From: Escherichia coli
GTDB lineage: Bacteria > Pseudomonadota > Gammaproteobacteria > Enterobacterales > Enterobacteriaceae
Reading direction: 5' to 3' (one strand)
NCBI RefSeq assembly: GCF_003334255.1
Contig: NZ_QOWU01000038.1
Length of the DNA stretch: 49,700 nt
Shown here: positions 1-49,700 of the stretch, piece by piece
Layout: the number at the start of each line of letters is the position of its first letter
Numbering within the stretch: position 1 is the first letter of the stretch
Notes under the pieces: generated by a model
Database searches by the model: none
Told to the model about the DNA's origin: nothing
Seen by the model: only the letters and a program-made list of their open reading frames with translations
Translations under genes and position numbers: made by a program

Positions 1-2
1 AG

Positions 3-368
3 CTGATAGAAACAGAAGCCACTGGAGCACCTCAAAAACACCATCATACACTAAATCAGTAAGTTGGCAGCATCACCCTAGTTGCCAAACAATTAGTGCA
101 GGCCTGCCAACCTACAGAAGAATCATTAATGCCGATTGTGAGCCGCCTTGATGCAGAAAATCGTTGTCCACTGGAAGCATTAATTATTCGTCGATTATTA
201 ATTCAGGCGGCGAATTTTACCGAGAAGCAAACTGTTGAACCGGAGCCGCAACCGCAGCCAATGCCCGTTGACGATGGTGGGCCAGGCTGTCTGGGCATCA
301 TTAAAATTATTTTCTATATTTTTATCTTTGCTGGTTTGATAGGAAAAATACTCCATCTGTTCGGGTGA
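3..368 (+). pseudogene. djlB: 3' region of a DjlB-like J-protein paralog, with an in-frame TAA at 60-62; downstream frame 96-368 encodes a DjlC-like C-terminus with a hydrophobic tail
   Basis: Frame-3 translation 63-368 (..[64 protein letters not shown]) parallels the DjlC C-terminus encoded at 1738-3189 (..[55 protein letters not shown]). The same frame is open from nt 3 but hits TAA at 60-62; the track ORF starts at GTG 96. Confidence 0.5.
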
Positions 369-377
369 CAGTCGACG

Positions 378-932
378 TTAATGTGCGGGAAGCCCGGCAA
401 GTAATCTTTCCGCATTTTTGTAATGTTGTTTGGCGGCCAGTTTTAACCATTTTTGAGATTCATAATGGTTAACATTAATACCTGAGCCATTTCTGTAGAT
501 CAAACCTAAAGTATATTGAGCATGAGCATACCCTTGTTCAGCTGCTTCCTTATACCAGAGAATTGCTTTACGGGTGTCGGGTTTGACCCCCAGACCTTTG
601 AGGTAGATCCACCCCAGTTTACTTTGCGCGCGTGGATTTTCCTGTTCCGCTGATTGCTCATACCAGTATCTCGCCTGTGTATAATCCAGTGGTTTACCGT
701 CGCTACCATGAAGATAAAATTCTCCAAGGCGATATTGCGACGTTGAGTGACCATGAATCGCGGAAAGCTCCGTGGCTGCCGTGGTGAATGGAAGACTGCC
801 CGGTGAGCTTAAATAATCAAAGGCATAATTCACCATGGCTTTATCACGCAACGTCGTTTTCTTGGGTTGGCTAATACAGGTAATTGCTGCAACTATAAAA
901 ATTGCGAATATATACATTAATTTTTTATTCAT
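378..932 (-). CDS. ybeT: Sel1/TPR-like repeat protein with N-terminal signal peptide
   Basis: 184-aa ORF; hydrophobic N-terminus [19 protein letters not shown]; Sel1-type repeats ([32 protein letters not shown]); position between the two J-protein genes. Confidence 0.8.
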
Positions 933-1033
933 GTGTGAATGCTTCGATTTTCTTTTTATTTTGAAAGCGTCAAGTTTATACTCATCAATAATAAAAAAGT
1001 AGTCAGTTAATGCACTTAAGGGATTATTAACAA

Positions 1034-1741
1034 ATGAATAAGGAAGAACAATATCTTCTTTTTGCGCTTTCTGCGCCCATGGAAATACTTAATCAGGGTT
1101 GCAAACCCGCGCATGACTCGCCAAAAATGTATACTGGGATAAAAGAATTCGAGCTCTCATCATCCTGGGGAATAAATAATCGTGATGATTTAATTCAGAC
1201 TATTTATCAGATGACTGATGATGGTCATGCCAATGATTTAGCTGGCTTATATCTGACATGGCATCGCTCTTCCCCTGAAGAGTGGAAAGCATTAATTGCT
1301 GGTGGCTCGGAGAGAGGGTTGATTTATACCCAATTCGTTGCCCAAACCGCTATGTGCTGTGGGGAAGGGGGAATCAAAGCCTGGGATTATGTTCGAATGG
1401 GGTTTCTGTCACGGGTCGGTGTGCTCAACAAGTGGCTGACGGAAGAAGAGAGTTTATGGCTGCAATCGCGCGTCTATGTACGAGCTCACCATTACTATCA
1501 CAGCTGGATGCACTATTTTTCCGCCTATTCGTTAGGACGTCTCTACTGGCAATCTTCTCAGTGCGAAGACAACACTTCGCTACGCGAGGCGCTAACCCTG
1601 TACAAATACGATAGCGCCGGGAGTCGTATGTTCGAAGAGCTGGCAGCGGGAAGCGATCGTTTCTATGCCACGCTTCCCTGGCAGCCATTAACTGTCCAGT
1701 CTGAATGCCCGGTAACGCTTAAGGATGTGAGCGACCTATGA
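1034..1741 (+). CDS. ybeU: Conserved protein of unknown function (YbeU/YbeR family)
   Basis: 235-aa ORF; its stop TGA 1739-1741 overlaps the ATG of the next gene (ATGA). Confidence 0.8.
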
Positions 1742-3189
1742 AAACATGTTGGCAAATCCTCGAAATTGAAAGCACGACGCAAATAGACATTATCCGCCAG
1801 GCTTATCTTGCTCGCTTACCGTTGTGTCATCCCGAAACCGATCCGCAAGGGTTTAAAGCATTACGCCAGGCCTATGAAGAGGCCCTGCGACTGGCGGTAA
1901 ATCCTGTCGAGGAAGCAGATGATGAAGAAAAAGATGCTGCCGCTGAACATGAAATACTACGTGCATTCAGGACATTACTGGATTCAGAAAGTGATCGTTT
2001 TCAGCCTTCCGCCTGGCAGAAATTTATTCAGCAATTAAATACCTGGAACATGGAGGATGTCGATCAATTACGCTGGCCGCTGTGTGCAATCGCCATAGAA
2101 GCGCGATATCTTTCATTAAATTGTGCTTCTTTGCTGGCAGAGCGTTTGAACTGGCATTCATTTAATGACAGCGAAGGAATGGATGAGGAAGAAAGGGAGG
2201 CTTTTCTTGAGGCCATTCAGGCTGGTGATTGTTTCGATTTCCTTAGCCTTCTGGAATATCCCATTGCGTTGCAGAACCAGACTGTTGAGTATTACTTCGC
2301 GCTGGAACGTTGCTGCCGTTACCATCCTGACTATGTCACTGCGTTTTTGGCGATGGAAGGTCCGTGGTTAATTCCTGATGATGCAAAGTTACATCGCAAA
2401 CTGTTGCGCTGGTACAGCTCGGTGCAAACAGGTATGGCGGAACTCATTCCTGTCGCTCAACAGTGGCAAACGGAAGAACCAGAAAGCGAAGATGCCCGGT
2501 ATTACTTGTGTGCACAACGTTTGTACTGCGGCGAGGGGGAAAGCCTGCTTGCCGATCTCTGCGCGTACTGGGAAAGTTACCCATCTACACAAGCTGATAA
2601 TTTGTTGTTGCAGTGGAGCAAGCGTCATTGCCCGGATTATTTCGCGTTATTAGTGATGGTTATCGAAGCGCGGAGCATGGTAGATGCGCAAGGTCAACCG
2701 CTGAAATATGTTCCTGGTGAGAGCGCCCGGACGCGGCTGTTATGGGCGGAGATTTTACATAGCGGAAAATTATCGCCGTTAGGTCAATCGTTTATTGAGT
2801 CGTTATTCTTCAAGCGCAAAGCATGGGCGTGGTGGAAATCGAGAGTCGGTAGCGAGACAGAGCAAGATTCACCGTTCCTGGATTTGTATCGGGTAGCGGA
2901 ACAGGTAGTACTTGAAGCGTTTCCGAAACAAGAGATGCTGGCCCGTCTTAATACAAGGCTGGAAGGCGGAGATGCTCATCCATTAGAGGCCATTGTCACC
3001 CGGATGCTTTTGACGAAAGTGAAACTCGAGCCGGAGGATGAAGATGTCGATGAGCCAACACCTGAAAATCATGAAGAAAAAAATGATGAGGGTGAAAAAC
3101 CACAGAGCATTACCAGCATTATCAAAATCAGTTTAACGGTGCTGGTGATAGGTTATGCTCTCGGCAAAATCGCGATGTTGTTTAGCTGA
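1738..3189 (+). CDS. djlC: J-domain co-chaperone partner of HscC, with C-terminal hydrophobic tail
   Basis: 483-aa ORF; N-terminal J-domain-like region (..[33 protein letters not shown]..); acidic linker; C-terminal hydrophobic segment [17 protein letters not shown]. Confidence 0.85.
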
Positions 3190-3204
3190 CGATGTGTTTT
3201 TTGC

Positions 3205-3243
3205 GCCGATGCCGGATGCAGCGTTTACGCCGCATCCGGCAGC
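3205..3243. repeat. REP-type palindromic unit between convergent djlC and hscC
   Basis: gccgatgccggatgcagcgtttacgccgcatccggcagc; GCCGGATG..CATCCGGC palindrome. Confidence 0.6.
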
Positions 3244-3248
3244 CGTGT

Positions 3249-4919
3249 TTATGGGATCTCAATGGCTAAATAATCGCTCGCCCGCCGCCGAACTTCATCC
3301 ACGCGGGCCATATCGTTTGACTGCAACGCCGCATCAAAATCGGTGATCACCCGGCCGATCTCTTCTCGCTCGTCACCCAGCGCCCGCGCCCACAACTCTT
3401 CCAGTTTGGCTTTAAAGGTGCGATTGATGAGCATATCGCGCGGATAAATTTTCAATGCGGATAACCGCGTCCGACTCTCTTCAATCTGCTGCGCGCTCAA
3501 TGTTACCGGGCTGTGGTTAATCACTCTGGACTTAACGCTGCCGTCTTCCAGAAGCACGTCAACTTCAAGCAACCCGTTGATATCATAACTAAAGCGAATA
3601 TCAATCGACTGATAAGCCCCGGTTTTCTTCAACGGCACATCGAAGGATTCCACCAGAATGTTGTTTTTAACTTTGTGGTTTTCTCCCTGATAGACGTTAA
3701 CCGTAATTGAATCCTGTTCCGGGTGCATGGTTGAATAAGTTTCTACACGCGACACGGGCACAGTGGTGTTTCGTTCAATAATCGGCGAGAAAATGCCGGA
3801 AACGCCCTGGCGGTTAACTTCAACGCCCAACGAGTAAGGGCAAATATCAGTGAGGATTACCTCTTCAATATCTTCACTGCGTAAGCGGCAGGCGGCCTGG
3901 ATTGCTGCGCCCAGCGCGACAATGGTGCTCGGATCGTAACTTTGATACGGTAATTTGCCAAACAGACGCACGGCGATTCGCTGCACCAGCGGCATTTGTG
4001 ACGCGCCGCCAACCAGCACCAGACTGTCGATTTGACTCGGCTTCAGACGCGCATCGCGCAACGCCTGTTCAATCGGCACTCGCAAGCGATTGAGCAGCGG
4101 CAACCACAAATCTTCCAGTTCGTTCTCGTAAAATTCGCATTCCCGCGTTTCTTCCTGATACTGCCAGCGAATGTGCAATGGCGATTGATTGCTACATTTT
4201 GCCGCTTCCACACAGGCGTACAAGGCTGCCAGTTCACTCTCGTTAAGCGTGGTCCTGGCGACATCCGCGCGTTTTAAAACCTCATCGACCAGCATATGGG
4301 TAAAATCTTCGCCACCAAGAAAGTTGTCGCCAGCGGAGGCGTGAACTTCAATCACCGGCGTGGCGTACTCAAGCACCGTAACGTCAAACGTGCCGCCACC
4401 GAGATCAAACACCAGCGAACGGGTATTTTGTTGGGTATGCAGGCCATACGCCATCGCAGCTGCTGTGGGTTCATTAATTAAGCGTACCGCATTTAACCCG
4501 GCTAACTCCGCTGCTAAACGGGTATGCTTGCGTTGTTCATCGCTGAAATAAGCCGGAACGGAGATCACCACATCTTTAATCGGACGTTGCAGAAATTCTT
4601 CGGCATCTTCTTTTAATGAGCGTAATACCAAAGAGGACAGTTCTGGCGCGTTAAATGTGTCGCTGCCTAACCGCCAGTTGGTATTACTGCCCATTGCACG
4701 TTTAAATAACGCTGCCGTTTTATCCGGATGCGAAGTACGCCGTGATACAGCCGGTTTTCCGACTAAAATATGATTATTTTCATCCATGCTAATTATGGAT
4801 GGTGTTAAATATTCACCGAACTTATTTGGAATTAATTGCGCGGCACCGTCTTTCCAGACGGCAATTAAACTATTGGTAGTACCGAGATCGATACCAATGG
4901 CGAGTTCTGCATTATCTAT
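3249..4919 (-). CDS. hscC: Atypical Hsp70-family chaperone; conserved N-terminus is encoded upstream of the first ATG but no canonical in-frame start codon exists
   Basis: Track ORF 3249-4787 (512 aa) starts at an internal Met. The same frame continues upstream as QDINAIDNAELAIGIDLGTTNSLIAVWKDGAAQLIPNKFGEYLTPSIIS-MDENNH.., carrying the Hsp70 phosphate-1 motif IGIDLGTTNS. An in-frame TAA lies at 4958-4956; between it and 4787 there is no ATG, GTG or TTG, only ATA codons at 4928-4926 and 4919-4917. Confidence 0.8.
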   Translation of the reverse strand: MDNAELAIGIDLGTTNSLIAVWKDGAAQLIPNKFGEYLTPSIISMDENNHILVGKPAVSRRTSHPDKTAALFKRAMGSNTNWRLGSDTFNAPELSSLVLRSLKEDAEEFLQRPIKDVVISVPAYFSDEQRKHTRLAAELAGLNAVRLINEPTAAAMAYGLHTQQNTRSLVFDLGGGTFDVTVLEYATPVIEVHASAGDNFLGGEDFTHMLVDEVLKRADVARTTLNESELAALYACVEAAKCSNQSPLHIRWQYQEETRECEFYENELEDLWLPLLNRLRVPIEQALRDARLKPSQIDSLVLVGGASQMPLVQRIAVRLFGKLPYQSYDPSTIVALGAAIQAACRLRSEDIEEVILTDICPYSLGVEVNRQGVSGIFSPIIERNTTVPVSRVETYSTMHPEQDSITVNVYQGENHKVKNNILVESFDVPLKKTGAYQSIDIRFSYDINGLLEVDVLLEDGSVKSRVINHSPVTLSAQQIEESRTRLSALKIYPRDMLINRTFKAKLEELWARALGDEREEIGRVITDFDAALQSNDMARVDEVRRRASDYLAIEIP

Positions 4920-5002
4920 TGCATTTATATCTTGAAAGAAAAAGAGATAAACAGATTAAGACCACCCAGGTAACGCGTGGTGATCTTAATCAATGACGTG
5001 TG

Positions 5003-5938
5003 TTAAGCGTAAAATTTCAGACGATCAGCCAGTAAATCAACAAAGCCCTGACGATCAACATCGACCATTACGGTGGCATTCGGTTTATTGCCTGTCAGAT
5101 AATAATAATCAACAACCGTCATACCCTGGGTATATTTCCCCTGTGTTTCCACGCCAACCCAGCGCTCAACAGAGGTAAATAACTCCGGTTTCAACAGCCA
5201 GGCGATGGTGCATGGGTCATGCAGTGGTGCGCCGACAAAGCCCCATTTTTCGTCTTTATGATATTCGAGGAAGAAATCCAGCAGTTCGGCAACAATGGTT
5301 GAAACAGGGTTACCAATCGCGCGGAAACGCTCGGTGTCTTCAACGTGGATTTGTGCTTTATGAGTAACATCCAGACCGGCCATCACCACCGGGATCCCTG
5401 ACTGGAAGACAATTTCTGCCGCTTCCGGGTCAACGTAAATATTAAATTCAGCCGCAGGCGTCCAGTTACCCAGCCCCATAGCGCCACCCATAATCACGAT
5501 ACGGGCAATTTTGCTATGCAGTTCCGGATGGCTATTGAGCAGCAAGGCAACGTTAGTTTGCGGTCCGGTAGACACAATGGTGACAGGTTCCGCACTTTCA
5601 CGCAGCGTTTTCGCCATCAGCTCTACCGCCGTACAGTTTTGCGGTGCGAATGTCGGTTCCGGTAATGCCGGGCCGTCGAGACCGCTTTCGCCGTGCACAT
5701 TGTCCGCGATAATCAACTCACGCATTAACGGTTTTACCGCGCCGCCTGCTACCGGAATATCGGTGCGATTAAGCAAGGTCAGCATACGCAGAACATTGCG
5801 TAAGGTTTTTTCTGGTGTCTGGTTTCCGGCGGAAGACGTAATTGCTTTGACATCAAGCTCTGGTGAGGCGAGGGCGAGAACTATTGCGATAGCGTCGTCA
5901 TGACCTGGGTCGCAATCTAACAGAATTGGCAGTGCCAT
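5003..5938 (-). CDS. rihA: Pyrimidine-specific ribonucleoside hydrolase (IU-NH family)
   Basis: N-terminal [12 protein letters not shown] nucleoside-hydrolase motif; start refined to ATG 5938 (311 aa), preceded by AAGGAG; the track ORF adds 11 codons upstream. Confidence 0.9.
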
Positions 5939-6055
5939 TGTTGCTCCTTGTTGTGTGCTTCTTTGCGACAAGGGTAACGCCAGGATGTAACAGATACGAG
6001 GGGCGAAACGATAAAGCGTGAGATGGCGCGCAATTGGGTATGCGCGCCAGAGTGA

Positions 6056-6781
6056 TTAATGCAGGATTTTCGCGAGGAAGTCTTTTGCGCGGTCCGATTT
6101 CGGATCATCGAAGAAAGCGTCTTTCGGCGAGTCTTCGACAATTTTACCCTCGTCCATAAAGATCACCCGATTCGCCACTTTACGGGCAAAGCCCATTTCG
6201 TGGGTCACCACCATCATGGTCATTCCTTCGTTCGCCAGTTCCACCATCACGTCCAGTACTTCGTTGATCATCTCCGGATCCAGCGCCGATGTCGGTTCGT
6301 CAAACAGCATCGCAATAGGATCCATACACAACGCGCGAGCGATTGCCACACGCTGCTGCTGACCGCCGGAAAGCTGCGCCGGAAACTTATTGGCGTGAGC
6401 AGAAAGCCCGACACGCTCCAGCAGTTTCAGGGCTTTTTCACGAGCCGGCGCTTTATCGCGTTTAAGCACTTTCACCTGCGCCAGGGTCAGGTTTTCGATA
6501 ATCGACAGATGAGGGAACAGCTCGAAATGCTGGAATACCATCCCGACGCGGGAACGCAGCTTTGCCAGATCGGTTTTCTTGTCGTTAACCACGATACCAT
6601 CGACGGTGATTTCACCTTGCTGCACCGGTTCGAGGCCGTTGACGGTTTTAATCAGCGTTGATTTGCCGGAACCAGACGGGCCGCAAACCACCACCACTTC
6701 GCCTTTTTTCACTTCGGTTGAGCAGTCGGTCAGCACCTGAAAGTGACCATGCCATTTTGAAACATTTTTCAGGGTAATCAT
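6056..6781 (-). CDS. gltL: Glutamate/aspartate ABC transporter ATP-binding subunit
   Basis: Walker [13 protein letters not shown] signature LSGGQQQR, Walker [12 protein letters not shown]. Confidence 0.9.
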
Positions 6782-7455
6782 TATGCTGTCCTTCTTTTCA
6801 AGTAGCTGACCAACAACGACGCGCTAAGACTAATAACGAAATAAACAAATCCGGCAAACAGGATCATCTCAACCTGCGTACCATCACGCTCACCAATGGT
6901 TGAGGCGGTACGGAAGAAATCGGCCAGGGATAACACATACACCAGTGAGGTATCCTGGAACAGTACGATGCCCTGAGTGAGCAGCAGCGGCACCATCGCG
7001 CGGAACGCCTGCGGCAGAATAATCAGTTTCATCGACTGCCAGTGAGTCATTCCCAACGCCAGCGCGGCGCTCGATTGACCACGAGAAATACTTTGAATAC
7101 CAGCACGGATAATCTCTGAATAGTAGGCCGCTTCAAACATCGAAAACGCCACCATCGCCGAAATTAAACGGATATCATTTTTTGGCGATAATCCCAGCAC
7201 GTTTTGCAGAAAACCCGGCACGATCAGGTAAAACCACAGCAAAACCATAACTAAAGGAATCGAGCGGAATACGTTAACGTAGGCTTTGGCAAACCACGCC
7301 ACGGGCGCAAAGCTGGATAAACGCATCACCGCCAGCATCGTGCCCCACAAAATACCAATCACTACCGCCGTGACGGTGATTTTCAGGGTGATCACCAGCC
7401 CGTCGAGCAGATATGGCAGGGAAGGGACAATGGAACTCCAGTCAAACTCGTACAT
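6781..7455 (-). CDS. gltK: Glutamate/aspartate ABC transporter permease
   Basis: 224-aa polytopic membrane protein; stop overlaps gltL start (TAATG). Confidence 0.9.
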
Positions 7456-8195
7456 TATTTGCCCCCCATGTTGCCAGGCAGGCGAACTTTACGTTCAACC
7501 AGCGTCATCACCAGCATGATAAAAGCGTTAATCAACACATACGCCAGCGTAATGGCGGTAAACGACTCCCAGGCATGGGCTGAGTAATCGAGCAATTTAC
7601 CCGCCTGCGCCGCCATATCCACCAGACCGATAGTCGAGGCGATGGCGGAGTTTTTCACCAGGTTCATCATCTCTGAGGTCATCGGCGGGACGATAACGCG
7701 ATAAGCATTAGGCAGCAGTACGTATCGATAAGCCTGCGGTAGCGTCAGGCCCATCGCCAGCGCGGCATTTTTTTGCCCTCGCGGCAGCGACTGAATCGCG
7801 GCGCGTACCTGTTCGCAAACACGGGCGGCGGTAAACAGCCCCAGGCAGAGCATGGATGAAAGGAAAAACTGAATATTGGGATCCAGCTCGGCCTTAAACC
7901 ACATGCCGATTTTCTCCGGCAGCAGCTCCGGGATCACCAGATACCAGGTAAAGAATTGCACAATCAACGGCACGTTGCGGAACAGTTCGACATACAACGT
8001 ACCCAGACCAGAGAGAAAACGGTTTGGAACGGTACGTAAAATGCCGAAAAATGAACCGACGAGGAAAGCGATAATCCAGGCGCAGATCGACAAAGCGATC
8101 GTCACCTGAAAACCACTCCAGATCCAACCAAGATAGGTGGTGTTGCCGAACGGGGCTTGTTGTAAAAAAATACCCCAGTTCCAGTCTATAGACAT
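7455..8195 (-). CDS. gltJ: Glutamate/aspartate ABC transporter permease
   Basis: 246-aa membrane protein; stop overlaps gltK start (TAATG); GGAG 8 nt upstream of ATG 8195. Confidence 0.9.
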
Positions 8196-8202
8196 AAATC
8201 TA

Positions 8203-8242
8203 CTCCAGAAAAAAGAGGGTAGCAGCGTTAACTGCTACCCTC
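8203..8242 (-). terminator. Intrinsic terminator/attenuator hairpin between gltI and gltJ
   Basis: Perfect 11-bp stem gagggtagcag/ctgctaccctc (8215-8225 / 8232-8242), loop cgttaa, followed on the minus strand by TTTTTT (8214-8209) that runs directly into the gltJ ribosome-binding site. Confidence 0.7.
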
Positions 8243-8370
8243 GAAGATTGTTACCCAGCGTATTGCGGTTTTCAGGCCCGATGGGGAACGACCATCAGGC
8301 GTATAGTCTGTCCGTGCTACGTAACAATCGAGAGGGCTGGAATTTCCGCCCCTGGTTCTTGTAATTAGTT
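8209..8370 (-). ncRNA. sroC: gltI 3'UTR-derived small RNA (SroC-like)
   Basis: Positional: the gltI-gltJ spacer ending at the hairpin terminator is where SroC is described in E. coli; the 5' end is not determinable from sequence alone. Confidence 0.45.
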
Positions 8371-9273
8371 CAGTGCCTTGTCATTCGGTTCTTTGAACAG
8401 TGCTTTCATTTCGTCTGACAGTTCGAAATTCATGTTCAGGTTTTTCGGCGGAATTGGATTTTTGAACCACTTATCAAACCATTTTTCCGCTTCACCGGAG
8501 GTCTGCACCTGAGCGATGGTGTCATCCATCAGCTTTTTGAACTGCGGATCATCTTTACGCAACATACAACCGTAGGCCTCCTGAGACTGCGGCTTGCCGA
8601 CGATTTCCCAGTTGTCTGGTTTCTTCGCTTTCGCACGTTCACCGGCCAGCAGAGCGTCATCCATCATAAAGGCAACGGCACGACCGCTTTCCAGGGTGCG
8701 GAAAGAGTCACCGTGATCTTTGGCGCTGATGATGCGCATATTCATTTTTTGCTCTTCATTCAGTTTGTTGAGCAAAACTTCAGAGGTAGTGCCGGAAGTG
8801 ACGACTACGGCTTTGTCTTTCAGGTTGGCAAAATCTTTGATATCGCCACCCTTTTTGGTCAACAGGCGCGTACCGACCACGAAAATAGTGTCAGAGAAAG
8901 CCGCCTGTTTTTGGCGTTCGACGTTGTTGGTGGTAGAACCACATTCAAAATCGAAAGTGCCGTTTTGCAGCAGTGGAATACGGTTTTGTGAGGTAATCGG
9001 AATCAGTTTTACCTGCAAGTCCGGTTTGTTGAGTTTCTTTTTCACTGCTTCAACAATGGCGTTGGAGTAATCCTGCGAGTAACCCACCACTTTTTGCTGA
9101 TTGTCGTAATAAGAGAAAGGCACTGAAGATTCACGGTGACCGACGACAATCACACCGTTTTTGGCGATTTTGTCCAGAGTACTGCCCGCTGCCGGGGCGG
9201 CGTCATCTGCCTGTGCCAGTCCTGCGGAAAGCGCCAGGGCGAGGATTGCTGTGGCAGGTTTACGTAATTGCAT
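8365..9273 (-). CDS. gltI: Periplasmic glutamate/aspartate-binding protein
   Basis: Start refined to ATG 9273 (MQLRKPATAILALALSAGLAQA signal peptide) with AAGGAG upstream; the track ORF extends 25 codons further. Confidence 0.9.
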   Translation of the reverse strand: MQLRKPATAILALALSAGLAQADDAAPAAGSTLDKIAKNGVIVVGHRESSVPFSYYDNQQKVVGYSQDYSNAIVEAVKKKLNKPDLQVKLIPITSQNRIPLLQNGTFDFECGSTTNNVERQKQAAFSDTIFVVGTRLLTKKGGDIKDFANLKDKAVVVTSGTTSEVLLNKLNEEQKMNMRIISAKDHGDSFRTLESGRAVAFMMDDALLAGERAKAKKPDNWEIVGKPQSQEAYGCMLRKDDPQFKKLMDDTIAQVQTSGEAEKWFDKWFKNPIPPKNLNMNFELSDEMKALFKEPNDKALN

Positions 9274-9669
9274 ATCCAACTCCTTTATCTTCTGCGTTAA
9301 GAACGCATGGATACCCGTTGTGAGTGTTTGTGTTGTTATCGTCTGCAACTTTATTGTGCAGTGTTGTGCCTGTTAGGTAACATTTAGTTTGGCTAAATGT
9401 AAAGATATTGCTGTTTTATTGTTTGTTTTTGCGAGATGCGCCGCACCATTCCGAAGCAAAATTCTTAAAATGCACTCTTTTAGTGCTACCGCTGGATTAC
9501 TGTGGTGCAACTAGGTTGTACTGATGCTGATTCAGGGTTTGCCTTGTATAACAAAGCAATAGATGTGCCAAAGTTGGATAGGAGAATATTGTTATCCGGA
9601 TAATGCACTGATGCCGCATCCGGTGAGCGTGCCGAAATATGGGATGTATTCCGGCACGATAAGAAGGGA

Positions 9670-11208
9670 TTATTTACGTCGCTGACGCAGACTCATCAAC
9701 ACAGCAGCAAAACCAAACAATGCCGTCAGCACCCACAGCGGCCAGTTGCCGGTACGTGCGTATGGTGTGAGTCCGGTGGTCGGCGTCACGTTAGTGGTTA
9801 ACACCTCGCGGGTGAACTGCGGGATCATCGCCTGAATCTCACCCTGCGGGCCAATCACCGCCGTAATGCCGTTGTTGGTGCTGCGCAACAGTGGGCGCGC
9901 CAGCTCCAGCGCACGCATTCGCGCCATCTGGAAGTGTTGCCATGGACCAATAGATTTACCAAACCACGCATCGTTGGAGATAGTCAGCAGATAGTCGGTA
10001 TCCGGGCGGAAGTTATCGCGCACTTGCTCGCCGAGAATGATCTCGTAGCAAATAGCCGCAGTAAGCTCAATACCATTTGCCGACAGCGGCGGCTGGATAT
10101 ATGGCCCACGGCTGAACGACGACATCGGCAGATCAAAGAACGGTGCTAACGGACGCAGAATCGACTCCAGCGGGACAAACTCGCCAAACGGCACCAGATG
10201 GTTTTTGTTATAGCGATCGGCTGATTCGTAGCTGTACGGCGCACCTTTACCCAGCGTGATGATGGTGTTGTAGGTATCGTAGCGGTTCTGCTTATTGAGA
10301 CGCGCGTCGACAATCCCGGTTACCAGCGAGCTACCTTTATCACGCAACTCACCGTCCAGTGCTTTGAGGAACGGTTGCTGATTAATTTCCAGATCGGTTA
10401 TCGCCGACTCCGGCCAGATAATCAACGATGATTTGCCCATCAGCGGTGCCGTTGCGTTGTAGTAAATCTTCAGCGTATTAAGAAGCTGGCCTTCGTCCCA
10501 TTTCAGCGATTGCGGAATATCGCCCTGAACCATCGAAACCTGAATGGTTTTCTCCGGTTGTGGGGTAAACCACTGGATGTAACGCAGCGGGAAGGGAAGG
10601 GCAAACAGCACGACGGCCACCACCAGCGGACGCCAGTTGCGTTTGACCAACGCCAGTGCCAGCAGGCCACTAACCATCATCAGCAGGAAGTTAATGGCTT
10701 CCACGCCCATTATCGGTGCCAGCCCTTTTAACGGGCCATCAATCTGGCTATAGCCGAACTGTAACCACGGGAAGCCGGTCAGTACCCAACCGCGCAGAAA
10801 CTCGGTCACTTGCCAGAGGGCAGGGGCGGCAATCGCTACGCGCAGCCAGGTGGTTTTCGGCCACAGACGCGACAGCACGCCAGCAAACAGTCCGGTATAC
10901 AGCGACAAATACGCCGCCAGCAGCACCACCAGGAAGATGTTAACCGGGCCAGGCATTCCGCCAAAGGTCGCGATGCTGACATAGACCCAGTTAATACCGC
11001 TGCCAAAGAGGCCAAATCCCCAGCAAAAGCCAATAGCGGCAGACTGGAGTGGACGGCGGTTAAAGGTCAACGCCTGAAGCCCCATCAGCGAAATAATCGC
11101 CGCAGGCCAGACGTCGTAAGGAGAGAAGGCCAGCGTTCCGCAGGCACCGAATAATAACGCCAGCAGCAGGCGAATGCGCTGGCGTTCAATTAATGAGGCA
11201 AAAGCCAT
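9670..11208 (-). CDS. lnt: Apolipoprotein N-acyltransferase
   Basis: 512-aa membrane protein with C-terminal carbon-nitrogen hydrolase domain; conserved position before corC. Confidence 0.9.
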
Positions 11209-11232
11209 GTAGTTATCTATCCAGTTTCGGTT

Positions 11233-12111
11233 TTATTCATCCAGCTTCGGCTGGGGTGAGTCATCCGGGATTTTGACATGAACCTGAATAATACGCCGAC
11301 TGTCGGCCATCGCCACTTTGAACTGGTAACCGTCGATGTCGATAGTTTCGCCACGCGCCGGAAGATGCCCAAATGCCTGCATCACCAGACCACCGATAGT
11401 GTCGACTTCTTCATCGCTAAAGTGGGTGCCGAACGCTTCGTTGAAGTCTTCAATGGAAGCCAGTGCGCGTACGGTCCAGGTATGACGACTCAGCTGACGG
11501 AAGTCGATATCATCTTCTTCGTCATACTCGTCTTCAATCTCACCAACAATCAGTTCCAGGATGTCTTCAATGGTCACCAGACCGGAAACCCCACCGAATT
11601 CGTCAATAACGATCGCCATGTGGTAACGCTGAGAGCGAAACTCTTTCAGCATCCGGTCTACGCGCTTACTTTCAGGAACGACAACCGCCTGACGTAACAC
11701 TTTGTCCATGCTGAAGGCTTCAGCATCGCTGCGCATAAACGGCAGCAAGTCTTTCGCCATCAGAATCCCTTCAATGTGATCTTTGTCTTCGCTAATCACC
11801 GGGAAACGTGAGTGGGCGGACTCGATGATGACATCAAGACATTCGTCCAGCGTCTGGTTGCGTTTCAGGGTAATCATCTGGGAGCGGGGGATCATGATGT
11901 CGCGAACGCGTTGGTCTGCGATGTCCATCACCCCTTCGAGCATATCGCGCGTATCTTCGTCGATAAGGTCGTTCTGCCCGGAATCACGGATCAGCGCCAG
12001 CAGTTCGTCACGGTTTTTCGGTTCACCGTGGAAAAGTTGGCTGAGTAACAGGGAGAAAAATCCCTTCTTGTTGCTTATCGTGTCACTACTGTGTGAATTG
12101 TCGTCGCTCAT
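11233..12111 (-). CDS. corC: CBS-domain / CorC-HlyC family Mg/Co efflux-associated protein
   Basis: 292-aa ORF with tandem CBS domains and a C-terminal transporter-associated domain. Confidence 0.85.
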
Positions 12112-12200
12112 GGCGTCGTATGGGTTCTCATGTTAGTTAATCAAAACGCCGTCGTTAATCACCAACGGCGGGGACGTCTGCCAGTCAAATGCCTGGCAAA

Positions 12201-12668
12201 TTATTCTTTCTCGGCAATGTACGGATCCTCATAGCCCAGAGCAAGCATAATCTCTGTTTCGAGGGCTTCCATTTCTTCTGCTTCGTCATCTTCGATGTGA
12301 TCGTAACCTAACAAATGCAGACTGCCGTGCACCACCATATGCGCCCAGTGCGCCTCCAGTGGTTTGCCTTGCTCCTGAGCTTCCTTCTCAACCACCTGAC
12401 GGCAGATAACCAGATCGCCCAGTAGCGACATTTCCATGCCAGGCGGCACTTCAAACGGGAAGGAGAGCACGTTGGTCGGCTTATCCTTACCGCGATAGGT
12501 CAGATTCAGACTGTGGCTTTCGGCGGTATCGACCACGCGAATCGTCACTTCCGATTCTTCCTGAAACTGCGGGATCACCGCATTCAGCCATGTCTGAAAC
12601 TGGCTCTCTTCCGGTAACCCGGAATTATCTTCACATGCCAGTTGTAAATCGAGGATCACCTGACTCAT
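12201..12668 (-). CDS. ybeY: Endoribonuclease YbeY (16S rRNA 3'-end maturation)
   Basis: 155 aa; metal-binding motif [11 protein letters not shown]; start overlaps ybeZ stop (ATGA). Confidence 0.9.
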
Positions 12669-13705
12669 TTTTGTTCCTGTTCTTCGCGCTTGCGTTCTGC
12701 TGCCAGCGCCGCTTTTCGTTTTTGTTCGGCTTCTTCCCAGGCTTCATAGGCGTTAACGATACGCGCCACCACAGGGTGACGAACCACGTCTTCGCTGTGG
12801 AAGAAGTTAAAGCTGATCTCTTCGACATCGGCCAGCACTTCGATGGCGTGACGTAAGCCTGATTTAGTATTACGCGGCAGGTCGATCTGTGTGACGTCGC
12901 CGGTGATAACCGCTTTTGAGTTAAAACCGATACGGGTCAGGAACATCTTCATCTGTTCGATGGTGGTGTTCTGGCTCTCATCGAGAATGATAAACGCGTC
13001 GTTCAGCGTACGACCACGCATATAGGCCAGCGGTGCGACTTCAATAACGTTGCGCTCAATCAGTTTCTCGACTTTCTCAAAGCCCAGCATTTCAAACAGC
13101 GCGTCGTACAGCGGGCGCAGATACGGGTCTACTTTCTGGCTTAAATCGCCAGGCAGGAAGCCCAGTTTCTCACCGGCTTCTACTGCCGGACGAGTCAGCA
13201 GAATACGGCGAATTTCCTGACGCTCCAGGGCATCAACTGCCGCAGCCACTGCCAGGTAGGTTTTACCCGTACCCGCCGGGCCAACGCCGAAGGTAATGTC
13301 ATGGTCGAGAATATTGGCGATGTACTGCGCCTGGTTTGGCGTGCGCGGCTTAATTACGCCGCGTTTGGTTTTGATATTGACCGCTTTGCCGTACTCCGGC
13401 ACGCTCTCCGCGCTTTGCTCCAGTACCCGCGCTTCTTTAATCGCAAGGTGGATCTGTTCCGGTTCGATATCCTGAATCTGACCGCGCATCGGGGCAGTAT
13501 CGACATACAGGCTACGCAGAATGTCTGCCGCAGCGGTGACGCAAATCGGACGGCCGGTCAGTTTAAAGTGGTTATCGCGGCGATTGATCTCGATGCCGAG
13601 ACGGCGTTCGAGCTGCTTGATGTTGTCATCAAACGGGCCGCACAGGCTCAACAGACGCGCATTGTCTGCTGGCTCCAGGGTGATTTCGCGAGTGTCTATG
13701 TTCAA
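12665..13705 (-). CDS. ybeZ: PhoH-like ATPase
   Basis: Walker A GPAGTGKT; start refined to TTG 13705 (product [12 protein letters not shown].., 346 aa) with AGAGGA 6 nt upstream; the track ORF starts 13 codons earlier at an ATG with no ribosome-binding site. Confidence 0.8.
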
Positions 13706-13857
13706 ACCGTTCCTCTTATCTGTATGCCGCCGGAAGCTGAACATTCACCGGCCTATAAGGAAATTATTCACGCCACAGGAAAAAGGCGCAAGCATTGCAA
13801 TAAAGATGGGGATAAAGAGAGAAAAAACAAGGCCCACCGGAACGGCAGGCCTGAGAA

Positions 13858-15282
13858 TTACGGCTGATAATAACCCACGCCAAGGTCGTTTTCTTTGCGG
13901 GTACGGGCAATCACTGATTCCGGTGTTTCTGCCACGCGCAGACCCATTTCATCTTCAGTACGCACCACTTTACCGCGCAGAGAGTTCGGGTAGACGTCGG
14001 TAATTTCTACATCGACGAATTTACCGATCATATCCGGCGTGCCTTCGAAGTTGACCACGCGGTTATTTTCCGTACGCCCGGAAAGCTCCATGATGCTCTT
14101 ACGCGATGTACCTTCTACCAGAATACGCTGGGTGGTGCCGAGCATCCGGCGGCTCCACGCCATCGCTTGCTGATTAATGCGCTCTTGCAGAATATACAGA
14201 CGCTGCTTCTTCTCTTCTTCCGGAACATCATCAACCATATCGGCGGCTGGTGTACCCGGACGTGCAGAGAAGATAAAGCTGTAGCTCATGTCGAAATTGA
14301 CGTCGGCAATCAGCTTCATCGTTTTCTCGAAGTCTTCGGTGGTTTCGCCAGGGAAGCCAACGATGAAATCAGAACTGATCTGAATATCTGGACGCGCCGC
14401 ACGCAGTTTACGGATGATCGCTTTGTACTCCAGCGCCGTATGGGTACGGCCCATCAGGTTCAGAATGCGATCGGAACCGCTCTGTACCGGCAGATGCAGG
14501 AAGCTCACCAGCTCCGGCGTGTCGCGATACACTTCGATGATATCGTCGGTGAATTCGATCGGATGGCTGGTGGTAAAGCGAATACGATCGATCCCGTCGA
14601 TCGCAGTAACCAGACGCAGCAGATCGGCAAACGATCCGGTGGTGCCGTCGTAGTTTTCACCACGCCAGGCGTTCACGTTCTGACCGAGCAGGTTGACTTC
14701 ACGCACGCCCTGAGCCGCAAGCTGGGCAATCTCAAACAGAATATCGTCGGACGGACGGCTTACCTCTTCACCACGGGTGTAAGGCACCACGCAGTAGGTG
14801 CAATATTTATTGCAGCCTTCCATGATGGAGACAAACGCGGTCGGCCCTTCGGCGCGCGGTTCCGGTAGACGGTCAAACTTCTCGATTTCCGGGAAGCTGA
14901 TATCTACAACCGGGCTGCGGTCGCCACGCACGGAGTTGATCATCTCCGGCAGACGGTGCAGCGTTTGCGGCCCAAAAATAATATCGACATAGTGGGCGCG
15001 CTGGCGAATGTGCTCGCCTTCTTGCGATGCCACGCAGCCACCGACGCCGATAATCAGGTCTGGATTCTTCTCTTTTAACAGTTTCCAGCGACCCAACTGA
15101 TGGAAGACTTTTTCCTGAGCCTTCTCGCGGATTGAGCAGGTGTTCAGCAGCAGCACATCCGCTTCTTCCGCCACGTCGGTCAGTTGATAGCCGTGGGTGG
15201 CATCCAGCAGATCGGCCATCTTCGATGAATCGTACTCGTTCATCTGACAGCCCCAGGTTTTAATATGGAGTTTTTTGGTCAT
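13858..15282 (-). CDS. miaB: tRNA-i6A37 methylthiotransferase (radical SAM)
   Basis: 474 aa; N-terminal MTTase cysteines, radical-SAM CxxxCxxC (CNKYCTYC), C-terminal TRAM domain. Confidence 0.9.
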
Positions 15283-15427
15283 CGACTTGCTCTTGCGAAA
15301 TAGTAGCCAGGAATGCAGGGCGCATAGTGTAATGCTTTGCTGCCGTTGTGACCAGTATGAGCGTTATCAGCCCTTAGGGGTAAAAATCCTGTAAACTTAA
15401 AGCATATTGCTAACAGGATGATTGACC

Positions 15428-16603
15428 ATGACAAATCAACCAACGGAAATTGCCATTGTCGGCGGAGGAATGGTCGGCGGCGCACTGGCGCTGGGGCTGG
15501 CACAGCACGGATTTGCGGTAACGGTGATCGAGCACGCAGAACCAGCGCCGTTTGTCGCTGATAGCCAACCGGACGTGCGGATCTCGGCGATCAGCGCGGC
15601 TTCGGTATCATTGCTTAAAGGGTTAGGGGTCTGGGATGCAGTACAGGCTATGCGTTGCCATCCTTACCGCAGACTGGAAACGTGGGAGTGGGAAACGGCG
15701 CATGTGGTGTTTGACGCCGCTGAACTTAAGCTACCGCTGCTTGGCTATATGGTGGAAAACACTGTCCTGCAACAGGCGTTGTGGCAGGCGCTGGAAGCGC
15801 ATCCGAAAGTAACGTTACGTGTGCCAGGCTCGCTGATTGCGCTGCATCGCCATGATGATCTTCAGGAGCTGGAGCTGAAAGGCGGTGAAGTGATTCGCGC
15901 GAAGCTGGTGATTGGTGCCGACGGCGCAAATTCGCAGGTGCGGCAGATGGCGGGAATTGGCGTTCATGCATGGCAGTATGCGCAGTCGTGCATGTTGATT
16001 AGCGTCCAGTGCGAGAACGATCCCGGCGACAGCACCTGGCAGCAATTTACTCCGGACGGACCGCGTGCGTTTCTGCCGTTGTTTGATAACTGGGCATCGC
16101 TGGTGTGGTATGACTCTCCGGCGCGTATTCGCCAGTTGCAGAATATGAATATGGCACAGCTCCAGGCGGAAATCGCGAAGCATTTCCCGTCGCGTCTGGG
16201 TTACGTTACACCGCTTGCCGCTGGTGCGTTTCCGCTGACGCGTCGCCATGCGTTGCAGTACGTGCAGCCAGGGCTTGCGCTGGTGGGCGATGCCGCGCAT
16301 ACCATCCATCCGCTGGCGGGGCAGGGAGTGAATCTTGGTTATCGTGATGTCGATGCCCTGATTGATGTTCTGGTCAACGCCCGCAGCTACGGCGAAGCGT
16401 GGGCCAGTTATCCTGTCCTCAAGCGTTACCAGATGCGGCGCATGGCGGATAACTTCATTATGCAAAGCGGTATGGATCTGTTTTATGCCGGATTCAGCAA
16501 TAATCTGCCACCACTGCGTTTTATGCGTAATCTCGGGTTAATGGCGGCGGAGCGTGCTGGCGTGTTGAAACGTCAGGCGCTGAAATATGCGTTAGGGTTG
16601 TAG
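15428..16603 (+). CDS. ubiF: FAD-dependent ubiquinone biosynthesis hydroxylase
   Basis: FAD-binding GxGxxG (IVGGGMVGG); start taken at ATG 15428 (the track start 15422 is a TTG two codons upstream). Confidence 0.85.
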   Translation: MTNQPTEIAIVGGGMVGGALALGLAQHGFAVTVIEHAEPAPFVADSQPDVRISAISAASVSLLKGLGVWDAVQAMRCHPYRRLETWEWETAHVVFDAAELKLPLLGYMVENTVLQQALWQALEAHPKVTLRVPGSLIALHRHDDLQELELKGGEVIRAKLVIGADGANSQVRQMAGIGVHAWQYAQSCMLISVQCENDPGDSTWQQFTPDGPRAFLPLFDNWASLVWYDSPARIRQLQNMNMAQLQAEIAKHFPSRLGYVTPLAAGAFPLTRRHALQYVQPGLALVGDAAHTIHPLAGQGVNLGYRDVDALIDVLVNARSYGEAWASYPVLKRYQMRRMADNFIMQSGMDLFYAGFSNNLPPLRFMRNLGLMAAERAGVLKRQALKYALGL

Positions 16604-16609
16604 CCTTAC

Positions 16610-16720
16610 AACATTGCCGGATGCGTGCCAACCGTAGGTCGGATAAGACGCGGCAGCGTCGCATCCGACATTGAAGGATAAGACGTGTCAACATCGCATT
16701 CGACATTGAATGAACGCAGA
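16610..16720. repeat. REP-like palindromic units with an imperfect tandem ~35-bp repeat
   Basis: ggataagacgcggcagcgtcgcatccgacattgaa followed by ggataagacgtgtcaacatcgcattcgacattgaa; preceded by tgccggatgcg. Confidence 0.6.
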
Positions 16721-16723
16721 AAA

Positions 16724-16752
16724 GCAAAAAGCTCGCCGAAGCGAGCTTTTTT
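16724..16752. terminator. Bidirectional intrinsic terminator (ubiF on +, tRNA operon on -)
   Basis: aaaaa-gctcgc-cgaa-gcgagc-tttttt: 6-bp GC stem flanked by an A-run and a T-run. Confidence 0.75.
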
Positions 16753-16756
16753 AATG

Positions 16757-16831
16757 TGGCTGGGGTACGAGGATTCGAACCTCGGAATGCCGGAATCAGA
16801 ATCCGGTGCCTTACCGCTTGGCGATACCCCA
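16757..16831 (-). tRNA. glnV: tRNA-Gln (anticodon CUG)
   Basis: Minus-strand 75 nt: TGGGGTATCGCCAAGCGGTAAGGCACCGGATTCTGATTCCGGCATTCCGAGGTTCGAATCCTCGTACCCCAGCCA; anticodon loop TTCTGAT, encoded CCA end. glnV and glnX are identical so the symbol is nominal. Confidence 0.9.
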
Positions 16832-16878
16832 ACAAATTGGTTTTGAATTTGCCGAACATATTCGACACATTCAGAATT

Positions 16879-16955
16879 TGGTGGCTACGACGGGATTCGA
16901 ACCTGTGACCCCATCATTATGAGTGATGTGCTCTAACCAACTGAGCTACGTAGCC
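16879..16955 (-). tRNA. metT: Elongator tRNA-Met (anticodon CAU)
   Basis: Minus-strand 77 nt: GGCTACGTAGCTCAGTTGGTTAGAGCACATCACTCATAATGATGGGGTCACAGGTTCGAATCCCGTCGTAGCCACCA. Confidence 0.9.
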
Positions 16956-16984
16956 ATCTTTTTTTTCGCGATACCTTATCGGCG

Positions 16985-17026
16985 TTGCGGGGCGCATTAT
17001 GCGTATAGAGCCTTGCAGCGTCAACC
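16985..17026 (-). promoter_or_regulatory. Putative sigma70 promoter of the tRNA operon with GC-rich discriminator
   Basis: Minus strand: TTGACG (17024-17019), 16-bp spacer, CATAAT (17002-16997), then GC-rich GCGCCCCGCAACGCC typical of stringently controlled stable-RNA promoters, about 35 nt before the tRNA-Met 5' end. Confidence 0.5.
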
Positions 17027-17298
17027 TCTTTTTCAAGGAAAATTGCTCGAAAGTGACTGTTTGGTTAGGTTGCGAACAGCGTGGCGCTATATTCGTCAAT
17101 TATTGTTTACTTTGTGTTTTTTCCCACCCTACAGCCATTCTTTTGTCATACAGGATGAAATTCGGAATTTAACAATAGTGGTGGGAAATTAATCTATGAA
17201 ATACTGGCCTACAGTGATGAGTTGTCAAACAGTGATGTGGCAAACCCGGAACATTTCCTTACTGCATATCAGAATCAACAAGCACCTCAATAACTGAA

Positions 17299-17330
17299 AC
17301 AGCCCCGGATTTCACCAGGGCTGTTTCGCA
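17299..17330. terminator. Hairpin after asnB
   Basis: cagccc-cggatttcacca-gggctg followed by ttt; lies directly after the asnB stop. Confidence 0.5.
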
Positions 17331-17334
17331 TTTC

Positions 17335-18999
17335 TTACTTATACGCCGACTGGTGAACACCAACCGCGCGACCAGACGGATCGTCCATTTTCTTGAACGC
17401 TTCATCCCATTCGATCGCTTTAGCGGAAGAACAAGCGACGGAAGGACCGCCCGGCACGCACTCAGCGGCGCTCGGAAGCGGGAATAGTTCTTCAAAGATC
17501 TCCCGATACAAGTACGCTTCTTTAGAGGTTGGCGTGTTGTACGGGAAGCGGAAGCGGGCAGTTTCCAGTTGCTGATCAGAAACCTGCTGCGCAGCCACTT
17601 CTTTCAGGGTGTCGATCCAACTGTAACCGACGCCATCGGAGAACTGCTCTTTCTGCCGCCAGGCCACGCTTGCAGGCAGATACGCTTCAAAACATTCACG
17701 CAGGATGTGTTTTTCCATTTTGCCGTTACCGCACATTTTATCCTGTGGGTTAATACGCATCGCCACATCAAGGAATTTTTTGTCGAGGAACGGAACGCGT
17801 GCTTCCACGCCCCAGGCTGACATCGCTTTGTTGGCACGCGCGCAGTCATACATATGCAGGGCCAGCAGTTTACGCACCGTCTCTTCATGCAGTTCTTTGG
17901 CATTCGGTGCTTTGTGGAAGTAAAGATAACCGCCGAACACTTCATCAGAACCTTCACCGGACAGCACCATTTTAATGCCCATCGCCTTGATCTTACGCGA
18001 CATTAAATACATCGGTGTTGAAGCGCGAATAGTGGTCACATCATAAGTTTCGATGTGGTAAATCACGTCGCGGATGGCATCCAGACCTTCCTGTACAGTG
18101 AAGTGAATTTCGTGATGCACCGTGCCCAGATGGTTTGCCACTTCCTGGGCTGCTTTCAGATCCGGTGAACCCGGCAGACCTACAGCAAAGGAGTGTAACT
18201 GCGGCCACCAGGCTTCAGAGCGTTCCTGATCTTCCACGCGACGGGCTGCGTATTTCTTGGTGATAGCGGAAATAATTGAGGAATCCAGACCACCAGAAAG
18301 CAGCACACCGTAAGGCACATCAGACATCAGATGGCTTTTAACTGAATCTTCCAGTGCCTGACGCAGCTCGTTTTTGTCGGTCACGTTATCTTTCACCGCA
18401 TCGTAGTCGAACCAGTCGCGATGATAGTAAGAACGGATTTCGCCGTCCTGGCTCCACAAATAGCTCCCCGCCGGGAACTCTTTAATCGTGCGGCAAACTG
18501 GCACCAGCGCTTTCATTTCTGAGGCCACATACAGCTGACCGTGTTCGTCATACCCCATATACAGTGGGATGATCCCCAGATGGTCGCGACCAATCAGGTA
18601 GGCATCTTTTTCGCTGTCGTACAGTGCAAAGGCAAACATGCCCTGCAAGTCGTCGAGAAATTCCGGCCCTTTTTCCTGATACAGCGCGAGGATCACTTCA
18701 CAGTCAGACCCGGTCTGGAACTGGTAACGATCGCCATATTCGGCGCGCAATGCCTGGTGGTTGTAGATTTCACCGTTTACCGCCAGTACGTGGGTTTTTT
18801 GTTGGTTGTAGAGAGGTTGCGCCCCCGCGTTAACGTCAACAATTGACAGACGTTCGTGGGCGAGAATGGCGTTATCGCTGGCATAAATACCGGACCAGTC
18901 CGGGCCACGATGACGCATCAGGCGTGACAGCTCGAGGGCTTTCTTACGCAGCTCAACTGCGTCTGTTTTGATATCGAATACGCCAAAAATTGAACACAT
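17335..18999 (-). CDS. asnB: Asparagine synthetase B (glutamine-hydrolysing)
   Basis: N-terminal MCSIFGV (Ntn amidotransferase catalytic Cys2), SGGLDSS PP-loop; start refined to ATG 18999 (554 aa) with GGAGAAGG upstream. Confidence 0.9.
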   Translation of the reverse strand: MCSIFGVFDIKTDAVELRKKALELSRLMRHRGPDWSGIYASDNAILAHERLSIVDVNAGAQPLYNQQKTHVLAVNGEIYNHQALRAEYGDRYQFQTGSDCEVILALYQEKGPEFLDDLQGMFAFALYDSEKDAYLIGRDHLGIIPLYMGYDEHGQLYVASEMKALVPVCRTIKEFPAGSYLWSQDGEIRSYYHRDWFDYDAVKDNVTDKNELRQALEDSVKSHLMSDVPYGVLLSGGLDSSIISAITKKYAARRVEDQERSEAWWPQLHSFAVGLPGSPDLKAAQEVANHLGTVHHEIHFTVQEGLDAIRDVIYHIETYDVTTIRASTPMYLMSRKIKAMGIKMVLSGEGSDEVFGGYLYFHKAPNAKELHEETVRKLLALHMYDCARANKAMSAWGVEARVPFLDKKFLDVAMRINPQDKMCGNGKMEKHILRECFEAYLPASVAWRQKEQFSDGVGYSWIDTLKEVAAQQVSDQQLETARFRFPYNTPTSKEAYLYREIFEELFPLPSAAECVPGGPSVACSSAKAIEWDEAFKKMDDPSGRAVGVHQSAYK

Positions 19000-19244
19000 A
19001 ACCTTCTCCGTTAACCTGGTATTTGTTGCTTGTTGTGTTTGCTTGTTTAAAAAAATGCCGCAAAGCAGCACTGTGCGCAAGCGATTTGGCGGTGAAAAAA
19101 TAAAAAACGTAATGGTGATTGTCGATTGGTGAAAAAAGGTCTGGTGTGAGGATATATTTATTGATGAATCGATAATTTTTAGCGGGTTTTATTGAATGTT
19201 TATATTTTACGGGGGCCAAATTGCTGACAAAGTGCGATTTGTTC

Positions 19245-19390
19245 ATGCCGGATGCGGCGTGAACGCCTTATCCGGCCTACAAAAGCATGAAAATTCAATA
19301 TATTGCAGGAGCTGCGTAGGCCTGATAAGCGTAGCGCATCAGGCAGTTTGGCGTTTGTCATCAGAGCCAACCACGTCCGCAGACGTGGTT
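19245..19390. repeat. BIME/REP cluster and hairpin between asnB upstream region and nagD
   Basis: catgccggatgcggcgtgaacgccttatccggcctac and gtaggcctgataagcgtagcgcatcaggc, plus hairpin aaccacgtc-cgca-gacgtggtt. Confidence 0.6.
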
Positions 19391-19395
19391 GCTAT

Positions 19396-20148
19396 TCAGA
19401 TAACGTCGATTTCAGCGACTGACGGGTAAATCCAGCTGGGGCGGAAAGGCATACTGTCGATATCGTCGAGCGACGAAACACCAGAAAGCACCAGAATCGT
19501 CTCCAGACCTGCCTGGAAGCCGGCCAGAATATCGGTACGCAGGTTATCGCCGACAATCACCGTTTCTTCCGAATGCGCCTGCATTTTGTTTAATGCTGCG
19601 CGGATGATCCACGGGCTGGGCTTACCAACATAGAACGGTTTGCGCCCGGAGATTTTCTCAATCCCTGCACACAACGCGCCACAAGCGGGATAAAAACCGC
19701 GCCCGTGGGTGTCCGGATTGGTGGCGATAAAACGTGCACCGTTAGCGACGAAATAGGCTGCTTTATGCATCATGTCCCAGTTGTAGGAACGCGTTTCGCC
19801 AACAATCACGAAATCAGGGTTCACATCGGTAATAGTGAAACCGGCTTTGTACAGTTCATGAATCAGTGCGCCTTCGCCCACCACATACGCTTTCTTGCCT
19901 TCCTGGCGACGCAGGAAATCGGCAGTCGCCATCGCAGAGGTATAAAACACGCTGTCAGGTACATCGACACCTGCGGTGGCAAAGCGGTTCGCCAGATCTT
20001 GCCCAGTCTGCGAAGGATAGTTGGTCAGCAACACCAGCGGCAGGCCTTTATCCATAATCCCGTGCAAAAATTCCGCTGCACCCGGTACGGCGACGTTATC
20101 GTGCATCAGCACGCCGTCGATATCGCAAATTACATTTTTAATGGTCAT
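19396..20148 (-). CDS. nagD: HAD-superfamily UMP phosphatase
   Basis: 250 aa; HAD motif I DIDGVL; last gene of the nag cluster. Confidence 0.85.
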   Translation of the reverse strand: MTIKNVICDIDGVLMHDNVAVPGAAEFLHGIMDKGLPLVLLTNYPSQTGQDLANRFATAGVDVPDSVFYTSAMATADFLRRQEGKKAYVVGEGALIHELYKAGFTITDVNPDFVIVGETRSYNWDMMHKAAYFVANGARFIATNPDTHGRGFYPACGALCAGIEKISGRKPFYVGKPSPWIIRAALNKMQAHSEETVIVGDNLRTDILAGFQAGLETILVLSGVSSLDDIDSMPFRPSWIYPSVAEIDVI

Positions 20149-20195
20149 GGACTACCCAGAATATTGACAACAATAAGCGCCACTATAAAAGCACA

Positions 20196-21416
20196 TTAAT
20201 TTTCCAGCAAATGCTGGAGCAAAATACCGTTGAGCATGGCGCGTTTTACCAGCGCAAAAGCGCCGATTGCCGAGCGGTGATCCAGCTCAGAACGTACCAC
20301 CGGCAGATTAGTGCGAAACGCCTTCAGCGCCTGGGTATTAATGCAGCTTTCAATAGCAGGGAGCAGCACTTTATCGGCTTCGGTGATTTCACCGGCAATA
20401 ACAATTTTTTGCGGATTAAATAAGTTGATAGCAATGGCGATGGTTTTACCCAGATGACGACCGACATACTCAATTACTTCCGACGCCAGACTATCGCCTT
20501 TGTTCGCGGCTTTGCAGATAGTTTTGATGGTGCAGTCGTCCAGCGGCACGCGGCTCTGGTAGCCCTGCTTTAACAGATTCAACACCCGTTGTTCAATGGC
20601 AGCGTTGGCAGCGATAGTTTCCAGGCAGCCAAAGTTGCCGCAGTGGCAGCGTTCACCCAGCGGTTCGACCTGAATATGGCCAATTTCACCGACGTTGCCG
20701 TTGCGGCCAATAAAAATGCGCCCGTTAGAGATAATCCCGGCCCCGGTTCCGCGATGGACACGCACCAGAATGGAGTCTTCGCAATCCTGACTTGCACCGA
20801 AGTAGTGCTCCGCCAGCGCCAGACTACGGATATCGTGACCAACGAAACAGGTCACTTTAAAACGTTCTTCCAGAGCTTCTACCAGCCCCCAGTTTTCTAC
20901 CTGAATATGCGGCATGTAATGAATTTTGCCGCTGTCCGGGTCAACAAGCCCTGGCAGGATCACCGAAATCGCGATCAGCTCGCGCAGTTTGCGCTGGTAG
21001 CTATCAATAAACTGAGCAATGGCATTCAACAGGGCATGTTCCAGCGTTTGCTGGGTACGTTCCGGCAGCGGGTAATGTTCTTCTGCCAGCACTTTGCTGC
21101 TGAGATCAAACAGAGTGATGGTGGCGTCATGACGACCAAGCCGTACGCCGATTGCGTGGAAATTGCGGGTTTCGGTGACGATGGAGATAGCGCGGCGGCC
21201 CCCGGTGGAGGCCTGCTGATCAACTTCTTTGATCAGCCCGCGTTCGATAAGCTGACGCGTAATTTTGGTTACGCTGGCGGGGGCAAGCTGGCTTTGCTCG
21301 GCAATCTGAATCCGCGAGATTGGCCCGTACTGGTCAATCAGGCGATAAACCGCCGCGCTGTTAAGCTGTTTTACGAGATCAACATTACCTATCTGAGCTT
21401 GTCCGCCTGGTGTCAT
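20196..21416 (-). CDS. nagC: ROK-family transcriptional repressor of GlcNAc utilisation
   Basis: 406 aa; N-terminal helix-turn-helix plus ROK sugar-kinase-like domain (CHCGNFGCLE zinc motif). Confidence 0.9.
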   Translation of the reverse strand: MTPGGQAQIGNVDLVKQLNSAAVYRLIDQYGPISRIQIAEQSQLAPASVTKITRQLIERGLIKEVDQQASTGGRRAISIVTETRNFHAIGVRLGRHDATITLFDLSSKVLAEEHYPLPERTQQTLEHALLNAIAQFIDSYQRKLRELIAISVILPGLVDPDSGKIHYMPHIQVENWGLVEALEERFKVTCFVGHDIRSLALAEHYFGASQDCEDSILVRVHRGTGAGIISNGRIFIGRNGNVGEIGHIQVEPLGERCHCGNFGCLETIAANAAIEQRVLNLLKQGYQSRVPLDDCTIKTICKAANKGDSLASEVIEYVGRHLGKTIAIAINLFNPQKIVIAGEITEADKVLLPAIESCINTQALKAFRTNLPVVRSELDHRSAIGAFALVKRAMLNGILLQHLLEN

Positions 21417-21424
21417 ACTTTCTC

Positions 21425-23433
<2,009 letters not shown>

Positions 23434-23620
23434 TATTCACCTCAATAAGTAAAATGTAAGCCGTTGGCGGATTAGGCATCTTTAAGCGTAACCTGGATTT
23501 GCGCAGACAGGCGTCAATCCGACCTGATTTTTTGAATGATAAAATAAGTTTTCTGGTTTAGCCAGTAAAAGGGAGTGATGATAACGATATTTGGTGACAA
23601 AACTCACAAAAGACACGCGT

Positions 23621-23645
23621 TTAATTTGCGATACGAATTAAATTT
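23621..23645. promoter_or_regulatory. NagC operator-like palindrome in the divergent nagB-nagE control region
   Basis: ttaatttgcgatacgaattaaattt (TTAATT..AATTAA inverted repeat) between the divergently transcribed nagB and nagE. Confidence 0.55.
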
Positions 23646-23765
23646 TCACACACTCTGTAGCAGATGATCTAACAATCTGATTACAGAACATCGGCAGTAC
23701 AATTTGCAGCAAAATAAAAATACGGCTTGAAACGAGCCAAATAGGGTTCTCGTAGGGGGAATAAG

Positions 23766-25712
23766 ATGAATATTTTAGGTTTTTTCCAGCGACTCGGTAG
23801 GGCGTTACAGCTCCCTATCGCGGTGCTGCCGGTGGCGGCACTGTTGCTGCGATTCGGTCAGCCAGATTTACTTAACGTTGCGTTTATTGCCCAGGCGGGC
23901 GGTGCGATTTTTGATAACCTCGCATTAATCTTCGCCATCGGTGTGGCATCCAGCTGGTCGAAAGACAGCGCTGGTGCGGCGGCGCTGGCGGGTGCGGTAG
24001 GTTACTTTGTGTTAACCAAAGCGATGGTGACCATCAACCCAGAAATTAACATGGGTGTACTGGCGGGTATCATTACCGGTCTGGTTGGTGGCGCAGCCTA
24101 TAACCGTTGGTCCGATATTAAACTGCCGGACTTCCTGAGCTTCTTCGGCGGCAAACGCTTTGTGCCGATTGCCACCGGATTCTTCTGCCTGGTGCTGGCG
24201 GCCATTTTTGGTTACGTCTGGCCGCCGGTACAGCACGCTATCCATGCAGGCGGCGAGTGGATCGTTTCTGCGGGCGCGCTGGGTTCCGGTATCTTTGGTT
24301 TCATCAACCGTCTGCTGATCCCAACCGGTCTGCATCAGGTACTGAACACCATCGCCTGGTTCCAGATTGGTGAATTCACCAACGCGGCGGGTACGGTTTT
24401 CCACGGTGACATTAACCGCTTCTATGCCGGTGACGGCACCGCGGGGATGTTCATGTCCGGCTTCTTCCCGATCATGATGTTCGGTCTGCCGGGTGCGGCG
24501 CTGGCGATGTACTTCGCAGCACCGAAAGAGCGTCGTCCGATGGTTGGCGGTATGCTGCTTTCTGTTGCTGTTACTGCGTTCCTGACCGGTGTGACTGAGC
24601 CGCTGGAATTCCTGTTCATGTTCCTTGCTCCGCTGCTGTACCTCCTGCACGCACTGCTGACCGGTATCAGCCTGTTTGTGGCAACGCTGCTGGGTATCCA
24701 CGCGGGCTTCTCTTTCTCTGCGGGGGCTATCGACTACGCGTTGATGTATAACCTGCCGGCCGCCAGCCAGAACGTCTGGATGCTGCTGGTGATGGGCGTT
24801 ATCTTCTTCGCTATCTACTTCGTGGTGTTCAGTTTGGTTATCCGCATGTTCAACCTGAAAACGCCGGGTCGTGAAGATAAAGAAGACGAGATCGTTACTG
24901 AAGAAGCCAACAGCAACACTGAAGAAGGTCTGACTCAACTGGCAACCAACTATATTGCTGCGGTTGGCGGCACTGACAACCTGAAAGCGATTGACGCCTG
25001 TATCACCCGTCTGCGCCTTACAGTGGCTGACTCTGCCCGCGTTAACGATACGATGTGTAAACGTCTGGGTGCTTCTGGGGTAGTGAAACTGAACAAACAG
25101 ACTATTCAGGTGATTGTTGGCGCGAAAGCAGAATCCATCGGCGATGCGATGAAGAAAGTCGTTGCCCGTGGTCCGGTAGCCGCTGCGTCAGCTGAAGCAA
25201 CTCCGGCAACTGCCGCGCCTGTAGCAAAACCGCAGGCTGTACCAAACGCGGTATCTATCGCGGAGCTGGTATCGCCGATTACCGGTGATGTCGTGGCACT
25301 GGATCAGGTTCCTGACGAAGCATTCGCCAGCAAAGCGGTGGGTGACGGTGTGGCGGTGAAACCGACAGATAAAATCGTCGTATCACCAGCCGCAGGGACA
25401 ATCGTGAAAATCTTCAACACCAACCACGCGTTCTGCCTGGAAACCGAAAAAGGCGCGGAGATCGTCGTCCATATGGGTATCGACACCGTAGCGCTGGAAG
25501 GTAAAGGCTTTAAACGTCTGGTGGAAGAGGGTGCGCAGGTAAGCGCAGGGCAACCGATTCTGGAAATGGATCTGGATTACCTGAACGCTAACGCCCGCTC
25601 GATGATTAGCCCGGTGGTTTGCAGCAATATCGACGATTTCAGTGGCTTGATCATTAAAGCTCAGGGCCATGTTGTGGCGGGTCAAACACCGCTGTATGAA
25701 ATCAAAAAGTAA
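23766..25712 (+). CDS. nagE: PTS N-acetylglucosamine-specific EIICBA component
   Basis: 648 aa; N-terminal membrane EIIC, EIIB cysteine motif (ITRLRLTVAD-like), C-terminal EIIA. Confidence 0.9.
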   Translation: MNILGFFQRLGRALQLPIAVLPVAALLLRFGQPDLLNVAFIAQAGGAIFDNLALIFAIGVASSWSKDSAGAAALAGAVGYFVLTKAMVTINPEINMGVLAGIITGLVGGAAYNRWSDIKLPDFLSFFGGKRFVPIATGFFCLVLAAIFGYVWPPVQHAIHAGGEWIVSAGALGSGIFGFINRLLIPTGLHQVLNTIAWFQIGEFTNAAGTVFHGDINRFYAGDGTAGMFMSGFFPIMMFGLPGAALAMYFAAPKERRPMVGGMLLSVAVTAFLTGVTEPLEFLFMFLAPLLYLLHALLTGISLFVATLLGIHAGFSFSAGAIDYALMYNLPAASQNVWMLLVMGVIFFAIYFVVFSLVIRMFNLKTPGREDKEDEIVTEEANSNTEEGLTQLATNYIAAVGGTDNLKAIDACITRLRLTVADSARVNDTMCKRLGASGVVKLNKQTIQVIVGAKAESIGDAMKKVVARGPVAAASAEATPATAAPVAKPQAVPNAVSIAELVSPITGDVVALDQVPDEAFASKAVGDGVAVKPTDKIVVSPAAGTIVKIFNTNHAFCLETEKGAEIVVHMGIDTVALEGKGFKRLVEEGAQVSAGQPILEMDLDYLNANARSMISPVVCSNIDDFSGLIIKAQGHVVAGQTPLYEIKK

Positions 25713-25761
25713 TCTGCTTTATGCCTGATGCGACGCTTGAGCGTCGCATCCAACAATGACA

Positions 25762-25796
25762 AGCGGTGGAGATCTTCTCTGCCGCTTTTTTTTTCA
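25762..25796 (+). terminator. Intrinsic terminator after nagE
   Basis: gcggtggagatcttctctgccgc followed by a T9 run; preceded by a REP-like palindrome gcctgatgcgacgcttgagcgtcgcatc. Confidence 0.6.
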
Positions 25797-25914
25797 TCAA
25801 TCATCCCCATAATCCTTGTTAGATTATCAATTTTAAAAAACTAACAGTTGTCAGCCTGTCCCGCTTATAAGATCATACGCCGTTATACGTTGTTTACGCT
25901 TTGAGGAATCCACG

Positions 25915-27579
25915 ATGAGTGAGGCAGAAGCCCGCCCGACTAACTTTATCCGTCAGATCATCGATGAAGATCTGGCCAGTGGTAAGCACACCACAGTACA
26001 CACCCGTTTCCCGCCGGAGCCGAATGGCTATCTGCATATTGGCCATGCGAAATCTATCTGCCTGAACTTCGGGATCGCCCAGGACTATAAAGGCCAGTGC
26101 AACCTGCGTTTCGACGACACTAACCCGGTAAAAGAAGATATCGAGTATGTTGAGTCGATCAAAAACGACGTAGAGTGGTTAGGTTTTCACTGGTCTGGTA
26201 ACGTCCGTTACTCCTCCGATTATTTTGATCAGCTCCACGCCTATGCGATCGAACTGATCAATAAAGGCCTGGCGTACGTTGATGAACTGACGCCGGAACA
26301 GATCCGCGAATACCGCGGCACCCTGACGCAACCGGGTAAAAACAGCCCGTACCGCGACCGCAGCGTTGAAGAGAACCTGGCGCTGTTCGAAAAAATGCGT
26401 GCCGGTGGTTTTGAAGAAGGTAAAGCCTGCCTGCGTGCGAAAATCGACATGGCTTCACCGTTTATCGTGATGCGCGATCCGGTGCTGTACCGTATTAAAT
26501 TTGCTGAACACCACCAGACTGGCAACAAGTGGTGCATCTACCCGATGTACGACTTCACCCACTGCATCAGCGATGCCCTGGAAGGTATTACGCACTCTCT
26601 GTGTACGCTTGAGTTCCAGGACAACCGTCGTCTGTACGACTGGGTACTGGACAACATCACGATTCCTGTTCACCCGCGCCAGTATGAGTTCTCGCGCCTG
26701 AATCTGGAATACACCGTGATGTCCAAGCGTAAGTTGAACCTGCTGGTGACCGACAAGCACGTTGAAGGCTGGGATGACCCGCGTATGCCGACCATTTCCG
26801 GTCTGCGTCGTCGTGGTTACACTGCGGCTTCTATTCGTGAGTTCTGCAAACGCATCGGCGTGACCAAGCAGGACAACACCATTGAGATGGCGTCGCTGGA
26901 ATCCTGCATCCGTGAAGATCTCAACGAAAATGCGCCGCGCGCAATGGCGGTTATCGATCCGGTGAAACTGGTTATCGAAAACTATCAGGGCGAAGGCGAA
27001 ATGGTTACCATGCCGAACCATCCGAACAAACCGGAAATGGGCAGCCGTCAGGTGCCGTTTAGCGGTGAGATTTGGATTGATCGCGCCGATTTCCGCGAAG
27101 AAGCTAACAAGCAGTACAAACGTCTGGTGCTGGGTAAAGAAGTGCGTCTGCGTAATGCTTATGTGATTAAGGCAGAACGCGTCGAGAAAGATGCCGAAGG
27201 TAATATCACCACCATCTTCTGTACTTATGACGCCGATACCTTAAGCAAAGATCCGGCAGATGGTCGTAAAGTCAAAGGTGTTATTCACTGGGTGAGCGCG
27301 GCACATGCGCTGCCGGTTGAAATCCGTTTGTATGACCGTCTGTTCAGCGTGCCTAACCCAGGTGCTGCGGATGATTTCCTGTCGGTGATTAACCCGGAAT
27401 CGCTGGTGATCAAACAGGGCTTTGCTGAACCGTCGCTGAAAGATGCGGTTGCGGGTAAAGCATTCCAGTTTGAGCGTGAAGGTTACTTCTGCCTCGATAG
27501 CCGCCATTCTACGGCGGAAAAACCGGTATTTAACCGCACCGTTGGGCTGCGTGATACCTGGGCGAAAGTAGGCGAGTAA
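25915..27579 (+). CDS. glnS: Glutaminyl-tRNA synthetase
   Basis: 554 aa; class I HIGH motif ([14 protein letters not shown]) and VMSKR (KMSKS-type) motif. Confidence 0.9.
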
Positions 27580-27589
27580 TTTTAAGTTT

Positions 27590-27770
27590 CGCTATGCCGG
27601 ATGGGGCGTTTACGTCGCATCCGGCAAGGAACAGACAAACAGTTTCAAACGCTAAATTGCCTGATGCGCTACGCTTATCAGGCCTACATGATCTCTGCAA
27701 TATATTGAGTTTGCGTGCTTTTGTAGGCCGGATAAGGCGTTCACGCCGCATCCGGCAAGAAACAGCAAAC
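27590..27770. repeat. BIME/REP cluster downstream of glnS
   Basis: gccggatggggcgtttacgtcgcatccggca, gcctgatgcgctacgcttatcaggcctac, gtaggccggataaggcgttcacgccgcatccggca. Confidence 0.7.
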
Positions 27771-27776
27771 AATCCA

Positions 27777-27803
27777 AAACGCCGCGTTCAGCGGCGTTTT
27801 TTC
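27777..27803 (+). terminator. Intrinsic terminator
   Basis: aaaa-cgccgc-gttca-gcggcg-tttttt. Confidence 0.7.
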
Positions 27804-28025
27804 TGCTTTTCTTCGCGAATTAATTCCGCTTCGCAATTTATCCATAAAATAAATTTAAAATAACAAAACATAATTAAATAAAATGTAACCGCTTTCATCT
27901 TGCTGGAATTTCACGCTTTTATTCTTCTGCAAGCCTTTCAACCGCAAACTTAAGCCTTGTAACAAAAATCATCAAAATATGTGCGGTTGCTCATGTTCTT
28001 ACATTCTGGTTACAGAAAGAGATTG

Positions 28026-28046
28026 ATAATTCGCGTCGCGAAAAAT
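28026..28046. promoter_or_regulatory. NagC-box-like palindrome upstream of chiP
   Basis: ataattcgcgtcgcgaaaaat (TTCGCG/CGCGAA inverted repeat) in an AT-rich promoter region. Confidence 0.45.
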
Positions 28047-28136
28047 AGTCTGTTCCTGTAGTCAGCGAGACTTTTCTCAACGCTACTTTTTTAATTTTTA
28101 TTTTTTCGCTGTTCACCTTTGGTGCAGCAATTTATA

Positions 28137-28148
28137 CGTCAAAGAGGA
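28137..28148 (+). promoter_or_regulatory. Predicted ChiX sRNA pairing site over the chiP ribosome-binding site
   Basis: cgtcaaagagga, 8 nt before ATG 28156, is complementary to the UCCUCUUUGACG core I recall for ChiX. Confidence 0.5.
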
Positions 28149-28155
28149 TTAACCC

Positions 28156-29562
28156 ATGCGTACGTTTAGTGGCAAACGTAGTACGCTGGCGCTGGCTATC
28201 GCCGGTGTTACAGCAATGTCGGGCTTTATGGCAATGCCGGAGGCTCGCGCCGAAGGATTCATCGACGATTCAACCTTAACCGGCGGTATCTATTACTGGC
28301 AGCGTGAACGCGACCGTAAAGATGTTACCGACGGCGACAAATACAAAACCAACCTTTCTCACTCCACCTGGAATGCCAACCTCGATTTTCAGTCCGGTTA
28401 TGCTGCTGATATGTTCGGCCTTGATATTGCTGCGTTTACGGCGATTGAAATGGCGGAAAACGGCGACAGCTCCCACCCGAACGAAATCGCGTTTTCAAAA
28501 AGTAATAAAGCCTATGACGAAGACTGGTCCGGCGACAAAAGCGGTATAAGCCTGTATAAAGCTGCGGCCAAATTTAAATACGGTCCGGTTTGGGCGAGGG
28601 CAGGTTACATTCAGCCAACTGGTCAAACGCTGTTAGCGCCGCACTGGAGCTTTATGCCAGGTACTTATCAGGGGGCGGAAGCCGGGGCGAATTTTGATTA
28701 CGGCGATGCTGGTGCGTTGAGTTTCTCCTACATGTGGACCAACGAATACAAAGCGCCGTGGCATCTGGAAATGGATGAGTTTTATCAGAACGATAAAACC
28801 ACCAAAGTTGATTATCTGCACTCCTTTGGGGCGAAATACGACTTCAAAAATAACTTCGTACTGGAAGCGGCATTTGGTCAGGCGGAAGGGTATATCGATC
28901 AATATTTTGCCAAAGCCAGCTACAAATTTGATATCGCCGGTAGCCCGTTAACCACCAGCTACCAGTTCTACGGTACCCGAGATAAAGTTGACGATCGCAG
29001 CGTCAACGACCTTTATGACGGCACCGCCTGGCTGCAAGCGTTGACCTTTGGTTACCGGGCGGCTGACGTAGTGGATTTGCGCCTCGAAGGCACCTGGGTT
29101 AAGGCTGACGGTCAGCAGGGATACTTCCTGCAACGTATGACTCCAACCTACGCTTCCTCAAACGGTCGCCTGGATATCTGGTGGGATAACCGTTCTGACT
29201 TCAACGCCAACGGCGAAAAAGCGGTCTTCTTCGGTGCGATGTATGACCTGAAAAACTGGAATCTTCCAGGCTTCGCCATCGGCGCTTCCTACGTTTACGC
29301 ATGGGATGCTAAACCTGCGACCTGGCAGAGCAATCCGGATGCGTACTACGACAAAAACCGGACTATTGAAGAGTCTGCCTACAGCCTGGATGCGGTCTAT
29401 ACCATTCAGGACGGTCGCGCCAAAGGCACGATGTTCAAACTGCATTTCACCGAATACGACAACCACTCCGACATCCCAAGCTGGGGCGGTGGTTACGGCA
29501 ACATCTTCCAGGATGAGCGTGACGTGAAATTTATGGTAATCGCACCATTCACCATCTTCTGA
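28156..29562 (+). CDS. chiP: Chitooligosaccharide-specific outer-membrane porin
   Basis: 468 aa; signal peptide ending AMPEARA; beta-barrel-like alternating pattern and C-terminal aromatic residue. Confidence 0.85.
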
Positions 29563-29611
29563 TGCCCGACGCGGCAGGTTTTGTGCCTGCCGCACGTTTG
29601 AGGAATTTGCT

Positions 29612-29938
29612 ATGAAAAAACTGATTCTCATCGCCATAATGGCATCGGGGCTGGTAGCTTGTGCGCAATCAACCGCGCCACAGGAAGACAGTCGTCTGAA
29701 AGAGGCATACAGCGCCTGTATCAACACCGCACAAGGTTCGCCAGAAAAAATTGAAGCCTGCCAGAGCGTGTTAAACGTGCTGAAGAAAGAGAAACAACAT
29801 CAGCAGTTTGCCGACCAGGAAAGTGTACGCGTACTGGATTATCAGCAGTGTCTGCGTGCAACGCAAACCGGAAATGATCAGGCGGTGAAAGCCGATTGTG
29901 ATAAAGTCTGGCAGGAAATACGCAGTAATAACAAATAA
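29612..29938 (+). CDS. chiQ: Small lipoprotein cotranscribed with chiP
   Basis: 108 aa; lipobox LVAC after a signal peptide. Confidence 0.8.
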   Translation: MKKLILIAIMASGLVACAQSTAPQEDSRLKEAYSACINTAQGSPEKIEACQSVLNVLKKEKQHQQFADQESVRVLDYQQCLRATQTGNDQAVKADCDKVWQEIRSNNK

Positions 29939-29979
29939 GTGAGAGCTGTAACTCTCGCTTTTCTTATTTCCCTTGCATA

Positions 29980-30008
29980 AAAAAGCCAACCCGCAGGTTG
30001 GCTTTTCT
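29980..30008. terminator. Bidirectional terminator between chiQ and fur
   Basis: aaaa-agccaacc-cgca-ggttggct-tttt, with runs on both sides. Confidence 0.7.
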
Positions 30009-30021
30009 CGTTCAGGCTGGC

Positions 30022-30468
30022 TTATTTGCCTTCGTGCGCATGTTCATCTTCGCGGCAATCGCCTTCGGCACAGTGACCGTAAAGATAGAGACTGTGGTTA
30101 GTCAGGCGAATGCCATGTTTTGCGGCAATTTCACGCTGACGCGCTTCGATGGAATCATCACTAAATTCGATAACCTTGCCGCAGTCGAGGCAGATCAGGT
30201 GATCGTGGTGATGTTGCTGTGTCAGTTCAAATACGGATTTACCGCCTTCAAAATTGTGGCGGGTGACGATACCAGCGTCGTCAAACTGGTTCAGTACGCG
30301 ATATACCGTAGCCAGACCAATTTCTTCACCCATATCGATCAGACGTTTGTATAAATCTTCCGCACTGACGTGATGGTTGTCCGGCTCCTGAAGAACTTCC
30401 AGGATTTTTAAACGAGGAAGCGTTACTTTCAGGCCAGCTTTCTTTAGGGCGGTATTGTTATCAGTCAT
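30022..30468 (-). CDS. fur: Ferric uptake regulator
   Basis: 148 aa; MTDNNTALKKAGLKVTLPRLKILEVLQ.. and C-terminal His/Cys-rich metal site. Confidence 0.95.
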   Translation of the reverse strand: MTDNNTALKKAGLKVTLPRLKILEVLQEPDNHHVSAEDLYKRLIDMGEEIGLATVYRVLNQFDDAGIVTRHNFEGGKSVFELTQQHHHDHLICLDCGKVIEFSDDSIEARQREIAAKHGIRLTNHSLYLYGHCAEGDCREDEHAHEGK

Positions 30469-30547
30469 GCGGAATCTGTCCTGTTACTAAGCGGTTCACT
30501 TCATTAGAAGAAGTGACAGAATTTGCTCTTGAGATAATGCGTATCAT
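30461..30547 (-). CDS. uof: Leader ORF upstream of fur (28 codons), translationally coupled
   Basis: MIRIISRANSVTSSNEVNRLVTGQIPHD; stop 30463-30461 overlaps the fur ATG region by 8 nt. Confidence 0.6.
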   Translation of the reverse strand: MIRIISRANSVTSSNEVNRLVTGQIPHD

Positions 30548-30550
30548 TAT
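30532..30550. promoter_or_regulatory. Fur-box-like palindrome
   Basis: gataatgcgtatcattata matches GATAATGATAATCATTATC at 16 of 19 positions and overlaps the uof start codon. Confidence 0.5.
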
Positions 30551-30756
30551 AGAATTGCCACGCCTAAATGAAAACCACAAGTCCCTGGCAAATATTGTTA
30601 ATAAAAACGTGGCACAGCTTACATTTACAACGGCAAGGCCACTTGAACACCGGGACATTGTACAGGTACAACAGCAAAAGTTACAAATTTGTAGCAATTA
30701 TTTTGATTGGCATTATCTATTAATACGGCGTAGACATGAGTCTACGCCGCATCACA

Positions 30757-31287
30757 TCAGGCATTGAGAATTTCGTCGAGATGCAACTCTTCAGAAATCT
30801 GTTTAACCCATTTTTCTACACGTTCAGCGGTCAGTTCCGGCTGACGGTCTTCGTCGATAGCCAGACCGACAAAGTGGTCGTCATCTGCCAGACCTTTTGA
30901 TGCTTCGAAATGATAGCCCGCAGTTGGCCAGTGACCAACGATGGTTGCACCGCGCGGTTCAATGATGTCGCGGATGGTGCCCAATGCGTCGCAGAAATAT
31001 TCGGCGTAATCTTCCTGGTCACCACAACCAAACAGCGCAACCAGTTTGCCGTTGAAATCAATCTCTTCGAGAGTCGGGAAGAAGTCATCCCAGTCACACT
31101 GCGCTTCGCCGTAATACCAGGTTGGGATGCCCAGCAGCAGAATGTCATAAGCTTCCAGATCTTCTTTGCTGCTTTTTGCAATGTCATGGACATCGGCAAC
31201 GTCTTTACCAAGCTGTTTTTGAATCATTTTTGCGATATTTTCGGTATTACCGGTGTCGCTGCCGAAAAAGATGCCAGTGATAGCCAT
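30757..31287 (-). CDS. fldA: Flavodoxin 1
   Basis: Start refined to ATG 31287 ([19 protein letters not shown]-binding loop, 176 aa); the track ORF is extended by 39 codons. Confidence 0.9.
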
Positions 31288-31426
31288 GAGTGAAATAACC
31301 TCTTGAAACTTATTGAAATGGGGGTGGAAAATTGCCCACGGATAAAGGCAATCATAGCAGAACAGGCAGTCTTGCGGAATCAGCAAACGAGCAGGACTGC
31401 ACACTGTGCTACATGAAAGTGGAAAT

Positions 31427-31720
31427 TTAAACGATGCCCTGACTACGCAGCGCCGCCAGTTGCTGCATTAACATCTCTTCGATCAGTTCGCTACGGCTCA
31501 TATTGCGCGACTCCGCCAGCTCGTTCAGCGCCTCGACAGCTTCCGCGTTCAGCTTCAGTTCGACACGCTTAAGGCCACGTACTTTGTCGCGTTTTAGCTG
31601 GTTGCGTTTATTAATACGCAGCTGTTCATCGCGCGAAAGCGGATTAGTTTTCGGTCGTCCCGGTCGACGCTCGTGCGCGAACAGATCTAATGTCGTACGG
31701 TCCGTTTGTTCTTTGGCCAT
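31427..31720 (-). CDS. ybfE: Small conserved protein
   Basis: 97 aa from [14 protein letters not shown]..; lysine/arginine-rich central region. Confidence 0.65.
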
Positions 31721-31859
31721 GATCTTGGTGACTTCGGGGGAAACAATCAGCCAGGCCTCTGCCCGGATGGATAGCGCGCCATAATACATCAGCGCGATGA
31801 GTCACGCCAACGCCCACGCGCGGAAAGCGACGCGGGCGCTGGGTTTTTAATCAGTTGCG

Positions 31860-32624
31860 TTAATCATTGAGATAGCGACGGATAGCGCGTAATACCGCAT
31901 CCGGTTTTTCAGCATGGACCCAGTGACCCGCGCCTGCAATCACATGCGCCCGTGCCTGTGGAAATTGAGCCAGTAAATCATCACGGTACTGCTCGCTAAC
32001 ATACGGAGAATTGCCGCCAGGGATAAACAGGGCAGGGTGATCCCATGCCGGGATTTTCTCCCAACCTACAATATGCGGATACTGATCCCACAATACCGGC
32101 ACGTTAAAGCGCCACTCCCCGTCAACAAAAGATTTCAGCAGAAACTGAATCACCCCTTCTTCATTAAGATGCTGGCGCATTATTGCTGCTGCTTGCTGGC
32201 GAGTTTGTGCGTCCGATTCACTGACCGCGTTGATAGCCGCAAAAATCTCATCATGACGGCGTACGTGATAGTCGACCGGCGCGATATCGATCGCCACCAG
32301 TTTATCGATGCGATCGGAGGCTAGTGCAGTAAGTGCCATTACCGCTTTACCGCCCATGGAGTGACCGATAAATGTTGCTTTGTCGATCTGCTGTGCATCC
32401 AGAGTATCAACAAGATCCTGCGCCATCGCCGGGTAATTCATTACCGGATCTCTCGGTGAAAGACCGTGGTTACGCATATCAACCTGGATGATATTGTGAT
32501 CGTTTACCAGATCGCGAGCCAGTACGCCAAGGTTGTCGAGGGTGCCAAACAGACCGTGGACAAGAACGATGGGAGAATTATTGTGCTGGTTTTGTGCAGT
32601 TTGCGCGCGGATATTCAATTTCAT
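31860..32624 (-). CDS. ybfF: Alpha/beta-hydrolase fold esterase
   Basis: 254 aa; GHSMGG nucleophile elbow, HG oxyanion motif (VLVHGLFG). Confidence 0.85.
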   Translation of the reverse strand: MKLNIRAQTAQNQHNNSPIVLVHGLFGTLDNLGVLARDLVNDHNIIQVDMRNHGLSPRDPVMNYPAMAQDLVDTLDAQQIDKATFIGHSMGGKAVMALTALASDRIDKLVAIDIAPVDYHVRRHDEIFAAINAVSESDAQTRQQAAAIMRQHLNEEGVIQFLLKSFVDGEWRFNVPVLWDQYPHIVGWEKIPAWDHPALFIPGGNSPYVSEQYRDDLLAQFPQARAHVIAGAGHWVHAEKPDAVLRAIRRYLND

Positions 32625-32808
32625 GGCAAAGTTCTTTTTTTCGCGTTGTCGGGTTAGGGTATTATGTTGACCATTGTGCCACAGGGCTGCAACAAATAAG
32701 GTTTATTCCGAGTTTTTCTGCAAGCCAGGCTTGACGCTATCCGCTGCCGGGATTTATTCATATACTCCTGGCGACTTGTATTCAGCTAAGACACTGCACT
32801 GGATTAAG

Positions 32809-33354
32809 ATGAAAACGATTGAAGTTGATGATGAACTCTACAGCTATATTGCCAGCCACACTAAGCATATCGGCGAGAGCGCATCCGACATTTTACGGCG
32901 TATGTTGAAATTTTCCGCCGCATCACAGCCTGCTGCTCCGGTGACGAAAGAGGTTCGCGTTGCGTCACCTGCTATCGTCGAAGCGAAGCCGGTCAAAACG
33001 ATTAAAGACAAGGTTCGCGCAATGCGTGAACTTCTGCTTTCGGATGAATACGCAGAGCAAAAGCGAGCGGTCAATCGCTTTATGCTGCTGTTGTCTACAC
33101 TATATTCTCTTGACGCCCAGGCGTTTGCCGAAGCAACGGAATCGTTGCACGGTCGTACACGCGTTTACTTTGCGGCAGATGAACAAACGCTGCTGAAAAA
33201 TGGTAATCAGACCAAGCCGAAACATGTGCCAGGCACGCCGTATTGGGTGATCACCAACACCAACACCGGCCGTAAATGCAGCATGATCGAACACATCATG
33301 CAGTCGATGCAATTCCCGGCGGAATTGATTGAGAAGGTTTGCGGAACTATCTAA
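32809..33354 (+). CDS. seqA: Replication-origin sequestration protein
   Basis: 181 aa from [33 protein letters not shown]; the track ORF begins 45 codons upstream. Confidence 0.9.
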
Positions 33355-33379
33355 AACGTTGCAGACAAAGGACAAAGCA

Positions 33380-35020
33380 ATGGCAATCCACAATCGTGCA
33401 GGCCAACCTGCACAACAGAGTGATTTGATTAACGTCGCCCAACTGACGGCGCAATATTATGTACTGAAACCAGAAGCAGGGAATGCGGAGCACGCGGTGA
33501 AATTCGGTACTTCCGGTCACCGTGGCAGTGCAGCGCGCCACAGCTTTAACGAGCCGCACATTCTGGCGATCGCTCAGGCAATTGCTGAAGAACGTGCGAA
33601 AAACGGCATCACTGGCCCTTGCTATGTGGGTAAAGATACTCACGCCCTGTCCGAACCTGCATTCATTTCCGTTCTGGAAGTGCTGGCAGCGAACGGCGTT
33701 GATGTCATTGTGCAGGAAAACAATGGCTTCACCCCGACGCCTGCCGTTTCCAATGCCATCCTGGTTCACAATAAAAAAGGTGGCCCGCTGGCAGACGGTA
33801 TCGTGATTACACCGTCCCATAACCCGCCGGAAGATGGTGGAATCAAATACAATCCGCCAAATGGTGGCCCGGCTGATACCAACGTCACTAAAGTGGTGGA
33901 AGACAGGGCCAACGCACTGCTGGCCGATGGCCTGAAAGGCGTGAAGCGTATCTCCCTCGACGAAGCGATGGCATCCGGTCATGTGAAAGAGCAGGATCTG
34001 GTGCAGCCGTTCGTGGAAGGTCTGGCCGATATCGTTGATATGGCCGCGATTCAGAAAGCGGGCCTGACGCTGGGCGTTGATCCGCTGGGCGGTTCCGGTA
34101 TCGAATACTGGAAGCGTATTGGCGAGTATTACAACCTCAACCTGACTATCGTTAACGATCAGGTCGATCAAACCTTCCGCTTTATGCACCTTGATAAAGA
34201 CGGCGCGATCCGTATGGACTGCTCCTCCGAGTGTGCGATGGCGGGCCTGCTGGCACTGCGTGATAAGTTCGATCTGGCGTTTGCTAACGACCCGGATTAT
34301 GACCGTCACGGTATCGTCACTCCGGCAGGTTTGATGAATCCGAACCACTACCTGGCGGTGGCAATCAATTACCTGTTCCAGCATCGTCCGCAGTGGGGCA
34401 AAGATGTTGCCGTCGGTAAAACGCTGGTTTCATCTGCGATGATCGACCGTGTGGTCAACGACTTGGGCCGTAAACTGGTAGAAGTCCCGGTAGGTTTCAA
34501 ATGGTTTGTCGATGGTCTGTTCGACGGCAGCTTCGGCTTTGGCGGCGAAGAGAGTGCAGGGGCTTCCTTCCTGCGTTTCGACGGCACGCCGTGGTCCACC
34601 GACAAAGACGGCATCATCATGTGTCTGCTGGCGGCGGAAATCACCGCTGTCACCGGTAAGAACCCGCAGGAACACTACAACGAACTGGCAAAACGCTTTG
34701 GTGCGCCGAGCTACAACCGTTTGCAGGCAGCTGCGACTTCCGCACAAAAAGCGGCGCTGTCTAAGCTCTCTCCGGAAATGGTGAGCGCCAGCACCCTGGC
34801 AGGTGACCCGATCACCGCGCGCCTGACTGCTGCTCCGGGCAACGGTGCTTCTATTGGCGGTCTGAAAGTGATGACTGACAACGGCTGGTTCGCCGCGCGT
34901 CCGTCAGGCACGGAAGAAGCATATAAGATCTACTGCGAAAGCTTCCTCGGTGAAGAACATCGCAAGCAGATTGAGAAAGAAGCGGTTGAGATTGTTAGCG
35001 AAGTTCTGAAAAACGCGTAA
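33380..35020 (+). CDS. pgm: Phosphoglucomutase
   Basis: 546 aa from [10 protein letters not shown]..; catalytic serine loop TPSHNP; GGEESAG motif. Confidence 0.9.
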
Positions 35021-35032
35021 ACACATTTAATA

Positions 35033-35066
35033 AAAAAAGGGCGGTCGCAAGATCGCCCTTTTTTAC
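35033..35066 (+). terminator. Intrinsic terminator after pgm
   Basis: aaaaaa-gggcggtc-gcaa-gatcgccc-tttttt. Confidence 0.7.
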
Positions 35067-35084
35067 GTATGACAAACACAGAAT

Positions 35085-35215
35085 TGCCTGATGCGCTACG
35101 CTTATCAGGCCTACGAGGATGGTGCAATATATTGAATTTAAGCGATTTTGTAGGCCGGATAAGGCGTTCACGCCGCATCCGGCAAAAACAACGAACACTT
35201 TGTCAACAAACTGAG
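35085..35215. repeat. BIME/REP cluster
   Basis: gcctgatgcgctacgcttatcaggcctac ... gtaggccggataaggcgttcacgccgcatccggca. Confidence 0.7.
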
Positions 35216-35233
35216 TAGCTCAAGGAAATCCCA

Positions 35234-35728
35234 ATGAAGACCAACAGGAGTCTGGTCGTCATAGTGTCACTAATTACCGCCACATTACTGCTGACTGCAT
35301 GCGCCCAACCTGAACAATCATCATTAGCTGGCGACTGGTTACTGACCCCTAAAGATAAAACCAGAGGATTAACGGGTAGCATTGCGGTAAATATTGCACC
35401 TTTCCGGTGTAAGACAAATTGCCGTGGTGATAACTTACCTGATAATACCCGCCGCTGGCAGTTGTCAGGCGGGAACGAAAAAGAACTTACTTATCTTCAT
35501 AATATGTCAGCACAAGAAAAGGTCGGTTTAAATCCCGGTTGGCAATGCTACACCTCATTTTTTATGCGGGTTTGCCAGGGCAAGCCCGGCACTCGACCGA
35601 TAGTCAATGAGGATTATGTCAGCGAAAGCGGATTTTTTGGCTCGATGATGCATGTCGGGATTATTGAGTTACGACGCTGCCAGTCAGAAAATTGCCAGCA
35701 AGAATTGAAAGCGATAAATACACATTAA
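35234..35728 (+). CDS. ybfP: Small lipoprotein
   Basis: 164 aa; signal peptide with lipobox LTAC. Confidence 0.7.
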   Translation: MKTNRSLVVIVSLITATLLLTACAQPEQSSLAGDWLLTPKDKTRGLTGSIAVNIAPFRCKTNCRGDNLPDNTRRWQLSGGNEKELTYLHNMSAQEKVGLNPGWQCYTSFFMRVCQGKPGTRPIVNEDYVSESGFFGSMMHVGIIELRRCQSENCQQELKAINTH

Positions 35729-35768
35729 AATAGTGAGTCCGGGAATGAAACCCGGACCTGAACATGTC

Positions 35769-36419
35769 TTATTGCGTGAATGTTTCTTTCATTTGATACT
35801 GCATTTCCCAGAGTTCAGTAAGCGAAATAACTTTTCTTGTTCTTGCTTCTTCACTTTGTACCCATAAGAAAGGGTAGAACGTGAAGGCTTCCGTTGCCGA
35901 TAATTTTATTACGTCTTCTCGCCATTGCTGCCATCGTACATTTTCATAGAAGGTATCTAAATCACCGGATAATGCCCACTGAAGAAACTCAGAATATCCA
36001 ACTTCCAGACTTTCCCAATTCAGCGTATCTGGCGCAAAATAATAAACGCAGCCAGTATCTTCCCCAAGATCGCCACCATTAAGAGCAAAAATTCCCCCTG
36101 CGACATCGTCAGCGATGGGTAAAGCCCGCACGCCTGCGAATTCAGGGCGTTGTGTCCAACTTACTGGATCTCGTGGCAACCGGGGGTGACCAGATCCTGC
36201 TATGCGTAACCAACCATTATCAATCAGCAGACCTCCGGAGCCATAGACAAGCGCACCCATCGGTGATTTTGTTGTCACCTCTAATTGATAAAGTGCGGTT
36301 TCGGCTAAATCTTTATTAACCGGTAAGAGTTCGGTATGGTTTGTGGCGTCTTTTAACCAGTTCTGGATTATTGGCCAGGCTGAATCTTCAGTATTTACTA
36401 ACTGATTCATTTCACGCAT
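35769..36419 (-). CDS. ybfG: Conserved hypothetical protein
   Basis: 216 aa from ATG 36419 (MREMNQLVN..) with AAGGAG upstream; the track ORF adds 36 codons. The symbol is from position only. Confidence 0.5.
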   Translation of the reverse strand: MREMNQLVNTEDSAWPIIQNWLKDATNHTELLPVNKDLAETALYQLEVTTKSPMGALVYGSGGLLIDNGWLRIAGSGHPRLPRDPVSWTQRPEFAGVRALPIADDVAGGIFALNGGDLGEDTGCVYYFAPDTLNWESLEVGYSEFLQWALSGDLDTFYENVRWQQWREDVIKLSATEAFTFYPFLWVQSEEARTRKVISLTELWEMQYQMKETFTQ

Positions 36420-36542
36420 CGCTACTTGCTCCTTGTGTGCTACGGTGTCATTTATGATGAGGAATTGTATGGAACATTTTTTAAATATTAAGTTCCTTAT
36501 ATTTGAATAAAAAATGACTTTATCCATACATTGCCACTTTTT

Positions 36543-36681
36543 TCAAAGCATAAACCGATACCCAATACCGGTTTCAGTAATAAAATGGCGAGGCCGGGCC
36601 GGATCCTGTTCCAGTTTTTGTCGCAGATGCCCCATATAATTACGCAAATAGTTGCTGTGTTCGATCGCGTTTAGACCCTAC
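36543..36681 (-). pseudogene. ybfI: Fragment of a response-regulator gene: paralogous copy of the kdpE 3' end (last ~45 codons plus stop)
   Basis: About 90% nucleotide identity by eye with 40878-41016; it translates in frame to ..NAIEHSNYLRNYMGHLRQKLEQDPARPRHFITETGIGYRFML*, against the KdpE C-terminus ..NAVEHSHYLRIYMGHLRQKLEQDPARPRHFITETGIGYRFML*. No start codon or N-terminal receiver domain. Confidence 0.8.
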
Positions 36682-36727
36682 ATCTGCCGGATGCGGCATA
36701 AATAACGAACTATTTGCCAACAAACAG

Positions 36728-36756
36728 AAAGGGCGATCATTCAATCGCCCTTTTTT
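36728..36756. terminator. Hairpin terminator downstream of potE
   Basis: aaa-gggcgat-cattca-atcgccc-tttttt; REP-like gccggatgcggc just upstream. Confidence 0.55.
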
Positions 36757-36767
36757 ACTTTGTTTTA

Positions 36768-38087
36768 TTAACCGTGTTTATTTTTCAGTTCAAAGCGTGG
36801 TGATACCAGACCATACAGTGTCCAACCAAGGAAGGTCACGATGGAACCGTACAGCATGGCTTCTTCCCCGGATGAGTACAGCGCATAAAAGCTATACATC
36901 GCGCCAACAAAAGCAACAAAGTTTGCAACTTTCGCTTTTGAGGGGGGCACATTAGCTACCTTCTGAATAATGACTAATGCCGCCATTGACAGAATATACG
37001 GAATGATATTGGTCACCACGGCCAGGTTAACCAGCACGTTGAACTGACTGTTTAGCGACGGGCTAATGGTCATCAGTGCCAATCCACTCTGAATAATCAC
37101 AATGGTCAACATTCCCTGCACCGGTGCATCCACTTTGGTTACACGGGAGAAAATTTTAGGGAAGTAGCCTTCATCAGATGAAGATTTAAACACCTGGGCA
37201 ATGGTGAACTGCCAGCCAAGTAGCGAACCGCAGCAGGACATCACCATCAGCGCCATAATGACTTTACCCACTTCCGGCGTGAACATCTGCGCGAAGGCCA
37301 GACCAAATGGTGCCGTTGAATTTGCCAGCTCCATATTTGGCACAATCCCGGCAATCACGTTGGTGGAGACGATATAAATCACCGCCGCACCTAACGTACC
37401 GCCGAGTACCGCGATTGGCACATTACGTTCCGGGTTTTCCACTACATCAGTATTCGCACACGCAGACTCCAGACCAAGAAAAGCCCACAGCGTCATAGCG
37501 ATGGAAGAACCTACCGCACTGAAGAACGGTGCATGATGCGGATTCCAGGAATCAACGTACAGCGTCGGGCTAAACCAGAACCAGCCAATAATGCACAGAC
37601 CGACGACCGGAATAATGACCCCCCACACGGTAATGCTACTGATTTGCCCGGTAATGCGCGCACCACCAAAGTTAGCCACGGTACAAATCCACAGCACCCC
37701 GATGGTCGCAAGACCAATCTGCACTGGCGACAAACTCGCGCCGAGCAGTTCGGTGCCGTAACCAACCGCCGAAATAGCAATCGCGACGTTAGCAATCAGC
37801 AGTGAGACGCCGTAGGTATAGTTCGCCATAAAGTTACCGGATTTACCGAAAGCATACTCGGCATAACCGCCCATACCGCCTGATTTACGGCTGAACATAC
37901 CGCATTTTGCGAATGCCCATGCCAGTGCCATTGAGCCTACGGCTGTCACCAGCCAGGAGATAATTGAGATTGTCCCGACTTCGGCAAGCTTTGTCGGCAG
38001 CATGATGATACCGGAGCCCATCATGTTGACCATCGTCAGTATGGTTAACTGAACGACGCCCATTTTGTTCGATTTAGCCTGACTCAT
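36768..38087 (-). CDS. potE: Putrescine-ornithine antiporter (APC family)
   Basis: 439-aa polytopic membrane protein; start overlaps the speF stop. Confidence 0.9.
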   Translation of the reverse strand: MSQAKSNKMGVVQLTILTMVNMMGSGIIMLPTKLAEVGTISIISWLVTAVGSMALAWAFAKCGMFSRKSGGMGGYAEYAFGKSGNFMANYTYGVSLLIANVAIAISAVGYGTELLGASLSPVQIGLATIGVLWICTVANFGGARITGQISSITVWGVIIPVVGLCIIGWFWFSPTLYVDSWNPHHAPFFSAVGSSIAMTLWAFLGLESACANTDVVENPERNVPIAVLGGTLGAAVIYIVSTNVIAGIVPNMELANSTAPFGLAFAQMFTPEVGKVIMALMVMSCCGSLLGWQFTIAQVFKSSSDEGYFPKIFSRVTKVDAPVQGMLTIVIIQSGLALMTISPSLNSQFNVLVNLAVVTNIIPYILSMAALVIIQKVANVPPSKAKVANFVAFVGAMYSFYALYSSGEEAMLYGSIVTFLGWTLYGLVSPRFELKNKHG

Positions 38088-40282
38088 AATTTTTCCCCTT
38101 TCAACAGGGTGCTTTGCGCATCACGAGGCTTGATGACATAGCACCAAACTTGCTTACGACCATCATGTTCTTCGATATAGACACCCTGCAGCTCCGGTGC
38201 AAAACCTGGCAGCAGGTTGATCCCTTCTTCCAGAGCGCTGAAGTAACGCAGAACAGCACCACCCCAGATTTCACCCGGAACAACACACAGCACACCCGGA
38301 GGATAAGGAAGCGCACCTTCGGCAGCGATACGGCCTTCTGCATCCGGCAGACGAACCAGTTCCACTTCACCGCGTAAATAGGCGTAGTTGGCTTCTTGCG
38401 GATTCATGCTGACGCGTGGGAAGTGCTCCTTACGGAACATCTCTTTTTGCAGTTGTTTCACGTTGTGGCGGGCATACAAATCATGCATTTCCTGACACAA
38501 CTGACGCAGGGTATAACCGGCGTAGCGCTCTTCATGCTGTTTGTAGATGGAAGGTAGCACTTCTGCTAATGGCGCGTCGGACTCAAGCAGTTTTTCGAAG
38601 CGTACCAGCAGGGCAACAAGTTGCTGAAGTTTGGCCATATCTTCTGCCGGAGTCAGCAGGAAGAGGATGGAGTTAAGATCGCATTTTTCCGGCACTACGC
38701 CATTTTCGCGCAGGAAGTTAGCAAGAATCGTCGCGGGTACACCGAACGCTTCATATTCGCCGTTACGTGCATCAATACCTGGGGTTGTCAGCAACAGTTT
38801 GCATGGATCGACAAAGTATTGATTCTCTGCATAGCCTTCAAAAGAATGCCAGTGTTCCCCTGGTACAAACTGGAAGAAGCGCAGATCAACCGCAATTTGC
38901 GCTGTTTCATACGACTGCCAGGGTTTACCATCCACCAGTTCAGGTACGAACGGACGAATATGCTGACAGTTATCGAGGATCAGTTTGCGGGCATTAATGC
39001 CATTTACCACACAATCCATCCACATATTACGACCGCTGACACCTTCATGCATTTTGGCGTTGATATCCAGTGCGGCAAACAGCGGATAGAACGGGCTGGT
39101 GGAGGCGTGCATCATAAAGGCGTTGTTCATGCGTTTGTGCGGTACATAACGCTGTTGCCCTTTGATGTGGCTGTCTTTTTTATGAATTTGTGAAGTCTGA
39201 GAAAAACCAGCCTGTTGTTTATGCACAGATTGCGTAACCAGAATACCCGGATCGTTCTCATTAAGATCCAGCAACAGCGGCGAACAGTCCGCCATCATCG
39301 GAATAAACTGTTCATAGCCGACCCATGCTGAGTCAAACAGGATGTAGTCACACAGATGACCAATTTTATCCACCACTTGGCGGGCGTTATAAATCGTACC
39401 GTCGTAGGTGCCTAACTGAATCACAGCGAGGCGGAAAGGACGAGCCTCTTTTGCCCGCTGCGGTGCGACTTCCGCGATCAGCTCACGCAGGTAACTTTCT
39501 TCAAAACAGTGCGCATCAATGCCACCGATAAAGCCATACGGGTTACGTGCCGTTTCCAGATAAACCGGTGTTGCACCAGCCTGTAGCAACGCTCCGTGGT
39601 GGTTAGATTTGTGGTTATTGCGATCAAACAGCACCAGATCACCCGGTGTTAGCAGGGCGTTTAAAACCACTTTGTTAGAAGATGAAGTGCCATTTAAAAC
39701 GAAGTAGGTTTTATCGGCATTAAACACTTTTGCCGCATGTTGCTGTGCAATGCATGGCGCGCCTTCGTGAATCAGCAGATCGCCCATCGCTACGTCGGCG
39801 TTGCACAAGTCGGCACGGAACAGCGCCTCACCAAAGTATTCCACAAACTGATTCCCCGCCGGATGGCGACGGAAAAATTCGCCGCCCTGATGACCAGGGC
39901 AATCAAACGCGCTGTTACCTTGATTGACATAATCGACCAGTGCGCGGAAGAAAGGTGGGCGCAGTTGAGTTTCATAATGGCTGGCAGCGGTTTCTAACTG
40001 GCGACCATAAAATTCTCGTCGCGATTCGCAATTCTCAAAGACACCCGAAATACGGGGCAAATACTCTGCGGGTACACGTTCTTGATTTTCAGTAGCAATA
40101 AATACCGGGATGCCATAACCCGTGGCATCGATTTCATCGAGTTTTCCGCATGTAACATCGTTGAGCGATAAAACTATTGCCGCCACATCGATATTACGAC
40201 TTTCATTAATGTAGATACATTCTCGCTGCGTGGTAAAACAGTCCGGGCAAGAATCACTAACCGCAATTTTTAATTTTGACAT
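38084..40282 (-). CDS. speF: Inducible ornithine decarboxylase (PLP-dependent)
   Basis: 732 aa; fold-type I PLP decarboxylase with N-terminal wing domain. Confidence 0.9.
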   Translation of the reverse strand: MSKLKIAVSDSCPDCFTTQRECIYINESRNIDVAAIVLSLNDVTCGKLDEIDATGYGIPVFIATENQERVPAEYLPRISGVFENCESRREFYGRQLETAASHYETQLRPPFFRALVDYVNQGNSAFDCPGHQGGEFFRRHPAGNQFVEYFGEALFRADLCNADVAMGDLLIHEGAPCIAQQHAAKVFNADKTYFVLNGTSSSNKVVLNALLTPGDLVLFDRNNHKSNHHGALLQAGATPVYLETARNPYGFIGGIDAHCFEESYLRELIAEVAPQRAKEARPFRLAVIQLGTYDGTIYNARQVVDKIGHLCDYILFDSAWVGYEQFIPMMADCSPLLLDLNENDPGILVTQSVHKQQAGFSQTSQIHKKDSHIKGQQRYVPHKRMNNAFMMHASTSPFYPLFAALDINAKMHEGVSGRNMWMDCVVNGINARKLILDNCQHIRPFVPELVDGKPWQSYETAQIAVDLRFFQFVPGEHWHSFEGYAENQYFVDPCKLLLTTPGIDARNGEYEAFGVPATILANFLRENGVVPEKCDLNSILFLLTPAEDMAKLQQLVALLVRFEKLLESDAPLAEVLPSIYKQHEERYAGYTLRQLCQEMHDLYARHNVKQLQKEMFRKEHFPRVSMNPQEANYAYLRGEVELVRLPDAEGRIAAEGALPYPPGVLCVVPGEIWGGAVLRYFSALEEGINLLPGFAPELQGVYIEEHDGRKQVWCYVIKPRDAQSTLLKGEKL

Positions 40283-40539
40283 TTTTCATCTCTTTATTTT
40301 AGGTAATAGCAGGTCCTCAATTTCTCGAATGAGAAATCGATCGTGCCGGAAAAAAGCAAAGTTACCCCGCTGATAAATAAATCAGGTAGATTGCTTTTTT
40401 CAGAATGCAGAAACCCTTACCAGTCAGGTGGCTGATAATACAAGGGTTAACAGAGAATGAGCACTGCGGAATACAGGCATATGCCTGTAATACAGAGAGT
40501 CAGGAAGACCTGTACGCTGAAGTGCCCTTAGTCGGTAGA

Positions 40540-40644
40540 CTAACGGGCATTGAAGAAGTGAAAGTCGAAGCTATTGCGATGAGCAAACTTCATAATATGA
40601 GTTGTCCGCCTTATATGGGGCATAGTGCGGCTGTTATTTTCCAT
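40540..40644 (-). CDS. speFL: Ornithine-sensing leader peptide of the speF operon
   Basis: 34-codon ORF MENNSRTMPHIRRTTHIMKFAHRNSFDFHFFNAR*, not in the ORF track, in the AT-rich leader about 260 nt upstream of speF. Confidence 0.8.
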   Translation of the reverse strand: MENNSRTMPHIRRTTHIMKFAHRNSFDFHFFNAR

Positions 40645-40812
40645 TTAATTTACCTTTCCTGATGTGAATGAAGGTGAAGATATTCTATCCAGGAAATACG
40701 GTTGAACTGTGAAGGTGATCAATAAAAAATGATCAATCTTAATTTATTTAATGATGAGCTTTTTACTCAGTAATATAAAATATTGAATTGTTATTTTTGT
40801 GTGTTGTTTAAG

Positions 40813-40842
40813 ATAAAAAGCCGTATTTATTATTACGGCTTT
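40813..40842 (-). terminator. Intrinsic terminator after kdpE
   Basis: Minus strand: aaagccgta-ataataaa-tacggct-ttttatctt. Confidence 0.65.
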
Positions 40843-40877
40843 AATTAATAAAAGGCAGGCTGTATTAAAATTAATAT

Positions 40878-41555
40878 TCAAAGCATAAACCGATAGCCAA
40901 TACCGGTTTCAGTAATGAAATGGCGTGGGCGGGCGGGATCCTGTTCCAGTTTTTGTCGCAGATGTCCCATATAAATACGCAAATAGTGACTGTGTTCGAC
41001 CGCGTTTGGCCCCCACACCTGGTTAAGGAGCTGGCGCTGGGTGAGTACTTTTCCGGCATTGTTGAGCAGCACCGCCAGCAGGCGGAACTCAATTGGTGTG
41101 AGATGCACCTCTTCCTCACCCCGGTGAATCACGCGGGCGGCTAAATCGACGGTAACATCGGAAAATTTTACCAGCGGATCGGGCGCGGTGGTGGCAGAGT
41201 GGCGGCGTAATGCGACGCGCAGACGGGCCTGCAATTCGCCAATGCCAAACGGCTTACTCAGATAATCATCCGCTCCGGCATCCAGCGCGGCGATTTTGTC
41301 GCTCTCTTCGCTGCGTGCGGAAAGCACAATCACCGGCACCGCGCTCCACTGGCGCAGGTCGCGGATAAACTCAATCCCATCACCATCGGGCAGGCCGAGA
41401 TCGAGAATAATCAAATCTGGCTTACGGGTTGCCGCTTCCAGCAAGCCGCGTTGCAGCGTTTCGGCCTCAAAGACGCGCATCCCGTCGCCCTCCAGCGCCG
41501 TGCGCAGAAAGCGACGAATAGCCTGTTCATCTTCAACAATCAGAACGTTTGTCAC
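40878..41555 (-). CDS. kdpE: OmpR-family response regulator of the kdp operon
   Basis: 225 aa; receiver domain (LIILDLGLPDGDG) plus winged-helix; GTG start 41555-41553 overlaps the kdpD stop (ATGTGA). Confidence 0.9.
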   Translation of the reverse strand: MTNVLIVEDEQAIRRFLRTALEGDGMRVFEAETLQRGLLEAATRKPDLIILDLGLPDGDGIEFIRDLRQWSAVPVIVLSARSEESDKIAALDAGADDYLSKPFGIGELQARLRVALRRHSATTAPDPLVKFSDVTVDLAARVIHRGEEEVHLTPIEFRLLAVLLNNAGKVLTQRQLLNQVWGPNAVEHSHYLRIYMGHLRQKLEQDPARPRHFITETGIGYRFML

Positions 41556-44236
41556 ATATCCTCATGAAATTCTTCAAGTTCAGGGGCAGTTTGCTGGGGA
41601 AGTGTAACACGAAAACAGGCACCACCTTCCGGTCGGTTGAACGCGGTAATAGTGCCCCCGTGTACATCCACTATCGCCCGACAAATTGCCAGTCCAAGCC
41701 CTACCCCCGGTACTGCCGACTCTTTATTCCCGCGAGCAAACTTATCAAATATCGTCTGCTCCTGGCCTGGCGGAAGACCGGGGCCGTTATCCCAGACATC
41801 CAGTTGTAGATTTTCGCCCTCAACGTGGGCATCGATACCAATTTCGGCCTGCGCACCCGCATATTTCACCGCGTTCTCCAGCAGATTAATCAGCACCCGT
41901 TCAAAGAGTGGCCCGTCAACGTGGATTAAGGTCAGCGGTTCTGGCAGAGAAAGATTGATGGGCGACGATAAACCCGGTTCCAGCATTTGCAGCGCGCTGC
42001 CGACTACTTCTTCCAGCGTTAACCACTCTTTCTTCAAATTAAAGCCGCCGGACTGAATTCGCGCCATATCCAGTAGATTATTCACCAGTCGGGTAGTGTT
42101 CAGCACATGCTGACGGATCTCGCTGGCCTGGCGGGCGTGGGGTGATCCTTCGCTTGCCAGATCGAGCGTTAAGATTTCTGCCTGACCAAACAGCACCGTA
42201 AGCGGCGTGCGTAAATCATGCGAAAGCGCCGCCAGCAGGGCGTTGCGGATCTGTTCACGTTCGCTTGCCATCCGCGCCTGTTCTTCGCTGGCGGTTAGCG
42301 TCAGCCGCTCAAGGGCATTGGCGACTAACAGCGTAAACGTCTCCAGCAGGCGCTGCTGTTCCGGGATCATCAACTGGCGCAGATTCCCCGGCTCCACCAC
42401 CACCAGCCCGTAGGTTTTCTCGCCGCTTTTTAGCGGCAAAATCTGGTACGGTACACCGGGTAACGTGTCGGTGCCCGCGCCCGCAGGCAGGCCTTTATCA
42501 AAACTCCACTGCGCGATGGCATCGTCCCACGGCGTCATTCCTTGCGGATGTGTTAACGGCTGCAATTTACCGTTGTCATCGGGCAACAACACCTGACTGC
42601 GGGCATGAAACGTGGAGGCAATAAATTGTTCGCTGGTGGCAGCGATATCCTGCGGACTGCGGCCCACCGCCAGAGCTTTCGACATTTCATATAAGTGCCG
42701 TGTGCGTTGCTCGCGGTAACGGGCTACCCGCGCCTGATAACGCACGCCAGCAGTAAGGTTCCCGATCACCAGCCCGACGGTTAACATCACCGCGAAGGTC
42801 AGCAGATATTGCACATCAGAGACGGCGAGCGTGCCGCGTGGGGCGATAAAAAAGAGATCGAAACTCACTACATTAATGACGGTGGCAACCACTGAAGGCC
42901 AGCGTCCATAAAATAGCGCCACCACCACCACGCCAAGCAGATACAGCATCACCAGGTTGGCGGCATCAAACGCCATCAGCCACTGCATGGCAATTAAGGT
43001 GATAACGGCGCATAACGCGGCGGCAACCACGCATCCCTGAATTTGTACACGCCACTTGTCTTTAAAAGAGCGGTTATCCGGCGCGTTGTTAATCGTGCGG
43101 GCGGGTGGTTCATCAAGCGCGACCAGCACCTGATCGAGATCGGGGGCGATGCGCGCCAGTCGGTCAGCAAACGTTTCCCGACGCCACCAGCGGCGCGAGG
43201 CCGGGCGACCGAGAATAATCTTGCCGAGATTATGTTCACGGGCATAACGCACTACCGCTTTCTCTTCCGCTGGATCAGAAAGTGTTGCCGTCTCCGCGCC
43301 CAGTTCCTGCGCCAGACGTAAGGCGCTGAGAATTGCCCGACGTTTTTTTTCCGGTAAGCGGTGCAGGGCAGGGGTTTCAACATACACCGCGTGCCAGACG
43401 CTACCCAGCCGTGACTCCAGCCGCGCCGCTGCGCGGACCAGTTTTTCGCTGCCGGTGTTATGGCCGATGCATAAAAGGATCGCGTCGCGCGTGTGCCACA
43501 CTTTCTCTTCGCCAGGATGCCCCCGCCAGGCGCGCATTTGCTCATCAACGCGATCGGCAGTACGGCGCAGTGCCAGTTCGCGCAGGGCGATCAGATTACC
43601 TTTGCGGAAAAAATGTTCAATGGCGCGCTCCGCCTGCCCGGCAATATAGACTTTGCCTTCTTTCAGCCGCTGGCGCAGATCGTCCGGGGGCAAGTCCACC
43701 AGCACCACGTCGTCGGCGGCATCGAAAAAAGGATCGGGCACGGTTTCCCGTACCTGAATTCCGGTGACGCCGCTGACCACATCATTCAGACTTTCCAGAT
43801 GCTGAACGTTGACGGTAGTGAAAACATCAATGCCAGCTTCCAGCAGTTCTTCGATATCCTGCCAGCGTTTGGGATGACGGGAACCTGGCGCATTACTGTG
43901 CGCCAGTTCGTCCATTAAGATCAGCGCCGGGCGGCGGGCGAGGGCGGCATCGAGATCAAACTCGCTGATATGCCGCCCACGGTACGCCTGGCGTTTTAAC
44001 GGCAGAACAGCCAGCCCTTCCAGCATGGCGGCGGTATCTTTTCGCCCGTGGGTTTCTACCACGCCAACCACAATATCCAGCCCTTGCGCCCGCAGTCGCT
44101 GGGCTTCTGCCAGCATCGCCCAGGTCTTCCCGACGCCTGCACAGGCACCGAAGAAAACTTTCAGCTTCCCCCGATGCGGCGCGGCAGTTTGTTCCAGCAG
44201 ACGATCGGGGTCGGGACGTAAGGGTTCGTTATTCAT
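41552..44236 (-). CDS. kdpD: Sensor histidine kinase KdpD
   Basis: Start refined to ATG 44236 ([16 protein letters not shown].., 894 aa); N-terminal KdpD domain with Walker [10 protein letters not shown], four TM helices, H-box LSHDLRTPL, HATPase_c. Confidence 0.9.
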
Positions 44237-44801
44237 CAAGTTTATCCAGCGCCAGATTGAGTTCAACAATGTTGACAACCGGCTGGCCGATATATTTCAC
44301 CTGCGGTTGTTGGCTGTATTTTGCGATCAGTTGCGTGAGCTGTTCAACGCTGAGATTACGCGCTTTCGCCACGCGTGGGATTTGCCAGGCCGCCGCTTGC
44401 GGGGTGATATTATTGTCCAGCCCGCTTGCCGATGCCGTCACCAGTTCAACCGGAACGCTCGCGCTGGCATCCGGGTTAGCGGCCCGTAATGCAGCAACGC
44501 GTGCGGCTATTAGTTTATCCAGCTCAGGGTTACTGACCGCCAGATTGCTCCCGCCAGAAGCCTGTGGATTATAGGGCATTTCTGCCGTTGCCGACGGGCG
44601 ACCATGAAAATAGCCGTTGCCGGTAAAATTCTGCCCGATTAATGCCGAACCGCGCACCGTATCACCTTCACGAATCAACGAACCATTGGCCTGCCAGGGA
44701 AACCACCATTGCCCCAGTACGGTGGTCAGCAGCGGGTAAACGCCGCCAGTAATCAATAACAGAAAGATAAATGTTGATAATGCCGGACGTAATCCACTCA
44801 T
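44229..44801 (-). CDS. kdpC: K+-transporting ATPase subunit C
   Basis: 190 aa from [27 protein letters not shown]. Confidence 0.9.
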
Positions 44802-44809
44802 GGTAAACC

Positions 44810-46858
44810 TCACACCAGACCGCAAACGGTCAGCAGTAAATCAATGACTTTGATACCGATAAACGGCACCAGCAGCCCACCCAGACCGTAAATCCATAAG
44901 TTACGGCGCAACATGGCAGAAGCGGTAAGCGGTTTATAACTCACGCCTTTTAACGCCAGGGGAATCAAAAAGACGATAATCAAGGCGTTGAAAATCACCG
45001 CACTGAGGATTGCGGAGTCGGGCGAATGCAGGCACATGATGTTCAGCGCATTTAACTGCGGATACGTTGCCGCGAATGCCGCCGGAATAATGGCGAAGTA
45101 TTTCGCCACATCGTTGGCAATGCTGAAGGTGGTCAGCGAGCCACGGGTCATCAGCATCTGTTTGCCAATGTGCACCACCTCGATCAACTTGGTCGGGTTA
45201 GAGTCGAGATCGACCATATTGCCCGCCTCTTTCGCCGCCTGGGTGCCGGAGTTCATCGCCACCGCGACATCTGCCTGCGCCAGCGCCGGAGCATCGTTGG
45301 TGCCGTCGCCGGTCATCGCTACCAAACGACCTTCCGCCTGATACTGACGGATCAATGCCAGCTTGGCCTCCGGTGTCGCTTCGGCGAGAAAATCATCGAC
45401 ACCCGCTTCCGCAGCAATCGCGGCGGCAGTCAGACGGTTATCGCCGGTAATCATCACCGTTTTAATGCCCATTTTGCGCAGCTGGGCGAAGCGCTCTTTA
45501 ATACCGCCTTTGACGATATCTTTCAGCGCAATAACGCCCAGCACACGAGAACCTTCCACCACCACCAGCGGCGTGGCTCCCTGACGCGCAACCTGATCGA
45601 CTTTTTGATCAACATCGGTAGGGAAGTGACCACCGTTAGCCTCAACATGGCGACGAATGGCATCGACAGAACCTTTACGGATCATGCGGTTGTCGATGTT
45701 GATCCCGCTCATCCGGCTTTGCGCAGTAAACGGTACAAAGGTGGCATGGAGCGACTGCACATCGCGCTCGCGCAGGTTAAAACGCTGCTTGGCGAGGATC
45801 ACAATACTGCGGCCTTCCGGCGTTTCATCAGCCAGCGAAGCCAGTTGTGCGGCGTCAGCCAGCGTTTTTTCATCCACGCCCTGCGCGGGGATAAACTCCG
45901 ACGCCTGACGGTTACCGAGTGTGATGGTGCCGGTTTTATCCAGTAGCAGAACGTCAACGTCACCTGCCGCTTCAACTGCACGTCCGCTGGTGGCAATCAC
46001 ATTCGCGCCTAGCATCCGGCTCATCCCGGCGACGCCGATCGCTGACAACAGGCCGCCAATAGTGGTTGGGATCAGACAGACCAGCAGCGCCACCAGTACC
46101 GTTACGCTGACTGCATTACCGCCCCACGCGGAAAACGGCCACAGCGTGGCGGTTGCCAGTAAAAAGACGATAGTCAGGGCAATCAGCAGAATGGTCAGGG
46201 CAATTTCGTTCGGCGTTTTGCGTCGCTGTGCGCCTTCCACCATCGCGATCATCCGATCCAGAAATGTCTCGCCGGGGTTAACGCTACACTCAATCACCAG
46301 CCAGTCAGAAAGAATACGCGTGCCGCCGGTGACGGAGGCAAAATCGCCGCCGGATTCACGGATCACCGGTGCCGATTCCCCGGTGATGGCGCTTTCATCG
46401 ACCGATGCACCCCCTTCAATAACTTCACCATCGCAGGGGATAATATCGCCAGCTTCTACCAGTACGATATCGCCTTTACGAAGTTGGTCGGCAGGAACTT
46501 TGTCCGCCGCAGCGCCATATTTCGGCTCACGCAGCTTGCGGGCAAAGGCAGTTTTTTTCACCCCTTTCAGACTGTTGGCCTGCGCTTTACTGCGGCCTTC
46601 TGCCAGCGCCTCGGCGAAATTAGCGAACAGTACGGTGATCCACAGCCAACCGCTAATGGCCGCGCTAAACAGCGCATTGCCGGGCATCGCACCGCTTGCC
46701 ATCGCGATGCTAATACAGGTGGTCAGCAGACTGCCGATCCAGACGATAAACATCACCGGATTGCGCCATTGCGCCTGCGGGTTTAATTTTTTCACCGCTT
46801 CTTTCAGCGCCTGAACGACAAGTGTTGGTTCGAATAGCGCCAGTTGTTTACGACTCAT
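44810..46858 (-). CDS. kdpB: K+-transporting P-type ATPase catalytic subunit B
   Basis: 682 aa; phosphorylation motif DKTGTIT; TGDN and [10 protein letters not shown] hinge motifs. Confidence 0.95.
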
Positions 46859-46880
46859 ATTCAGTGCTCACTCAATATCA

Positions 46881-48554
46881 TCAGGAGAGATATTCCGCCA
46901 CCGGACCAAGCGCCAGGGCAGGGATAAAGGTCAGTGCGCCAACCAGCAACACGGTGCCGATTAACAGGCCAACAAACAGCGGGCCGTGCGTTGGCAGCGT
47001 GCCGGAGCTGGCGGCTTGGCTCTTTTTACTCACCAGCGAACCGGCAATTGCCATCACCGGGATAATCACCCCGAAGCGACCGACAAACATGCAGAACGCC
47101 AGTAAACAGTTCCAGAACGGAGAGTTGGCGCTTAATCCGGCAAAGGCGCTGCCGTTGTTGTTAGCGGCGGATGACACGGCGTACAGCACTTCGCTAAAAC
47201 CATGCGGGCCAGGGTTGAGCATGGCGCTACGTCCGGCGTCGGTCATCATCGCCAACGCCGCGCCCATCAGCACCAGCGTCGGGGTAACCAGAATTGCCAG
47301 TGCAGTCAGTTTCATCTCGCGTACGTCGATTTTTTTACCCAGATATTCCGGTGTACGACCAATCATCAGCCCGGCAATAAACACCGCCAGCAGGACAAAC
47401 AGCATCATGCCGTAAAGACCAGAACCGACACCGCCGAACACCACTTCACCAATTTGCATCAGCCACATCGGCACCATGCCACCGAGAGCGGTAAACGAAT
47501 CATGCATCGCAATCACCGCGCCACAGGAAGCCGCCGTCGTCACGACCGCAAACAGGCTACTGACCAGCACGCCGAAACGGCTCTCTTTACCTTCCATATT
47601 GATGCTGCTGTCCGTGCCCAGTGCCAGCAGATGAGGATTACCCTGAACTTCTGCCCACATCACCACGCCTACGCAGATGACAAAAATCACTGACATCGCC
47701 CACAGCAACATGCGCCCCTGGCGGCGATCGCCCGTCACTTCACCAAAGGCAAAGCACAGCGCCGTTGGGATCAAGAAGATCGCCAGCATCTGCACGAAGT
47801 TGGTCAGTGCGGTTGGGTTTTCAAACGGATGCGACGAGTTGGCATTAAAGAAGCCACCGCCGTTAGTACCGAGCATCTTGATCGCTTCCTGAGAAGCTAC
47901 AGGCCCCATGGGTAACAGCTGTTGCGCTCCTTCAACGGTATTCACAGCCTGATAAGGCAGAAAGTTTTGCAGCGCACCTTGTTGAATAAAAAACAGTGCA
48001 ATCAACAACGCCACAGGGACTAGCACCCATAACGTGATGCGTAGCAGATCGACCCAGGCATTCCCGAGCGTGCTCATGCTCTGGCGGGTAAACGCACGGA
48101 TGAGGGCAAAAATCACCGCAATCCCGCTGGCGGCAGAAAGAAAGTTTTGCACCGTTAAGCCCGCCATCTGGCTGAAATAGCTCAACGTGGTTTCACCGCT
48201 ATAAGATTGCCAGTTGGTATTGGTGACAAAGCTGACGGCGGTATTCAGCGCCAGATCCCACGACAGCCCTGGCAACTGCTGTGGATTAAGCGGCAGATAG
48301 TGCTGACCGAGCAACATAAAAAACAGCACCGCCAGCCCCAGCATGTTCAGGCCGAGAATGGCACAAAGATATTGCTTCCAGTTCATCTCACGGTCAGAGA
48401 CGCCAAGTGCGCGAAAAAGTACGCGCTCAACGCCCGTTGTACCGGGAAGAGGAATGTCATTAATCAGCCGCGCCAGCCCGCTGCCTAAAGGACGCGCCAG
48501 CACCATTAACACCAGTAAAAACGTGGCGATCAGTAAGAACCCTTGCGCAGCCAT
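46881..48554 (-). CDS. kdpA: K+-transporting ATPase channel-like subunit A
   Basis: 557 aa from [16 protein letters not shown]..; the track ORF extends 48 codons upstream across kdpF. Confidence 0.9.
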
Positions 48555-48643
48555 CAGAACGCCTCCGCATTGATCAGGGCATAAACCAGATAACCCAGTA
48601 ATAAAAACACCAGCAATACGCCGGTTATCACGCCTGCACTCAC
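48554..48643 (-). CDS. kdpF: 29-residue single-TM subunit of the Kdp complex
   Basis: GTG start at 48643 with GGAGGTG upstream; product (M)[28 protein letters not shown]; stop overlaps the kdpA start. Confidence 0.75.
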
Positions 48644-48716
48644 AGTGCACCTCCAGTGGCCTAAAAGTGATACCGGAAGGGTAGAATTCTGGCTGCAAAG
48701 ATTTCGCAAAAATCTG

Positions 48717-48746
48717 CGGGCGGGGTGTAAAAAAAGTATAAAAATG
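48717..48746 (-). promoter_or_regulatory. KdpE binding site in the kdpFABC promoter
   Basis: Minus-strand CATTTTTATACTTTTTTTACACCCCGCCCG: direct repeats TTTATA / TTTACA, about 75 nt upstream of the kdpF start. Confidence 0.6.
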
Positions 48747-48955
48747 GCAAAAGCCATGATTTAACTAATGTTTAGTATTAATTTAACTTTTGTGTAACTT
48801 AATTACAGGATGAATGTAAATAAACCATCAATAAGCAAAAATAAGTGGTCGGATGAGTAGTAAAATTACACAAAAGGCGGTACTATTTTCATCAGATAAA
48901 CAAATTCATTTTTCCGGTGCCATTCACCGGGTAGATACAAAAGGGGGAGAAAAGT

Positions 48956-49162
48956 ATGGAACTCTACAGAGAATATCCTGCATGGCTTATCTTTTTACGC
49001 CGTACTTATGCGGTTGCAGCGGGCGTTCTGGCGCTGCCTTTCATGCTTTTCTGGAAAGACCGCGCCCGCTTTTACAGCTACCTGCATCGCGTCTGGTCGA
49101 AAACCAGCGATAAACCGGTGTGGATGGATCAGGCCGAAAAGGCAACTGGTGATTTTTATTGA
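48956..49162 (+). CDS. ybfA: Small membrane protein
   Basis: 68 aa, [33 protein letters not shown]..; GGAG-rich sequence upstream. Confidence 0.7.
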
Positions 49163-49186
49163 TTGCTGAGTTTTGAATACATTGAA

Positions 49187-49217
49187 AACCGCCAGCGGAA
49201 ACGCTGGCGGTTTTTTG
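49187..49217 (+). terminator. Intrinsic terminator after ybfA
   Basis: aaaa-ccgccagcg-gaaa-cgctggcgg-tttttt. Confidence 0.8.
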
Positions 49218-49404
49218 TATCAGGAAGATGTTCAGAGGAATATTTAGACATCGTTATACCAATCGAAACATATATTCATGAAATATATATAAATATTTTC
49301 CTAATTGTTCTTATCTGACAGATATCTCACTTAAGGCTTTCTTATAAATCTGTAGGGTTTCGCCTGTCAGCAGACAAATAACCCGATAAAACAAGGATGA
49401 GCAG

Positions 49405-49700
49405 ATGAGCGGAAAACCGGCGGCGCGTCAGGGCGACATGACGCAGTATGGCGGTAGCATTGTCCAGGGTTCAGCCGGGGTACGCATCGGTGCCCCCACC
49501 GGCGTGGCCTGTTCGGTGTGCCCCGGCGGGGTGACGTCCGGCCATCCGGTCAATCCGCTGCTCGGTGCAAAGGTCCTTCCCGGTGAAACCGACATCGCCC
49601 TGCCCGGCCCGCTGCCGTTCATTCTCTCCCGCACCTACAGCAGTTACCGGACAAAAACGCCCGCGCCGGTGGGGAGCCTCGGCCCCGGCTGGAAAATGCC
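49405..49700 (+). CDS. rhsC: 5' end of an Rhs-family polymorphic toxin gene (runs off the window)
   Basis: ATG 49405 with AAGGA upstream; product MSGKPAARQGDMTQYGGSIVQGSAGVRIGAPTGVACSVCPGG..LPFILSRTYSSYRTKTPAPVGSLGPGWKM, the conserved Rhs N-terminus; sharp rise in GC content; no stop before the window end. Confidence 0.8.
   Translation, partial: MSGKPAARQGDMTQYGGSIVQGSAGVRIGAPTGVACSVCPGGVTSGHPVNPLLGAKVLPGETDIALPGPLPFILSRTYSSYRTKTPAPVGSLGPGWKM

Follow-up and report, generated by a model that had tools for sequence, protein, structure and literature searches.

YbeU-type DUF1266 proteins as proposed third partners of HscC-type chaperone systems: the Escherichia coli ybeT-ybeU-djlC-hscC locus

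The window analysed here is a stretch of 49,700 nucleotides of Escherichia coli DNA. Judged from its sequence, the part from 1 to 4919 is the E. coli ybeT-ybeU-djlC-hscC locus, which encodes the third Hsp70 system of this organism. Gene order equals that of K-12, YbeU and DjlC are 100% identical to their K-12 counterparts and HscC is 99.8% identical; because of this we call the locus the HscC-DjlC/DjlB (Hsc62-Hsc56) system, of which the window carries an allele that differs by an ATA start codon of hscC and an IS1 in djlB. The locus with hscC and its membrane-anchored helper djlC is already known, and its genes are named and ordinary for annotation. HscC has been recognised since 1998 as the third Hsp70 of E. 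coli, its ATPase is stimulated by DjlC only, deletion of hscC, or of djlB plus djlC, leads to Cd2+ sensitivity, and in K-12 the amounts of HscC, DjlB and DjlC are too low for proteomic detection (PMC8215388). With DjlC as sole stimulator, a first, sequence-only reading of the cluster as a dedicated Hsp70 module is supported. The HscC-DjlC partnership, the HPE J-domain and the tail anchor of DjlC have likewise been published. The published accounts found in our literature search describe an Hsp70 plus J-proteins only and mention neither YbeU nor YbeR, and the search returned no paper naming YbeU together with DjlC or HscC. New in the present analysis is that ybeU recurs in many bacteria as a constant third partner and that the Sel1 genes are local extras.

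The window opens in an insertion sequence. Bases 1-77 are the terminal 77 bases of an IS1, with 100% identity over 77 nt to the outer end of an annotated IS1A (L001 8001-8077); the remainder of the element lies beyond the window. In E. coli genome matching, this IS1 stretch accounts for a median of 10 matching places per genome. Homology to djlB begins at base 78, which is nucleotide 1138 of K-12 djlB (about codon 380 of 475), and from there the 3' fragment (78-368, plus strand), comprising the last 96 codons plus stop with the C-terminal membrane tail, is 99.5% identical to K-12 djlB. Since bases 1-77 are IS1 and djlB homology starts only at 78, djlB is interrupted by IS1 in the present genome. 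Among 5426 complete E. coli genomes, none contained the intact IS1-djlB junction. A djlB tail at 3-368, as described at first, holds for 78-368 and not for bases 1-77, where the frame read from base 3 meets a stop at codon 20. The duplication of the gene pairs is real in K-12 (YbeU/YbeR 59%, DjlC/DjlB 49% and YbeT/YbeQ about 35% identity), but the duplicated pair is not intact here, as djlB carries IS1; ybeR and ybeQ lie outside the window.

The gene ybeT (378-932, minus strand) encodes a protein of 184 aa with Sel1 repeats and a signal or anchor segment at its N-terminus. Three Pfam Sel1 repeats (E 1e-11 to 3e-5) and a single N-terminal hydrophobic segment at residues 6-20 agree with its initial description as a signal-peptide Sel1 protein on the opposite strand. 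Between ybeT and ybeU lies an AT-rich divergent intergenic region (933-1033), whose K-12 equivalent has a GC fraction of 0.39. Expression of ybeT rises 4.1-fold on SlyA over-expression and the gene is included in the H-NS regulon list; ybeU-djlC is likewise SlyA-responsive and a member of the H-NS regulon (PMC5797941). Region 933-1033 is presumed to be the promoter and H-NS/SlyA control region. A scan of 1-5100 for consensus promoters and terminators performed no better than on shuffled sequence.

Downstream, ybeU (1034-1741, plus strand) encodes an all-helical cytoplasmic protein of 235 aa. The HMM search recommended in the sequence-only reading assigns YbeU to Pfam DUF1266 (PF06889; E 4.7e-45, model positions 2-175 of 175). 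A search of NCBIfam gave no family for YbeU, YbeR, DjlB or DjlC, and YbeU matched only weakly to PRK11380 (E 0.005). In the wider DUF1266 family, many proteins are secreted or joined to unrelated domains, and the domain is therefore not intrinsically part of a chaperone.

The start of djlC (1738-3189, plus strand) overlaps the end of ybeU by ATGA. The encoded protein of 483 aa consists of an N-terminal J domain, identified by its position and a His-Pro-Asp/Glu triad (HPE at residues 31-33), a TPR-like helical middle region, an acidic linker and a tail anchor. Against Pfam DnaJ, DjlC itself scores weakly (E 0.036), whereas E<=0.001 was reached by 9 of 15 homologues, and 81 of 83 Djl ORFs carry HPE. 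HPE instead of HPD is tolerated solely in DjlB/C with HscC (PMC13254874). As tail-anchored we regard a protein without signal peptide whose one transmembrane helix lies in roughly the last 30 residues; the single hydrophobic segment of DjlC is a C-terminal helix at residues 458-476 (nt 3109-3165), and DjlC belongs to this class. A J-domain protein with a C-terminal hydrophobic tail, coupled by ATGA to a YbeU-family gene, had thus been read correctly, and the topology check proposed for this tail gave this single segment. Tail-anchoring can no longer be called unestablished: membrane insertion of DjlC was shown by Peschke 2018, as cited in a review (PMC8215388).

The atypical Hsp70 gene that had been noted as convergent, hscC (3249-4919, minus strand), faces djlC and lies 59 nt past it. 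A REP-like hairpin (3210-3241; 15-nt arms, 93% complementary, 2 nt between the arms) sits between the two convergent stop codons and is probably a bidirectional terminator. HscC-type proteins are defined here as Hsp70s of 550-580 residues with an Hsp70/actin-fold ATPase and a substrate-binding domain that fall outside the DnaK and HscA equivalog families. The specialised Hsp70 of the window, with 556 codons, is of this type, and its scores against the NCBIfam DnaK/HscA models (377-385 bits, with cut-offs of 620-822) are as would be expected for a separate HscC subfamily. The sole difference to K-12 HscC is residue 1: the start codon at 4919-4917 is ATA, not ATG, in an otherwise open frame. A 60-mer with the ATA start was found in 3 of 4404 E. 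coli genomes and is a rare variant. ATA is a permitted but weak initiator in bacteria. In frame, a start codon follows only at Met45 (4787), whose use would cost HscC the N-terminal GIDLGTT phosphate-binding motif. PGAP annotates the ATA allele as full-length HscC. With djlB cut by IS1 and an ATA start on hscC, the system is probably weakened in the present genome.

The conservation of the locus was studied in a set of 62 loci from 12 genera, each with at least 5 kb downstream. Loci were collected starting from DUF1266, so that the counts describe the direction from DUF1266 to HscC. The genome scan was run with 10 closer sequences; the word-indexed protein search reached Enterobacterales only, and a representative search reached further. 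A Djl gene lies directly downstream of the YbeU-type DUF1266 gene in 61 of the 62 loci. An HscC-like Hsp70 gene is present in 61 as well, and in 56 it is convergent within 300 nt. ATGA overlaps occur at 13 of 15 DUF1266-Djl junctions inspected, most of them with GGAG upstream. The triad is also found in independent metagenome and genome loci, three loci show the alternative order HscC, Djl, DUF1266, and clustering of neighbouring genes across genera revealed no fourth gene family in common. In the Leminorella locus DUF1266 and Djl are present and no HscC lies within 7 kb. DUF1266-Djl pairs are duplicated beside a single HscC in Escherichia, Salmonella and L091; tandem pairs also occur in L010, whose contig ends before any HscC. 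The layout of the window, with DUF1266 upstream of and overlapping djl and an HscC-type gene adjacent, thus recurs in 56-61 of the 62 loci. The conserved unit is three genes, not two: DUF1266 translationally coupled to djl, with an HscC-type Hsp70 alongside. Membership of the YbeU family in the module had been made dependent on co-conservation with hscC and djl genes, and 61 of 62 loci clearly bear it out.

The same comparison removes the Sel1 proteins from the core. Among the 62 loci YbeT is confined to Escherichia and YbeQ to Escherichia and Salmonella. As core members the Sel1 proteins were rejected on this distribution, and the earlier proposal of Sel1 genes as module partners falls with it. 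They are lineage-specific additions.

Within E. coli, the accessory-like distribution that had been suggested for the cluster was indeed observed. About 1000 of 5426 complete genomes (about 18%) have no match to the module, and in CFT073, the single module-negative genome examined, the whole cluster is missing. Independent IS1 or IS5 insertions and deletions strike the cluster in other strains. These losses, the IS1 that cuts djlB, an ATA start with no in-frame alternative before the Met45 that removes GIDLGTT, and K-12 protein levels below proteomic detection would all fit a locus that is a decaying remnant in the present genome, with the djlB pair broken and HscC barely translated. Against this, the frames of ybeT, ybeU, djlC and hscC are otherwise intact and nearly identical to K-12, and ATA is allowed and called as the start of a full-length HscC. 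We consider decay quite possible, though we tend slightly against it; moreover, it concerns the strain and not the nature of the module.

A role in phage defence, raised speculatively on first reading, found no support. PADLOC was run on seven cluster proteins and gave no matches for YbeU, YbeR, DjlC, DjlB or HscC; YbeT and YbeQ gave only sub-threshold, noise-level PtuA matches with no qualifying stretch. Searches of phages with YbeU (tblastn) yielded two tiny unannotated fragments and no genuine phage copies, and among plasmids they yielded four from Erwinia persicina besides E. coli chromosomal records assigned there by mistake. Since genuine plasmid copies are confined to Erwinia persicina and phage copies are absent, the module is not typically mobile. 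In Escherichia, Salmonella and Klebsiella spallanzanii it occupies one fixed chromosomal site beside housekeeping genes, its conserved flanks are free of defence genes, and no nuclease, protease or toxin-like effector domain was detected. An anti-phage or conflict system, in which the Hsp70 motor and the membrane J-protein act on infection, would be in keeping with the patchy distribution across bacteria, the presence or absence of the cluster as a unit in E. coli, its silencing by H-NS and the enrichment of ybeT insertions after phage challenge in a TraDIS screen. The TraDIS result was not reproduced by a ybeT knockout, which behaved like wild type. PADLOC, the phage and plasmid searches, the flanking genes and the literature gave no evidence of anti-phage defence, and we regard this explanation as very improbable.

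Structure prediction is in keeping with a physical pairing of YbeU and DjlC. A fused YbeU-linker-DjlC AF2 model reached a pTM of 0.76 over 705 residues. The pLDDT of YbeU loop 21-40 changed from 41/60 in the solo model to 80/85 in the fused model, a comparison in which the alignments differed and which is not a clean control. From these two measures, pTM and pLDDT, YbeU is predicted to dock on the TPR-like domain of DjlC. In other bacteria, DUF1266 and TPR repeats are fused in a single polypeptide. We propose that YbeU is a stoichiometric partner of DjlC.

Taken as a whole, the data are in our judgement likely to be best explained by a third Hsp70 system with a three-gene core, in which YbeU and DjlC form a targeting half that serves HscC. 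DjlC is held in the inner membrane by its tail anchor, facing the cytoplasm, and its HPE J-domain activates the ATPase of HscC alone (PMC8215388). YbeU would be produced in fixed proportion with DjlC and bind its TPR-like region, the pair acting as the targeting half of the machine. The J-domain could then load HscC either onto YbeU itself, as a dedicated client comparable to IscU for HscB/HscA, or onto a client picked out by YbeU at the membrane. YbeR and DjlB may form a second adaptor pair with HscC in common. For the more general notion that DUF1266 is an obligate third subunit of HscC-type machines, placed on the TPR-like arm of the J-protein as client or specificity factor, our confidence is only slightly on the favourable side.

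A tight binder might also be an inhibitor. YbeU could mask the J-domain or client site of DjlC as an anti-co-chaperone and keep HscC off until a signal releases it, and translational coupling and a confident fused model would fit this equally. There is a precedent in CbpM, a small, specific blocker encoded in one operon with the J-protein CbpA (review PMC8215388). However, CbpM is encoded downstream of its J-protein and inhibits a CbpA that works with DnaK, whereas ybeU lies upstream of djlC and its product has a different fold. DUF1266 moreover carries conserved polar and aromatic residues in large number, the conserved ones including H65, D118, R121, R127, E139, Y161 and R169, and is found as an independent domain in numerous non-chaperone proteins; this points to an activity of its own more than to masking. 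We hold inhibition by YbeU to be unlikely.

The targeting arrangement favoured here resembles HscA-HscB-IscU, which also combines a specialised Hsp70 without need of an exchange factor, a class C J-protein dedicated to it and, as third member, a co-encoded protein. In the Isc system, the J-protein binds the third protein and passes it to the Hsp70. DUF1266 is unrelated to IscU, however, YbeU as HscC client is a proposal, and HscB is soluble whereas the Djl proteins are membrane-anchored and TPR-like. DjlA is, like DjlC, an inner-membrane-anchored class C J-protein of E. coli, but has an N-terminal anchor and a canonical HPD, works with DnaK and has no DUF1266 partner (PMC8215388). The eukaryotic co-chaperones DNAJC3/p58IPK and DNAJC7, which combine J and TPR domains, and the TPR receptor Tom70 resemble DjlC in fold only (7-12% sequence identity); DjlC has its HPE-bearing J-domain at the N-terminus and its membrane anchor in a C-terminal tail, and nothing points to EEVD-motif binding.

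If the proposed arrangement is true, E. coli's 'orphan' third Hsp70 would belong to a system of three components, on a par with HscA-HscB-IscU, and the ligand of the conserved DUF1266 pocket would reveal the purpose of HscC. For chaperone researchers, YbeU is a concrete candidate for the missing HscC client or adaptor. The orphan Pfam family DUF1266 gains a working context, and a known system now has a testable three-component core.

By its ORFs and its match to complete E. coli genomes, the region covering the first 6000 bases of the window is the chromosomal ybeT-ybeU-djlC-hscC-rihA stretch of E. coli. Compared with K-12, YbeU and DjlC are 100% identical, YbeT differs at one residue and HscC at residue 1 only. 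The sequence-only reading had described the locus largely correctly: ybeU (1034-1741, plus strand) has an ATGA overlap with djlC (1738-3189, plus strand), whose product carries its sole hydrophobic helix in the C-terminal tail (residues 458-476 of 483); the product of ybeT (378-932, minus strand) has a hydrophobic segment at its N-terminus and three Sel1 repeats; and hscC (3249-4919, minus strand) is convergent with djlC. A REP-like palindrome or hairpin with 15-nt arms (3210-3241) lies between the djlC and hscC stop codons.

The locus itself is an annotated, previously known system. HscC is a specialised Hsp70 with ATPase stimulation by DjlC only, and DjlB is presumed to act like DjlC (reviews of 2021, PMC8215388, and 2026, PMC13254874). 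In both J-proteins HPE replaces HPD, and both are tail-anchored, inner-membrane insertion having been demonstrated for DjlC. Cells become sensitive to cadmium when hscC is lost or when djlB and djlC are both lost, and those lacking hscC are UV-sensitive as well; in growing K-12, HscC, DjlB and DjlC are below proteomic detection (PMC8215388, PMC13254874). Over-expression of SlyA raises ybeT and ybeU-djlC, both of which are in the H-NS regulon (PMC5797941), and this control fits the AT-rich divergent intergenic regions. Our literature search found no paper linking the DUF1266 proteins YbeU or YbeR to HscC and met DUF1266 in one paper only, on an unrelated subject.

We show here that the djl gene has a DUF1266 gene as a constant partner, translationally coupled to it. 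Searching 1.84 billion representative proteins with a profile returned 1392 DUF1266 relatives, and a scan with one genome per species gave 76 loci from Escherichia, Klebsiella spallanzanii, Leminorella, Rahnella, Pragia, Limnobaculum, Erwinia, Pectobacterium, Brenneria, Yersinia nurmii, Gilliamella, Pseudomonas and Bowmanella. Locus ORFs were searched with the K-12 proteins, and counts refer to 62 loci, those in which the sequence 3' of the DUF1266 gene extends for at least 5 kb. A Djl homologue lies immediately 3' of the DUF1266 gene in 61 of them, the remaining one being an ORF-calling artefact. An HscC-type Hsp70 is likewise present in 61/62, and in 56/62 it is convergent and at most 300 nt from the Djl stop codon. 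The YbeU family is thus co-conserved with hscC and djl, the point on which the sequence-only reading had staked its proposal of a dedicated Hsp70 module. ATGA overlaps were seen at 13 of 15 inspected DUF1266-djl junctions, most with GGAG about 10 nt upstream. The same triad appears in independent metagenomic and genomic loci, and three loci have the other, co-directional order HscC, Djl-like, DUF1266 (L092 317-5253, L095 3098-7654, L096 3400-7645). No fourth gene family common to the neighbourhoods across genera was found, so the three genes form a self-contained module in varied genomic contexts.

The Sel1 protein, proposed earlier as a further partner, is not core. Among the 62 loci Sel1 genes occur only in the three from Escherichia; the Salmonella locus encodes a YbeQ homologue (49.5% identity) and has no ybeT. 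The DUF1266-Djl pair is duplicated beside one HscC in Escherichia, Salmonella and a Vibrio-like genome, and tandem pairs are also found in a metagenomic locus (L010) whose contig stops before any HscC. In the Vibrio-like genome the first Djl paralogue of the tandem pairs (L091 4164-6785) apparently has no J-domain. Three loci carry the module beside a yjf-like cluster (PspA_IM30, DUF2170, DUF1190 and GSP_synth, with DUF350 also in L010), at L008 5145-7203 and 13664-15155, L009 2508-4566 and 11027-12518, and L010 2104-7566; this proximity may reflect shared ancestry, not shared function. Two entries in public data are probable E. coli contamination: a 'Paenibacillus sp.' contig (L018) whose ybeU is 100% identical, and a protein labelled 'Trichuris trichiura DnaJ-like' (AFDB A0A077ZGN2) with 97% identity to YbeU.

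Of 5426 complete E. coli genomes, 4369 contain the ybeU-djlC-hscC segment at a coverage of at least 80%, and about 1000 have no match to the module. In CFT073 ybeL directly adjoins rihA (L006 10-1472), so this genome lacks the full set of seven genes, ybeQ through hscC. We infer that the module is ancestral and was lost in some E. coli lineages, because Salmonella and K. spallanzanii have it at the same site. Insertion sequences have struck the cluster repeatedly and independently (L001, L003, L004, L005 and H35; strains LR-33, H32, G1/2, ES9 and PM4), with IS1 in ybeR, IS1 between hscC and rihA, IS1-bounded deletions from djlB to ybeU and from ybeR to hscC, and IS5 in hscC. The HscC system is clearly dispensable in E. 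coli. That the cluster serves in defence, as the earlier speculation on phage had it, is very improbable: a signal for ybeT in a TraDIS phage screen was unconfirmed with a knockout, PADLOC gave no meaningful matches, the flanks have no recurring defence genes, no real phage copies of the module were found, and genuine plasmid copies are confined to Erwinia persicina plasmids of 130-165 kb. One of these, the 138-kb non-mobilizable p_Cp2 (L093 8974-12337), has its djl annotated in four pieces (J-domain, two hypothetical proteins, DUF805), and hscC is not in the gene table of this locus.

The strain under study is itself affected. A paralogous pair had been read upstream from a djlB tail at 3-368. 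The 3' part of djlB is indeed present, its homology starting at base 78 (about codon 380 of 475), and bases 1-77 are the last 77 bases of IS1 (100% identical to the annotated IS1A end); the IS1 thus interrupts djlB, and the upstream pair is broken in this genome. Read from base 3, the putative djlB frame runs into a stop at codon 20, and the IS1-djlB junction is intact in none of the 5426 complete E. coli genomes. Moreover, the hscC start (4917-4919) is ATA, not ATG. A 60-mer with this allele occurs in only 3 of the 4404 genomes having the segment, the complete genomes G1/2, G6/7 and G8; the NCBI pipeline still annotates the allele as full-length HscC. In G1/2, the only ATA-allele genome examined, the cluster also carries an IS1-bounded deletion. 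The next in-frame start of HscC is Met45, and starting there would delete the N-terminal nucleotide-binding motif. HscC production in this strain is probably low, since in E. coli AUA has about 1% of the initiation efficiency of AUG, or less.

Beyond Escherichia, Salmonella and Klebsiella, Djl proteins have 880-920 residues (e.g. L040 10693-13383), with two or three C-terminal membrane helices and a DUF805 match; DjlB and DjlC of E. coli are shortened forms, corresponding to the first 310-390 of these residues plus a single tail helix. The HPE motif is found in 81 of 83 Djl ORFs. The Djl-like TPR proteins of the rearranged loci are soluble, with no membrane helix, and carry HPD (L092) or NPE (L095, L096). 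Many members of the wider DUF1266 family have signal peptides. The family also contains proteins in which DUF1266 is joined to TPR, Cu-amine-oxidase-N, SLH or LRR domains or to a metallopeptidase; none joined to a J-domain or Hsp70 was found. YbeU (1034-1738) gives a weak hit (E 0.005) on NCBIfam PRK11380, in the C-terminal half of this 'hypothetical protein' equivalog of 353 aa; the hit suggests a further enterobacterial protein with a DUF1266-like domain.

We built 19 YbeU-linker-Djl sequences with same-locus pairing and modelled the E. coli fusion. The YbeU-linker-DjlC model (705 residues) reached a pTM of 0.76 and a mean pLDDT of 82.9. As this pTM would be hard to attain otherwise, the two halves appear confidently placed relative to each other. 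The pLDDT of YbeU residues 21-40 was 41/60 solo and 80/85 fused, the two runs using different alignments. We propose that YbeU would be bound to the TPR-like arm of DjlC. Membrane DjlC switches on HscC via its HPE J-domain, as published, and the YbeU-DjlC pair would steer HscC to YbeU itself, in the manner of IscU, or to a membrane client picked by YbeU. The main alternative is that YbeU is an inhibitor like CbpM, which is encoded in the operon of its J-protein CbpA. With YbeU as a partner that steers HscC, a second specificity would come from YbeR with DjlB.

The new value is narrow but real. An orphan DUF becomes a core component of a chaperone system that has had no function assigned since 1998, the Sel1 genes are taken out of that core, and direct experiments follow from the three-gene view.

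Follow-up and report, generated by a model that had tools for sequence, protein, structure and literature searches.

An IS1 insertion probably underlies the interruption of djlB at the start of an Escherichia coli contig

The first 368 positions of a 49,700-nucleotide stretch of Escherichia coli DNA (contig NZ_QOWU01000038.1 of assembly GCF_003334255.1, hereafter the window) hold one outer end of the insertion sequence IS1 joined directly to the 3' part of djlB (ybeS). This arrangement was very probably produced by a simple insertion, in which a 768-bp IS1 transposed into djlB codons 380-382 and duplicated the 9-mer CTAGTTGCC. The original prediction had described the same positions as a djlB-like J-protein gene interrupted by an in-frame stop codon, with its hydrophobic tail separated from the J-domain part, and had attributed the break to a nonsense mutation or a frameshift. 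The interruption and the separation of the tail were borne out, with the break placed at the IS1 junction at codon 380. The attributed cause was not, given that bases 1-77 match an IS1 end at 77 of 77 positions and that ~3,700 genomes carry other DNA upstream of base 78.

Bases 1-77 of the window correspond, on the minus strand, to the left (IRL) end of IS1, cut by the edge of the contig, with 77/77 identity, no mismatches and no matches expected by chance. The segment comprises the terminal inverted repeat of the element (about 55-77, minus strand) and the first 22 nt of insA (1-22, minus strand), whose GTG start lies at 20-22 and whose first seven codons (VASVSIS) are present, and it is the same as the 77 nt with which an annotated IS1A of strain HUM3355 terminates (L003, 3001-3077). 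The transposase genes of the element lie on the strand opposite to djlB. The short-read contig broke off in this multi-copy repeat and the window starts at that contig end, so that only 77 nt of the IS1 are visible in it; complete 768-bp copies were seen in other strains only. A 400-nt query including the IS1 end matched 76,668 places in E. coli genomes, with tens of thousands of annotated IS1 copies.

Re-reading of frame 3 of the window (3-368) located the TAA at 60-62, the first canonical start after it (GTG) at 96 and an ORF of 90 aa from there, all as originally given. Because bases 1-77 are an exact IS1 left end, the TAA belongs to the terminal sequence of IS1 and is not a mutated djlB codon; the five codons that separate it from base 78 (VGSIT) belong to IS1 as well. 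The picture of a single frame blocked by a stop had to be abandoned, since everything to the left of base 78, the TAA included, is IS1 and unrelated to djlB; the continuity of the frame through bases 1-77 is a coincidence. The similarity to DjlC, which had been thought to start right after the stop, begins exactly at base 78, five codons later. With a slash marking the joint, the junction reads ...GGCAGCATCACC/CTAGTTGCC, or ...GCATCACC/CTAGTTGCC with a longer IS1 side, and it falls exactly at the IS1 terminus, after the last base of the element.

From base 78, where djlB codon 380 begins, to base 368 the plus strand of the window carries a djlB 3' fragment that consists of codons 380-475 and the TGA stop and has no 5' start codon of its own. 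Its translation is identical to residues 380-475 of K-12 DjlB, the sole difference in the DNA being a synonymous one at base 344. Over positions 78-9377 (9.3 kb) the K-12 MG1655 genome is colinear with the window and differs from it by 4 mismatches; upstream of 78 its DNA is unrelated, djlB reading GATACAGAACATACCTTATGGCCATTATAT at the positions equivalent to the IS1 part. A search of 5,426 complete E. coli genomes gave the same boundary, with ~3,700 of them matching the query from base 78 only, and in these the match is annotated as the djlB 3' end, followed by ybeT. The window has no uninterrupted djlB frame of ~475 aa, IS1 breaking the gene at codons 380-382, and the fragment that is present (codons 380-475) lacks the J-domain, which would be found beyond the IS1.

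The nine bases adjoining the IS1 terminus (78-86, CTAGTTGCC) encode residues L-V-A of djlB codons 380-382 and are taken as the right copy of the IS1 target duplication; the same 9-mer is present in strain 23CRST021 and in contig L029, both described below, and K-12 and relatives of the window's lineage have no insertion there. The surroundings of the target (15 bp on either side) have a GC content of 36%, compared with 51% for the window, which fits the preference of IS1 for AT-rich targets known from the classic literature on this element.

A simple insertion at this site predicts that DjlB residues 1-382 are read into the right end of IS1, giving a product of 408 aa that ends in GNDSNLLIVFYVQIMPDDFVMQLHRF. 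Precisely this fusion is encoded once in the public collection, in contig L029 of assembly GCA_902711545.2, where djlB codons 1-382 precede a left junction that reads ...CCATTATAT CTAGTTGCC/GGTAATGACTCC, the contig stopping 127 nt into IS1. The right copy of CTAGTTGCC is thus found in the window and the left copy beside the IRR end of IS1 in another assembly accession, and the two ends together reconstruct an IS1 flanked by a CTAGTTGCC duplication. We infer that the left junction also belongs to the window's strain, although the djlB flank of that junction, with 0-1 mismatches to several strains, is too conserved to link GCA_902711545.2 with the window lineage. On the right side, contig CBCRYS010000035.1 (L032, draft assembly GCA_965136505.1), which was found through the variant GltL Y11H, is 100% identical to window positions 1-16781 and reaches 42 nt further into IS1, ending 119 nt inside the element. 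The exact IS1/djlB junction was found in draft assemblies only and was absent from the 5,426 complete E. coli genomes. The lone complete genome with apparent 100% coverage, that of HUM3355, was discarded as an artefact of a match in two pieces, its IS1 lying at a different djlB site.

Several points weigh against a simple insertion. The left side of the element lies outside the window, the contig with the left junction and the contig identical to the window come from different assembly accessions, and the look-up of the 408-aa product gave one contig only, though the right junction seems to be common to several assemblies. Moreover, IS1-associated deletions do occur at the djlB locus, as in E. 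coli G1/2 (NZ_CP060083.1), a Symbioflor-type strain with a single base change relative to the window over 11.4 kb. At 11228-12740 of G1/2 an IS1 in the same orientation as that of the window is accompanied by a deletion that starts at djlB codon ~196, takes in ybeT and ends in ybeU, of which the last 159 bp are left. The two thus share the rare ATA start codon of hscC that marks their lineage, the orientation of IS1 and a destroyed djlB, whereas they differ in that G1/2 has lost djlB from codon ~196, ybeT and most of ybeU, and the window keeps the djlB tail and intact ybeT and ybeU genes.

The similarity to G1/2 speaks for a different history, in which IS1 inserted elsewhere in djlB, for instance near codon 196, and an adjacent deletion or an IS1-IS1 recombination then brought its left end against codon 380, so that djlB would miss internal sequence or be parted from its 5' half. 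That the other junction lies beyond the window leaves room for such a history, yet a deletion would leave the target duplication absent, and a public assembly does contain the complementary junction, in which the correct IS1 end adjoins the second copy of CTAGTTGCC. Relatives of the window, found by a look-up of the HscC product of 512 aa that the ATA start should yield, bear on the same question: several of them (L020-L022 and L025) share the rare hscC ATA, yet their djlB is intact at 475 aa and their CTAGTTGCC site empty, which shows that the ancestor had no IS1 at this position. We therefore consider the rearrangement unlikely. Since these relatives keep the intact gene and the empty target, the insertion into djlB is a later event that is recent within the ATA lineage.

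A chimeric assembly, in which IS1 and djlB were wrongly joined and djlB is really intact, might be suspected in a short-read draft, and the same contig has a probable repeat collapse in a tRNA cluster. Against this, repeats are where assemblers stop, and joints between unique and repeated sequence are not something that they create. In the window the transition coincides with the last base of IS1; an NCBI assembly contig shows the same joint on the right, several similar places being on record; and the reciprocal left junction with the correct 9-bp duplication occurs independently. An artefact is accordingly very improbable. The least credible reading is the nonsense point mutation or frameshift in an otherwise continuous djlB, to which we give practically no weight: the frame is indeed open on both sides of the TAA, but bases 1-77 have no similarity to djlB, which in K-12 reads GATACAGAACATACCTTATGGCCATTATAT at this place, and are an exact IS1 end, so this model is refuted. 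The simple insertion of IS1 is the reading retained in what follows.

DjlB and DjlC are class C, tail-anchored J-domain proteins that have been assigned to the Hsp70 protein HscC; stimulation of HscC has been shown for DjlC and inferred for DjlB, and membrane insertion has been demonstrated for DjlC (PMC8215388). In our alignment the two proteins are similar over their full length, with 50% identity, in agreement with the figure given in PMC8215388. DjlB 380-475 aligns with DjlC 385-483, and the DjlB segment VAKQLVQA, from L380, has a counterpart in DjlC, so that coding similarity begins before GTG 96, as had been predicted; reference DjlB proteins do not end at the position of the TAA. The proposed DjlC-like C-terminus with a hydrophobic tail was likewise supported, both by this alignment and by hydropathy, as the Kyte-Doolittle maximum (19-residue window) reaches 2.39 at DjlB 450-468, within a C-terminal hydrophobic segment (window 285-365, plus strand) that aligns with the DjlC tail and is the tail anchor of DjlB. 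At the other end of the protein, K-12 DjlB gives a weak Pfam match to the DnaJ domain at residues 4-47 (E = 0.0017), correspondingly to the presence of HPE in place of the canonical HPD at residues 31-33 in the J-domains of both DjlB and DjlC (window 1828-1836 for djlC). A scan of DjlB, DjlC and the tail against NCBIfam returned no family matches, Pfam giving only the weak DnaJ match. Compared with K-12, the window has a remnant identical to DjlB 380-475 and the same gene order (ybeT-ybeU-djlC-hscC), and differs in that its DjlB is split; the J-domain part would be without the tail anchor, and the tail is without the J-domain.

The consequences of the insertion for the protein can be proposed as follows. 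After the jump of IS1 into codons 380-382, with duplication of the 9-bp CTAGTTGCC, translation of the upstream part of djlB would read past codon 382 into the right end of IS1 and stop after 26 foreign residues. The predicted product, a DjlB of 408 aa, would keep the N-terminal J-domain and the central region and would be without the last 93 residues, which comprise a conserved segment, an acidic/proline linker and the membrane tail anchor. The hydropathy peak (DjlB 450-468) would accordingly sit in the orphaned piece and not in the 408-aa product. DjlB function is in this case likely to be lost or the protein mislocalised, while the intact paralogue DjlC would remain to serve HscC.

The orphaned 3' piece includes the 90-aa ORF from GTG 96 and, nested within it, an ORF of 79 aa from ATG 129 (96-368, plus strand). 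Inspection of the bases before GTG 96 revealed no convincing Shine-Dalgarno sequence, and before ATG 129 there is only a weak purine run (AGAAGAA). A promoter-like hybrid site at 64-93 (plus strand), with a -35 hexamer TTGGCA in the IS1 end, an 18-nt spacer and a -10 hexamer AACAAT in djlB, is a consensus match only; it matches 9 of 12 positions, and the 4 such sites in the region are not above chance (2.5 +/- 1.4 in shuffled sequence). The 79-aa ORF has been called as a gene of its own in about 2,000 blocks (2001 listed in the assembly index) and the 90-aa ORF in a few assemblies, such gene-caller predictions not being evidence of expression. Expression of this putative tail peptide is unsupported, and the 291-bp remnant (78-368), promoterless and start-less as it appears, is probably inert.

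The original prediction had also pointed to an anomalous start of hscC and suggested that the whole Hsp70 module may be decaying. The anomaly was confirmed, the start codon of hscC (4917-4919, minus strand) being ATA in the window and ATG in K-12 and FORC 064. Among the 4,411 complete E. coli genomes carrying this stretch, ATA is found in 3 (the Symbioflor-type G1/2, G6/7 and G8), and it occurs in addition in some draft and metagenome contigs. No in-frame canonical start is present in hscC before Met45, and an HscC made from Met45 would miss the N-terminal phosphate-binding motif of the Hsp70 ATPase domain (IGIDLGTTNS). In E. coli reporters, initiation at AUA is about 1-2% of that at AUG (bioRxiv 10.1101/063800), and HscC synthesis is expected to be cut to about 1-2% by the ATA start. 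The gene with this start is named full-length HscC by PGAP. In the window lineage the break in djlB coincides with this start-codon knock-down, and the idea of a decaying module is partly supported by the two lesions together, the rare ATG to ATA change and the split djlB. It does not extend to the neighbouring genes: djlC and ybeU match K-12 at every base, and ybeT, likewise intact, departs from it by a single change (base 437) that FORC 064 shares. These are two lesions and not a wholesale decay of the Hsp70 module.

Other differences from K-12 were noted in the window. The tRNA cluster between asnB and ubiF (16757-16955) has only tRNA-Gln(CTG) and tRNA-Met, where K-12 and G1/2 have seven genes (Met-Leu-Gln-Gln-Met-Gln-Gln). 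This is most likely a collapse of the short-read assembly through identical tRNA copies, since with a genuine deletion tRNA-Leu would be lost along with two of the four tRNA-Gln genes, the latter two being presumably the only copies with the UUG anticodon. The IS5 found upstream of gltI in K-12 MG1655 is absent from the lnt-gltI intergenic region (~9373-9377), as in most non-K-12 strains examined. At position 6751 (gltL, minus strand) there is a private non-synonymous SNP that changes Tyr11 to His near the N-terminus of this ABC ATPase, and GltL Tyr11His is common to a small set of contigs only.

Disruptions of djlB recur in other E. coli strains. In 23CRST021 the 9-mer used in the window has received a complete 768-bp IS1 that points the other way and is flanked on each side by CTAGTTGCC; both djlB pieces are annotated as incomplete by RefSeq, the 291-bp piece as "J domain-containing protein, incomplete, missing N-terminus". 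Another IS1 lies 21 bp upstream of the window's site (L018, duplication CATACCTTA), and an IS1 end is found about 12 bp downstream of it (L009/L010). Disruptions of other kinds comprise an IS5 end (L007), an IS630-like element (L015), a 1-bp deletion (L013) and a deletion joint (L011/L012). These independent disruptions cluster in an AT-rich stretch of ~35 bp shortly before the tail-anchor sequence, at djlB codons ~373-386 (K-12 L001 ~2980-3020; window 78-100 and the upstream equivalents in L002, L007, L009, L010, L013, L015 and L018), in which IS1 occupies three or four sites in both orientations. These cases were found through the 79- and 90-aa ORFs that start just downstream, so their discovery is biased toward this stretch, and in complete genomes IS1 is also found at other djlB positions. 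For both reasons the notion of a djlB hot spot under selection was marked down.

The recurrence of disruption across E. coli suggests that djlB is dispensable in many lineages. A break that is not neutral, whether through recurrent selection to free DjlB from the membrane or to silence HscC, or through an active 79-aa peptide made from the hybrid promoter at the IS1 end, is conceivable, but we hold it to be unlikely.

The disruption of djlB by IS1 is ordinary damage by a mobile element, a phenomenon already known and routinely annotated. The window's allele resembles other insertions of IS1A/IS1B-type elements (768 bp, 9-bp duplication) in its terminal sequence, in a junction at the last base of the element and in its AT-rich target, and it resembles the alleles of 23CRST021 and HUM3355 in having djlB in two pseudogene pieces, as RefSeq annotates them there. 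Nothing in it is different in kind, and what it has of its own is the combination of site and orientation. What looks like a nonsense mutation close to the border of such a stretch may turn out to be the end of a mobile element where a contig was broken, and the case matters little beyond annotation. For the strain, it means that, of the two J-proteins that work with the minor Hsp70 protein HscC, one is disrupted, and that the start codon of hscC is very weak. The phenotype is expected to be mild, because deletion of hscC, or double deletion of djlB and djlC, gives only sensitivity to Cd2+, and the proteins of the HscC system are below the detection limit in normal growth (reviewed in PMC8215388).

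Follow-up and report, generated by a model that had tools for sequence, protein, structure and literature searches.

An HPE triad in place of HPD in the J-domain of Escherichia coli DjlC, the co-chaperone of HscC

The His-Pro-Asp (HPD) tripeptide is treated as the defining and near-inviolable feature of the J-domain. The djlC gene of E. coli contig NZ_QOWU01000038.1 (assembly GCF_003334255.1) departs from it: within the window analysed here, a single stretch of 49,700 nucleotides, positions 1828–1842 read CAT CCC GAA ACC GAT, which encodes H-P-E-T-D. The locus therefore raises the question of whether the motif is expanded or atypical, whether the Asp two residues downstream takes over the canonical role, and whether the region is a J-domain at all. 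A sequence-only reading of the locus had reported these codons, and the letters and the frame are both confirmed. The sole long open reading frame spanning them, 1738..3189 on the plus strand, has 483 codons; (1828 − 1738)/3 = 30, so position 1828 opens codon 31 and the five residues are His31, Pro32, Glu33, Thr34 and Asp35. E. coli K-12 carries this frame under the annotation djlC (co-chaperone DjlC, WP_001300403.1), as do thousands of further genomes of the species.

The N-terminal region of DjlC is a J-domain, as that reading had taken it to be. The single sequence scores weakly, short of the usual Pfam significance level, against the DnaJ model (PF00226), with an E-value of 0.036 at full length (residues 4–47 on model positions 2–51) and 0.0021 for residues 1–95 alone. 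An NCBIfam scan of full-length DjlC matched no family. A single-sequence phmmer search of residues 1–71 against PDB sequences gave marginal matches only (E 0.82), so a family profile is needed to recover solved J-domains. When diverse N-terminal segments of the family are aligned, 58 of 62 members match Pfam DnaJ at E ≤ 0.001, and the profile built from this 62-segment alignment matches 41 distinct solved J-domain sequences, the best being DNAJA1 (E 3.4e-8); 5nro_B, the DnaJ J-domain crystallised on DnaK, is matched at E 3.9e-7. Recognition of the DjlC J-domain depends on such family-level profiles.

Superposition of AlphaFold models agrees with the profiles, the best structural matches of the DjlC models being J-domains. 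In the 95-residue model, helix II covers residues 16–26 and the loop residues 27–35. In the full-length AF2 model (mean pLDDT 86.7), helix II covers residues 16–29, the loop holding HPETD residues 30–35 and helix III residues 36–54, and the II–III loop region is modelled with a pLDDT of 88–95. Helix IV is seen in neither of the two models.

The likeness to the DnaJ and DNAJA1 J-domains (PF00226) extends from topology to individual residues. The order helix I–helix II–loop–helix III is shared, the triad lies in the II–III loop, and W/Y5, L8, Y23, the H-P pair, the N/D-P, G and F that come next, and AYE in helix III are common positions. DjlC differs in carrying Glu in the triad, in having no clear helix IV, and in a II–III loop that is 3 residues shorter than that of DNAJA1 and about 7 shorter than that of DnaJ; unlike DnaJ, its helix II also has a conserved Leu27-Pro28, of which Pro28 is less conserved in distant relatives.

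The rest of the protein places DjlC with the DjlC/DjlB HscC co-chaperones (YbeV/YbeS; PF27158). An N-terminal HPE J-domain is followed by the PF27158 helical domain and a C-terminal tail-anchor helix, and an HscC-type Hsp70 gene is adjacent; the HPE is the same as in DjlB, the neighbours are ybeU and hscC, and an activity has been published. Residues 72–427 are modelled as a confident all-alpha repeat, and PF27158 is annotated on nearly all DjlC homologues. DjlC itself is reported as a tail-anchored protein of the inner membrane (PMC8215388). In place of the invariant His-Pro-Asp of J-domains it has His-Pro-Glu, and it is thus a J-domain protein with a variant triad, a conservative one that is accepted as functional in the literature (PMC13254874).

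Table 1. Features of the djlC locus (positions in the window; residue numbers are those of the encoded protein)
Feature	Position	Strand	Evidence
ybeU (DUF1266); stop overlaps djlC start in ATGA	1034..1741	+	
djlC coding sequence, 483 codons plus stop; J-domain co-chaperone of HscC with a membrane tail anchor	1738..3189	+	ORF, annotation, no SNP vs MG1655
J-domain, residues 1–55; helix I 4–8, helix II 16–29, helix III 36–54; no clear helix IV	1738..1902	+	
HPE triad H31 P32 E33, positional equivalent of HPD (DnaJ H33 P34 D35)	1828..1836	+	codons, MAFFT, HMM alignment
Family signature HPExDPxGF, residues 31–39; covers HPETD	1828..1854	+	149 unique J segments
Acidic disordered linker after the J-domain, residues 58–67	1909..1938	+	pLDDT < 50
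All-alpha TPR-like helical-repeat domain, residues 72–427; contains Pfam PF27158 DjlB_C_2nd	1951..3018	+	
Acidic low-complexity disordered stretch, residues 434–455	3037..3102	+	pLDDT < 50, sequence
C-terminal hydrophobic helix, residues 458–482, tail-anchor transmembrane segment	3109..3183	+	modelled helix; PMC8215388
hscC, partner Hsp70, convergent with djlC; keeps R146, Q341, L356, P388 (DnaK R167, Q378, L391, P419)	3249..4919	-	

HPETD is an Asp-to-Glu variant of HPD in a shortened II–III loop. When DjlC is aligned by MAFFT with E. coli DnaJ and DjlB, H33-P34-D35 of DnaJ pair with H31-P32-E33 of DjlC, R36-N37 pair with T34-D35, and DjlC carries a 7-residue gap in the II–III loop against DnaJ. 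The alignment of the family HMM (hPeedP.eG..FkaLReAYe) with DNAJA1 (HPDKNPnEGekFKQISQAYE) places HPE on HPD and the two residues after HPE on the K-N of HPDKN, with Pro on Pro, Gly on Gly and Phe on Phe. MAFFT, the HMM alignment and the Pfam match all put Glu33 on the canonical Asp, which disposes of the case, foreseen in the sequence-only reading, of a true HPD equivalent lying elsewhere.

Glu at this position is fixed across the family. HPE stands at residues 31–33 in 111 of 111 N-terminally intact close homologues found in a 90%-cluster search, the paralogue DjlB included; in these proteins, which come from Escherichia, Salmonella, Citrobacter and Enterobacter, it is followed by [T/S/N/I]-D-P-Q-G-F. 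The HPE of DjlC is therefore not a chance string. An exhaustive search of 50%-identity representatives yields 1,598 proteins at E ≤ 0.001, including relatives of about 900 residues at 25–37% identity. With these representatives added to the homologues of the first search, 149 unique J segments span roughly 25–97% identity to DjlC and read [H 137, N 7, R 3, K 1, P 1]-P-[E 146, D 3]-x-[D 140, N 8, A 1]-P-x-G-[F 146, Y 3]. P32, P36 and G38 are invariant; the search pattern itself demanded the P, P, G and [FYW] of the block, and every N-terminally intact sequence matched it. The three residues are invariant too in the independent MAFFT alignment of 62 segments. The other positions of the signature are kept at 98% (E33), 94% (D35), 98% (F39) and 92% (H31), and eight of the nine exceptions at D35 are Asn. 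Whether HPETD is a family-wide feature, a point that the sequence-only reading had left to an alignment, can thus be answered: HPE is present in DjlB and all close relatives, and Glu in 146 of the 149 segments.

Canonical HPD occurs in none of the 149 unique segments, and in none of the 137 that contain His; Asp in the third position is found only in the three RPD sequences. A Glu codon (GAA or GAG) becomes an Asp codon (GAT or GAC) by a one-base change. With so short a path to Asp, the absence of HPD over such divergence suggests selection for Glu, as far as sequences can speak to this.

The partner Hsp70 gene, hscC, lies convergent with djlC, 60 nt downstream of it. About 4 kb around djlC match E. 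coli chromosomes, in which the genes are annotated ybeU, djlC and hscC. Translational coupling of ybeU and djlC is probable, as the stop of the former overlaps the start of the latter (ATGA). Of eight distant relatives consulted, DNA was available for seven loci (L003, L004, L005, L007, L013, L014 and L015). An HscC-type Hsp70 gene directly adjoins the J-protein gene in all seven; the proteins have 556–566 residues, one being cut at a contig end, and are 41–57% identical to HscC and 33–39% to DnaK.

Some of these loci carry further features. In L003, L004 and L007, a DUF1266 protein, a J-protein of the HPE family and an HscC-type Hsp70 form a recurring three-gene module, and there too the DUF1266 gene and the J-protein gene overlap by 4 nt. 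The HscC system may have a third component that has gone unrecognised, the DUF1266 proteins (YbeU/YbeR). A PADLOC scan of DjlC, YbeU, HscC and YbeT for defence-system membership returned nothing. Certain distant members have a triad without His, namely NPE in L005 and L015, KPE in L013 and RPD in L007 and L014. Arg in the His position occurs only together with Asp (RPD), and the NPE, KPE and RPD genes all adjoin an intact HscC-type Hsp70 gene.

The residues that would receive the triad are conserved on the HscC side. In DnaK, HPD is received by Arg167 and Gln378 (for Asp35), by the backbone of Leu391 (for His33) and by Pro419 (for Pro34) (PMC8215388). Arg167, Gln378 and Pro419 in DnaK numbering are unchanged in 8 of 8 HscC-type proteins; for Leu391 this holds in 7 of 8, L013 having Val. 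Other positions near the J-docking site differ from DnaK in a consistent way, with single exceptions: a 4-residue deletion at 208–211 (Asp208–Asp211), D481 to N (S in one protein), D477 to S/T, K414 to R, K421 to S and L392 to T (I in one). The deletion takes out the acidic DnaK loop with the J-contact residue Asp211, as already noted for HscC (PMC8215388). Helix II of DjlC, for its part, keeps two of the six basic residues of DnaJ.

Residues 1–55 of DjlC very probably form a genuine compact J-domain with Glu33 as its acidic triad residue, standing at the place of the HPD Asp and acting on HscC. By homology with the DnaJ–DnaK complex, Glu33 would hydrogen-bond or form a salt bridge with HscC Arg146 and Gln341 (DnaK Arg167 and Gln378), His31 would contact the backbone carbonyl of the linker residue Leu356 (DnaK Leu391), and Pro32 would pack on Pro388 (DnaK Pro419). 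Together, these contacts would make HscC hydrolyse ATP at the inner membrane, to which the C-terminal tail anchor holds DjlC. Thr34 and Asp35 are the counterparts of the K/R-N that follows HPD, in a conserved D-P-x-G-F turn that starts helix III.

The selective reason for Glu is more speculative. Glu might have been selected over Asp because the docking surface of HscC has been remodelled (Asp481 to Asn/Ser, Asp477 to Ser/Thr, Lys414 to Arg and the Asp208–Asp211 deletion), and this surface, together with a much less basic helix II in DjlC, might keep the HscC and DnaK systems separate. According to the account in PMC8215388 (citing Kluck et al. 2002), the HscC ATPase is stimulated only by DjlC, while DnaJ, CbpA and HscB are without effect; the DjlC J-domain is likewise reported in PMC1906734 to be unable to replace that of DnaJ. 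A link of HPE to HscC specificity, plausible from the sequences compared here, has already been suggested in the literature (PMC13254874, PMC10410713).

Glu33 may also be a neutral, conservative swap, inherited from a family ancestor in which it became fixed, with Asp equally good and HscC specificity coming from helix II and the deleted acidic loop. This reading is the less likely one, and it has a definite basis: the DnaK residues that bind Asp35 of DnaJ, Arg167 and Gln378, are the same in every HscC-type protein compared, so that the partner gives no obvious reason for a longer side chain, and either the basic loss in DjlC helix II or the lack of Asp208–Asp211 in HscC could alone explain orthogonality. 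It fares worse against the family data, in which HPD is missing from every His-containing segment despite the one-base path, a pattern that points to purifying selection against Asp.

A further reading goes the opposite way and holds that the HscC-class J-domain uses a re-tuned activation switch, of which HPE would be more than a spelling variant of HPD. Obligatory Glu (no HPD in 137 His-containing segments) fits, and so does an Arg167 clamp remodelled in HscC-type Hsp70s by the changes of Asp481 to Asn or Ser and of Asp477 to Ser/Thr and by the missing Asp208–Asp211 loop; the replacement of His (NPE, KPE, RPD) in some distant lineages whose genes are still operonic with an intact HscC-type Hsp70 fits as well. 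In DnaJ-type systems, a change of His to Gln abolishes function (PMC8215388). If the switch were re-tuned, PExDPxGF would be the unit under conservation, and the HscC class would be able to do without His. This interpretation, built on obligatory Glu, the changes at the Arg167 clamp and the His-less variants, goes beyond the literature searched and is on balance doubtful.

An expanded H-P-x-x-D motif, in which Asp35 would take the role of the canonical Asp, is very improbable. Asp35 is indeed kept in 140 of 149 unique segments, with Asn in 8 more, and since its conservation is close to that of Glu33, conservation alone leaves room for a contribution of Asp35 to the interface. The register, however, pairs Asp35 with the Asn of HPDRN/HPDKN, a position conserved in ordinary J-domains, and the AlphaFold models put it at the N-terminal end of helix III, inside the D-P-x-G-F turn. 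Every alignment gives a shorter loop, not a longer one, and the expanded motif is dropped for this reason. Eight natural sequences have Asn here, which also suits capping or a structural task better than catalysis, a change of the HPD Asp to Asn being reported to destroy function (PMC8215388). The best account of Asp35 is homology with the conserved Asn of HPDKN/HPDRN, not that of a shifted catalytic Asp. Of the two descriptions offered by the sequence-only reading, "expanded or atypical", the second therefore holds, in the form of HPE, whereas the first does not, the loop being 3–7 residues shorter than in DNAJA1 and DnaJ; its proposal that the downstream Asp substitutes for the canonical one gives way with it.

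That the DjlC domain is a degenerate, inactive "J-like" domain (a type IV J-protein) with no Hsp70 stimulation is the least credible reading of all, since the weak single-sequence Pfam score, the non-canonical triad and the missing helix IV on which it could draw are set against a strongly conserved motif with its surrounding residues, a gene linked to an HscC-type Hsp70 across distant bacteria, and the report in PMC8215388 (citing Kluck et al. 2002) that purified DjlC stimulates the HscC ATPase. Recognised J-like domains (e.g. Tim16/Pam16 and the DNAJB13-type "type IV" proteins) do not stimulate Hsp70, unlike DjlC in the account of PMC8215388, and compared with triad-less J-like domains DjlC retains His, Pro and an acidic third residue.

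The preferred reading, an HPE triad acting on HscC in a genuine J-domain, agrees with published work, and the presence of HPE in DjlC is a correct but ordinary observation that is already known, since both the HPE of DjlB and DjlC and the stimulation of the HscC ATPase by DjlC have been described. HPE is given as the only tolerated HPD variant, found in DjlB and DjlC (PMC13254874). In a 2023 survey covering about 280,000 J-domain proteins, HPE accounted for 2,921 domains (~1%), and DjlB and DjlC were listed by name (PMC10410713). Other HPE J-domains in this group (e.g. those fused to Na+/Ca2+ exchanger domains) have the same Asp-to-Glu variant (PMC10410713) and differ in architecture and partners. 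Recent partner-prediction work also uses the HscC–DjlC pairing as a distinct class.

The state of the locus in this strain is a separate matter. DjlC does not differ from the K-12 protein, with no SNP against MG1655 and the same RefSeq accession; what differs here is the start of the partner gene hscC, which is ATA, and the truncation of djlB. Four SNPs against MG1655 lie in window 78–8500, none inside djlC, and the window is otherwise collinear with MG1655 at ~99.95% identity. Plain K-12 MG1655 is ruled out as the source of the window by these four SNPs, by the end of an IS1, by the lack of an IS5 and by a tRNA cluster of reduced size.

The hscC start codon reads ATA at 4917–4919 (minus strand) through a single SNP at 4917; it is ATG in MG1655, Ec55, UTAK-2 and an O104:H4 strain. 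Upstream of Met45 of HscC, the frame offers no alternative ATG, GTG or TTG, and the essential GIDLGTTNS phosphate-binding loop falls within residues 1–44. Judged from the sequence, HscC may be poorly translated in this strain. The ATA allele is found in 3 of 4,404 complete E. coli genomes (strains G1/2, G6/7 and G8), and the IS1 rearrangement of G1/2 differs from the one in the window.

The left end of the window is also altered. Positions 1–77 are an outer IS1 end (its reverse complement begins GGTGATGCTGCCAACTTACTGAT), joined to djlB at about codon 380, and the djlB remnant at 78–368 holds the last ~96 codons on this side. The 77-base IS1 piece also looks like the k=77 contig-end overlap of a short-read assembly. 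In this strain, DjlC is intact and its paralogue djlB is broken. The IS5 that lies between lnt and gltI in MG1655 is absent here (window ~9373–9380). Window 16757–16955 has only tRNA-Gln(CTG) and tRNA-Met, where MG1655 has seven genes (metT leuW glnU glnW metU glnV glnX). The 505 missing bases equal the metT–metU and glnV–glnX repeat distances (393 + 112). Without them, leuW and both tRNA-Gln(UUG) genes would be gone, so that a repeat collapse in short-read assembly is suspected, as likelier than a real loss of tRNA genes.

Damage at this locus is found in other strains as well. In H32 the matched region contains an IS1 transposase gene, UTAK-2 has an hscC frameshift, PM4 has an IS5 insertion beside a separate "Hsp70 family protein" fragment, and G1/2 has an IS1-associated deletion that spans the djlB C-terminus, ybeT and the ybeU N-terminus. 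Such repeated natural damage suggests that the hscC–djlC–djlB system is dispensable.

To the published picture, the present analysis adds little more than documentation on the J-domain and its receiver. Glu sits exactly on the position of the Asp, no family member was found to have reverted to HPD, and the conserved block reaches as far as HPExDPxGF. On the Hsp70 side, the residues that would receive the triad are unchanged (Leu391 in 7 of 8), and neighbouring HscC residues differ consistently. For annotation, DjlC is a reminder that proteins of its type, real J-domain proteins as they are, miss the Pfam thresholds when scanned singly. Natural functional exceptions to HPD show how much the switch between J-domain and Hsp70 tolerates, and DjlC and DjlB are the textbook case of HPE, the only tolerated variant.

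Follow-up and report, generated by a model that had tools for sequence, protein, structure and literature searches.

An ATA codon in place of the hscC start codon in an Escherichia coli lineage that includes Symbioflor 2 strains

The hscC locus and its reading frame

The window analyzed here is a stretch of 49,700 nt of Escherichia coli DNA (contig NZ_QOWU01000038.1, assembly GCF_003334255.1), in which the gene order gltL-rihA-hscC-djlC is that of K-12. In K-12, hscC (ybeW, Hsc62) encodes the third Hsp70 of E. coli, a 556-aa protein served by the co-chaperones DjlC and DjlB, and lies at the same locus with the same neighbors, rihA and djlC. The window differs from K-12 in that codon 1 of hscC is ATA instead of ATG and in that djlB is interrupted by an IS1. 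The features of the locus are listed in Table 1.

Table 1. Positions of hscC, its start region and adjacent features in the window
Feature	Position	Strand	Remarks
IS1, terminal 77-78 nt	1..78		Copy interrupting djlB
djlB, 3' remnant	79..368	+	Second J-domain partner of HscC; about codon 380 to stop; abuts IS1 end
djlC	1738..3189	+	J-domain co-chaperone of HscC; intact, convergent with hscC
hscC coding region	3249..4919	-	RefSeq annotation in ATA-carrying genomes; 556 codons plus stop
First canonical in-frame start, ATG (Met45)	4785..4787	-	512-aa mechanical ORF 3249..4787
Codons for AIGIDLGTTNS, Hsp70 phosphate-1 loop	4869..4901	-	5' of the first ATG; corresponds to DnaK from residue 4 on in the alignment
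Out-of-frame mini-ORF ATG-CAA-TAG	4916..4924	-	Arises from the start-codon SNP, which turns TGG into TAG; read from sequence
ATA in place of the ancestral hscC ATG start	4917..4919	-	SNP base at 4917
rihA-hscC intergenic region	4920..5002	-	A/U- and pyrimidine-rich
TAA closing the hscC frame upstream	4956..4958	-	In frame, 13 codons ahead of the ATA
rihA	5003..5938	-	Upstream neighbor of hscC, same strand

Read on the minus strand from the in-frame TAA (4958-4956), the hscC frame translates as S*SVYLFFFQDINAIDNAELAIGIDLGTTNS..., and no ATG, GTG or TTG occurs in it before the ATG at 4787. An open frame of this kind had been described in the first-pass annotation, and the frame reading confirms it, with the count of 57 codons between stop and ATG corrected to 56 sense codons. 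From the ATA to the stop, positions 4919..3252 of the minus strand make up 556 codons, and neither a frameshift nor an internal stop is present in the hscC ORF of the window. The gene is identical to that of K-12 J53 in 555 of 556 codons, codon 1 being the sole difference across its length.

Started at the ATA, HscC is matched by the Pfam HSP70 model (PF00012) at residues 7-81 (model positions 1-74) and 86-539, and its residues 7-99 align to DnaK 4-96. The Hsp70 domain thus runs from the N-terminal phosphate-1 loop onward, and orthology to K-12 HscC is given by the codon identity together with synteny with rihA and djlC. Among the NCBIfam models, only those for DnaK and HscA matched, all of them below their cut-offs, and no HscC-specific model was in the output, so that HscC is identified by its Pfam match and its near-identity to K-12.

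These alignments also bear on where translation begins. As position 1 of the HSP70 model and DnaK residue 4 both fall at residue 7, and the upstream stop lies 13 codons ahead of the ATA, the start must lie in a stretch of about 18 codons, of which only the ATG at 4919 is a canonical start codon in other E. coli. The ATA at 4919-4917 had earlier been put forward as the only sensible start; its homology to the ATG of other E. coli upholds this choice, but the codon is not without company, as the in-frame alternative starts of table 11 also include ATA at 4928-4926, ATT at 4898 and ATC at 4892.

Almost no credence is given to translation from Met45 (ATG 4787) as the source of a working 512-aa protein. 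This ATG is the first canonical in-frame codon and is the start reported by the mechanical ORF finder, but the protein that it opens would begin at about position 45 of the DnaK profile and would be missing the stretch that matches DnaK 4-41, with the GIDLGTTNS phosphate-1 loop in it. Furthermore, no Shine-Dalgarno (SD) sequence lies ahead of Met45 (+1.3 kcal/mol), and the upstream start is the one in use in all other E. coli. That the 512-aa form is without the phosphate-1 motif, as was noted at first, is borne out by the profile, DnaK and Pfam alignments, and this form is considered non-functional.

Distribution and inheritance of the ATA codon

The hscC start was surveyed by exact-match k-mer counts in RefSeq's 5,426 complete E. 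coli genomes. The start region is present in about 4,404 of these, with the exact ATG 61-mer in 3,773 and the exact ATG 33-mer in 4,397, while the exact ATA 61-mer or 33-mer occurs in three (G1/2, G6/7, and G8). ATA is not the conserved codon at this site (3 versus 4,397 of about 4,404 genomes), and these numbers indicate that ATG is ancestral, that the initiation region is almost invariant, and that the ATA allele is derived and rare. A metagenome contig collection contained no exact match to the ATA 33-mer, which gives no sign of the allele circulating outside this lineage.

Alignment to reference genomes had been suggested as a check on the initial reading. Over 151 nt, the codon at 4917-4919 is ATG in K-12 J53 and O157:H7 and ATA in the window and G1/2, and all other columns are identical. 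Two bases in 5.5 kb separate the window from K-12 J53, one of them 4917, where the minus-strand base is A in the window and G in nearly all other E. coli. Of the origins considered in the first-pass annotation, a point mutation from ATG to ATA is the one favored by ATG in both references and in 4,397 of the roughly 4,404 complete genomes bearing the locus. The ancestral canonical start has been replaced, and no in-frame canonical alternative preserves the HscC protein. In the literature on the hscC start codon no description of the ATA allele was found, the deletion list of strain DGF-298 being the only relevant item, and AUA is not mentioned in a paper on start-codon selection (PMC5622118).

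Symbioflor 2 is a probiotic of six strains, three of which are those with ATA; G1/2, G6/7, and G8 come from one healthy donor, have been stored separately since 1956, and have the plasmids pSYM10 and pSYM12 in common (PMC4358396). The window represents a fourth relative that is identical to none of them. Between the window and G1/2, 8 of about 47,000 aligned bases are different, and 17 of the 22 differences between the window and K-12 are common to G1/2, including that at 4917, the other 5 being private SNPs of the window. The window is further set apart from G1/2 by a different IS1 layout, a shorter tRNA array, and the absence of one IS1 found in G1/2. Over about 47 kb, private SNPs number 5 in the window and 3 in G1/2, and the mix leans to transversions.

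The A at 4917 is present in all three separately assembled complete genomes. With the window, ATA is thus found in four non-identical assemblies of one lineage, and from these sequences an inherited SNP, not a base-call error, is by far the best reading. If the true base were G, hscC would begin with a normal ATG. Such a sequencing or assembly error would involve a single base, and the three matching complete genomes all come from one sequencing project and might have a systematic error in common, but the same base recurs in four assemblies that differ from each other elsewhere, and the site (GCAATAGATAATG) is outside a homopolymer run and without a GATC or CCWGG methylation motif. The base-call error admitted as an option in the first-pass annotation is therefore very unlikely.

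RefSeq annotates hscC in G1/2, G6/7, and G8 as a gene of 1,671 nt encoding 556 aa with ATA as its start, and the product carries K-12's own accession, WP_000367875.1. NCBI table 11 permits ATA as an initiator, which would account for the gene being annotated as intact and without a flag. Since the ATA start is annotated in this way, hscC receives the same protein accession as in K-12, and an unflagged ATA start is an example of how annotation can hide a likely knock-down.

Initiation signals and expected HscC synthesis

The 20 nt that precede the hscC ATA form an anti-SD duplex of -0.7 kcal/mol at best, compared with a median of -2.4 kcal/mol for random 20-mers of the window, -5.4 kcal/mol for gltL, and -6.8 kcal/mol for djlC, in agreement with the earlier remark that no obvious SD precedes this codon. 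Without an SD, initiation would lean even more on the codon itself. A consensus scan of 4700-5300 gave no promoter or terminator on the hscC strand. The sequence TATAAAT just upstream of the hscC start is a possible -10 element, for which the scan gave no matching -35/-10 pair; if TATAAAT were a -10 box, the hscC mRNA would have a very short leader or be leaderless.

With a strong RBS, the near-cognate codons AUA, AUC, AUU, and CUG initiate at 1-2% of the level of AUG, and in single-copy NanoLuc constructs the same four codons reach 0.02-3% (Hecht et al., bioRxiv 10.1101/063800). Even in the wild type, HscC is too scarce to be detected by quantitative proteomics, at under 0.1 uM (PMC8215388). 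The missing SD and the published efficiency of AUA together point to a strong knock-down of HscC, and near-zero HscC is expected in the ATA lineage.

We consider it probable that the hscC ATA is an inherited start-codon SNP that makes hscC strongly hypomorphic, amounting to a silent knock-out, and that possibly marks the first step toward a pseudogene. A single inherited G-to-A transition at 4917, arising in an ancestor shared by the window genome and Symbioflor 2 G1/2, G6/7, and G8, would have turned the hscC ATG into ATA and left the rest of the gene unaltered. Full-length HscC would now depend on the initiator tRNA pairing with AUA, with a mismatch in the third position and no help from an SD, and its synthesis would fall to a few percent or less of a wild-type level that is itself very low. 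Most likely, the ATA allele almost silences an otherwise intact hscC, and the drop in expression presumably came without selective cost.

Two points speak against a knock-down: the hscC ORF is without a second lesion or visible decay, and RefSeq treats the gene as intact. At a divergence of about 1.7e-4 per site, about 0.3 further substitutions would be expected in 1.7 kb, so that an intact ORF says little either way and is not evidence of function.

The remainder of the HscC system and the population at large agree with a knock-down of a gene whose loss carries no obvious cost. Deletion of hscC leaves viability unimpaired, its only consequence being sensitivity to Cd2+ and UV (PMC8215388). 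About 19% of the 5,426 complete E. coli genomes are without the hscC start region; in UTI89, rihA directly adjoins ybeL and the whole hscC-djlC-ybeU-ybeT-djlB-ybeR-ybeQ block is absent, and in the reduced strain DGF-298 the hscC block was deleted deliberately (PMC10652928). In the window, djlB, encoding the second J-domain partner, is broken by IS1 at about codon 380. In G1/2, IS1 breaks djlB at codon 195 and an adjoining deletion runs into ybeU: djlB codons 1-195 lie on one side of the IS1, ybeT is gone, and a 159-bp piece of ybeU is left on the other side. The lesions in the hscC start codon and in djlB, two in a chaperone system of three genes, are consistent with relaxed selection, and G1/2, G6/7, G8, and the window relative are probably without a working HscC system. 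In O157:H7 strain 9.1_Anguil, djlC is an annotated pseudogene with an internal stop, which is another independent lesion in the HscC system.

An alternative is that AUA is a real start providing enough HscC, the change being either tolerated or favored as a means of lowering expression, like the AUU starts of infC and pcnB. AUA initiation is measurable in E. coli (bioRxiv 10.1101/063800), wild-type HscC is needed in trace amounts only, and, as it is normally very scarce, a few percent of the normal amount might still matter under inducing conditions. The fully intact hscC ORF, the RefSeq annotation of ATA as its start, and the apparent persistence of the allele while its lineage diverged by several SNPs per 47 kb are likewise compatible with a functional start. 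However, the codon is confined to 3 of about 4,404 genomes, all from strains of one probiotic product and a single donor (PMC4358396), no SD or other compensating feature accompanies it, the partner gene djlB is inactivated in the same lineage, and nothing points to selection for the change. On balance, we regard functional initiation at AUA as improbable, though less so than a sequencing error.

The same SNP has a second effect in the start region. In K-12, an out-of-frame ORF of 19 codons begins at the ATG at 4924; in the window, the SNP cuts it down to ATG-CAA-TAG. Three ATGs lie within 15 nt at 4910-4924 of the K-12 minus strand (ATGCAATGGATAATG), two of them out of frame with hscC. Ribosomes ending at AUG-CAA-UAG could in principle re-initiate on the overlapping AUA and restore appreciable HscC, which would make the site a natural case of near-cognate coupled initiation on an SD-less leader, with HscC kept useful. 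What suggests this is the geometry, with the ATG at 4924, the TAG at 4918-4916, and the ATA at 4919-4917. Against it, the mini-ORF has no SD ahead of it either (-0.7 kcal/mol), and bacterial re-initiation normally still needs a canonical start codon. Coupling of this kind is thus highly unlikely, and a start-codon SNP that strongly lowers HscC synthesis remains the preferred explanation.

Near-cognate starts have precedents in E. coli, where infC and pcnB have conserved AUU starts, that of infC being regulatory. The hscC allele resembles them in having an AUN codon at the start of a full-length conserved protein, and its AUA would likewise be read by the initiator tRNA at low efficiency and be subject to discrimination by IF3. 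In contrast to the conserved starts of infC and pcnB, the hscC ATA is a private SNP of 3 in about 4,404 genomes. Another parallel may be sought in phr, ldrA, and ydfQ of DGF-298, which are start-codon-loss alleles arising from deletions and are flagged as pseudogenes (PMC10652928). As in hscC, the canonical start is lost in a gene that is otherwise recognizable, whereas hscC has undergone codon replacement and, annotated as an intact gene, keeps the K-12 accession WP_000367875.1. The hscC ATA is an ordinary start-codon mutation, a familiar event in a dispensable gene that involves no new mechanism, and current understanding is not challenged by it. The allele is nonetheless a natural substrate for measuring AUA initiation at an SD-less chromosomal site.

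Other differences in the window

Within gltL (minus strand), codon 11 carries a private C at 6751, where G1/2, G6/7, G8, K-12, and O157:H7 have T. The change replaces Tyr11 of GltL by His. Residue 11 precedes the Walker A motif GPSGSGKST by 23 residues, which we take to be the position of the aromatic A-loop residue that stacks on adenine in ABC transporters. The 33-mer with this C is found in 0 of the 5,426 complete E. coli genomes.

The tRNA array is shortened in the window, with only tRNA-Gln(CTG) and tRNA-Met(CAT) present at 16757-16955, compared with seven tRNA genes in G1/2 (Met-Leu-Gln-Gln-Met-Gln-Gln) and six in the J53 annotation. About 506 bp are missing from this region relative to G1/2, which reflects either the collapse of repeats during assembly from short reads or a genuine deletion by recombination, with loss of the tRNA-Leu gene. 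The IS1 stub of 77-78 nt at the start of the window has a length resembling the k=77 contig end of a short-read assembler.

An IS1 located between kdpE and speFL in G1/2 is missing from the window (at about 40755-40762). In kdpD (41552-44278), the window has an intact ORF where G1/2 has an annotated internal stop.

Follow-up and report, generated by a model that had tools for sequence, protein, structure and literature searches.

The closest described counterpart of the element considered here is SroC, a small RNA found in 2003 (Vogel et al. 2003). SroC appears on Northern blots as a stable species of ~160 nt with a 5' monophosphate and is cut from the gltI transcript by RNase E in the 5'-end-dependent mode, with Hfq (Miyakoshi et al. 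2015). According to the same study, a leaky Rho-independent terminator gives rise to a monocistronic gltI mRNA, while read-through gives rise to gltJKL. In its discussion, a single promoter is held to give rise to the gltI-only transcript as well as to the mRNA of the whole operon, and the leaky terminator is proposed as the reason for the excess of GltI over the permease (Miyakoshi et al. 2015). SroC binds the sRNA GcvB via two sites of 7–8 nt located 14 nt apart and triggers its decay by RNase E; upon deletion of sroC, the half-life of GcvB increases from 1.7 to more than 15 min (Miyakoshi et al. 2015). The experiments concerning RNase E, Hfq, and GcvB were performed in Salmonella, and the E. 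coli homologues were reported to be equally functional (Miyakoshi et al. 2015). Later reviews repeat the leaky-terminator model of SroC. A 2016 mBio paper names the operon “gltI-sroC-gltJKL” when describing its deletion strains and does not deal with terminator biology.

The current study concerns the same junction in the window, i.e. the whole 49,700-nucleotide stretch of Escherichia coli DNA that was analysed (contig NZ_QOWU01000038.1), in which the gltIJKL operon is encoded on the minus strand (Table 1). The gltI-gltJ spacer is 169 nt in length and is untranslated on this strand. The range singled out by the first-pass annotation, 8196..8371, comprises this spacer plus 7 nt of gltI and contains SroC in its entire 163-nt length. 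Among 5426 complete E. coli genomes, 5384 carry this spacer with an identity of at least 99%. It folds tightly, with a free energy of -70.3 kcal/mol (z = -5.49). K-12 carries an IS5 element upstream of gltI that is absent from the window, which marks the window as DNA of a non-K-12 strain; the sroC region exhibits no difference between the two. A sigma-70 promoter scan of the minus strand from 5500 to 10000 returned no match and also missed the known gltI promoter region, and it is therefore uninformative regarding an internal gltJ promoter.

Several lines of evidence establish the identity of the RNA. When the whole window was scanned with Rfam RF00369, model positions 1–163 of 163 were matched with a score of 174.8 bits (gathering threshold 45; E = 5.7e-37). 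In K-12 MG1655, the ncRNA sroC (b4763) is annotated in RefSeq at the equivalent position (686681..686843), and a comparison of the window with K-12 (NC_000913.3) around b4763 found 271 of 271 positions to be identical. The location is likewise that of SroC, as the RNA lies in the gltI-gltJ spacer on the operon strand with its 5' end just within gltI, and the layout in K-12 is alike. SroC begins 2 nt ahead of the gltI stop codon and thereby shares the final 5 nt of the gltI coding sequence, and its annotated 3' end is located 2 nt beyond the U-tract and 11 nt ahead of gltJ. The first-pass annotation had proposed a stable, SroC-like small RNA derived from the gltI 3'UTR; with the Rfam match and 100% identity to b4763, the element is more than SroC-like: it is SroC, and the ~160-nt species that was expected on Northern blots is the one described in the literature. 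The feature is thus already known from Rfam, from the RefSeq annotation of K-12, and from reviews, and its mechanism was published in 2015. Genomes annotated by PGAP, such as that of strain 720632, leave SroC unannotated.

Table 1. Coordinates of the gltIJKL genes and of the elements at the gltI-gltJ junction (positions in the window).
Feature	Coordinates	Strand	Basis or remark
gltI CDS, periplasmic Glu/Asp-binding protein	8365..9273	-	ORF list; RefSeq annotation of identical DNA (strain 720632, K-12)
gltI stop codon TAA	8367..8365	-	
SroC small RNA, 163 nt	8207..8369	-	Rfam RF00369, K-12 annotation, sequence identity
SroC stem-loop 1	8334..8351	-	Centroid fold; compensatory changes in the 44-spacer alignment (columns 33-44)
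SroC stem-loop 2, long imperfect hairpin with both GcvB contact sites	8246..8329	-	MFE and centroid folds
GGACAGAC, SroC nt 57-64	8306..8313	-	Exact 8-nt complement of K-12 GcvB nt 156-163
UCGUUCC, SroC nt 79-85, apical loop of stem-loop 2	8285..8291	-	Exact 7-nt complement of GcvB nt 13-19
Terminator hairpin (SroC stem-loop 3)	8215..8242	-	11 Watson-Crick pairs and 1 U.G pair, 4-nt loop
U6 tract	8209..8214	-	Sequence; termination point 8209 from published Term-seq on K-12
gltJ Shine-Dalgarno GGAG	8203..8206	-	2 nt past the U-tract, 7 nt ahead of the ATG
gltJ CDS, permease	7455..8195	-	ORF list, RefSeq annotations; ATG at 8195..8193
gltK	7455..6781	-	Downstream of gltJ
gltL	6781..6056	-	Downstream of gltJ

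The two sites complementary to GcvB were identified by an exact-word complementarity search of SroC against K-12 gcvB. The match serves solely as a consistency check, given that 47% of shuffled SroC sequences yield at least two words of at least 7 nt. The GGACAGAC site represents an internal-bulge GcvB-binding site and takes in GcvB G156, while the apical-loop site takes in G14 and G18, all of which were protected by SroC in published probing. The two sites are separated by 14 nt in SroC, in agreement with the published spacing. All 44 aligned spacers have GGACAGAC unchanged, but since the search pattern fixed six of its eight nucleotides, variation could occur only at the central AG. GGTCGTTCCCC at the apical-loop site lies outside of the search pattern and is invariant in all 44 as well. 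The helix at the tip of stem-loop 2 exhibits compensatory changes on both sides in 14–20 of the 44 sequences at four pairs (columns 84–87 with 101–104). A whole-molecule RNAduplex calculation for SroC and GcvB gave -78.8 kcal/mol, which falls inside the shuffle range (mean -72.4, sd 6.7) and corresponds to an implausible end-to-end duplex; the exact-word search was used in its place.

Read on the minus strand, the end of the spacer is 5'-GAGGGUAGCAG UUAACG CUGCUACCCUC UUUUUU CU GGAG UAGAUUU AUG. A perfect 11-bp stem with a U6 tract, ending 13 nt before the gltJ start codon, had been noted in the initial reading of this DNA, and both the sequence and the fold bear this out: eleven pairs are perfect Watson-Crick pairs, RNAfold adds a twelfth (U.G), and the distance from the U-tract to the gltJ ATG is 13 nt (8208..8196). 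The RNA folding that had been suggested as a check was performed on 8190..8250, and the hairpin alone has a free energy of -22.7 kcal/mol as compared to -7.15 +/- 2.26 kcal/mol in 200 dinucleotide shuffles, none of which was as good (z = -6.88). The same hairpin is the top-ranked site in a terminator scan of 5500..10000 (12 pairs, 7 G-C), and a 12-pair stem with 7 G-C pairs followed by UUUUUUCU is the makeup of an intrinsic terminator. The U-tract had also been said to abut the GGAG, which holds as adjacency but not as strict contact, since a 2-nt gap separates the two. The gltJ Shine-Dalgarno (SD) sequence is carried by read-through transcripts only.

To place this junction in a broader context, one genome per species was scanned for a 15-mer of the SroC core; the sample hence consists of SroC-bearing species only. 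We retained 54 loci, 52 of them scan matches and the other two E. coli references, for which both the C-terminus of GltI and the N-terminus of GltJ were required. They represent ~15 genera, namely Escherichia, Salmonella, Citrobacter, Enterobacter, Klebsiella, Raoultella, Kluyvera, Kosakonia, Siccibacter, Phytobacter, Lelliottia, Pluralibacter, Huaxiibacter, Superficieibacter, and Intestinirhabdus. Chance 15-mer matches in unrelated phyla accounted for about 40 of the 97 scan stretches; these lacked gltI and gltJ and were dropped. Among other enterobacteria, the full-length Rfam sroC model was found in 20 of the 20 loci tested, with scores of 87.5–187.6 bits. The geometry of the junction is nearly constant across the 54 loci. 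The distance from the end of the U-run to the gltJ ATG is 13 nt (n = 32) or 12 nt (n = 19) in most cases and 11 nt (n = 2) or 14 nt (n = 1) in the remainder, the gap between U-tract and SD is 2 nt (n = 44) or 1 nt (n = 10), the SD ends 6–8 nt before the ATG, and a U-run of 6–9 is present in every locus. The spacer length itself ranges from 154 to 288 nt, and this variation stems from insertions near the gltI stop codon or within the SroC body. As the junction consists almost entirely of the SD and a normal SD-ATG spacing, its conservation is to be expected.

The terminator exhibits differing designs among these genera. Its core, GGGTAG/CTACCC, is invariant in the 44 distinct spacers and is accordingly uninformative for covariation. 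Three different lineage-specific inserts, each lengthening the stem with self-complementary sequence, instead speak for a hairpin that may be maintained in evolution. Most genera encode a short terminator, GAGGGTAGC-GCT-GCTACCCTT, with 9 pairs and about -13 kcal/mol, followed by U8. In Escherichia, a 7-nt insertion in the loop region results in a 12-pair stem of -22.5 kcal/mol, and a further G-C pair at the base of the stem results from a U-to-C change that also cuts the run to U6. The stem has been lengthened independently in Kluyvera and one further lineage, with different self-complementary inserts. E. coli SCPM-O-B-8794 combines the long stem with U8. The junction geometry and the Escherichia-specific longer stem are new here, albeit minor. 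Judging from the sequences, such genus differences in stem and U-tract could alter termination efficiency and hence the ratio of SroC to gltJKL.

Taken as a whole, the feature is almost certainly the 3' part of sroC, namely the leaky intrinsic terminator that lies between gltI and gltJ in the gltIJKL operon. According to this model, transcription from the gltI promoter would either stop at the U-tract (8209) or read through. Stopping would yield a monocistronic gltI mRNA, from which a 5'-end-dependent RNase E cut near the gltI stop codon would release the stable, Hfq-bound, 163-nt SroC. SroC would then pair with GcvB via 8313..8306 and 8291..8285, leading to GcvB decay by RNase E and to the de-repression of amino-acid transporter mRNAs, gltI itself included. 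Read-through would instead supply the message for the gltJKL permease and ATPase. In effect, the terminator would divide one transcriptional input between GltI plus the SroC sponge and the membrane components. None of the observations contradicts this model. The present analysis identifies the RNA, describes its hairpin, U-tract, and two complementary sites, and documents that the junction is conserved, while the position of the 3' end, Rho-independence, the dependence upon RNase E and Hfq, and the sponging of GcvB are taken from the literature. Partial termination as a means of setting the ratio of binding protein to permease, which the first-pass annotation had put forward, agrees with the published model for the identical sequence as far as termination is concerned (Miyakoshi et al. 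2015); that leakiness of the terminator sets the GltI-to-permease ratio is likewise argued at the level of discussion in the literature and may well apply here. The literature searched yielded no terminator-mutant test of such ratio-setting, no test of gltJ translation at the gltI-gltJ junction, and no test of the regulated termination raised by Miyakoshi et al. 2015.

Published Term-seq data from K-12 bear upon this model and upon its alternatives. In the supplementary data of Adams et al. 2021, a 3' end is placed at 686683(-) and classed as 14 nt upstream of gltJ; it is supported by an average of 42,928 reads in LB at OD 0.4. Given a K-12-to-window offset of 678,474, this end corresponds to 8209, the last U of the tract. 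A 3' end near 8209 had been named beforehand as the finding upon which the proposal should be judged, and the end predicted from the sequence alone agrees with the published one to the nucleotide. This end has an intrinsic-terminator score of 3.71 at a threshold of 3.0, and the 800-nt windows on its upstream and downstream sides have read coverages of 102 and 82, respectively (Adams et al. 2021). The marginal score and the high downstream coverage are both compatible with a leaky terminator, with RNA stability as a confounder of the coverage ratio. In another growth condition, a second 3' end occurs at 686689, i.e. 8215 in the window and thus the stem base (Adams et al. 2021), which suggests that some SroC 3' ends are trimmed. 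Neither sroC nor gltJ is named in the main text of Adams et al. 2021; the data sit in the supplements. Conceivably, the ends at 8209 and 8215 could both result from a downstream endonucleolytic cut with subsequent trimming to the stem, in which case the hairpin would be mainly a REP-like barrier to 3'-to-5' exonucleases and the full gltIJKL mRNA would always be made. The second end lying exactly at the stem base, a downstream coverage of about 80% of that upstream, and the common occurrence of selective stabilisation in other ABC operons (Miyakoshi et al. 2015) would all suit such a barrier, but the main end in LB is the last U after a G+C-rich stem, which is the signature of intrinsic termination, and a barrier requires no U-run, yet a run of 6–9 is found in 54 of 54 loci. 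Furthermore, Miyakoshi et al. 2015 explicitly contrasted gltI with stabilisation and observed a discrete read-through band from a plasmid construct, which ended at the downstream rrnB terminator. We therefore regard an exonuclease barrier as a highly improbable main function of the hairpin. Even less credible, to the point of being negligible, is a 3' end created by Rho-dependent termination. While the untranslated 169-nt spacer could in principle load Rho, bicyclomycin treatment gives the end at 686683(-) a Rho score of only 1.10, with the entry for a significant Rho termination region reading “No” (Adams et al. 2021), the tight fold of the spacer disfavours loading, and a canonical intrinsic terminator is present.

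Leaky intrinsic termination at the U-tract could still be accompanied by a further role of the same element in gltJ translation. The hairpin and U-tract would in that case also control translation on the read-through mRNA, with the U-tract serving as an S1-binding enhancer or with Hfq on the hairpin and U-tract occluding the SD 2 nt away. Such a role would be in keeping with a gap of 1–2 nt and an SD-ATG distance of 6–8 nt in 54 of 54 loci despite spacers of 154–288 nt, with terminator arms and a 5' flank (ATCTTCGAGGGTAG) that are invariant beyond the needs of base pairing, and with the speculation that termination at gltI is regulated by an element in cis or a factor in trans (Miyakoshi et al. 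2015). However, the SD is single-stranded in the MFE structure of 8190..8250, and RNAalifold leaves its columns unpaired in the consensus of 44 distinct spacers that each include 12 nt of gltJ. Neither the single-sequence fold nor the 44-spacer consensus contained a conserved structure pairing the gltJ SD, and hence there is none of the conserved alternative pairing of SD or start codon that characterizes an RBS-sequestering switch. One candidate helix, CCAG 8355..8352 with CUGG 8208..8205, was taken from the 186-nt MFE structure and would mask half of the SD; it is the sole candidate touching the SD and was rejected as not conserved on the 44 sequences, where pairing holds in 69% of cells and the helix is equalled by 92 of 500 shuffles and by slid registers. 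The constancy of the junction would be expected anyway from an SD at normal spacing, and intrinsic-type 3' ends (score of at least 3) also occur 13–14 nt before yfeC, nuoA, tcdA, and menA, none being closer than 13 nt (Adams et al. 2021). This shared distance suggests simple compact packing, and the terminator-RBS layout resembles an unremarkable case in which the terminator sits as close to the start codon as space for an SD permits. Consequently, translational control of gltJ by this element appears unlikely. The same holds for a regulated switch, a doubtful prospect in which a trans factor would tune read-through and/or gltJ translation and thereby split output between SroC and the permease according to amino-acid supply. 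This reading draws upon the invariant terminator arms and 5' flank (AUCUUCGAGGGUAG) and the conserved 1–2 nt gap between U-tract and SD. Hfq, bound to the hairpin and U-tract as they are being transcribed, could be such a factor, as could an sRNA on the 5' arm or S1 on the U-tract. None of the computations supported a translational or regulated-termination role of the juxtaposition. As for the coupling of gltJ translation to read-through, which had been suggested for this junction, it exists in a trivial sense only: transcripts that stop at the U-tract end before the SD and ATG are reached, and only read-through ones carry them. No conserved pairing of the SD was observed.

With leaky termination within sroC as the favored reading, the locus can be compared to its described relatives. 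It shares with SroC of K-12 the same sequence (271 nt), position, 163-nt length, three stem-loops, two GcvB sites, and terminator. SroC of the Salmonella type and of other enterobacteria has the same core, GcvB sites, GGGTAG/CTACCC arms, and a distance of 11–14 nt from U-tract to ATG, but mostly a 9-pair stem with U8 as opposed to the 12-pair stem with U6 of Escherichia. The invariant junction geometry in ~15 genera, together with these differing stem and U-tract designs, provides a basis for a terminator-swap comparison between Escherichia and most genera. Like SroC, the small RNAs CpxQ, SdhX, GlnZ, OppZ, MalH, and NarS use the intrinsic terminator of their host mRNA, obtain their 5' ends from RNase E, and are bound by Hfq. 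These RNAs end a transcription unit, however, whereas SroC sits inside an operon, and its terminator must therefore be leaky, with SroC output competing with the downstream genes. Unlike the CpxQ-type 3'-derived sRNAs, SroC has as its main target another sRNA, which it sponges, rather than an mRNA. A parallel to the SroC-gltJKL arrangement exists in SgrS-setA, where the sRNA similarly needs its own terminator and the downstream ORF needs read-through, and discordant expression follows in both cases; yet SgrS arises as a primary transcript from a promoter of its own, while SroC is processed from the upstream coding mRNA. Lastly, the REP/hairpin elements of malE-malF and hisJ-hisQ serve the same goal, an excess of binding protein over membrane components, and are likewise placed after the first cistron. 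Those elements block 3' exonucleases, whereas the gltI-gltJ element is an intrinsic terminator with a U-tract.

The terminator hairpin of SroC, the sRNA of the gltI-gltJ spacer, is variable in length across genera. When the stem at 8215..8242 of the window was compared with those at seven gltI-gltJ loci of other enterobacterial genomes (L009, L012, L023, L010, L029, L059 and L087), a short form of 9 pairs followed by U8 was common to most Enterobacteriaceae, and the Escherichia stem, with 12 pairs and U6, was a lineage-specific extension of this short form. Separate extensions, each with a different insert, were evident in Kluyvera and in the lineage of L087.

In the published 3'-end data for K-12, a weak antisense 3' end was recorded at position 686719(+), equivalent to 8245 (+) of the window, with ~965 reads in one condition (Adams et al. 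2021, Term-seq supplement). As this end lies 3 nt beyond the SroC terminator hairpin read on the + strand, it hints at a minor bidirectional terminator activity of the hairpin. The terminator arms (GGUAGC and UGCUACC, within 8218..8241) are also complementary to an internal hairpin of the sRNA GcvB, GGUAGCAAAGCUACC. The complementary words shared with K-12 gcvB nt 114-128 span 6-7 nt. The match probably arose by chance, from the likeness of the two hairpins, and each partner is paired inside its own RNA.

Insertions in or next to SroC are found in other genera. The ~125-nt insertions of Citrobacter braakii and Phytobacter have related ends, GATGAAGTGTAATCAGGG and GATGAAGTGTAGTCAGGGG, and may represent a small mobile or repeat element. 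With them, the stop codon of gltI is set apart from the site of SroC 5' processing. In Siccibacter, the Rfam match is still full length despite the ~80-nt insertion in stem-loop 2 (SL2), scoring only 87.5-88.8 bits, and the terminator-SD junction is likewise unaltered, with 11 nt to the ATG.

Coordinates of the stretches that contain the insertions at SroC, and of features of the window
Feature	Coordinates	Strand	Location or remark
~125-nt insertion, Citrobacter braakii	L027:1847-2157		gltI stop codon to SroC stem-loop 1 (SL1)
~125-nt insertion, Phytobacter	L089:1608-1914		gltI stop codon to SL1
~125-nt insertion, Phytobacter	L096:518-825		gltI stop codon to SL1
~80-nt insertion, Siccibacter	L015:3473-3732		3' half of SL2
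~80-nt insertion, Siccibacter	L050:11873-12134		3' half of SL2
gltI-lnt intergenic region	9274..9669		396 nt, without IS5
tRNA-Gln(CTG)	16757..16831	-	ubiF-asnB interval
tRNA-Met(CAT)	16879..16955	-	ubiF-asnB interval
ES036 (CssrF) sRNA, RF02751	19281..19323	+	Rfam, 41.1 bits (gathering score 37.6)

Elsewhere in the window, the ES036 (CssrF) match lies between asnB and the adjacent downstream gene, and the same family is matched in Rfam at 42..84 of the E. albertii locus L005.

The ubiF-asnB interval contains only two tRNA genes (16757..16955, - strand), whereas K-12 has seven (metT-leuW-glnU-glnW-metU-glnV-glnX); leuW and both tRNA-Gln(UUG) genes are among those missing. With flanks that match K-12 at 99.8-100%, the two-tRNA layout looks like the product of either an assembly collapse or a deletion mediated by repeats. 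If the deletion is real, it is unexpected, because K-12 is not known to have UUG-anticodon Gln tRNA genes other than the two of this cluster. A contiguous match to the tRNA stretch exists in just 21 of the 5426 complete E. coli genomes, and the best of these retains Met and two Gln tRNA genes there. A further difference concerns the region upstream of gltI, which in K-12 MG1655 carries IS5D (insH3), whereas the gltI-lnt spacer of the window lacks it; the strain is therefore non-K-12.

Follow-up and report, generated by a model that had tools for sequence, protein, structure and literature searches.

The window, by which we mean the whole stretch of Escherichia coli DNA analyzed here (49,700 bases), contains two tRNA genes in all its 49.7 kb according to ARAGORN. 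Both lie on the minus strand between ubiF and asnB and are transcribed towards ubiF. An earlier reading made from the sequence alone had counted exactly two minus-strand tRNA genes at this site, one for Met with anticodon CAU and one for Gln with anticodon CUG, and this count is confirmed by ARAGORN together with the Rfam tRNA model, which supports both genes. The interval is organized as follows:

15428 to 16603, plus strand: ubiF, the left flank of the tRNA locus
16726 to 16751, T-runs on both strands: GC-rich hairpin, terminator of the tRNA operon, shared with ubiF
16757 to 16831, minus strand: tRNA-Gln(CUG), anticodon ctg, called by ARAGORN and Rfam, with the sequence of glnX/glnV
16832 to 16878, minus strand: 47-nt spacer equivalent to that between glnV and metU, assigned by sequence comparison with K-12 and relatives
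16879 to 16955, minus strand: elongator tRNA-Met(CAU), anticodon cat, called by ARAGORN and Rfam, with the sequence of metU/metT
17024 down to 16996, minus strand: metT operon promoter, TTGACG-17-CATAAT, followed by the GC-rich discriminator GCGCCCC
17335 to 18999, minus strand: asnB, the right flank of the tRNA locus

The promoter of stable-RNA type that the sequence-only reading had noted is indeed present upstream of the Met gene, with a GC-rich discriminator, and the region around it is identical to the 5′ flank of metT in K-12. At the opposite end of the pair, the hairpin that had been described as the ubiF terminator exists, but its sole assignment to ubiF does not hold: it has the form of a terminator on either strand and also terminates the tRNA operon (PMC2241853). 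Its sequence is identical to the 3′ flank of glnX in K-12. The spacer between the two tRNA genes carries C at position 16866 in the window and its nearest relatives and T in K-12. Three further observations concern the surroundings of the array. A G-to-A substitution at position 17317 falls in the stem of the asnB terminator hairpin (CAGCCCCGG...CCAGGGCTG), where on the asnB strand it turns a G-C pair into G-U, and it was found in none of the five relatives compared. Rfam also matched two ordinary conserved E. coli sRNAs in the window, namely sroC (8207 to 8369, minus strand, downstream of gltI) and ES036/CssrF (19281 to 19323, plus strand, between asnB and nagD).

The sequence-only reading gave the same interval in K-12 as a seven-gene operon, and this is what a K-12-type chromosome (L002) displays, with glnX, glnV, metU, glnW, glnU, leuW and metT between ubiF and asnB on its plus strand. 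The array is built from identical pairs: glnX equals glnV (75 nt), metU equals metT (77 nt), and glnW equals glnU. Once adjacent identical bases are included, the exact repeats measure 77 nt for glnX/glnV, 78 nt for metU/metT and 77 nt for glnW/glnU. Compared with this E. coli metT operon, the window agrees in position, promoter, terminator and the sequences of its Met and Gln(CUG) genes; its outer flanks are also identical, the tRNA pair being bordered by the glnX 3′ flank and the metT 5′ flank. It differs in that the assembled sequence has one Gln(CUG) gene and one Met gene fewer, and neither of the two Gln(UUG) genes nor the Leu(UAG) gene, so that the full set of seven is not found in it.

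The missing DNA amounts to 112 + 393 = 505 bp, in two pieces that are each bounded by identical genes. From stop codon to stop codon, ubiF and asnB are 731 bp apart in the window and would be 1,236 bp apart with the array intact. The 112-bp piece is the period from glnX to glnV with its 37-nt spacer, and the 393-bp piece is the period from metU to metT, which carries glnW, glnU and leuW and includes the 15-nt metU-glnW spacer AGATTGTTTCTTCGA. When both periods are removed in silico from the array of FDAARGOS_1337 or ML35, the window is reproduced exactly across the locus, with the substitution at 17317 in the asnB terminator as the only mismatch. The earlier proposal that the junctions lie within the identical Met genes and within the identical Gln(CUG) genes is therefore structurally exact.

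Many wild E. coli strains are essentially identical (100.0% as reported) to the window in the 25 kb on the right side of the locus, and the three closest genomes inspected (JP538, FDAARGOS_1337 and ML35) all have seven tRNA genes at this site. Comparison with FDAARGOS_1337 across 49.3 kb shows 19 substitutions and no indels other than the two array gaps. The two-gene layout is thus not a feature shared with the nearest relatives, all of which have seven genes, and contracted layouts are instead scattered across lineages.

The two ends of the window are informative about how this sequence was produced:

1 to 77, minus strand: IS1 terminus, exactly 77 nt, 100% identical to the IS1A and IS1B ends, the reverse complement beginning GGTGATGCTGCCAACTTACTG
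49405 to 49700, plus strand: opening 296 nt of rhsC, with 49624 to 49700 as their final 77 nt

Bases 1 to 77 have no alignment to the relatives, and their reverse complement opens with the IS1 inverted repeat GGTGATGCTGCC. This IS1 end occurs at a median of 10 places per genome, and unique djlB DNA runs from base 78 on. At the right end, rhsC was compared with rhsA and rhsB of K-12 in place of the rhs copies of the source strain, and the last position in the window at which it differs from both is 49623; the window stops at 49700, exactly 77 nt further on, and the next such difference would fall beyond its end. Both ends therefore lie exactly k bases inside repeats, which indicates that a short-read de Bruijn assembler with a largest k of 77 produced the window as a complete contig. 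For reads of about 100 to 150 nt, 77 is the default top k of SPAdes.

Both ends gave rise to further observations. The IS1 interruption of djlB (window 1 to 77 and 78 to 368) is absent from FDAARGOS_1337 and from K-12. Another genome, GCA_964056085.1, also has IS1 in djlB, 21 bp from the junction in the window, and it was considered as a clonal relative and rejected, the offset of 21 bp marking an independent insertion. About 2,000 indexed blocks contain the short 79-aa ORF that remains of djlB, so interruption or fragmentation of this gene is common among E. coli assemblies. At the other end, the rhsC fragment encodes a truncated product of 98 aa, and the identical product is listed for 2,132 indexed blocks of public assemblies, where it occurs in rhsA, rhsC and further rhs contexts. 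Among the matches listed, nine of ten contigs end at the identical rhs base, and we therefore regard this site as a generic break point of short-read assemblies, one whose recurrence at k = 77 puts many artificial 98-aa ‘proteins’ into databases. A 32,788-nt draft contig (JBANXO010000019.1 of GCA_045904415.1) ends at the same rhsC base, and its length would place its start roughly inside the Met gene of the array, assuming that it is collinear with the window. This contig suggests that other assemblies break at the array rather than skip its loops.

Repeats of length k or more are not resolvable in a de Bruijn graph (PMC6868369). The repeats of the array measure 77, 78 and 77 nt, and a k of 77 is therefore unable to resolve it. 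We reconstructed this situation using the seven-gene locus of FDAARGOS_1337 as input. At k = 77 its graph consists of eight unitigs, and the shortest walk from source to sink drops exactly 505 bp; apart from the unrelated SNP at 17317, this walk is the window sequence from 14910 to 18904. The Gln(UUG) and Leu(UAG) genes sit on the loops left out of this walk, which form unitigs of 166-271 nt. Raising k to 79 brings the whole locus together in one unitig.

On these results, the two-gene operon is almost certainly a product of the assembly rather than a biological deletion. The ubiF-asnB interval of the source strain would almost certainly hold the usual array glnX-glnV-metU-glnW-glnU-leuW-metT, transcribed from metT. 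With k = 77, each identical gene pair would be merged into one node, and the DNA between the two copies would become a loop on that node. An assembler following the loop-free path would pass from ubiF through the Gln(CUG) node, the 47-nt spacer and the Met node to asnB, dropping the 112-bp glnX-glnV loop as well as the 393-bp metU-to-metT loop with glnW, glnU and leuW. The loops would be left as small contigs of their own, 166-271 nt long, a size that is often filtered out. The single Gln(CUG) copy in the window would then stand for the glnX/glnV node and the single Met copy for the metU/metT node. We infer from this a SPAdes-like assembler and a source genome that holds the loops, and we attribute the shortfall from seven genes to the assembly, not to the organism.

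This locus resembles known de Bruijn repeat collapse in its bounding repeats of 77-78 nt, in contig ends that lie 77 nt inside repeats and in a loop-free walk that reproduces the window, and we find no measurable difference from it. A genome that truly had two genes would yield the same contig at k = 77, and collapse is here inferred rather than observed. The sequence-only reading had leaned towards collapse over a real deletion, and that preference is now strongly supported by the contig ends at k = 77, the repeat lengths of 77, 78 and 77 nt and the graph walk.

The array that collapsed might not have been the standard one. It could have been a natural variant such as a five-gene form, in which case only the Met loop would have collapsed. 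The five-gene layout, Gln(CUG)-Met-Gln(UUG)-Leu(UAG)-Met, is present in NZ_CP041110.1 and at least seven other complete genomes (at least eight altogether) and retains every tRNA species. One five-gene genome, ECCTRSRTH03, has a 25-kb flank essentially identical to that of the window. We nonetheless think a variant array unlikely: the three nearest relatives examined have seven genes, and the five-gene layouts may themselves be either real copy-number variation or the collapse of two self-loops only. A variant array would in any case be a sub-case of the artifact reading and would leave the verdict unchanged.

A genuine deletion is much harder to reconcile with the data. It would have arisen through recombination of glnX with glnV and of metU with metT, with the loss of 505 bp, and chromosomal, prophage or plasmid copies at another site would supply the tRNAs. 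The junctions are suitably placed for this, since they lie in perfect direct repeats of 77-78 nt that are possible recombination substrates, and five-gene copy-number variants in which every tRNA species is kept occur in several complete genomes. Against this stands the experimental record, in which the metT operon was not deletable without a complementing plasmid in a systematic study (PMC11480407); in a separate study it was likewise deleted only with plasmid support (PMC6265465). The first of these studies lists leuW and glnUW as the sole E. coli genes for the anticodons UAG (Leu) and UUG (Gln) (PMC11480407), in agreement with the statement in the sequence-only reading that this operon is the only source of tRNA-Gln(UUG) and tRNA-Leu(UAG). 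The lost genes are the only decoders of the codons CAA and CUA, and the 37 intact genes of the window use CAA 173 times and CUA 30 times.

A survey of complete genomes points in the same direction. The leuW-glnU-glnW segment is kept in 5,414 of 5,426 complete E. coli genomes, and across the collection the same query matched three places on plasmids, which might be taken as a possible outside source of these tRNAs. The contracted locus appears in 21 records. In a search with a chimeric query, in which stretches specific to leuW and to Gln(UUG) were joined to the contracted locus, Leu(UAG) and Gln(UUG) sequence was absent anywhere on nine chromosome records (MC1061, IAL7250, GF47, NWU_1, 536, AVS0947, IPCEC48, HS13-1 and CEA224S), within the reach of megablast, which would overlook a tRNA copy at another site if its identity were below about 85%. 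A precedent for relocation is thus lacking, with no second leuW- or Gln(UUG)-specific copy on these nine chromosomes. Together with closest relatives that differ by 19 SNPs over 49 kb and all have seven genes, and with contig ends at k = 77 that account for the layout without biology, this makes a genuine deletion very unlikely.

The layout of the window does recur among nominally finished genomes, which could be read as natural recurrence. MC1061 (NZ_CP195014.1, 633539-633737), GF47 and HS13-1, all RefSeq ‘complete’, have the same two genes, and AVS0947 and IPCEC48 have them with an extra insertion. Strain 536 (NC_008253.1, 723221-723532) and IAL7250 have a Met-Gln-Gln layout instead. These anomalous records resemble the window in being contracted at the same locus and in having neither Leu(UAG) nor Gln(UUG) anywhere on the chromosome; they differ from it in belonging to other lineages (95.8-99.9% identity) and in being finished assemblies by name. 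DH10B, a descendant of MC1061 with the same nagD allele, has all seven genes. In CEA224S (NZ_CP166080.1), the whole tRNA block is removed precisely, leaving the junction AATG directly followed by TCTTTTTTTT; there is no tRNA at the locus, and the record therefore has no elongator tRNA-Met. NWU_1 (NZ_CP121294.1, 1193-1347) shows two Met genes 1 nt apart, a layout we interpret as the result of passing the repeat node twice. Both layouts are biologically implausible in ‘complete’ genomes, and we do not find the nine records credible as biology. The recurrence of the two-gene form in five ‘complete’ genomes was accordingly rejected as real biology, because the records lack essential tRNAs, because DH10B has seven genes and because the layouts of CEA224S and NWU_1 are impossible. 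The GF and IPCEC sequencing series contribute noticeably many of the odd layouts, and this excess suggests a pipeline effect.

It is more improbable still that a natural lineage has truly been reduced to Met-Gln(CUG) and survives on Gln(UUG) and Leu(UAG) genes relocated to a different replicon or locus; if this were true, the essential metT array could be dismantled in the wild. An engineered strain with a trimmed chromosomal operon and plasmid-supplied tRNAs, like the Delta7::kan/pT6 constructs, was rejected and has next to no probability: such strains exist (PMC6265465), but neither a resistance cassette nor an FRT scar nor any foreign sequence occurs at the locus, the junctions pass seamlessly through native genes, and the background is wild-type-like with IS1 in djlB and not K-12 KL16.

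With assembly collapse as the preferred explanation, the two-gene layout is biologically immaterial, and the strain almost certainly has a normal operon. The value of the case is as a database-quality warning. Tandem identical tRNA genes of 75-77 nt match the default k of common assemblers and consequently vanish from draft genomes. A simple diagnostic is to ask whether contig ends lie k bases inside known repeats and to compare that k with the length of the tRNA repeat. The defect is shared by nine RefSeq ‘complete’ chromosome records, including those of the UPEC reference strain 536 and of K-12 MC1061, which as deposited contain no decoder of CAA or CUA. The 536 and MC1061 records are probably collapsed arrays that have been propagated into tRNA gene catalogs. 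Surveys of tRNA gene content, codon-anticodon adaptation and tRNA essentiality that accept such assemblies uncritically would report false losses.

Follow-up and report, generated by a model that had tools for sequence, protein, structure and literature searches.

Expression of the chitoporin gene chiP (ybfM) is a textbook case of combined control, in which NagC acts on transcription and the small RNA ChiX acts post-transcriptionally, with chbBC and ChiZ serving as decoys for ChiX. Repression of chiP by NagC has been described (Plumbridge, 2014, as cited in PMC4098024; bioRxiv 10.64898/2026.05.02.722398), and NagC represses both chiP and chb until chitosugars have entered the cell (PMC4098024). 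Expression from the chiP promoter and 5' UTR requires inactivation of NagC, and the repression by ChiX is then incomplete (bioRxiv 10.64898/2026.05.02.722398). When chitosugars are absent, chiP is continuously repressed by ChiX, and chb mRNA, once induced, titrates ChiX (PMC4098024). Compensatory mutations demonstrated the pairing between ChiX and chiP (Figueroa-Bossi et al., 2009; Overgaard et al., 2009; both cited in PMC7815308). The decoy in the chbBC intergenic region destabilises ChiX instead of being silenced by it (PMC4098024; PMC7815308). ChiZ, a transcript of the chiP 5' UTR of roughly 90 nt (Adams et al., 2021; PMC7815308), sponges ChiX, and the control is reciprocal (PMC7815308).

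The sites bound by NagC are 23-bp quasi-palindromes, and the TT at positions -6 and -5 and the AA at +5 and +6 are their sole invariant positions (PMC4288165). C or G at +/-11 is usual in high-affinity NagC sites and A or T in the sites of the NagC paralogue Mlc; these two positions need not be palindromic, and the nagE operator itself is without C or G there (PMC4288165). The operators of the nag region act as a pair through DNA looping.

Locus and gene context

The window is the whole stretch of Escherichia coli DNA that was analysed (49,700 nt). A 721-nt query across the chiP regulatory region was 100% identical to E. coli K-12 MG1655 as well as to numerous other genomes of the species, and the chiP annotation was present under the MG1655 match. 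Window positions were converted from NC_000913.3 positions by subtracting 680178. The ORF list and the RefSeq annotation gave the gene order nagE, glnS, chiP and chiQ, followed by fur and fldA on the opposite strand, with nagBACD on the minus strand just upstream of nagE-glnS-chiPQ. Both sources place chiP, which encodes a chitoporin of 468 amino acids, at 28156-29562 (+), and chiQ, the downstream gene of the chiPQ operon, at 29612-29938 (+). The gene for the NagC repressor is a 406-amino acid ORF within the nagBACD order (20196-21416, -), and it shares the window with its proposed target, the box upstream of chiP. Position 701370 in the supplement of Adams et al. (2021; PMC7815308), which is window position 21192, is internal to nagC.

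Repeats of the REP/BIME type occupy 27590-27770, between glnS and chiP, and a query that contained them gave 40 or more matches in each E. coli genome. Next comes the intrinsic terminator of glnS (27776-27800), which consists of a 10-bp stem and a T-run. Elsewhere in the window, Rfam models matched sroC (174.8 bits), ES036/CssrF (41.1 bits) and two tRNA genes; the positions of these matches, listed together, are 8207-8369 (-), 19281-19323 (+) and 16760-16955 (-).

Promoter layout and transcript start

The 98-nt 5' UTR of chiP (28058-28155, +) is annotated in RefSeq as the small RNA ChiZ as well (ncRNA chiZ, 708236-708333). The supplement of Adams et al. (2021) reports a Term-seq 3' end at 708334, and the cloning primers given there begin with GTAGTCAGCG or TAGTCAGCG, which correspond to 28058/28059. 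The inferred promoter consists of a -35 hexamer, TTGATA (28023-28028, +), with five of six matches to TTGACA, and a weak -10 hexamer, TAGTCT (28046-28051, +; three of six matches), assigned by its position relative to the 5' end. The spacing between the two is 17 bp, and the last nucleotide of TAGTCT is 7 nt upstream of the annotated 5' end (28058). The chiP promoter was absent from the output of a consensus sigma-70 scan, in which TAGTCT, with three of six matches, fell below the threshold.

The initial annotation had described a long AT-rich leader (27800-28155) that contained a NagC-box-like palindrome. The AT-richness was confirmed, as the GC content of 27800-28150 is 26-38% and that of the flanks is about 50%. 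The extent was not: with transcription beginning at 28058, the leader measures 98 nt (28058-28155) and the palindrome is promoter DNA, situated in the spacer between the hexamers. The region 27800-28057 is outside the chiP transcript and consists of the tail of the glnS terminator and untranscribed upstream DNA. The NagC box and the ChiX site had also been offered as the explanation of the AT-richness, for which these two elements do not account.

The NagC box

The palindrome, ATAATTCGCGTCGCGAAAAAT, occupies 28026-28046 and has as its core TTCGCG-T-CGCGAA (28030-28042), a 6+1+6 inverted repeat without mismatches that is present in a single copy in the window. Extended to the 23 bp of a NagC site, it gives the putative operator GATAATTCGCGTCGCGAAAAATA (28025-28047, no strand assigned), with position 0 at 28036. 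The TT at 28030-28031 and the AA at 28041-28042 agree with the NagC rule. At +/-11 the box has G on the left (-11, 28025) and A on the right (+11, 28047), and thus C or G on one side only. The centre of the box is at about -22 relative to the annotated 5' end, and the box takes up the whole promoter spacer and overlaps the -35 as well as the -10 hexamer, a position compatible with repression through overlap with core promoter elements and common among repressors that act by occlusion. Steric occlusion of the promoter by NagC is inferred from this position.

The box was scored with a NagC matrix of nine sites that was built without chiP. The seed matrix contained three sites, namely the two nag operators in the window (23526-23548 and 23620-23642) and one published site of LEE1. 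The other six training sites, which were recovered with the seed matrix and obey the TT/AA rule, lie upstream of glmU, chbB, galP and nanC-fimB. We take the glmU, chbB, galP and fimB promoters to be NagC-regulated, and the spacings of the recovered sites, 153 bp at glmU and 212 bp at fimB, presumably agree with the literature.

The chiP box scored 20.8 bits on this matrix, six of whose nine training sites come from the three-site seed matrix and not from published footprints. It ranked second among the 49,678 positions of the window, between the operators of nagE (23.0 bits) and nagB (19.5 bits). The leave-one-out scores of the nine training sites ranged from 4.3 to 21.8, and the seed matrix alone gave the chiP box 14.2 bits. 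The expected number of positions with 20.8 bits in a shuffled 49.7-kb window is 0.005, and 0.08% of the shuffles of the AT-rich intergenic region (27780-28155) reached this score. Two secondary matches to the matrix were seen. One of them, at 23431-23453 (14.1 bits), overlaps the start codon of nagB. The other, at 29963-29985 in the spacer between chiQ and fur (13.8 bits), obeys the TT/AA rule, has C/G at +/-11 and adjoins the 3' end of chiPQ, given at 710187 in the supplement of Adams et al. (2021).

The matrix score, the position and the conservation of 28025-28047 support its assignment as the predicted NagC operator of chiP. The palindrome had initially been recognised as NagC-box-like and placed about 110 nt upstream of the Shine-Dalgarno region, and both points were upheld: the TT/AA rule is obeyed, the held-out score is 20.8 bits, and the centre at 28036 is 120 nt from the chiP ATG and about 107 nt from the Shine-Dalgarno sequence. 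The weight-matrix scan suggested at that time likewise returned a high score (rank 2 of 49,678).

The ChiX pairing site

The sequence of ChiX was taken from the annotated chiX gene (NC_000913.3, 507204-507287). Its match to the Rfam model sroB (RF00368) scored 82 bits, and the model has AAAUUCCUCUUUGAC as its conserved core. The site on the chiP leader, CGTCAAAGAGGA (28137-28148, +), is predicted to form 12 Watson-Crick pairs with nucleotides 45-56 of ChiX. At 28137-28148 the window carries cgtcaaagagga, which is found there in a single copy and is the exact reverse complement of these nucleotides of ChiX (TCCTCTTTGACG). The pairing site includes the Shine-Dalgarno sequence AAGAGGA (28142-28148, +), which ends 8 nt before the ATG at 28156. 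The chiP leader has no longer perfect complement to ChiX than this 12-nt match, which involves the conserved single-stranded CCUCUUUGAC region of ChiX. The claim that the Shine-Dalgarno region is complementary to ChiX, made in the initial annotation, was thus exact over 12 nt.

The duplex calculated for full-length ChiX and the leader was unrealistic (multi-loop), and the energies given here were computed for the single-stranded part of ChiX, with a sliding window and with the cost of opening each site. The prediction called for at 28120-28160 gave a stable duplex at 28137-28148 with a hybrid energy of -21.0 kcal/mol; opening costs of 0.9 for ChiX and 2.5 for chiP leave a net energy of -17.6. 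Of 1000 leader sequences shuffled with their dinucleotide composition preserved, 2 reached the observed duplex energy (z = -4.3). When the single-stranded part of ChiX was compared with 19,868 segments of 30 nt on both strands (mean -7.1, standard deviation 2.4), the chiP site had a z of about -5.7. The intergenic decoy of chbBC, used as a positive control, gave -28.1 kcal/mol.

A single locus exceeded the chiP site in that scan, namely 48431-48470 (+) with -23.0 kcal/mol. It was rejected as a ChiX target and regarded as a chance match, since it lies on the antisense strand of kdpA. Because the strongest duplex is antisense to kdpA, energy alone is insufficient as evidence for a ChiX site. A 12-mer composed of A and T only, at position 998, also is perfectly complementary to ChiX.

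Fold predictions gave the ChiX site an accessibility that was not above that of the remaining leader (probability of being unpaired, 0.45 vs. 0.47). RNAalifold found no consensus structure in a MAFFT alignment of 34 leaders. The folds of single leader sequences retain a 5' hairpin, a U-rich tract and a second hairpin. The length of this tract of the leader and ChiZ is polymorphic by 1 nt, with the T-run at 28101-28106 comprising six T in K-12 and seven in E. whittamii, E. albertii and another E. coli.

Conservation among enterobacteria

One ChiP search of representative genomes yielded 80 loci with 83-100% protein identity from more than 20 enterobacterial genera, including Escherichia, Salmonella, Citrobacter, Klebsiella, Raoultella, Enterobacter, Kosakonia, Kluyvera, Buttiauxella, Leclercia, Lelliottia, Trabulsiella and Pluralibacter. 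The 23-bp box was present in all loci with enough upstream DNA (79/79), even though their leaders differ in length and sequence. Nineteen positions were invariant among the 78 boxes that were tabulated, and variation was confined to the four central positions, -1 to +2. The CGC at -4 to -2 and the CG at +3 and +4 carry little information in the NagC matrix, yet they too were invariant in the 78 loci. Alignment of the 73 distinct upstream sequences showed the block formed by the -35 hexamer, the box and the -10 hexamer (28023-28051), together with the ChiX site, as conserved islands amid diverged DNA. The -35 hexamer TTGATA was 100% conserved in these sequences, and the -10 hexamer TAGTCT was nearly invariant across the genera.

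The distance from the box to the ATG ranged from 112 to 142 nt. Six Citrobacter loci (L019, L024, L026, L027, L029, and L031) initially seemed to be missing the box, which is situated about 250 nt upstream in them. In these six loci an ERIC/IRU-like insertion of about 125 bp separates the ChiX site from the second hairpin and lengthens the chiP leader to about 225 nt, with the NagC box and the ChiX site intact.

E. coli ChiX was perfectly complementary over 11 nt or more to the ribosome-binding site in 74 of the 80 loci, and over 14-16 nt in leaders of Enterobacter and of the Buttiauxella type. Conservation also includes GTCAA, a part of the ChiX site that is dispensable for the ribosome, which argues for selection on pairing and not solely on a strong Shine-Dalgarno sequence.

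The loci without an 11-nt or longer complement were five from Kosakonia (L053, L056, L062, L063, and L072) and one from a Leclercia metagenome-assembled genome (L054). The ribosome-binding site of the Kosakonia chiP genes is CGTCCAGAAGGAAT or CGTCTAGAAGGAAT (~1480-1500) and that of the Leclercia genome is CGTCAATGAGGAAT; the NagC box is intact. Paired with ChiX of the E. coli type, CGTCCAGAAGGAAT has two mismatches and one G-U pair. A Kosakonia ChiX with the seed TTCCTTCTGGACG would represent natural compensatory covariation, and one of the E. coli type would mean that control by ChiX is weakened or lost there. A metagenome search for a ChiX seed that compensates the Kosakonia site returned two unrelated chance sequences, neither of which matched sroB.

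In the 73 distinct sequences, the conservation of a block of about 40 bp further upstream (27958-27996) came close to that of the NagC box. Two 16-mers within this block, TGTAACAAAAATCATC (centre at about -92.5) and TGTGCGGTTGCTCATG (centre at about -70.5), are CRP-like, each with three mismatches to TGTGA-N6-TCACA. In the window as a whole, sequences with up to three mismatches to the CRP consensus were no more frequent than expected (150 against 169). Conservation and a class I-like position constitute the evidence that a CRP-like site may be present at chiP. It is rather doubtful that 27958-27996 is an undescribed third input to chiP. The changed pairing site of Kosakonia would imply either a co-evolved ChiX seed or loss of control by the small RNA in that lineage. 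Both the CRP-like block and the altered ChiX site of Kosakonia are minor leads, of interest to specialists.

Proposed regulation of chiPQ

The chiPQ regulatory region very probably (a probability of about 0.93) has two layers of control, NagC at the promoter spacer and ChiX at the Shine-Dalgarno sequence. The sequence identity, matrix score, duplex energy, position relative to the 5' end and conservation on which this reading draws come from the present analysis, and repression by NagC, the proof of pairing by compensatory mutations, Rho polarity and sponging by ChiZ come from the literature. At the first layer, NagC would bind the single 23-bp operator in the -35/-10 spacer and block RNA polymerase. 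The inducer of NagC is GlcNAc-6-P, and catabolism of chitosugars and GlcNAc would relieve the repression by generating it. At the second layer, the Shine-Dalgarno sequence of the 98-nt leader would pair over 12 nt with ChiX, a constitutive, Hfq-dependent RNA, and ribosome binding would be blocked. The pairing would also expose the mRNA to Rho-dependent termination inside chiP, by which chiQ would be silenced too. The chbBC intergenic decoy and ChiZ, a free fragment of the 5' UTR, would in turn titrate ChiX.

The logos of NagC and Mlc are essentially indistinguishable (PMC4288165), and the matrix alone cannot separate the two proteins, so the palindrome could be read as an operator of Mlc instead of NagC. 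The A at +11 fits Mlc sites, which have A or T at +/-11, but the G at -11 is of the NagC type, and the nagE operator, a genuine NagC target, likewise is without C/G at +/-11. Reviews and a 2026 preprint name NagC as the repressor of chiP, and the chiP-driven construct of the latter needs nagC to be inactivated (PMC4098024; bioRxiv 10.64898/2026.05.02.722398). The substrate of ChiP, moreover, gives rise to the inducer of NagC. Control of the box by Mlc in place of NagC is thus very unlikely.

The two elements could also be a coincidence, a palindrome in an AT-rich promoter and a strong Shine-Dalgarno sequence that pairs by chance with the CCUC of ChiX, both devoid of a regulatory role. Perfect 12-mer complements to some part of ChiX are not rare across the window, as the A/T-only 12-mer shows, and the strongest ChiX duplex of the window is the chance site antisense to kdpA. 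Chance accounts poorly, however, for a matrix score expected 0.005 times per window and a duplex energy reached in 2 of 1000 leader shuffles, or for two elements whose locations, the promoter spacer and the Shine-Dalgarno sequence, are precisely those suited to their action, and which form conserved islands in the diverged upstream DNA of more than 20 genera; published compensatory mutations back the pairing with ChiX (cited in PMC7815308). Coincidence is extremely unlikely. The same can be said of a palindrome that is transcribed as part of the leader and acts as an RNA hairpin or a roadblock to elongation. Its core, if transcribed, could fold into a GC-rich hairpin of 6 bp, but the annotated 5' end and the published primers put the start at 28058/28059, 11 nt downstream of the box, and the only promoter-like site further upstream (27855-27884) is in non-conserved DNA and at chance level (1 found, 1.0 expected).

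Comparison with known systems

The predicted operator and the ChiX site of chiP are confirmed as real, strongly conserved elements that have already been described in E. coli. The prior descriptions are reportedly those of Plumbridge in 2014, of Figueroa-Bossi, Rasmussen and Overgaard in 2009, and of Adams in 2021. The expected fit to the regulation of chitosugar genes was borne out, since the literature reports control of chiP by both NagC and ChiX. The present analysis adds that the motifs named in the initial annotation are exact, that the NagC box belongs in the promoter spacer, and that both elements stand out as conserved across more than 20 enterobacterial genera.

The operators of nagE-nagBACD (23526-23548 and 23620-23642) resemble the chiP box in being 23-bp quasi-palindromes with the TT/AA positions and AT-rich arms, and their scores (19.5 and 23.0 bits) are comparable to its 20.8 bits. 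Like the chiP box, the nag operators overlap elements of the core promoter and are controlled by NagC, with GlcNAc-6-P as the signal. Unlike the nag region, chiP lacks a further conserved box of high score in the 240 bp upstream; the best of the other matches near the promoter score about 10 bits and lie in non-conserved DNA. The sequence between the two nag operators includes GGTGACAAAACTCACA (23593-23608), the best match to the CRP consensus in the window (one mismatch), which is consistent with the known CAP site of the nagE-nagB region.

Repression of chiP (ybfM) by ChiX (MicM/SroB/RybC) in Salmonella and E. coli is the same system as the one at this locus, with no substantive difference. 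The Salmonella locus in our set (L017) has an identical ChiX site, ACGTCAAAGAGGATTAAC, and an almost identical NagC box. The chbBC decoy pairs with the same region of ChiX as the chiP site through the same CGTCAAAGAG core. In contrast to the chiP site, its complementarity is longer (-28.1 vs. -21.0 kcal/mol) and it is not a ribosome-binding site. ChiZ has the same coordinates as the chiP leader (28058-28155) and includes the ChiX site. It differs from the leader of the mRNA in being a prematurely terminated product of the same transcript that acts in trans on ChiX (PMC7815308).

Follow-up and report, generated by a model that had tools for sequence, protein, structure and literature searches.

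How does a palindrome resembling a Fur box come to overlap the start codon of the leader ORF that precedes fur, and what is it likely to control there? We addressed this question using a 49,700 nt stretch of Escherichia coli DNA, referred to below as the window. The region of interest corresponds to ybfE-fldA-uof-fur of E. coli K-12, and window coordinates equal those of NC_000913.3 minus 680178. The 601 bases around the palindrome are 100% identical to MG1655, and all but one of 5426 complete E. coli genomes (5425) contain them. Three genes on the minus strand are relevant. RefSeq annotation places fldA at 30757-31287 and the fur coding sequence, which specifies 148 aa, at 30022-30468. The third gene is uof (30461-30547), annotated by RefSeq at exactly these coordinates as 'fur leader peptide' or 'RyhB-regulated fur leader peptide'. 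It begins with the ATG at 30547-30545, has 28 sense codons (MIRIISRANSVTSSNEVNRLVTGQIPHD), among them the UCA codon 6 at 30532-30530, and ends with the TGA at 30463-30461. The first-pass annotation had already described uof as a 28-codon ORF, and here the sequence and RefSeq agree. It had also stated that the uof stop overlaps the fur start. The two ORFs do overlap, by 8 nt, but the TGA itself lies 2 nt beyond the fur ATG (30468-30466; ATGACTGA).

The palindrome occupies positions 30533-30551 and thus covers the uof ATG, as had been claimed. Read in the sense of the genes (minus strand, 30551-30533) its sequence is TATAATGATACGCATTATC, which differs from the Fur consensus GATAATGATAATCATTATC at 3 positions. 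Hence, the 16/19 match proposed at the outset is correct. The plus-strand reading, GATAATGCGTATCATTATA, has 4 mismatches to the consensus as written and 3 to its reverse complement. No other site in the whole 49.7-kb window has 3 mismatches or fewer, and 100 dinucleotide-preserving shuffles produced none. Shuffles that kept the local composition (n = 50) also yielded 0 sites at this threshold, and 0.08 sites per shuffle at 4 mismatches. The palindrome contains a perfect 6-nt dyad, with arms ATAATG and CATTAT (30534-30539 and 30545-30550) separated by 5 nt. When the box is compared with GATAAT by hexamer, TATAAT matches at 5/6 positions, GATACG at 4/6 and the inverted ATTATC at 6/6. PMC7867234 likewise refers to this element of the fur promoter as the Fur box, a class of site also termed the iron box. 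Elsewhere in the window, GATAATAATAATCAACAAC (5098-5116) has a 15/19 match to the Fur consensus. This sequence is of low complexity and lies within the coding sequence of gltK, close to where gltK meets gltL; the match is probably due to chance.

The best match to a σ70 promoter in the fldA-fur spacer is TTTTCA-17-TATAAT, which agrees with the consensus at 10/12 positions. We refer to this promoter as Pfur. Its −35 hexamer, TTTTCA, is at 30569-30574 and is separated by a 17-nt spacer from the −10 hexamer, TATAAT, at 30546-30551 (both on the minus strand). The first six bases of the Fur box are this −10 hexamer. Furthermore, the uof ATG takes its A and T from the last two −10 bases and its G from the next base (TATAATG). 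The transcription start sites listed by Kim et al. 2012 (PLoS Genet, Table S1) include NC_000913.2 position 709939, equivalent to window position 30538 on the minus strand, which is preceded by ...TATAATGATACGCA. This start, an A with which uof codon 4 opens, is found 8 nt past the −10 element; the resulting 5′ UTR extends 70 nt to the fur ATG. In these data, obtained in a single study under one growth condition, position 30538 has 46 reads, the most in the fldA-fur spacer. The starts upstream of uof have 8 reads and 5 reads, the latter being the 5′ end at 30681 (minus strand). A 28-read 5′ end is also listed at 30475 (minus strand), 7 nt before the fur ATG and downstream of the Shine-Dalgarno sequence; no promoter is evident for this end, which may have arisen by processing.

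With respect to the start at 30538, the Fur box spans positions −13 to +6 and the uof ATG spans positions −9 to −7. A box in this position, on the −10 element and the transcription start, has the classical layout of a repressor bound to its promoter; it is the textbook position for an operator. This agrees with PMC7867234, where the Fur box overlaps the −10 element of Pfura, both fur start sites are inside the uof ORF and a separate uof start is upstream. The first-pass annotation had not recognised that the box is the −10 hexamer and start of the main fur promoter.

The coincidence of the two elements raises the possibility that the site resembles a Fur box as a side effect of a strong, AT-rich −10 region, since TATAAT is close to GATAAT, and that the site has no real Fur function. 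We consider this very improbable. It is true that the agreement in the left hexamer (5/6) comes free with any good −10 box. However, beyond the −10 hexamer the site still matches the Fur consensus at 11/13 positions, and these include a perfect ATTATC arm; the 6-nt dyad is also perfect. In addition, no shuffle attains the score of the site, and published accounts regard it as fur's functional Fur box. We compared the region upstream of fur in 80 Enterobacterales species. The sequence GTTTTCATTT-N17-TATAATGAnACGCA is nearly invariant across this set, which includes Erwinia, Pantoea, Dickeya and Edwardsiella. The −35 element GTTTTCATTT is conserved in 80/80 species, and the −10 and start region is nearly invariant. 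Retention of the right arm (ATTATC) is seen in Escherichia, in most Citrobacter, in Enterobacter and Salmonella arizonae, and in a small number of further genera. Outside the genera that keep this arm, the box decays to 5-8 mismatches overall. Conservation of the −10 and start region, with retention of the right arm in a subset of genera only, would fit such a side effect. Autoregulation of fur that is reported as only slight or moderate also speaks for that explanation. A further feature of the alignment is the sequence TGAnACGCA that follows TATAA (30539-30545, minus strand, between the −10 and +1 of Pfur). It is nearly invariant among the 80 species, and this conservation exceeds the demands of either a discriminator or the Fur consensus, which prefers AATCA.

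Taken together, we are highly confident that the palindrome is the Fur operator of E. coli fur, superimposed on the main σ70 promoter Pfur (furPa). The consensus match, dyad, promoter hexamers, ORF and conservation are from this analysis; the start sites, the two mRNAs and autoregulation are from publications. In the mechanism that we propose, Fe2+-Fur at 30533-30551 would compete with RNA polymerase for the −10/+1 region of Pfur and lower fur transcription. The outcome of Fur occupancy would be moderate negative autoregulation. The position of the box points to occlusion of RNA polymerase as the likely mechanism. Footprinting of Fur on the fur promoter, with moderate autoregulation, was reportedly described by De Lorenzo and co-workers in 1988. 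Fur occupancy of 30533-30551 and its dependence on iron are putative here and are drawn from the literature, the occupancy by way of a secondary citation. Autoregulation of E. coli fur is called slight or moderate in PMC7867234, citing De Lorenzo 1988, and PMC12683245 states that fur is regulated by Fur itself. The initial proposal that the box belongs to fur autoregulation is correct. None of fur, uof and fldA appears as a target in the main text of a Fur pan-regulon preprint, and a 2013 review of Fur has nothing on fur's own promoter.

We then considered which mRNAs can carry uof. Northern blots detect two mRNA species, and PMC6191717 places Pfur within uof and Puof upstream of uof. The Puof promoter, TTGTAA-18-TACAAT, is at 30657-30686 (minus strand), as defined by its hexamers and the mapped start at 30650. 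This start is NC_000913.2 position 710051, with 8 reads, and gives a 103-nt leader to the uof ATG (Kim et al. 2012). The same promoter is listed as a constitutive RpoD promoter of uof-fur (Shimada 2014), and the unit ybfE-fldA-uof-fur is said to be fed by three promoters (Conway 2014). Just upstream of the Puof −35 element is a weaker Fur-like site, GATAATGCCAATCAAAATA (30699-30717, minus strand, 14/19). It may be a chance match; about 0.9 such sites are expected per shuffled window.

Because the uof ATG is at −9 to −7 of Pfur, the main fur mRNA does not have the uof AUG. Put another way, the Fur box is the −10/+1 region of the main fur promoter, and therefore the main fur mRNA cannot encode uof. 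The AUG is missing from the major Pfur mRNA (from 30538) and is found on the Puof mRNA (from 30650) and on read-through transcripts from fldA. Hence, uof is translatable only from the less abundant longer mRNAs, made either from Puof or by read-through from fldA/ybfE. Translation of uof from the Pfur mRNA was considered separately and rejected; this RNA starts with AUU (codon 4) and has no preceding in-frame AUG or Shine-Dalgarno sequence. According to the published model of uof (PMC7534054, PMC11448259, PMC12683245), fur translation is coupled to that of uof, uof has a MiaB-dependent UCA codon and RyhB blocks uof initiation. All three of these reported effects would operate on the longer mRNAs. 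Thus, the statement that fur translation is coupled to uof applies only to the longer, less abundant transcripts. The Fur box is located 100-117 nt into the Puof transcript and also falls in the fldA read-through unit. The first-pass annotation had suggested that its proposal would fail if the palindrome were well inside the transcribed leader with no Fur occupancy. The answer differs between transcripts: the box spans −13 to +6 of Pfur, the position of an operator, and it is also inside the leaders of the minor, longer transcripts from Puof and fldA.

The overlap with uof also invites a reading in which the palindrome is a joint control point, where Fur, uof initiation and RyhB act on one leader and Fur autoregulation gates translation of the leader ORF. 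The Fur box does cover the uof ATG, and the longer Puof and fldA transcripts bear the box sequence as RNA. Moreover, RyhB is reported to act on, and block, initiation of uof translation (PMC7534054), which upholds the initial description of the uof start region as a RyhB target. We searched for duplexes in silico using the RyhB sequence of MG1655, with the search restricted to its single-stranded core. A candidate pairing region was found on the RNA at 30516-30545 (minus strand; −12.9 kcal/mol). In the predicted duplex, GAGCAA (30528-30523) forms base pairs with the RyhB segment UUGCUC that includes G44 and C45, and GAUAC (30545-30541) pairs with RyhB GUAUU. Hence, the duplex can take in positions 30545-30541 of the box. 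However, there are several near-equal RyhB sites, and the site at the uof start (−12.9 kcal/mol) is not the best (−13.8 kcal/mol). Predicted pairing at 30545-30516 is therefore weak and only suggestive. Prediction programs also do not reproduce the published model of RyhB pairing with uof.

Further observations count against control at a single point. Fur binds DNA and RyhB binds RNA, and the Pfur mRNA starting at 30538 does not contain the uof AUG. Furthermore, RyhB, acting via G44/C45, lowers the short Pfur mRNA and not the Puof mRNA (PMC6191717), so that the controls are spread over different transcripts. The predicted GAGCAA contact is downstream of the Pfur start, which fits this report of G44/C45-dependent lowering of the short mRNA. 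On balance, we think joint control an unlikely reading. The first-pass annotation had put Fur control and leader-ORF control on the same nucleotides. Physically they do overlap, but the two do not act on one molecule; Fur would act on the DNA, and uof control on the longer mRNAs.

Conservation of the uof frame is limited to some genera. The uof frame, running from the TATAATG ATG to 8 nt into fur (...PHD*), is intact in 36/80 species. Elsewhere in the set, 7 species have a different frame with a TGA overlapping the fur ATG, 24 have an early stop, 4 read on into fur without a change of frame, and 8 lack the ATG. Examples of an early stop are Salmonella arizonae, Klebsiella oxytoca and Pantoea; the forms without an ATG have TATAATTG or TATACT. 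Among the distinct sequences with the spacing found in E. coli (n = 23), the uof frame is open in 23/23 and both other frames are closed in 23/23. Over codons 2-16 of these 23 distinct sequences there is no excess of third-position variation (0.65/0.48/0.57). An open frame in every sequence, together with no concentration of changes at third positions, fits an ORF whose translation matters and whose peptide sequence does not. The promoter string is near-invariant, and the right arm of the box and the uof frame are patchy. This pattern identifies the promoter as the deeply conserved element, with the Fur arm and leader ORF apparently later or more labile additions. In Enterobacter sp. R1(2018), Buttiauxella and Dryocola (L055, L056, L058 and L061 of our set), the ATG of TATAATG is in frame with fur, with no intervening stop, at approximately −66 to −69 from the fur ATG. 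On this basis an N-terminally extended Fur could be specified, but translation from this upstream ATG probably never takes place, since it belongs to the −10 box.

The fur leader also contains a perfect 7-bp hairpin, UCACUUC/GAAGUGA, with a 7-nt loop (30496-30516, minus strand; uof codons 11-18). Among the 80 species, the Enterobacteriaceae (most of L002-L064) have a hairpin with roughly similar spacing to the fur ATG, in many cases with another stem sequence: ACUUCC/GGAAGU, UGCUCC/GGAGCG, CGCUCA/UGAGCG or GCCC/GGGC. The mean folding energy, from single-sequence folds, is −7.9 kcal/mol and that of shuffles is −4.5 kcal/mol. These properties suggest that the leader hairpin is a conserved RNA structure. 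No Rfam families were found in 30380-30800, and RNAalifold returned no consensus hairpin from the 80-species alignment. The latter program missed the hairpin owing to register shifts between the stems as aligned by MAFFT.

We compared the locus with known systems. The operator described for E. coli fur by De Lorenzo et al. 1988, as cited in PMC7867234, is the same DNA, given 100% identity to MG1655, and we find no difference; in both, the box is on the −10 element of Pfura and autoregulation is moderate. Similarly, the uof-fur/RyhB system (Vecerek, Moll and Blasi 2007, via PMC7534054, PMC11448259 and PMC12683245) has the same 28-codon ORF, UCA codon 6, 8-nt overlap and annotation. Summaries of uof-fur do not stress that the main fur start is inside uof; the point is made in PMC6191717 and PMC7867234. 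Classical Fur boxes, such as the operator of aerobactin iucA (consensus GATAATGATAATCATTATC), consist of a 19-bp dyad on −10/+1, as here, and occlusion of RNA polymerase is presumed for them and for the box in the window. Conversely, the box in the window is weaker than the classical boxes (16/19, with a degenerate middle hexamer, GATACG), belongs to the gene of its own repressor and exerts mild control. The putative Fur box of Yersinia enterocolitica fur, TATAATGAGACGCAATTGA (PMC7867234), has the same position on the −10 element, the TATAATGAnACGCA core and weak repression by iron. It differs in that the box has 58% identity to the consensus and there is no uof ORF, owing to an early stop after the ATG. 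Y. enterocolitica thus shares the promoter without uof, which argues that the promoter, and not the leader ORF, is the ancestral feature held in common.

Fur bound at the operator might also form a roadblock for RNA polymerase that has started at Puof or comes from fldA, and so limit the mRNAs that contain uof. The location of the box inside both the Puof transcript and the read-through unit of fldA would allow this, and the 14/19 site at 30699-30717, just upstream of the Puof −35 element, could contribute. The weakness of Fur autoregulation overall counts against it, and we regard such a roadblock as doubtful. Both this effect and a Fur-driven shift in the balance of uof-less and uof-containing mRNAs are speculative.

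The Fur box, promoter, uof and RyhB link are all already published and annotated for this exact sequence. Hence, the value of the present work as discovery is slight. Its use lies in an anatomical correction, namely that the −10/+1 region of the main fur promoter is what the box consists of. Assignment of promoters to mRNAs is needed for modelling Fur homeostasis and for designing fur reporter fusions. It is conceivable, if improbable, that promoter choice sets the dependence of Fur synthesis on uof. Fur at the box would shut off the uof-less Pfur mRNA and may partly block polymerase from Puof and fldA. The proportion of fur mRNA that bears uof would then be larger in iron-replete cells, and its translation would depend on decoding by way of MiaB, which is iron-dependent. 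The short mRNA, which is sensitive to RyhB, would prevail in iron-poor cells. If this were true, the overlap at TATAATG would be a built-in switch between two modes of translation, and not a coincidence.

Follow-up and report, generated by a model that had tools for sequence, protein, structure and literature searches.

In the stretch of Escherichia coli DNA analyzed here (49,700 nucleotides, referred to as the window), the speFL-speF-potE module lies between intact kdpE and a second copy of the kdpE 3′ end. This arrangement raises the question of which event left the second kdpE end behind, and whether that event was the one that placed speF-potE next to kdp, as the original prediction proposed.

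The second kdpE end is the pseudogene ybfI

A repeat search within the window identified an ungapped direct repeat of 145 nt (36542-36686 versus 40877-41021; spacing, 4335), whose copies are identical at 131 of 145 positions (90.3%) in our own alignment; by chance alone, a match of this kind is expected ~1e-48 times within the window. The predicted repeat of the kdpE end in the same orientation is therefore real, although it measures 145 rather than 139 nt, starting 1 nt outside the stop codon and ending at 36686. As seen by repeat search and alignment, copy R1a (40877-41021, minus strand) is the 3′ end of kdpE itself (whole gene, 40878-41555). Copy R1b (36542-36686, minus strand; stop codon, 36543-36545) carries the last 47 of the 225 kdpE codons plus the stop. 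Its frame is kept, in frame with the kdpE stop, as had been claimed, but a premature TAG (36678-36680) occupies its third codon, and its translation reads QM*GLNAIEHSNYLRNYMGHLRQKLEQDPARPRHFITETGIGYRFML*. The two copies flank speFL, speF and potE, all on the minus strand, as predicted.

This second end is already known. The annotation of K-12 MG1655 places a pseudogene, ybfI (b4636; 716721-716870), between ybfG and potE, which is the same feature in the same place as the window fragment, and the PGAP label in E. coli C and other strains is winged helix-turn-helix domain-containing protein, incomplete, missing N-terminus. The K-12 record names only the pseudogene and is silent on the direct repeat with kdpE around speF-potE and on its origin; searches of the literature library used here for ybfI and this locus returned nothing. 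When compared with Pfam, ybfI matched positions 42 to 77 of the 77-position Trans_reg_C model (PF00486; E = 6.9e-8), a partial domain, and it has neither a receiver domain nor the intact open reading frame of a functional gene. Thus, ybfI is a pseudogene and not a paralogous regulator.

The 14 differences between ybfI and kdpE comprise 8 synonymous and 6 nonsynonymous changes, and in the window copy the last 31 codons differ by synonymous changes only. Together with the absence of stops from the 44 C-terminal codons, and with a weak sigma-70-like match that overlaps the ybfI stop codon and points towards ybfG, this pattern is what might be expected if ybfI were kept by selection, whether it encodes a small winged-helix peptide or serves ybfG as a promoter or 5′ region. 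We consider such a function scarcely credible, since the synonymous differences match polymorphisms in functional kdpE alleles, the premature stop is common to both lineages that carry the fragment, and the promoter-like matches are at chance level (5 found versus 3.5 expected). Moreover, the copy of the second lineage has a 1-nt deletion and further changes, with decay spread along the fragment, and the two copies differ at 12 of 144 sites (8.3%) versus 4% for the surrounding locus. An Rfam scan of 33000-45000 gave no family at the gathering score.

The run of synonymous changes had also hinted that ybfI might derive from a diverged, once-functional foreign kdpE. This origin was rejected because the sites concerned are polymorphic in functional E. 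coli kdpE alleles (33C, 57G and 126G, the shared, nonunique differences from the window kdpE, also segregate there), and it is countered further by the decay all along the second lineage's copy. By identity, ybfI is closest to E. coli kdpE alleles (88 to 90%), followed by those of E. albertii (85%) and Citrobacter (~80%).

The fragment ends at a REP arm within a mosaic block

As predicted, the fragment ends at a REP element: a REP motif search found a single arm, GCCGGATGCGGCA, at 36686-36698 (plus strand). Similarity to kdpE ends at CTG (36684-36686), overlapping the start of the arm by at most 3 nt, and the arm as matched shares only the final G (36686) with kdpE-derived sequence. This abrupt loss of homology, with few bases common to both partners, is that of an illegitimate (microhomology) junction. 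The motif GCCGGATGCGGCA occurs 9 times in the window versus 0.19 expected, the GCCGGATGCGGCG-type palindromic unit is present in many extragenic copies, as in REP/BIME elements, and queries containing REP matched 6 to 47 places per E. coli genome. While only one arm stands at the ybfI breakpoint, REP1 (35150-35184) is complete.

Next to the arm lies a short motif, X, whose copy b (36699-36725, repeat R2b together with the REP arm) has a second copy upstream of ybfP. The match (36693-36724 versus 35180-35211, same strand) covers 27 of 32 positions, with an E value of ~1e-3 in a small search space. REP1 and copy a of motif X (35185-35211) together form repeat R2a (35150-35211). The third element is the terminator hairpin T(b) after potE (36726-36757, repeat R3b), terminator-like on both strands (bidirectional) and of the E. 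albertii type; its partner T(a) after pgm (hairpin, 35039-35058, repeat R3a) shares the segment 35033-35114 with REP2 (35086-35114). The window therefore has three direct-repeat pairs, namely, the kdpE 3′ end (R1), the REP arm with motif X (R2), and the terminator (R3), and the second copies of all three are contiguous, forming a 216-nt mosaic block at 36542-36757.

Between the kdpE-end repeats, the only annotated genes are those of the potE-speF-speFL cassette (36768-40644, minus strand), comprising speFL (40540-40644), speF (38084-40282) and potE (36768-38087), with no integrase or recombinase. The bracketed DNA does not have the features of a transposon or insertion sequence with a target-site duplication: there are no inverted repeats at its ends and no transposase, and the repeat measures 145 nt against the 2 to 14 bp of such duplications. 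On the other side of ybfI lies a second cassette (35234-36419; G+C, 44 to 45%) made of ybfP (35234-35728, plus strand) and ybfG, a DUF2625 gene (35769-36419, minus strand). No close orthologs of YbfG were found outside E. coli, and no recombinase gene is present in or beside either cassette.

The kdpE-pgm spacer is a hot spot for alternative cargo

The Enterobacterales comparison covered 80 listed loci, with none from E. fergusonii, Salmonella or the cryptic Escherichia clades, and in 73 of the 80 both kdpE and pgm were within reach. Among the loci listed, kdpE normally converges directly on pgm; 55 of the 73 lack speF, with gaps from 35 nt to 9.7 kb that hold unrelated cargo. One expectation of the original prediction, that kdpE would abut ybfG where speF-potE is absent, failed, since in the listed taxa without the module it is pgm that abuts kdpE. 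At least 18 of the loci listed, from at least 10 genera, have speF-potE between kdpE and pgm and no second kdpE fragment; fragment-free modules next to kdpE were seen in E. albertii, Citrobacter, Pseudocitrobacter, Kluyvera, Enterobacter, Lelliottia, Cedecea, Atlantibacter and Phytobacter. The spacer between kdpE and REP1 is very short, at 9 nt. In K. indica, a plain deletion ends 4 nt past the kdpE stop. Overall, this comparison shows an ancestral kdpE-pgm spacer made of a few bases, REP1, a spacer, REP2 and a terminator, which acts as a hot spot for alternative cargo.

Counts within E. coli were taken over 5426 complete genomes. In ~3164 of these, speF-potE adjoins kdpE without the kdpE fragment, ~1828 carry the fragment, and ~6% lack speF-potE. 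The fragment was found only adjoining ybfG, and ybfP was also present in every locus of this long haplotype that was read far enough; a 1,661-bp segment (35067-36727) with ybfI, ybfG and ybfP is absent from the short-haplotype strains examined.

These distributions bear on the event that was originally predicted. Had the first insertion of speFL-speF-potE beside kdp, in an enterobacterial ancestor, left both kdpE ends, the scar would have been lost in other lineages. The repeats do bracket the module, the predicted difference in composition is present (G+C of 49 to 50% in the module, below the 55 to 57% of the kdp and pgm flanks), and the distribution of the module is patchy, as for an acquired cassette. 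Against this, the module sits at kdpE free of the fragment in the other genera and in the ~3164 E. coli genomes, the fragment has its nearest kdpE alleles in E. coli instead of lying basal to Escherichia, and it was found only together with the E. coli-specific ybfG-ybfP. This reading is largely refuted, and we regard it as highly improbable. The fragment is a genuine rearrangement scar, as predicted, but the evidence does not support reading it as the mark of speF-potE's arrival beside kdp.

Several of at least five haplotypes are related by the repeats

At least five structural haplotypes occupy the E. coli kdpE-pgm hot spot, and removing the interval between the copies of one repeat pair converts the window into another of them. 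Without the R1 interval, the window becomes haplotype Y (strains CUWW10 and GF4-3); without the R2 interval, it becomes S′ (R32_14_1F and N96); and without the R3 interval, it becomes S, the short haplotype. In the S′ locus L090, the alignment with the window breaks off exactly at 36686 and picks up at 35214. Since the L090 haplotype diverges from the window (91% identity), it is independent of the window haplotype, and recent derivation from it is contradicted. The long haplotype itself exists in two lineages, 96% identical overall, whose REP/ybfI junctions are identical and which both carry the premature stop as well as 12T, 34A and 47A.

In type-0 strains, the same REP pair (BIME) and the same terminator fill a bare kdpE-pgm spacer. 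The idea that type 0 of E. coli is a deletion derivative was considered and rejected: a potE remnant like that of K. indica was sought, and the sole candidate, a 7-nt likeness (CGGTTAA), is unconvincing.

In CUWW10, precisely the 4,335 bp that separate the kdpE-end repeats are missing. Among its nine flanking proteins, the six nearest (YbfF, SeqA, Pgm, YbfG, KdpE and KdpD) are identical to those of E. coli C, and YbfP, KdpC and KdpB differ. The same exact loss of the 4,335-bp module was seen in two strains; thus, the 145-nt repeats still act as substrates for deletion of speF-potE, through crossovers that look like ordinary recombination between short homologies. CUWW10 and GF4-3 were considered as relics of a precursor and rejected, because their ybfG-ybfP cassettes nest in the window-type clade (98.9 to 99.5% identity versus 95.8% between the two long lineages) and the CUWW10 flanking proteins are mostly those of E. 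coli C. KL53 arose by a different event, an IS1-associated deletion. The E. coli strains in which kdpE adjoins ybfG are therefore only recent deletion derivatives of the window-type haplotype.

A divergent patch covers the leader of the module (39700-40876, minus strand); it begins just past the kdpE stop codon and reaches ~580 nt into speF. Its identity to the counterpart in short-haplotype E. coli, E. albertii and Citrobacter is only 72 to 80%, and the window type was present in 1709 of the 5426 complete E. coli genomes versus ~1828 with ybfI. Being xenologous and, for the most part, linked to the long haplotype, the patch may reflect a second import event. At the coarse scale of 300-nt windows, it had seemed to include the kdpE 3′ end; this was rejected, as finer segmentation starts the patch right after the stop.

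Discussion

The origin that we favor, and consider probable, is that ybfI is a nonfunctional kdpE relic, left in the E. coli lineage when a single illegitimate, REP-adjacent join fused a haplotype carrying speF-potE to one carrying ybfG-ybfP. One partner would be S′, which in the orientation of kdpE reads kdpE, leader, speFL, speF, potE, T(b), X, REP1 and onward to pgm, and which is observed as a haplotype in its own right. The other would be a pre-existing haplotype Y, reading kdpE, ybfG, ybfP, X, REP1 and onward to pgm. DNA of the two would have recombined through one homologous crossover and one illegitimate junction, a homology-facilitated illegitimate recombination in which the REP1 arm of S′ was presumably joined to codon ~178 of the Y kdpE, with an overlap of at most 3 nt (CTG on the plus strand; CAG in kdpE orientation). 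The expected product is kdpE, the speF module, T(b), X(b), the REP arm joined to the last 145 nt of kdpE, ybfG, ybfP, X(a), REP1, REP2, T(a) and pgm. The join probably happened once, because two diverged lineages have both the junction and the stop mutation in common, and ybfI would then have decayed neutrally. Either of S′ and Y could have been the donor, as the data fit both directions. One of these directions is a modified form of the original idea, in which a speF-potE haplotype would have been imported into a kdpE-ybfG strain and have displaced the resident kdpE end.

What counts against a single illegitimate join is that the Y genomes observed are recent deletion derivatives only, and none older than the long haplotype was found. 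The lack of close YbfG orthologs beyond E. coli likewise leaves its cassette without a traced source. Motif X is short, and the ending of both cassettes in X beside REP1 is left unaccounted for; the simple form of the single join also does not predict the xenologous leader patch linked to the long haplotype.

The same final sequence is predicted by an in situ tandem duplication from kdpE codon ~178 to REP1, with a REP-adjacent join, followed by replacement of one cassette through allelic recombination. Formally, the series kdpE 3′ end, cassette, X and REP occurs twice in tandem, and REP elements are classical join points of enteric tandem duplications. This route seems unlikely to us, as it needs two events rather than one, and identical multikilobase tandem copies are unstable and usually lost before replacement could occur. 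Moreover, no genome with the same cassette twice turned up in collection searches, which were not designed to detect one.

The window could also be read as a two-cassette array built by a site-specific system, with an attachment site between kdpE and REP1, an end site at X-REP and a dedicated recombinase, such as a REP-associated tyrosine transposase. Depending on the haplotype, any of four sequences directly follows the kdpE stop codon, both window cassettes end with X adjoining REP1, and the gap cargo is diverse in many genera. However, the cassettes have no recombinase gene in or beside them, the breakpoint of the kdpE fragment lies inside coding sequence with an overlap of only 3 nt or less, and the cassettes of E. 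albertii, Citrobacter and Enterobacter do not end in X; the clustering at the stop is explained by selection for intact kdpE together with the 9-nt spacer to REP1, as the K. indica deletion illustrates. A system of this kind is quite improbable. We give equally little credence to the proposal that the bases between the kdpE stop and REP1 are a REP/BIME-directed cassette-exchange site with X-REP as the end site. Such a site would take up speF-potE, ybfG-ybfP and, in other genera, other cargo, and the window would be an array of two cassettes, integron-like without a linked integrase.

Among known systems, the single illegitimate join resembles homology-facilitated illegitimate recombination, which was reportedly shown experimentally in naturally transformable bacteria by de Vries and Wackernagel in 2002. 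As there, a homology anchor and a microhomology end of a few bases would add nonhomologous DNA plus a scrap of the donor's flanking gene, but here the process is reconstructed from the sequence of one ancient junction. In Salmonella and E. coli, Shyamala, Schneider and Ames (1990) reportedly found REP/BIME elements at the joins of chromosomal tandem duplications. The window resembles those duplications in having a REP exactly at the novel join and two copies of the locus in tandem, whereas the classical cases have REP-REP joins and identical units, in place of a REP arm joined to kdpE codon ~178 and different cassettes. Islands with attL and attR likewise have an intact target gene at one end, a direct displaced 3′ fragment at the other, and excisable DNA between. 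Unlike them, this locus has no integrase, most carriers of the module lack the repeats, and the far breakpoint is a REP arm; it is not an integrase-mediated island flanked by att repeats.

The E. coli short-haplotype terminator resembles a hybrid of T(b) and T(a). Such a hybrid, a further point against the favored origin, would fit a long form ancestral in E. coli, with S arising by deletion; the order of events within E. coli may thus have been different.

The importance of the ybfI scar is largely confined to annotation and local genome history, where it offers a clear natural example of a scrap of a neighboring gene carried by an illegitimate join beside a REP. E. coli is polymorphic for the module itself, an inducible ornithine decarboxylase and antiporter that serves as the model of ornithine sensing by SpeFL, and K-12-like strains can lose it by a precise deletion from one kdpE end to the other. 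The K-12 speF leader region is unusual and xenologous, which calls for caution when regulatory results from K-12 are generalized to other E. coli.

Two copies of the kdpE 3' end flank speFL-speF-potE

The window is E. coli chromosome: over 35500-41700, strains including E. coli C and ML35 match it at 100% identity. A repeat search revealed an ungapped direct repeat (R1) of 145 nt and 90% identity, with copies at 36542-36686 and 40877-41021 and a spacing of 4335; a separate alignment gave 131 of 145 identical positions, and the chance expectation is ~1e-48. The original prediction of a repeat with ~90% identity therefore held, although its length had been read as ~139 nt. As also predicted, speFL, speF, and potE lie between the two copies, and the fragment breaks off at a REP element: similarity starts 1 nt beyond the kdpE stop codon and stops at CTG (36684-36686), where the REP arm GCCGGATGCGGCA (36686-36698) begins. 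The fragment keeps the kdpE frame, as had been proposed, but its translation (QM*GLNAIEHSNYLRNYMGHLRQKLEQDPARPRHFITETGIGYRFML*) is interrupted by a premature TAG at the third codon. It differs from kdpE by 8 synonymous and 6 nonsynonymous changes, and its Pfam Trans_reg_C match covers only the last 36 model positions; a functional fragment is the less likely reading. The same fragment is already annotated in K-12 MG1655 as the pseudogene ybfI (b4636), and in other strains PGAP labels it an incomplete winged-helix protein without an N terminus; no discussion of the locus was found in the literature searched. The ybfI repeat is real and statistically unambiguous, a known pseudogene and an ordinary rearrangement scar, whose evolutionary reconstruction is tidy and of local interest only.

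The module adjoins kdp without a scar in many lineages

Of 5426 complete E. coli genomes, only 1828 cover at least 80% of a 341-nt query spanning the fragment with its flanking sequence; the remainder match at kdpE alone. In O157:H7, APEC O18, and O111, the order is pgm, potE, speF, speFL, and kdpE, with pgm and potE directly convergent, and none of ybfP, ybfG, and ybfI was found in these three. The junction of this short haplotype (S) is present in 3164 genomes. The long (window-type) and short forms differ by a 1,661-bp segment (35067-36727) with an imperfect copy of a terminator hairpin on either side; in the short form, there is a single copy.

Beyond E. coli, scanning one genome per species with KdpE as the anchor yielded at least 80 loci; both kdpE and pgm could be located in 73 of the 80 listed. 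Among these listed matches, speFL-speF-potE fills the gap in 18 of 73 loci (E. albertii, two Citrobacter species, Pseudocitrobacter, Kluyvera, Enterobacter, Lelliottia, Pluralibacter, Phytobacter, Cedecea, and Atlantibacter), and no second kdpE fragment, ybfG, or ybfP was found in any of the 18. These loci and the fragment-free E. coli genomes indicate, therefore, that the module adjoins kdp in many lineages without a scar. Hence, the proposal suggested by the flanking copies, that the fragment is the literal scar left when speF-potE first came to lie beside kdp, is contradicted by the haplotype distribution inside and outside E. coli. Whether kdpE abuts ybfG in relatives lacking speF-potE had been posed as a check; in the loci listed, kdpE abuts pgm instead. 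By G+C content, kdpDE stands at 57%, pgm at 55%, speF and potE at 49 to 50%, the leader at 36%, and ybfG and ybfP at 44 to 45%.

Among the same matches, speF is absent from 55 of 73 loci, with kdpE-pgm gaps of 35 nt to 9.7 kb; the larger gaps are occupied by unrelated genes, for example a chaperone-usher fimbrial operon or genes for sugar utilisation. In Klebsiella indica (L016, 10672-10760), the last 23 potE codons, with 100% amino acid identity to E. coli PotE, lie 4 nt past the kdpE stop and are followed by REP-like sequence and pgm; this remnant is a plain deletion footprint, with speFL, speF, and most of potE removed. We also observed that the gap is a hot spot of variable cargo across Enterobacterales (L036, L038, L044, L052, L070, and L071; ~10670 to 13000-20400). 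From a reading of the ORF translations, not a family search, L036 seems to carry a chaperone-usher fimbrial operon, L038 genes for a sugar kinase, an epimerase, and an ABC transporter, and L044 an ABC transporter together with a PLP-dependent enzyme and a LysR-type regulator, among other cargo.

A mosaic block and its proposed origin from two haplotypes

In the orientation of kdpE, the window reads kdpE, leader, speFL, speF, potE, terminator T(b), motif X(b), REP arm, the 145-nt kdpE end, ybfG, ybfP, motif X(a), REP1, spacer, REP2, terminator T(a), and pgm. Besides R1, two further direct-repeat pairs were identified: R2 (REP arm plus motif X, ~43 nt, with 27 of 32 matches in its core) and R3 (terminator, ~32 nt). 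The second copies of R1, R2, and R3 adjoin one another and make up a 216-nt mosaic block at 36542-36757. Excising the interval between the copies of a pair yields existing haplotypes exactly: R1 gives Y (2 genomes, ybfG directly after intact kdpE), R2 gives S' (2 genomes, with potE, T(b), X, a complete REP1, REP2, T(a), and pgm, without ybfG and ybfP), and R3 gives S. The alignment of the S' strain L090 to the window breaks at 36686, which is the fragment breakpoint, and restarts at 35214. The REP pair and terminator of the ybfP-pgm spacer recur in the bare kdpE-pgm spacer of type 0, in which kdpE converges directly on pgm without any speF-potE (308 complete E. coli genomes).

The simplest account of this arrangement is one illegitimate, REP-adjacent join of the S' and Y haplotypes. 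DNA of the two would recombine by that join at one side and by a homologous crossover at the other, a type of event we take to be homology-facilitated illegitimate recombination. Either Y DNA with a donor kdpE tail would have been added behind potE, or S' DNA with an intact kdpE ahead of a resident kdpE tail. A tandem duplication followed by cassette replacement, which would likewise leave two kdpE ends, is less likely, as is a dedicated cassette-exchange system.

Several features of the individual haplotypes were also noted. The window potE terminator (36726-36757) matches that of E. albertii (L007, ~14860-14924) with one hairpin mismatch. The single terminator of short-haplotype E. coli consists of the pgm-side hairpin (compare window 35033-35066) joined to the potE-side flank, a form that would be the expected product of deletion between the two terminator copies at the shared TAAAAAAGGGCGAT. 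In type 0 (L089, 3380-3553; L006, 10676-10857), the REP pair and terminator alone separate kdpE from pgm; the representative strain SCPM-O-B-8794 also lacks speFL-speF-potE. ybfG (DUF2625; 35769-36419) is an intact ORF of 216 codons in the window, has a pseudogene label in K-12, and is truncated to 132 amino acids in a second long lineage (L091-L094, 8001-8399); outside E. coli, its nearest homologs (Erwinia, Kosakonia, and Pantoea) are at most 56% identical.

The leader region is divergent

A patch from the kdpE stop codon to ~580 nt inside speF (39700-40876) is 96 to 100% identical between the two long lineages, versus 72 to 80%, with many indels, against E. albertii, Citrobacter, and the short-haplotype and S' forms of E. 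coli; over the same stretch, E. albertii matches short-haplotype E. coli at 85% with few gaps. The speF regulatory region (kdpE-speFL spacer, speFL, speFL-speF spacer, and speF 5' end) has two very different E. coli alleles; that of K-12 and the window is 72 to 80% identical to the allele of O157, B2, and O111 strains, and is an outgroup to the latter together with E. albertii. We read the window-type patch as xenologous, with an unsampled donor as its source. Of the 5426 complete genomes, 1709 carry it, compared with 1828 for the long haplotype, to which its linkage is therefore extensive but incomplete. Such a patch lends some support to the addition of S' DNA, which would be a refined form of the original prediction, and the present data are compatible with both directions. 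In short-haplotype and S' strains (L003, 8706-8840; L090, 10253-10384), PGAP calls a small ORF overlapping speFL a "hypothetical protein" and once a "TonB-dependent receptor," calls that probably reflect misannotation of the divergent leader allele.

The repeats as deletion substrates

In CUWW10, precisely the 4,335 bp between the R1 repeats are missing, with the crossover inside the first 19 nt of the repeat. The six closest flanking genes (ybfF, seqA, pgm, ybfG, kdpE, and kdpD) have protein products identical to those of E. coli C, whereas YbfP, KdpC, and KdpB are not. GF4-3 has the structure of CUWW10 in a different genetic background. The ybfG-ybfP cassettes of both nest within the window-type clade (98.9 to 99.5%, versus 95.8% between the long lineages), and the two strains were rejected as ancestral relics on this ground. 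They are recent independent deletions, and the R1 repeats are active. In KL53 (one genome), the module was lost by an IS1-associated deletion, an IS1 copy lying between ybfG and kdpE in the expected place of speFL-speF-potE-ybfI (L088, 4261-4958). IS1 is active at the locus: further strains carry it within kdpE, next to kdpE, or in the speF leader (matches H54, H55, and H98).

Origin and age of ybfI

ybfI is closest to E. coli kdpE alleles (88 to 90%), followed by E. albertii (85%) and Citrobacter (~80%). The second long lineage is 96% identical to the window across 11 kb, with a truncated YbfG at 87 to 88%, and has the same REP junction, premature stop, 12T, 34A, and 47A. The other shared ybfI differences from window kdpE (33C, 57G, and 126G) are polymorphic among functional E. 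coli kdpE alleles. Between the two lineages, ybfI differs at 12 of 144 sites, and the second-lineage copy has a 1-nt deletion. These patterns suggest that ybfI arose from one event in the E. coli lineage, using an ordinary E. coli kdpE allele, and that the event happened before the two long lineages diverged, with roughly neutral decay since.

Elsewhere in the window, 48943-49700, downstream of ybfA, aligns with Rhs-bearing O157 and O111 and not with the B2 strain APEC O18, in which ybfA is directly followed by ybgA and phrB, reflecting presence/absence variation of the rhsC element.
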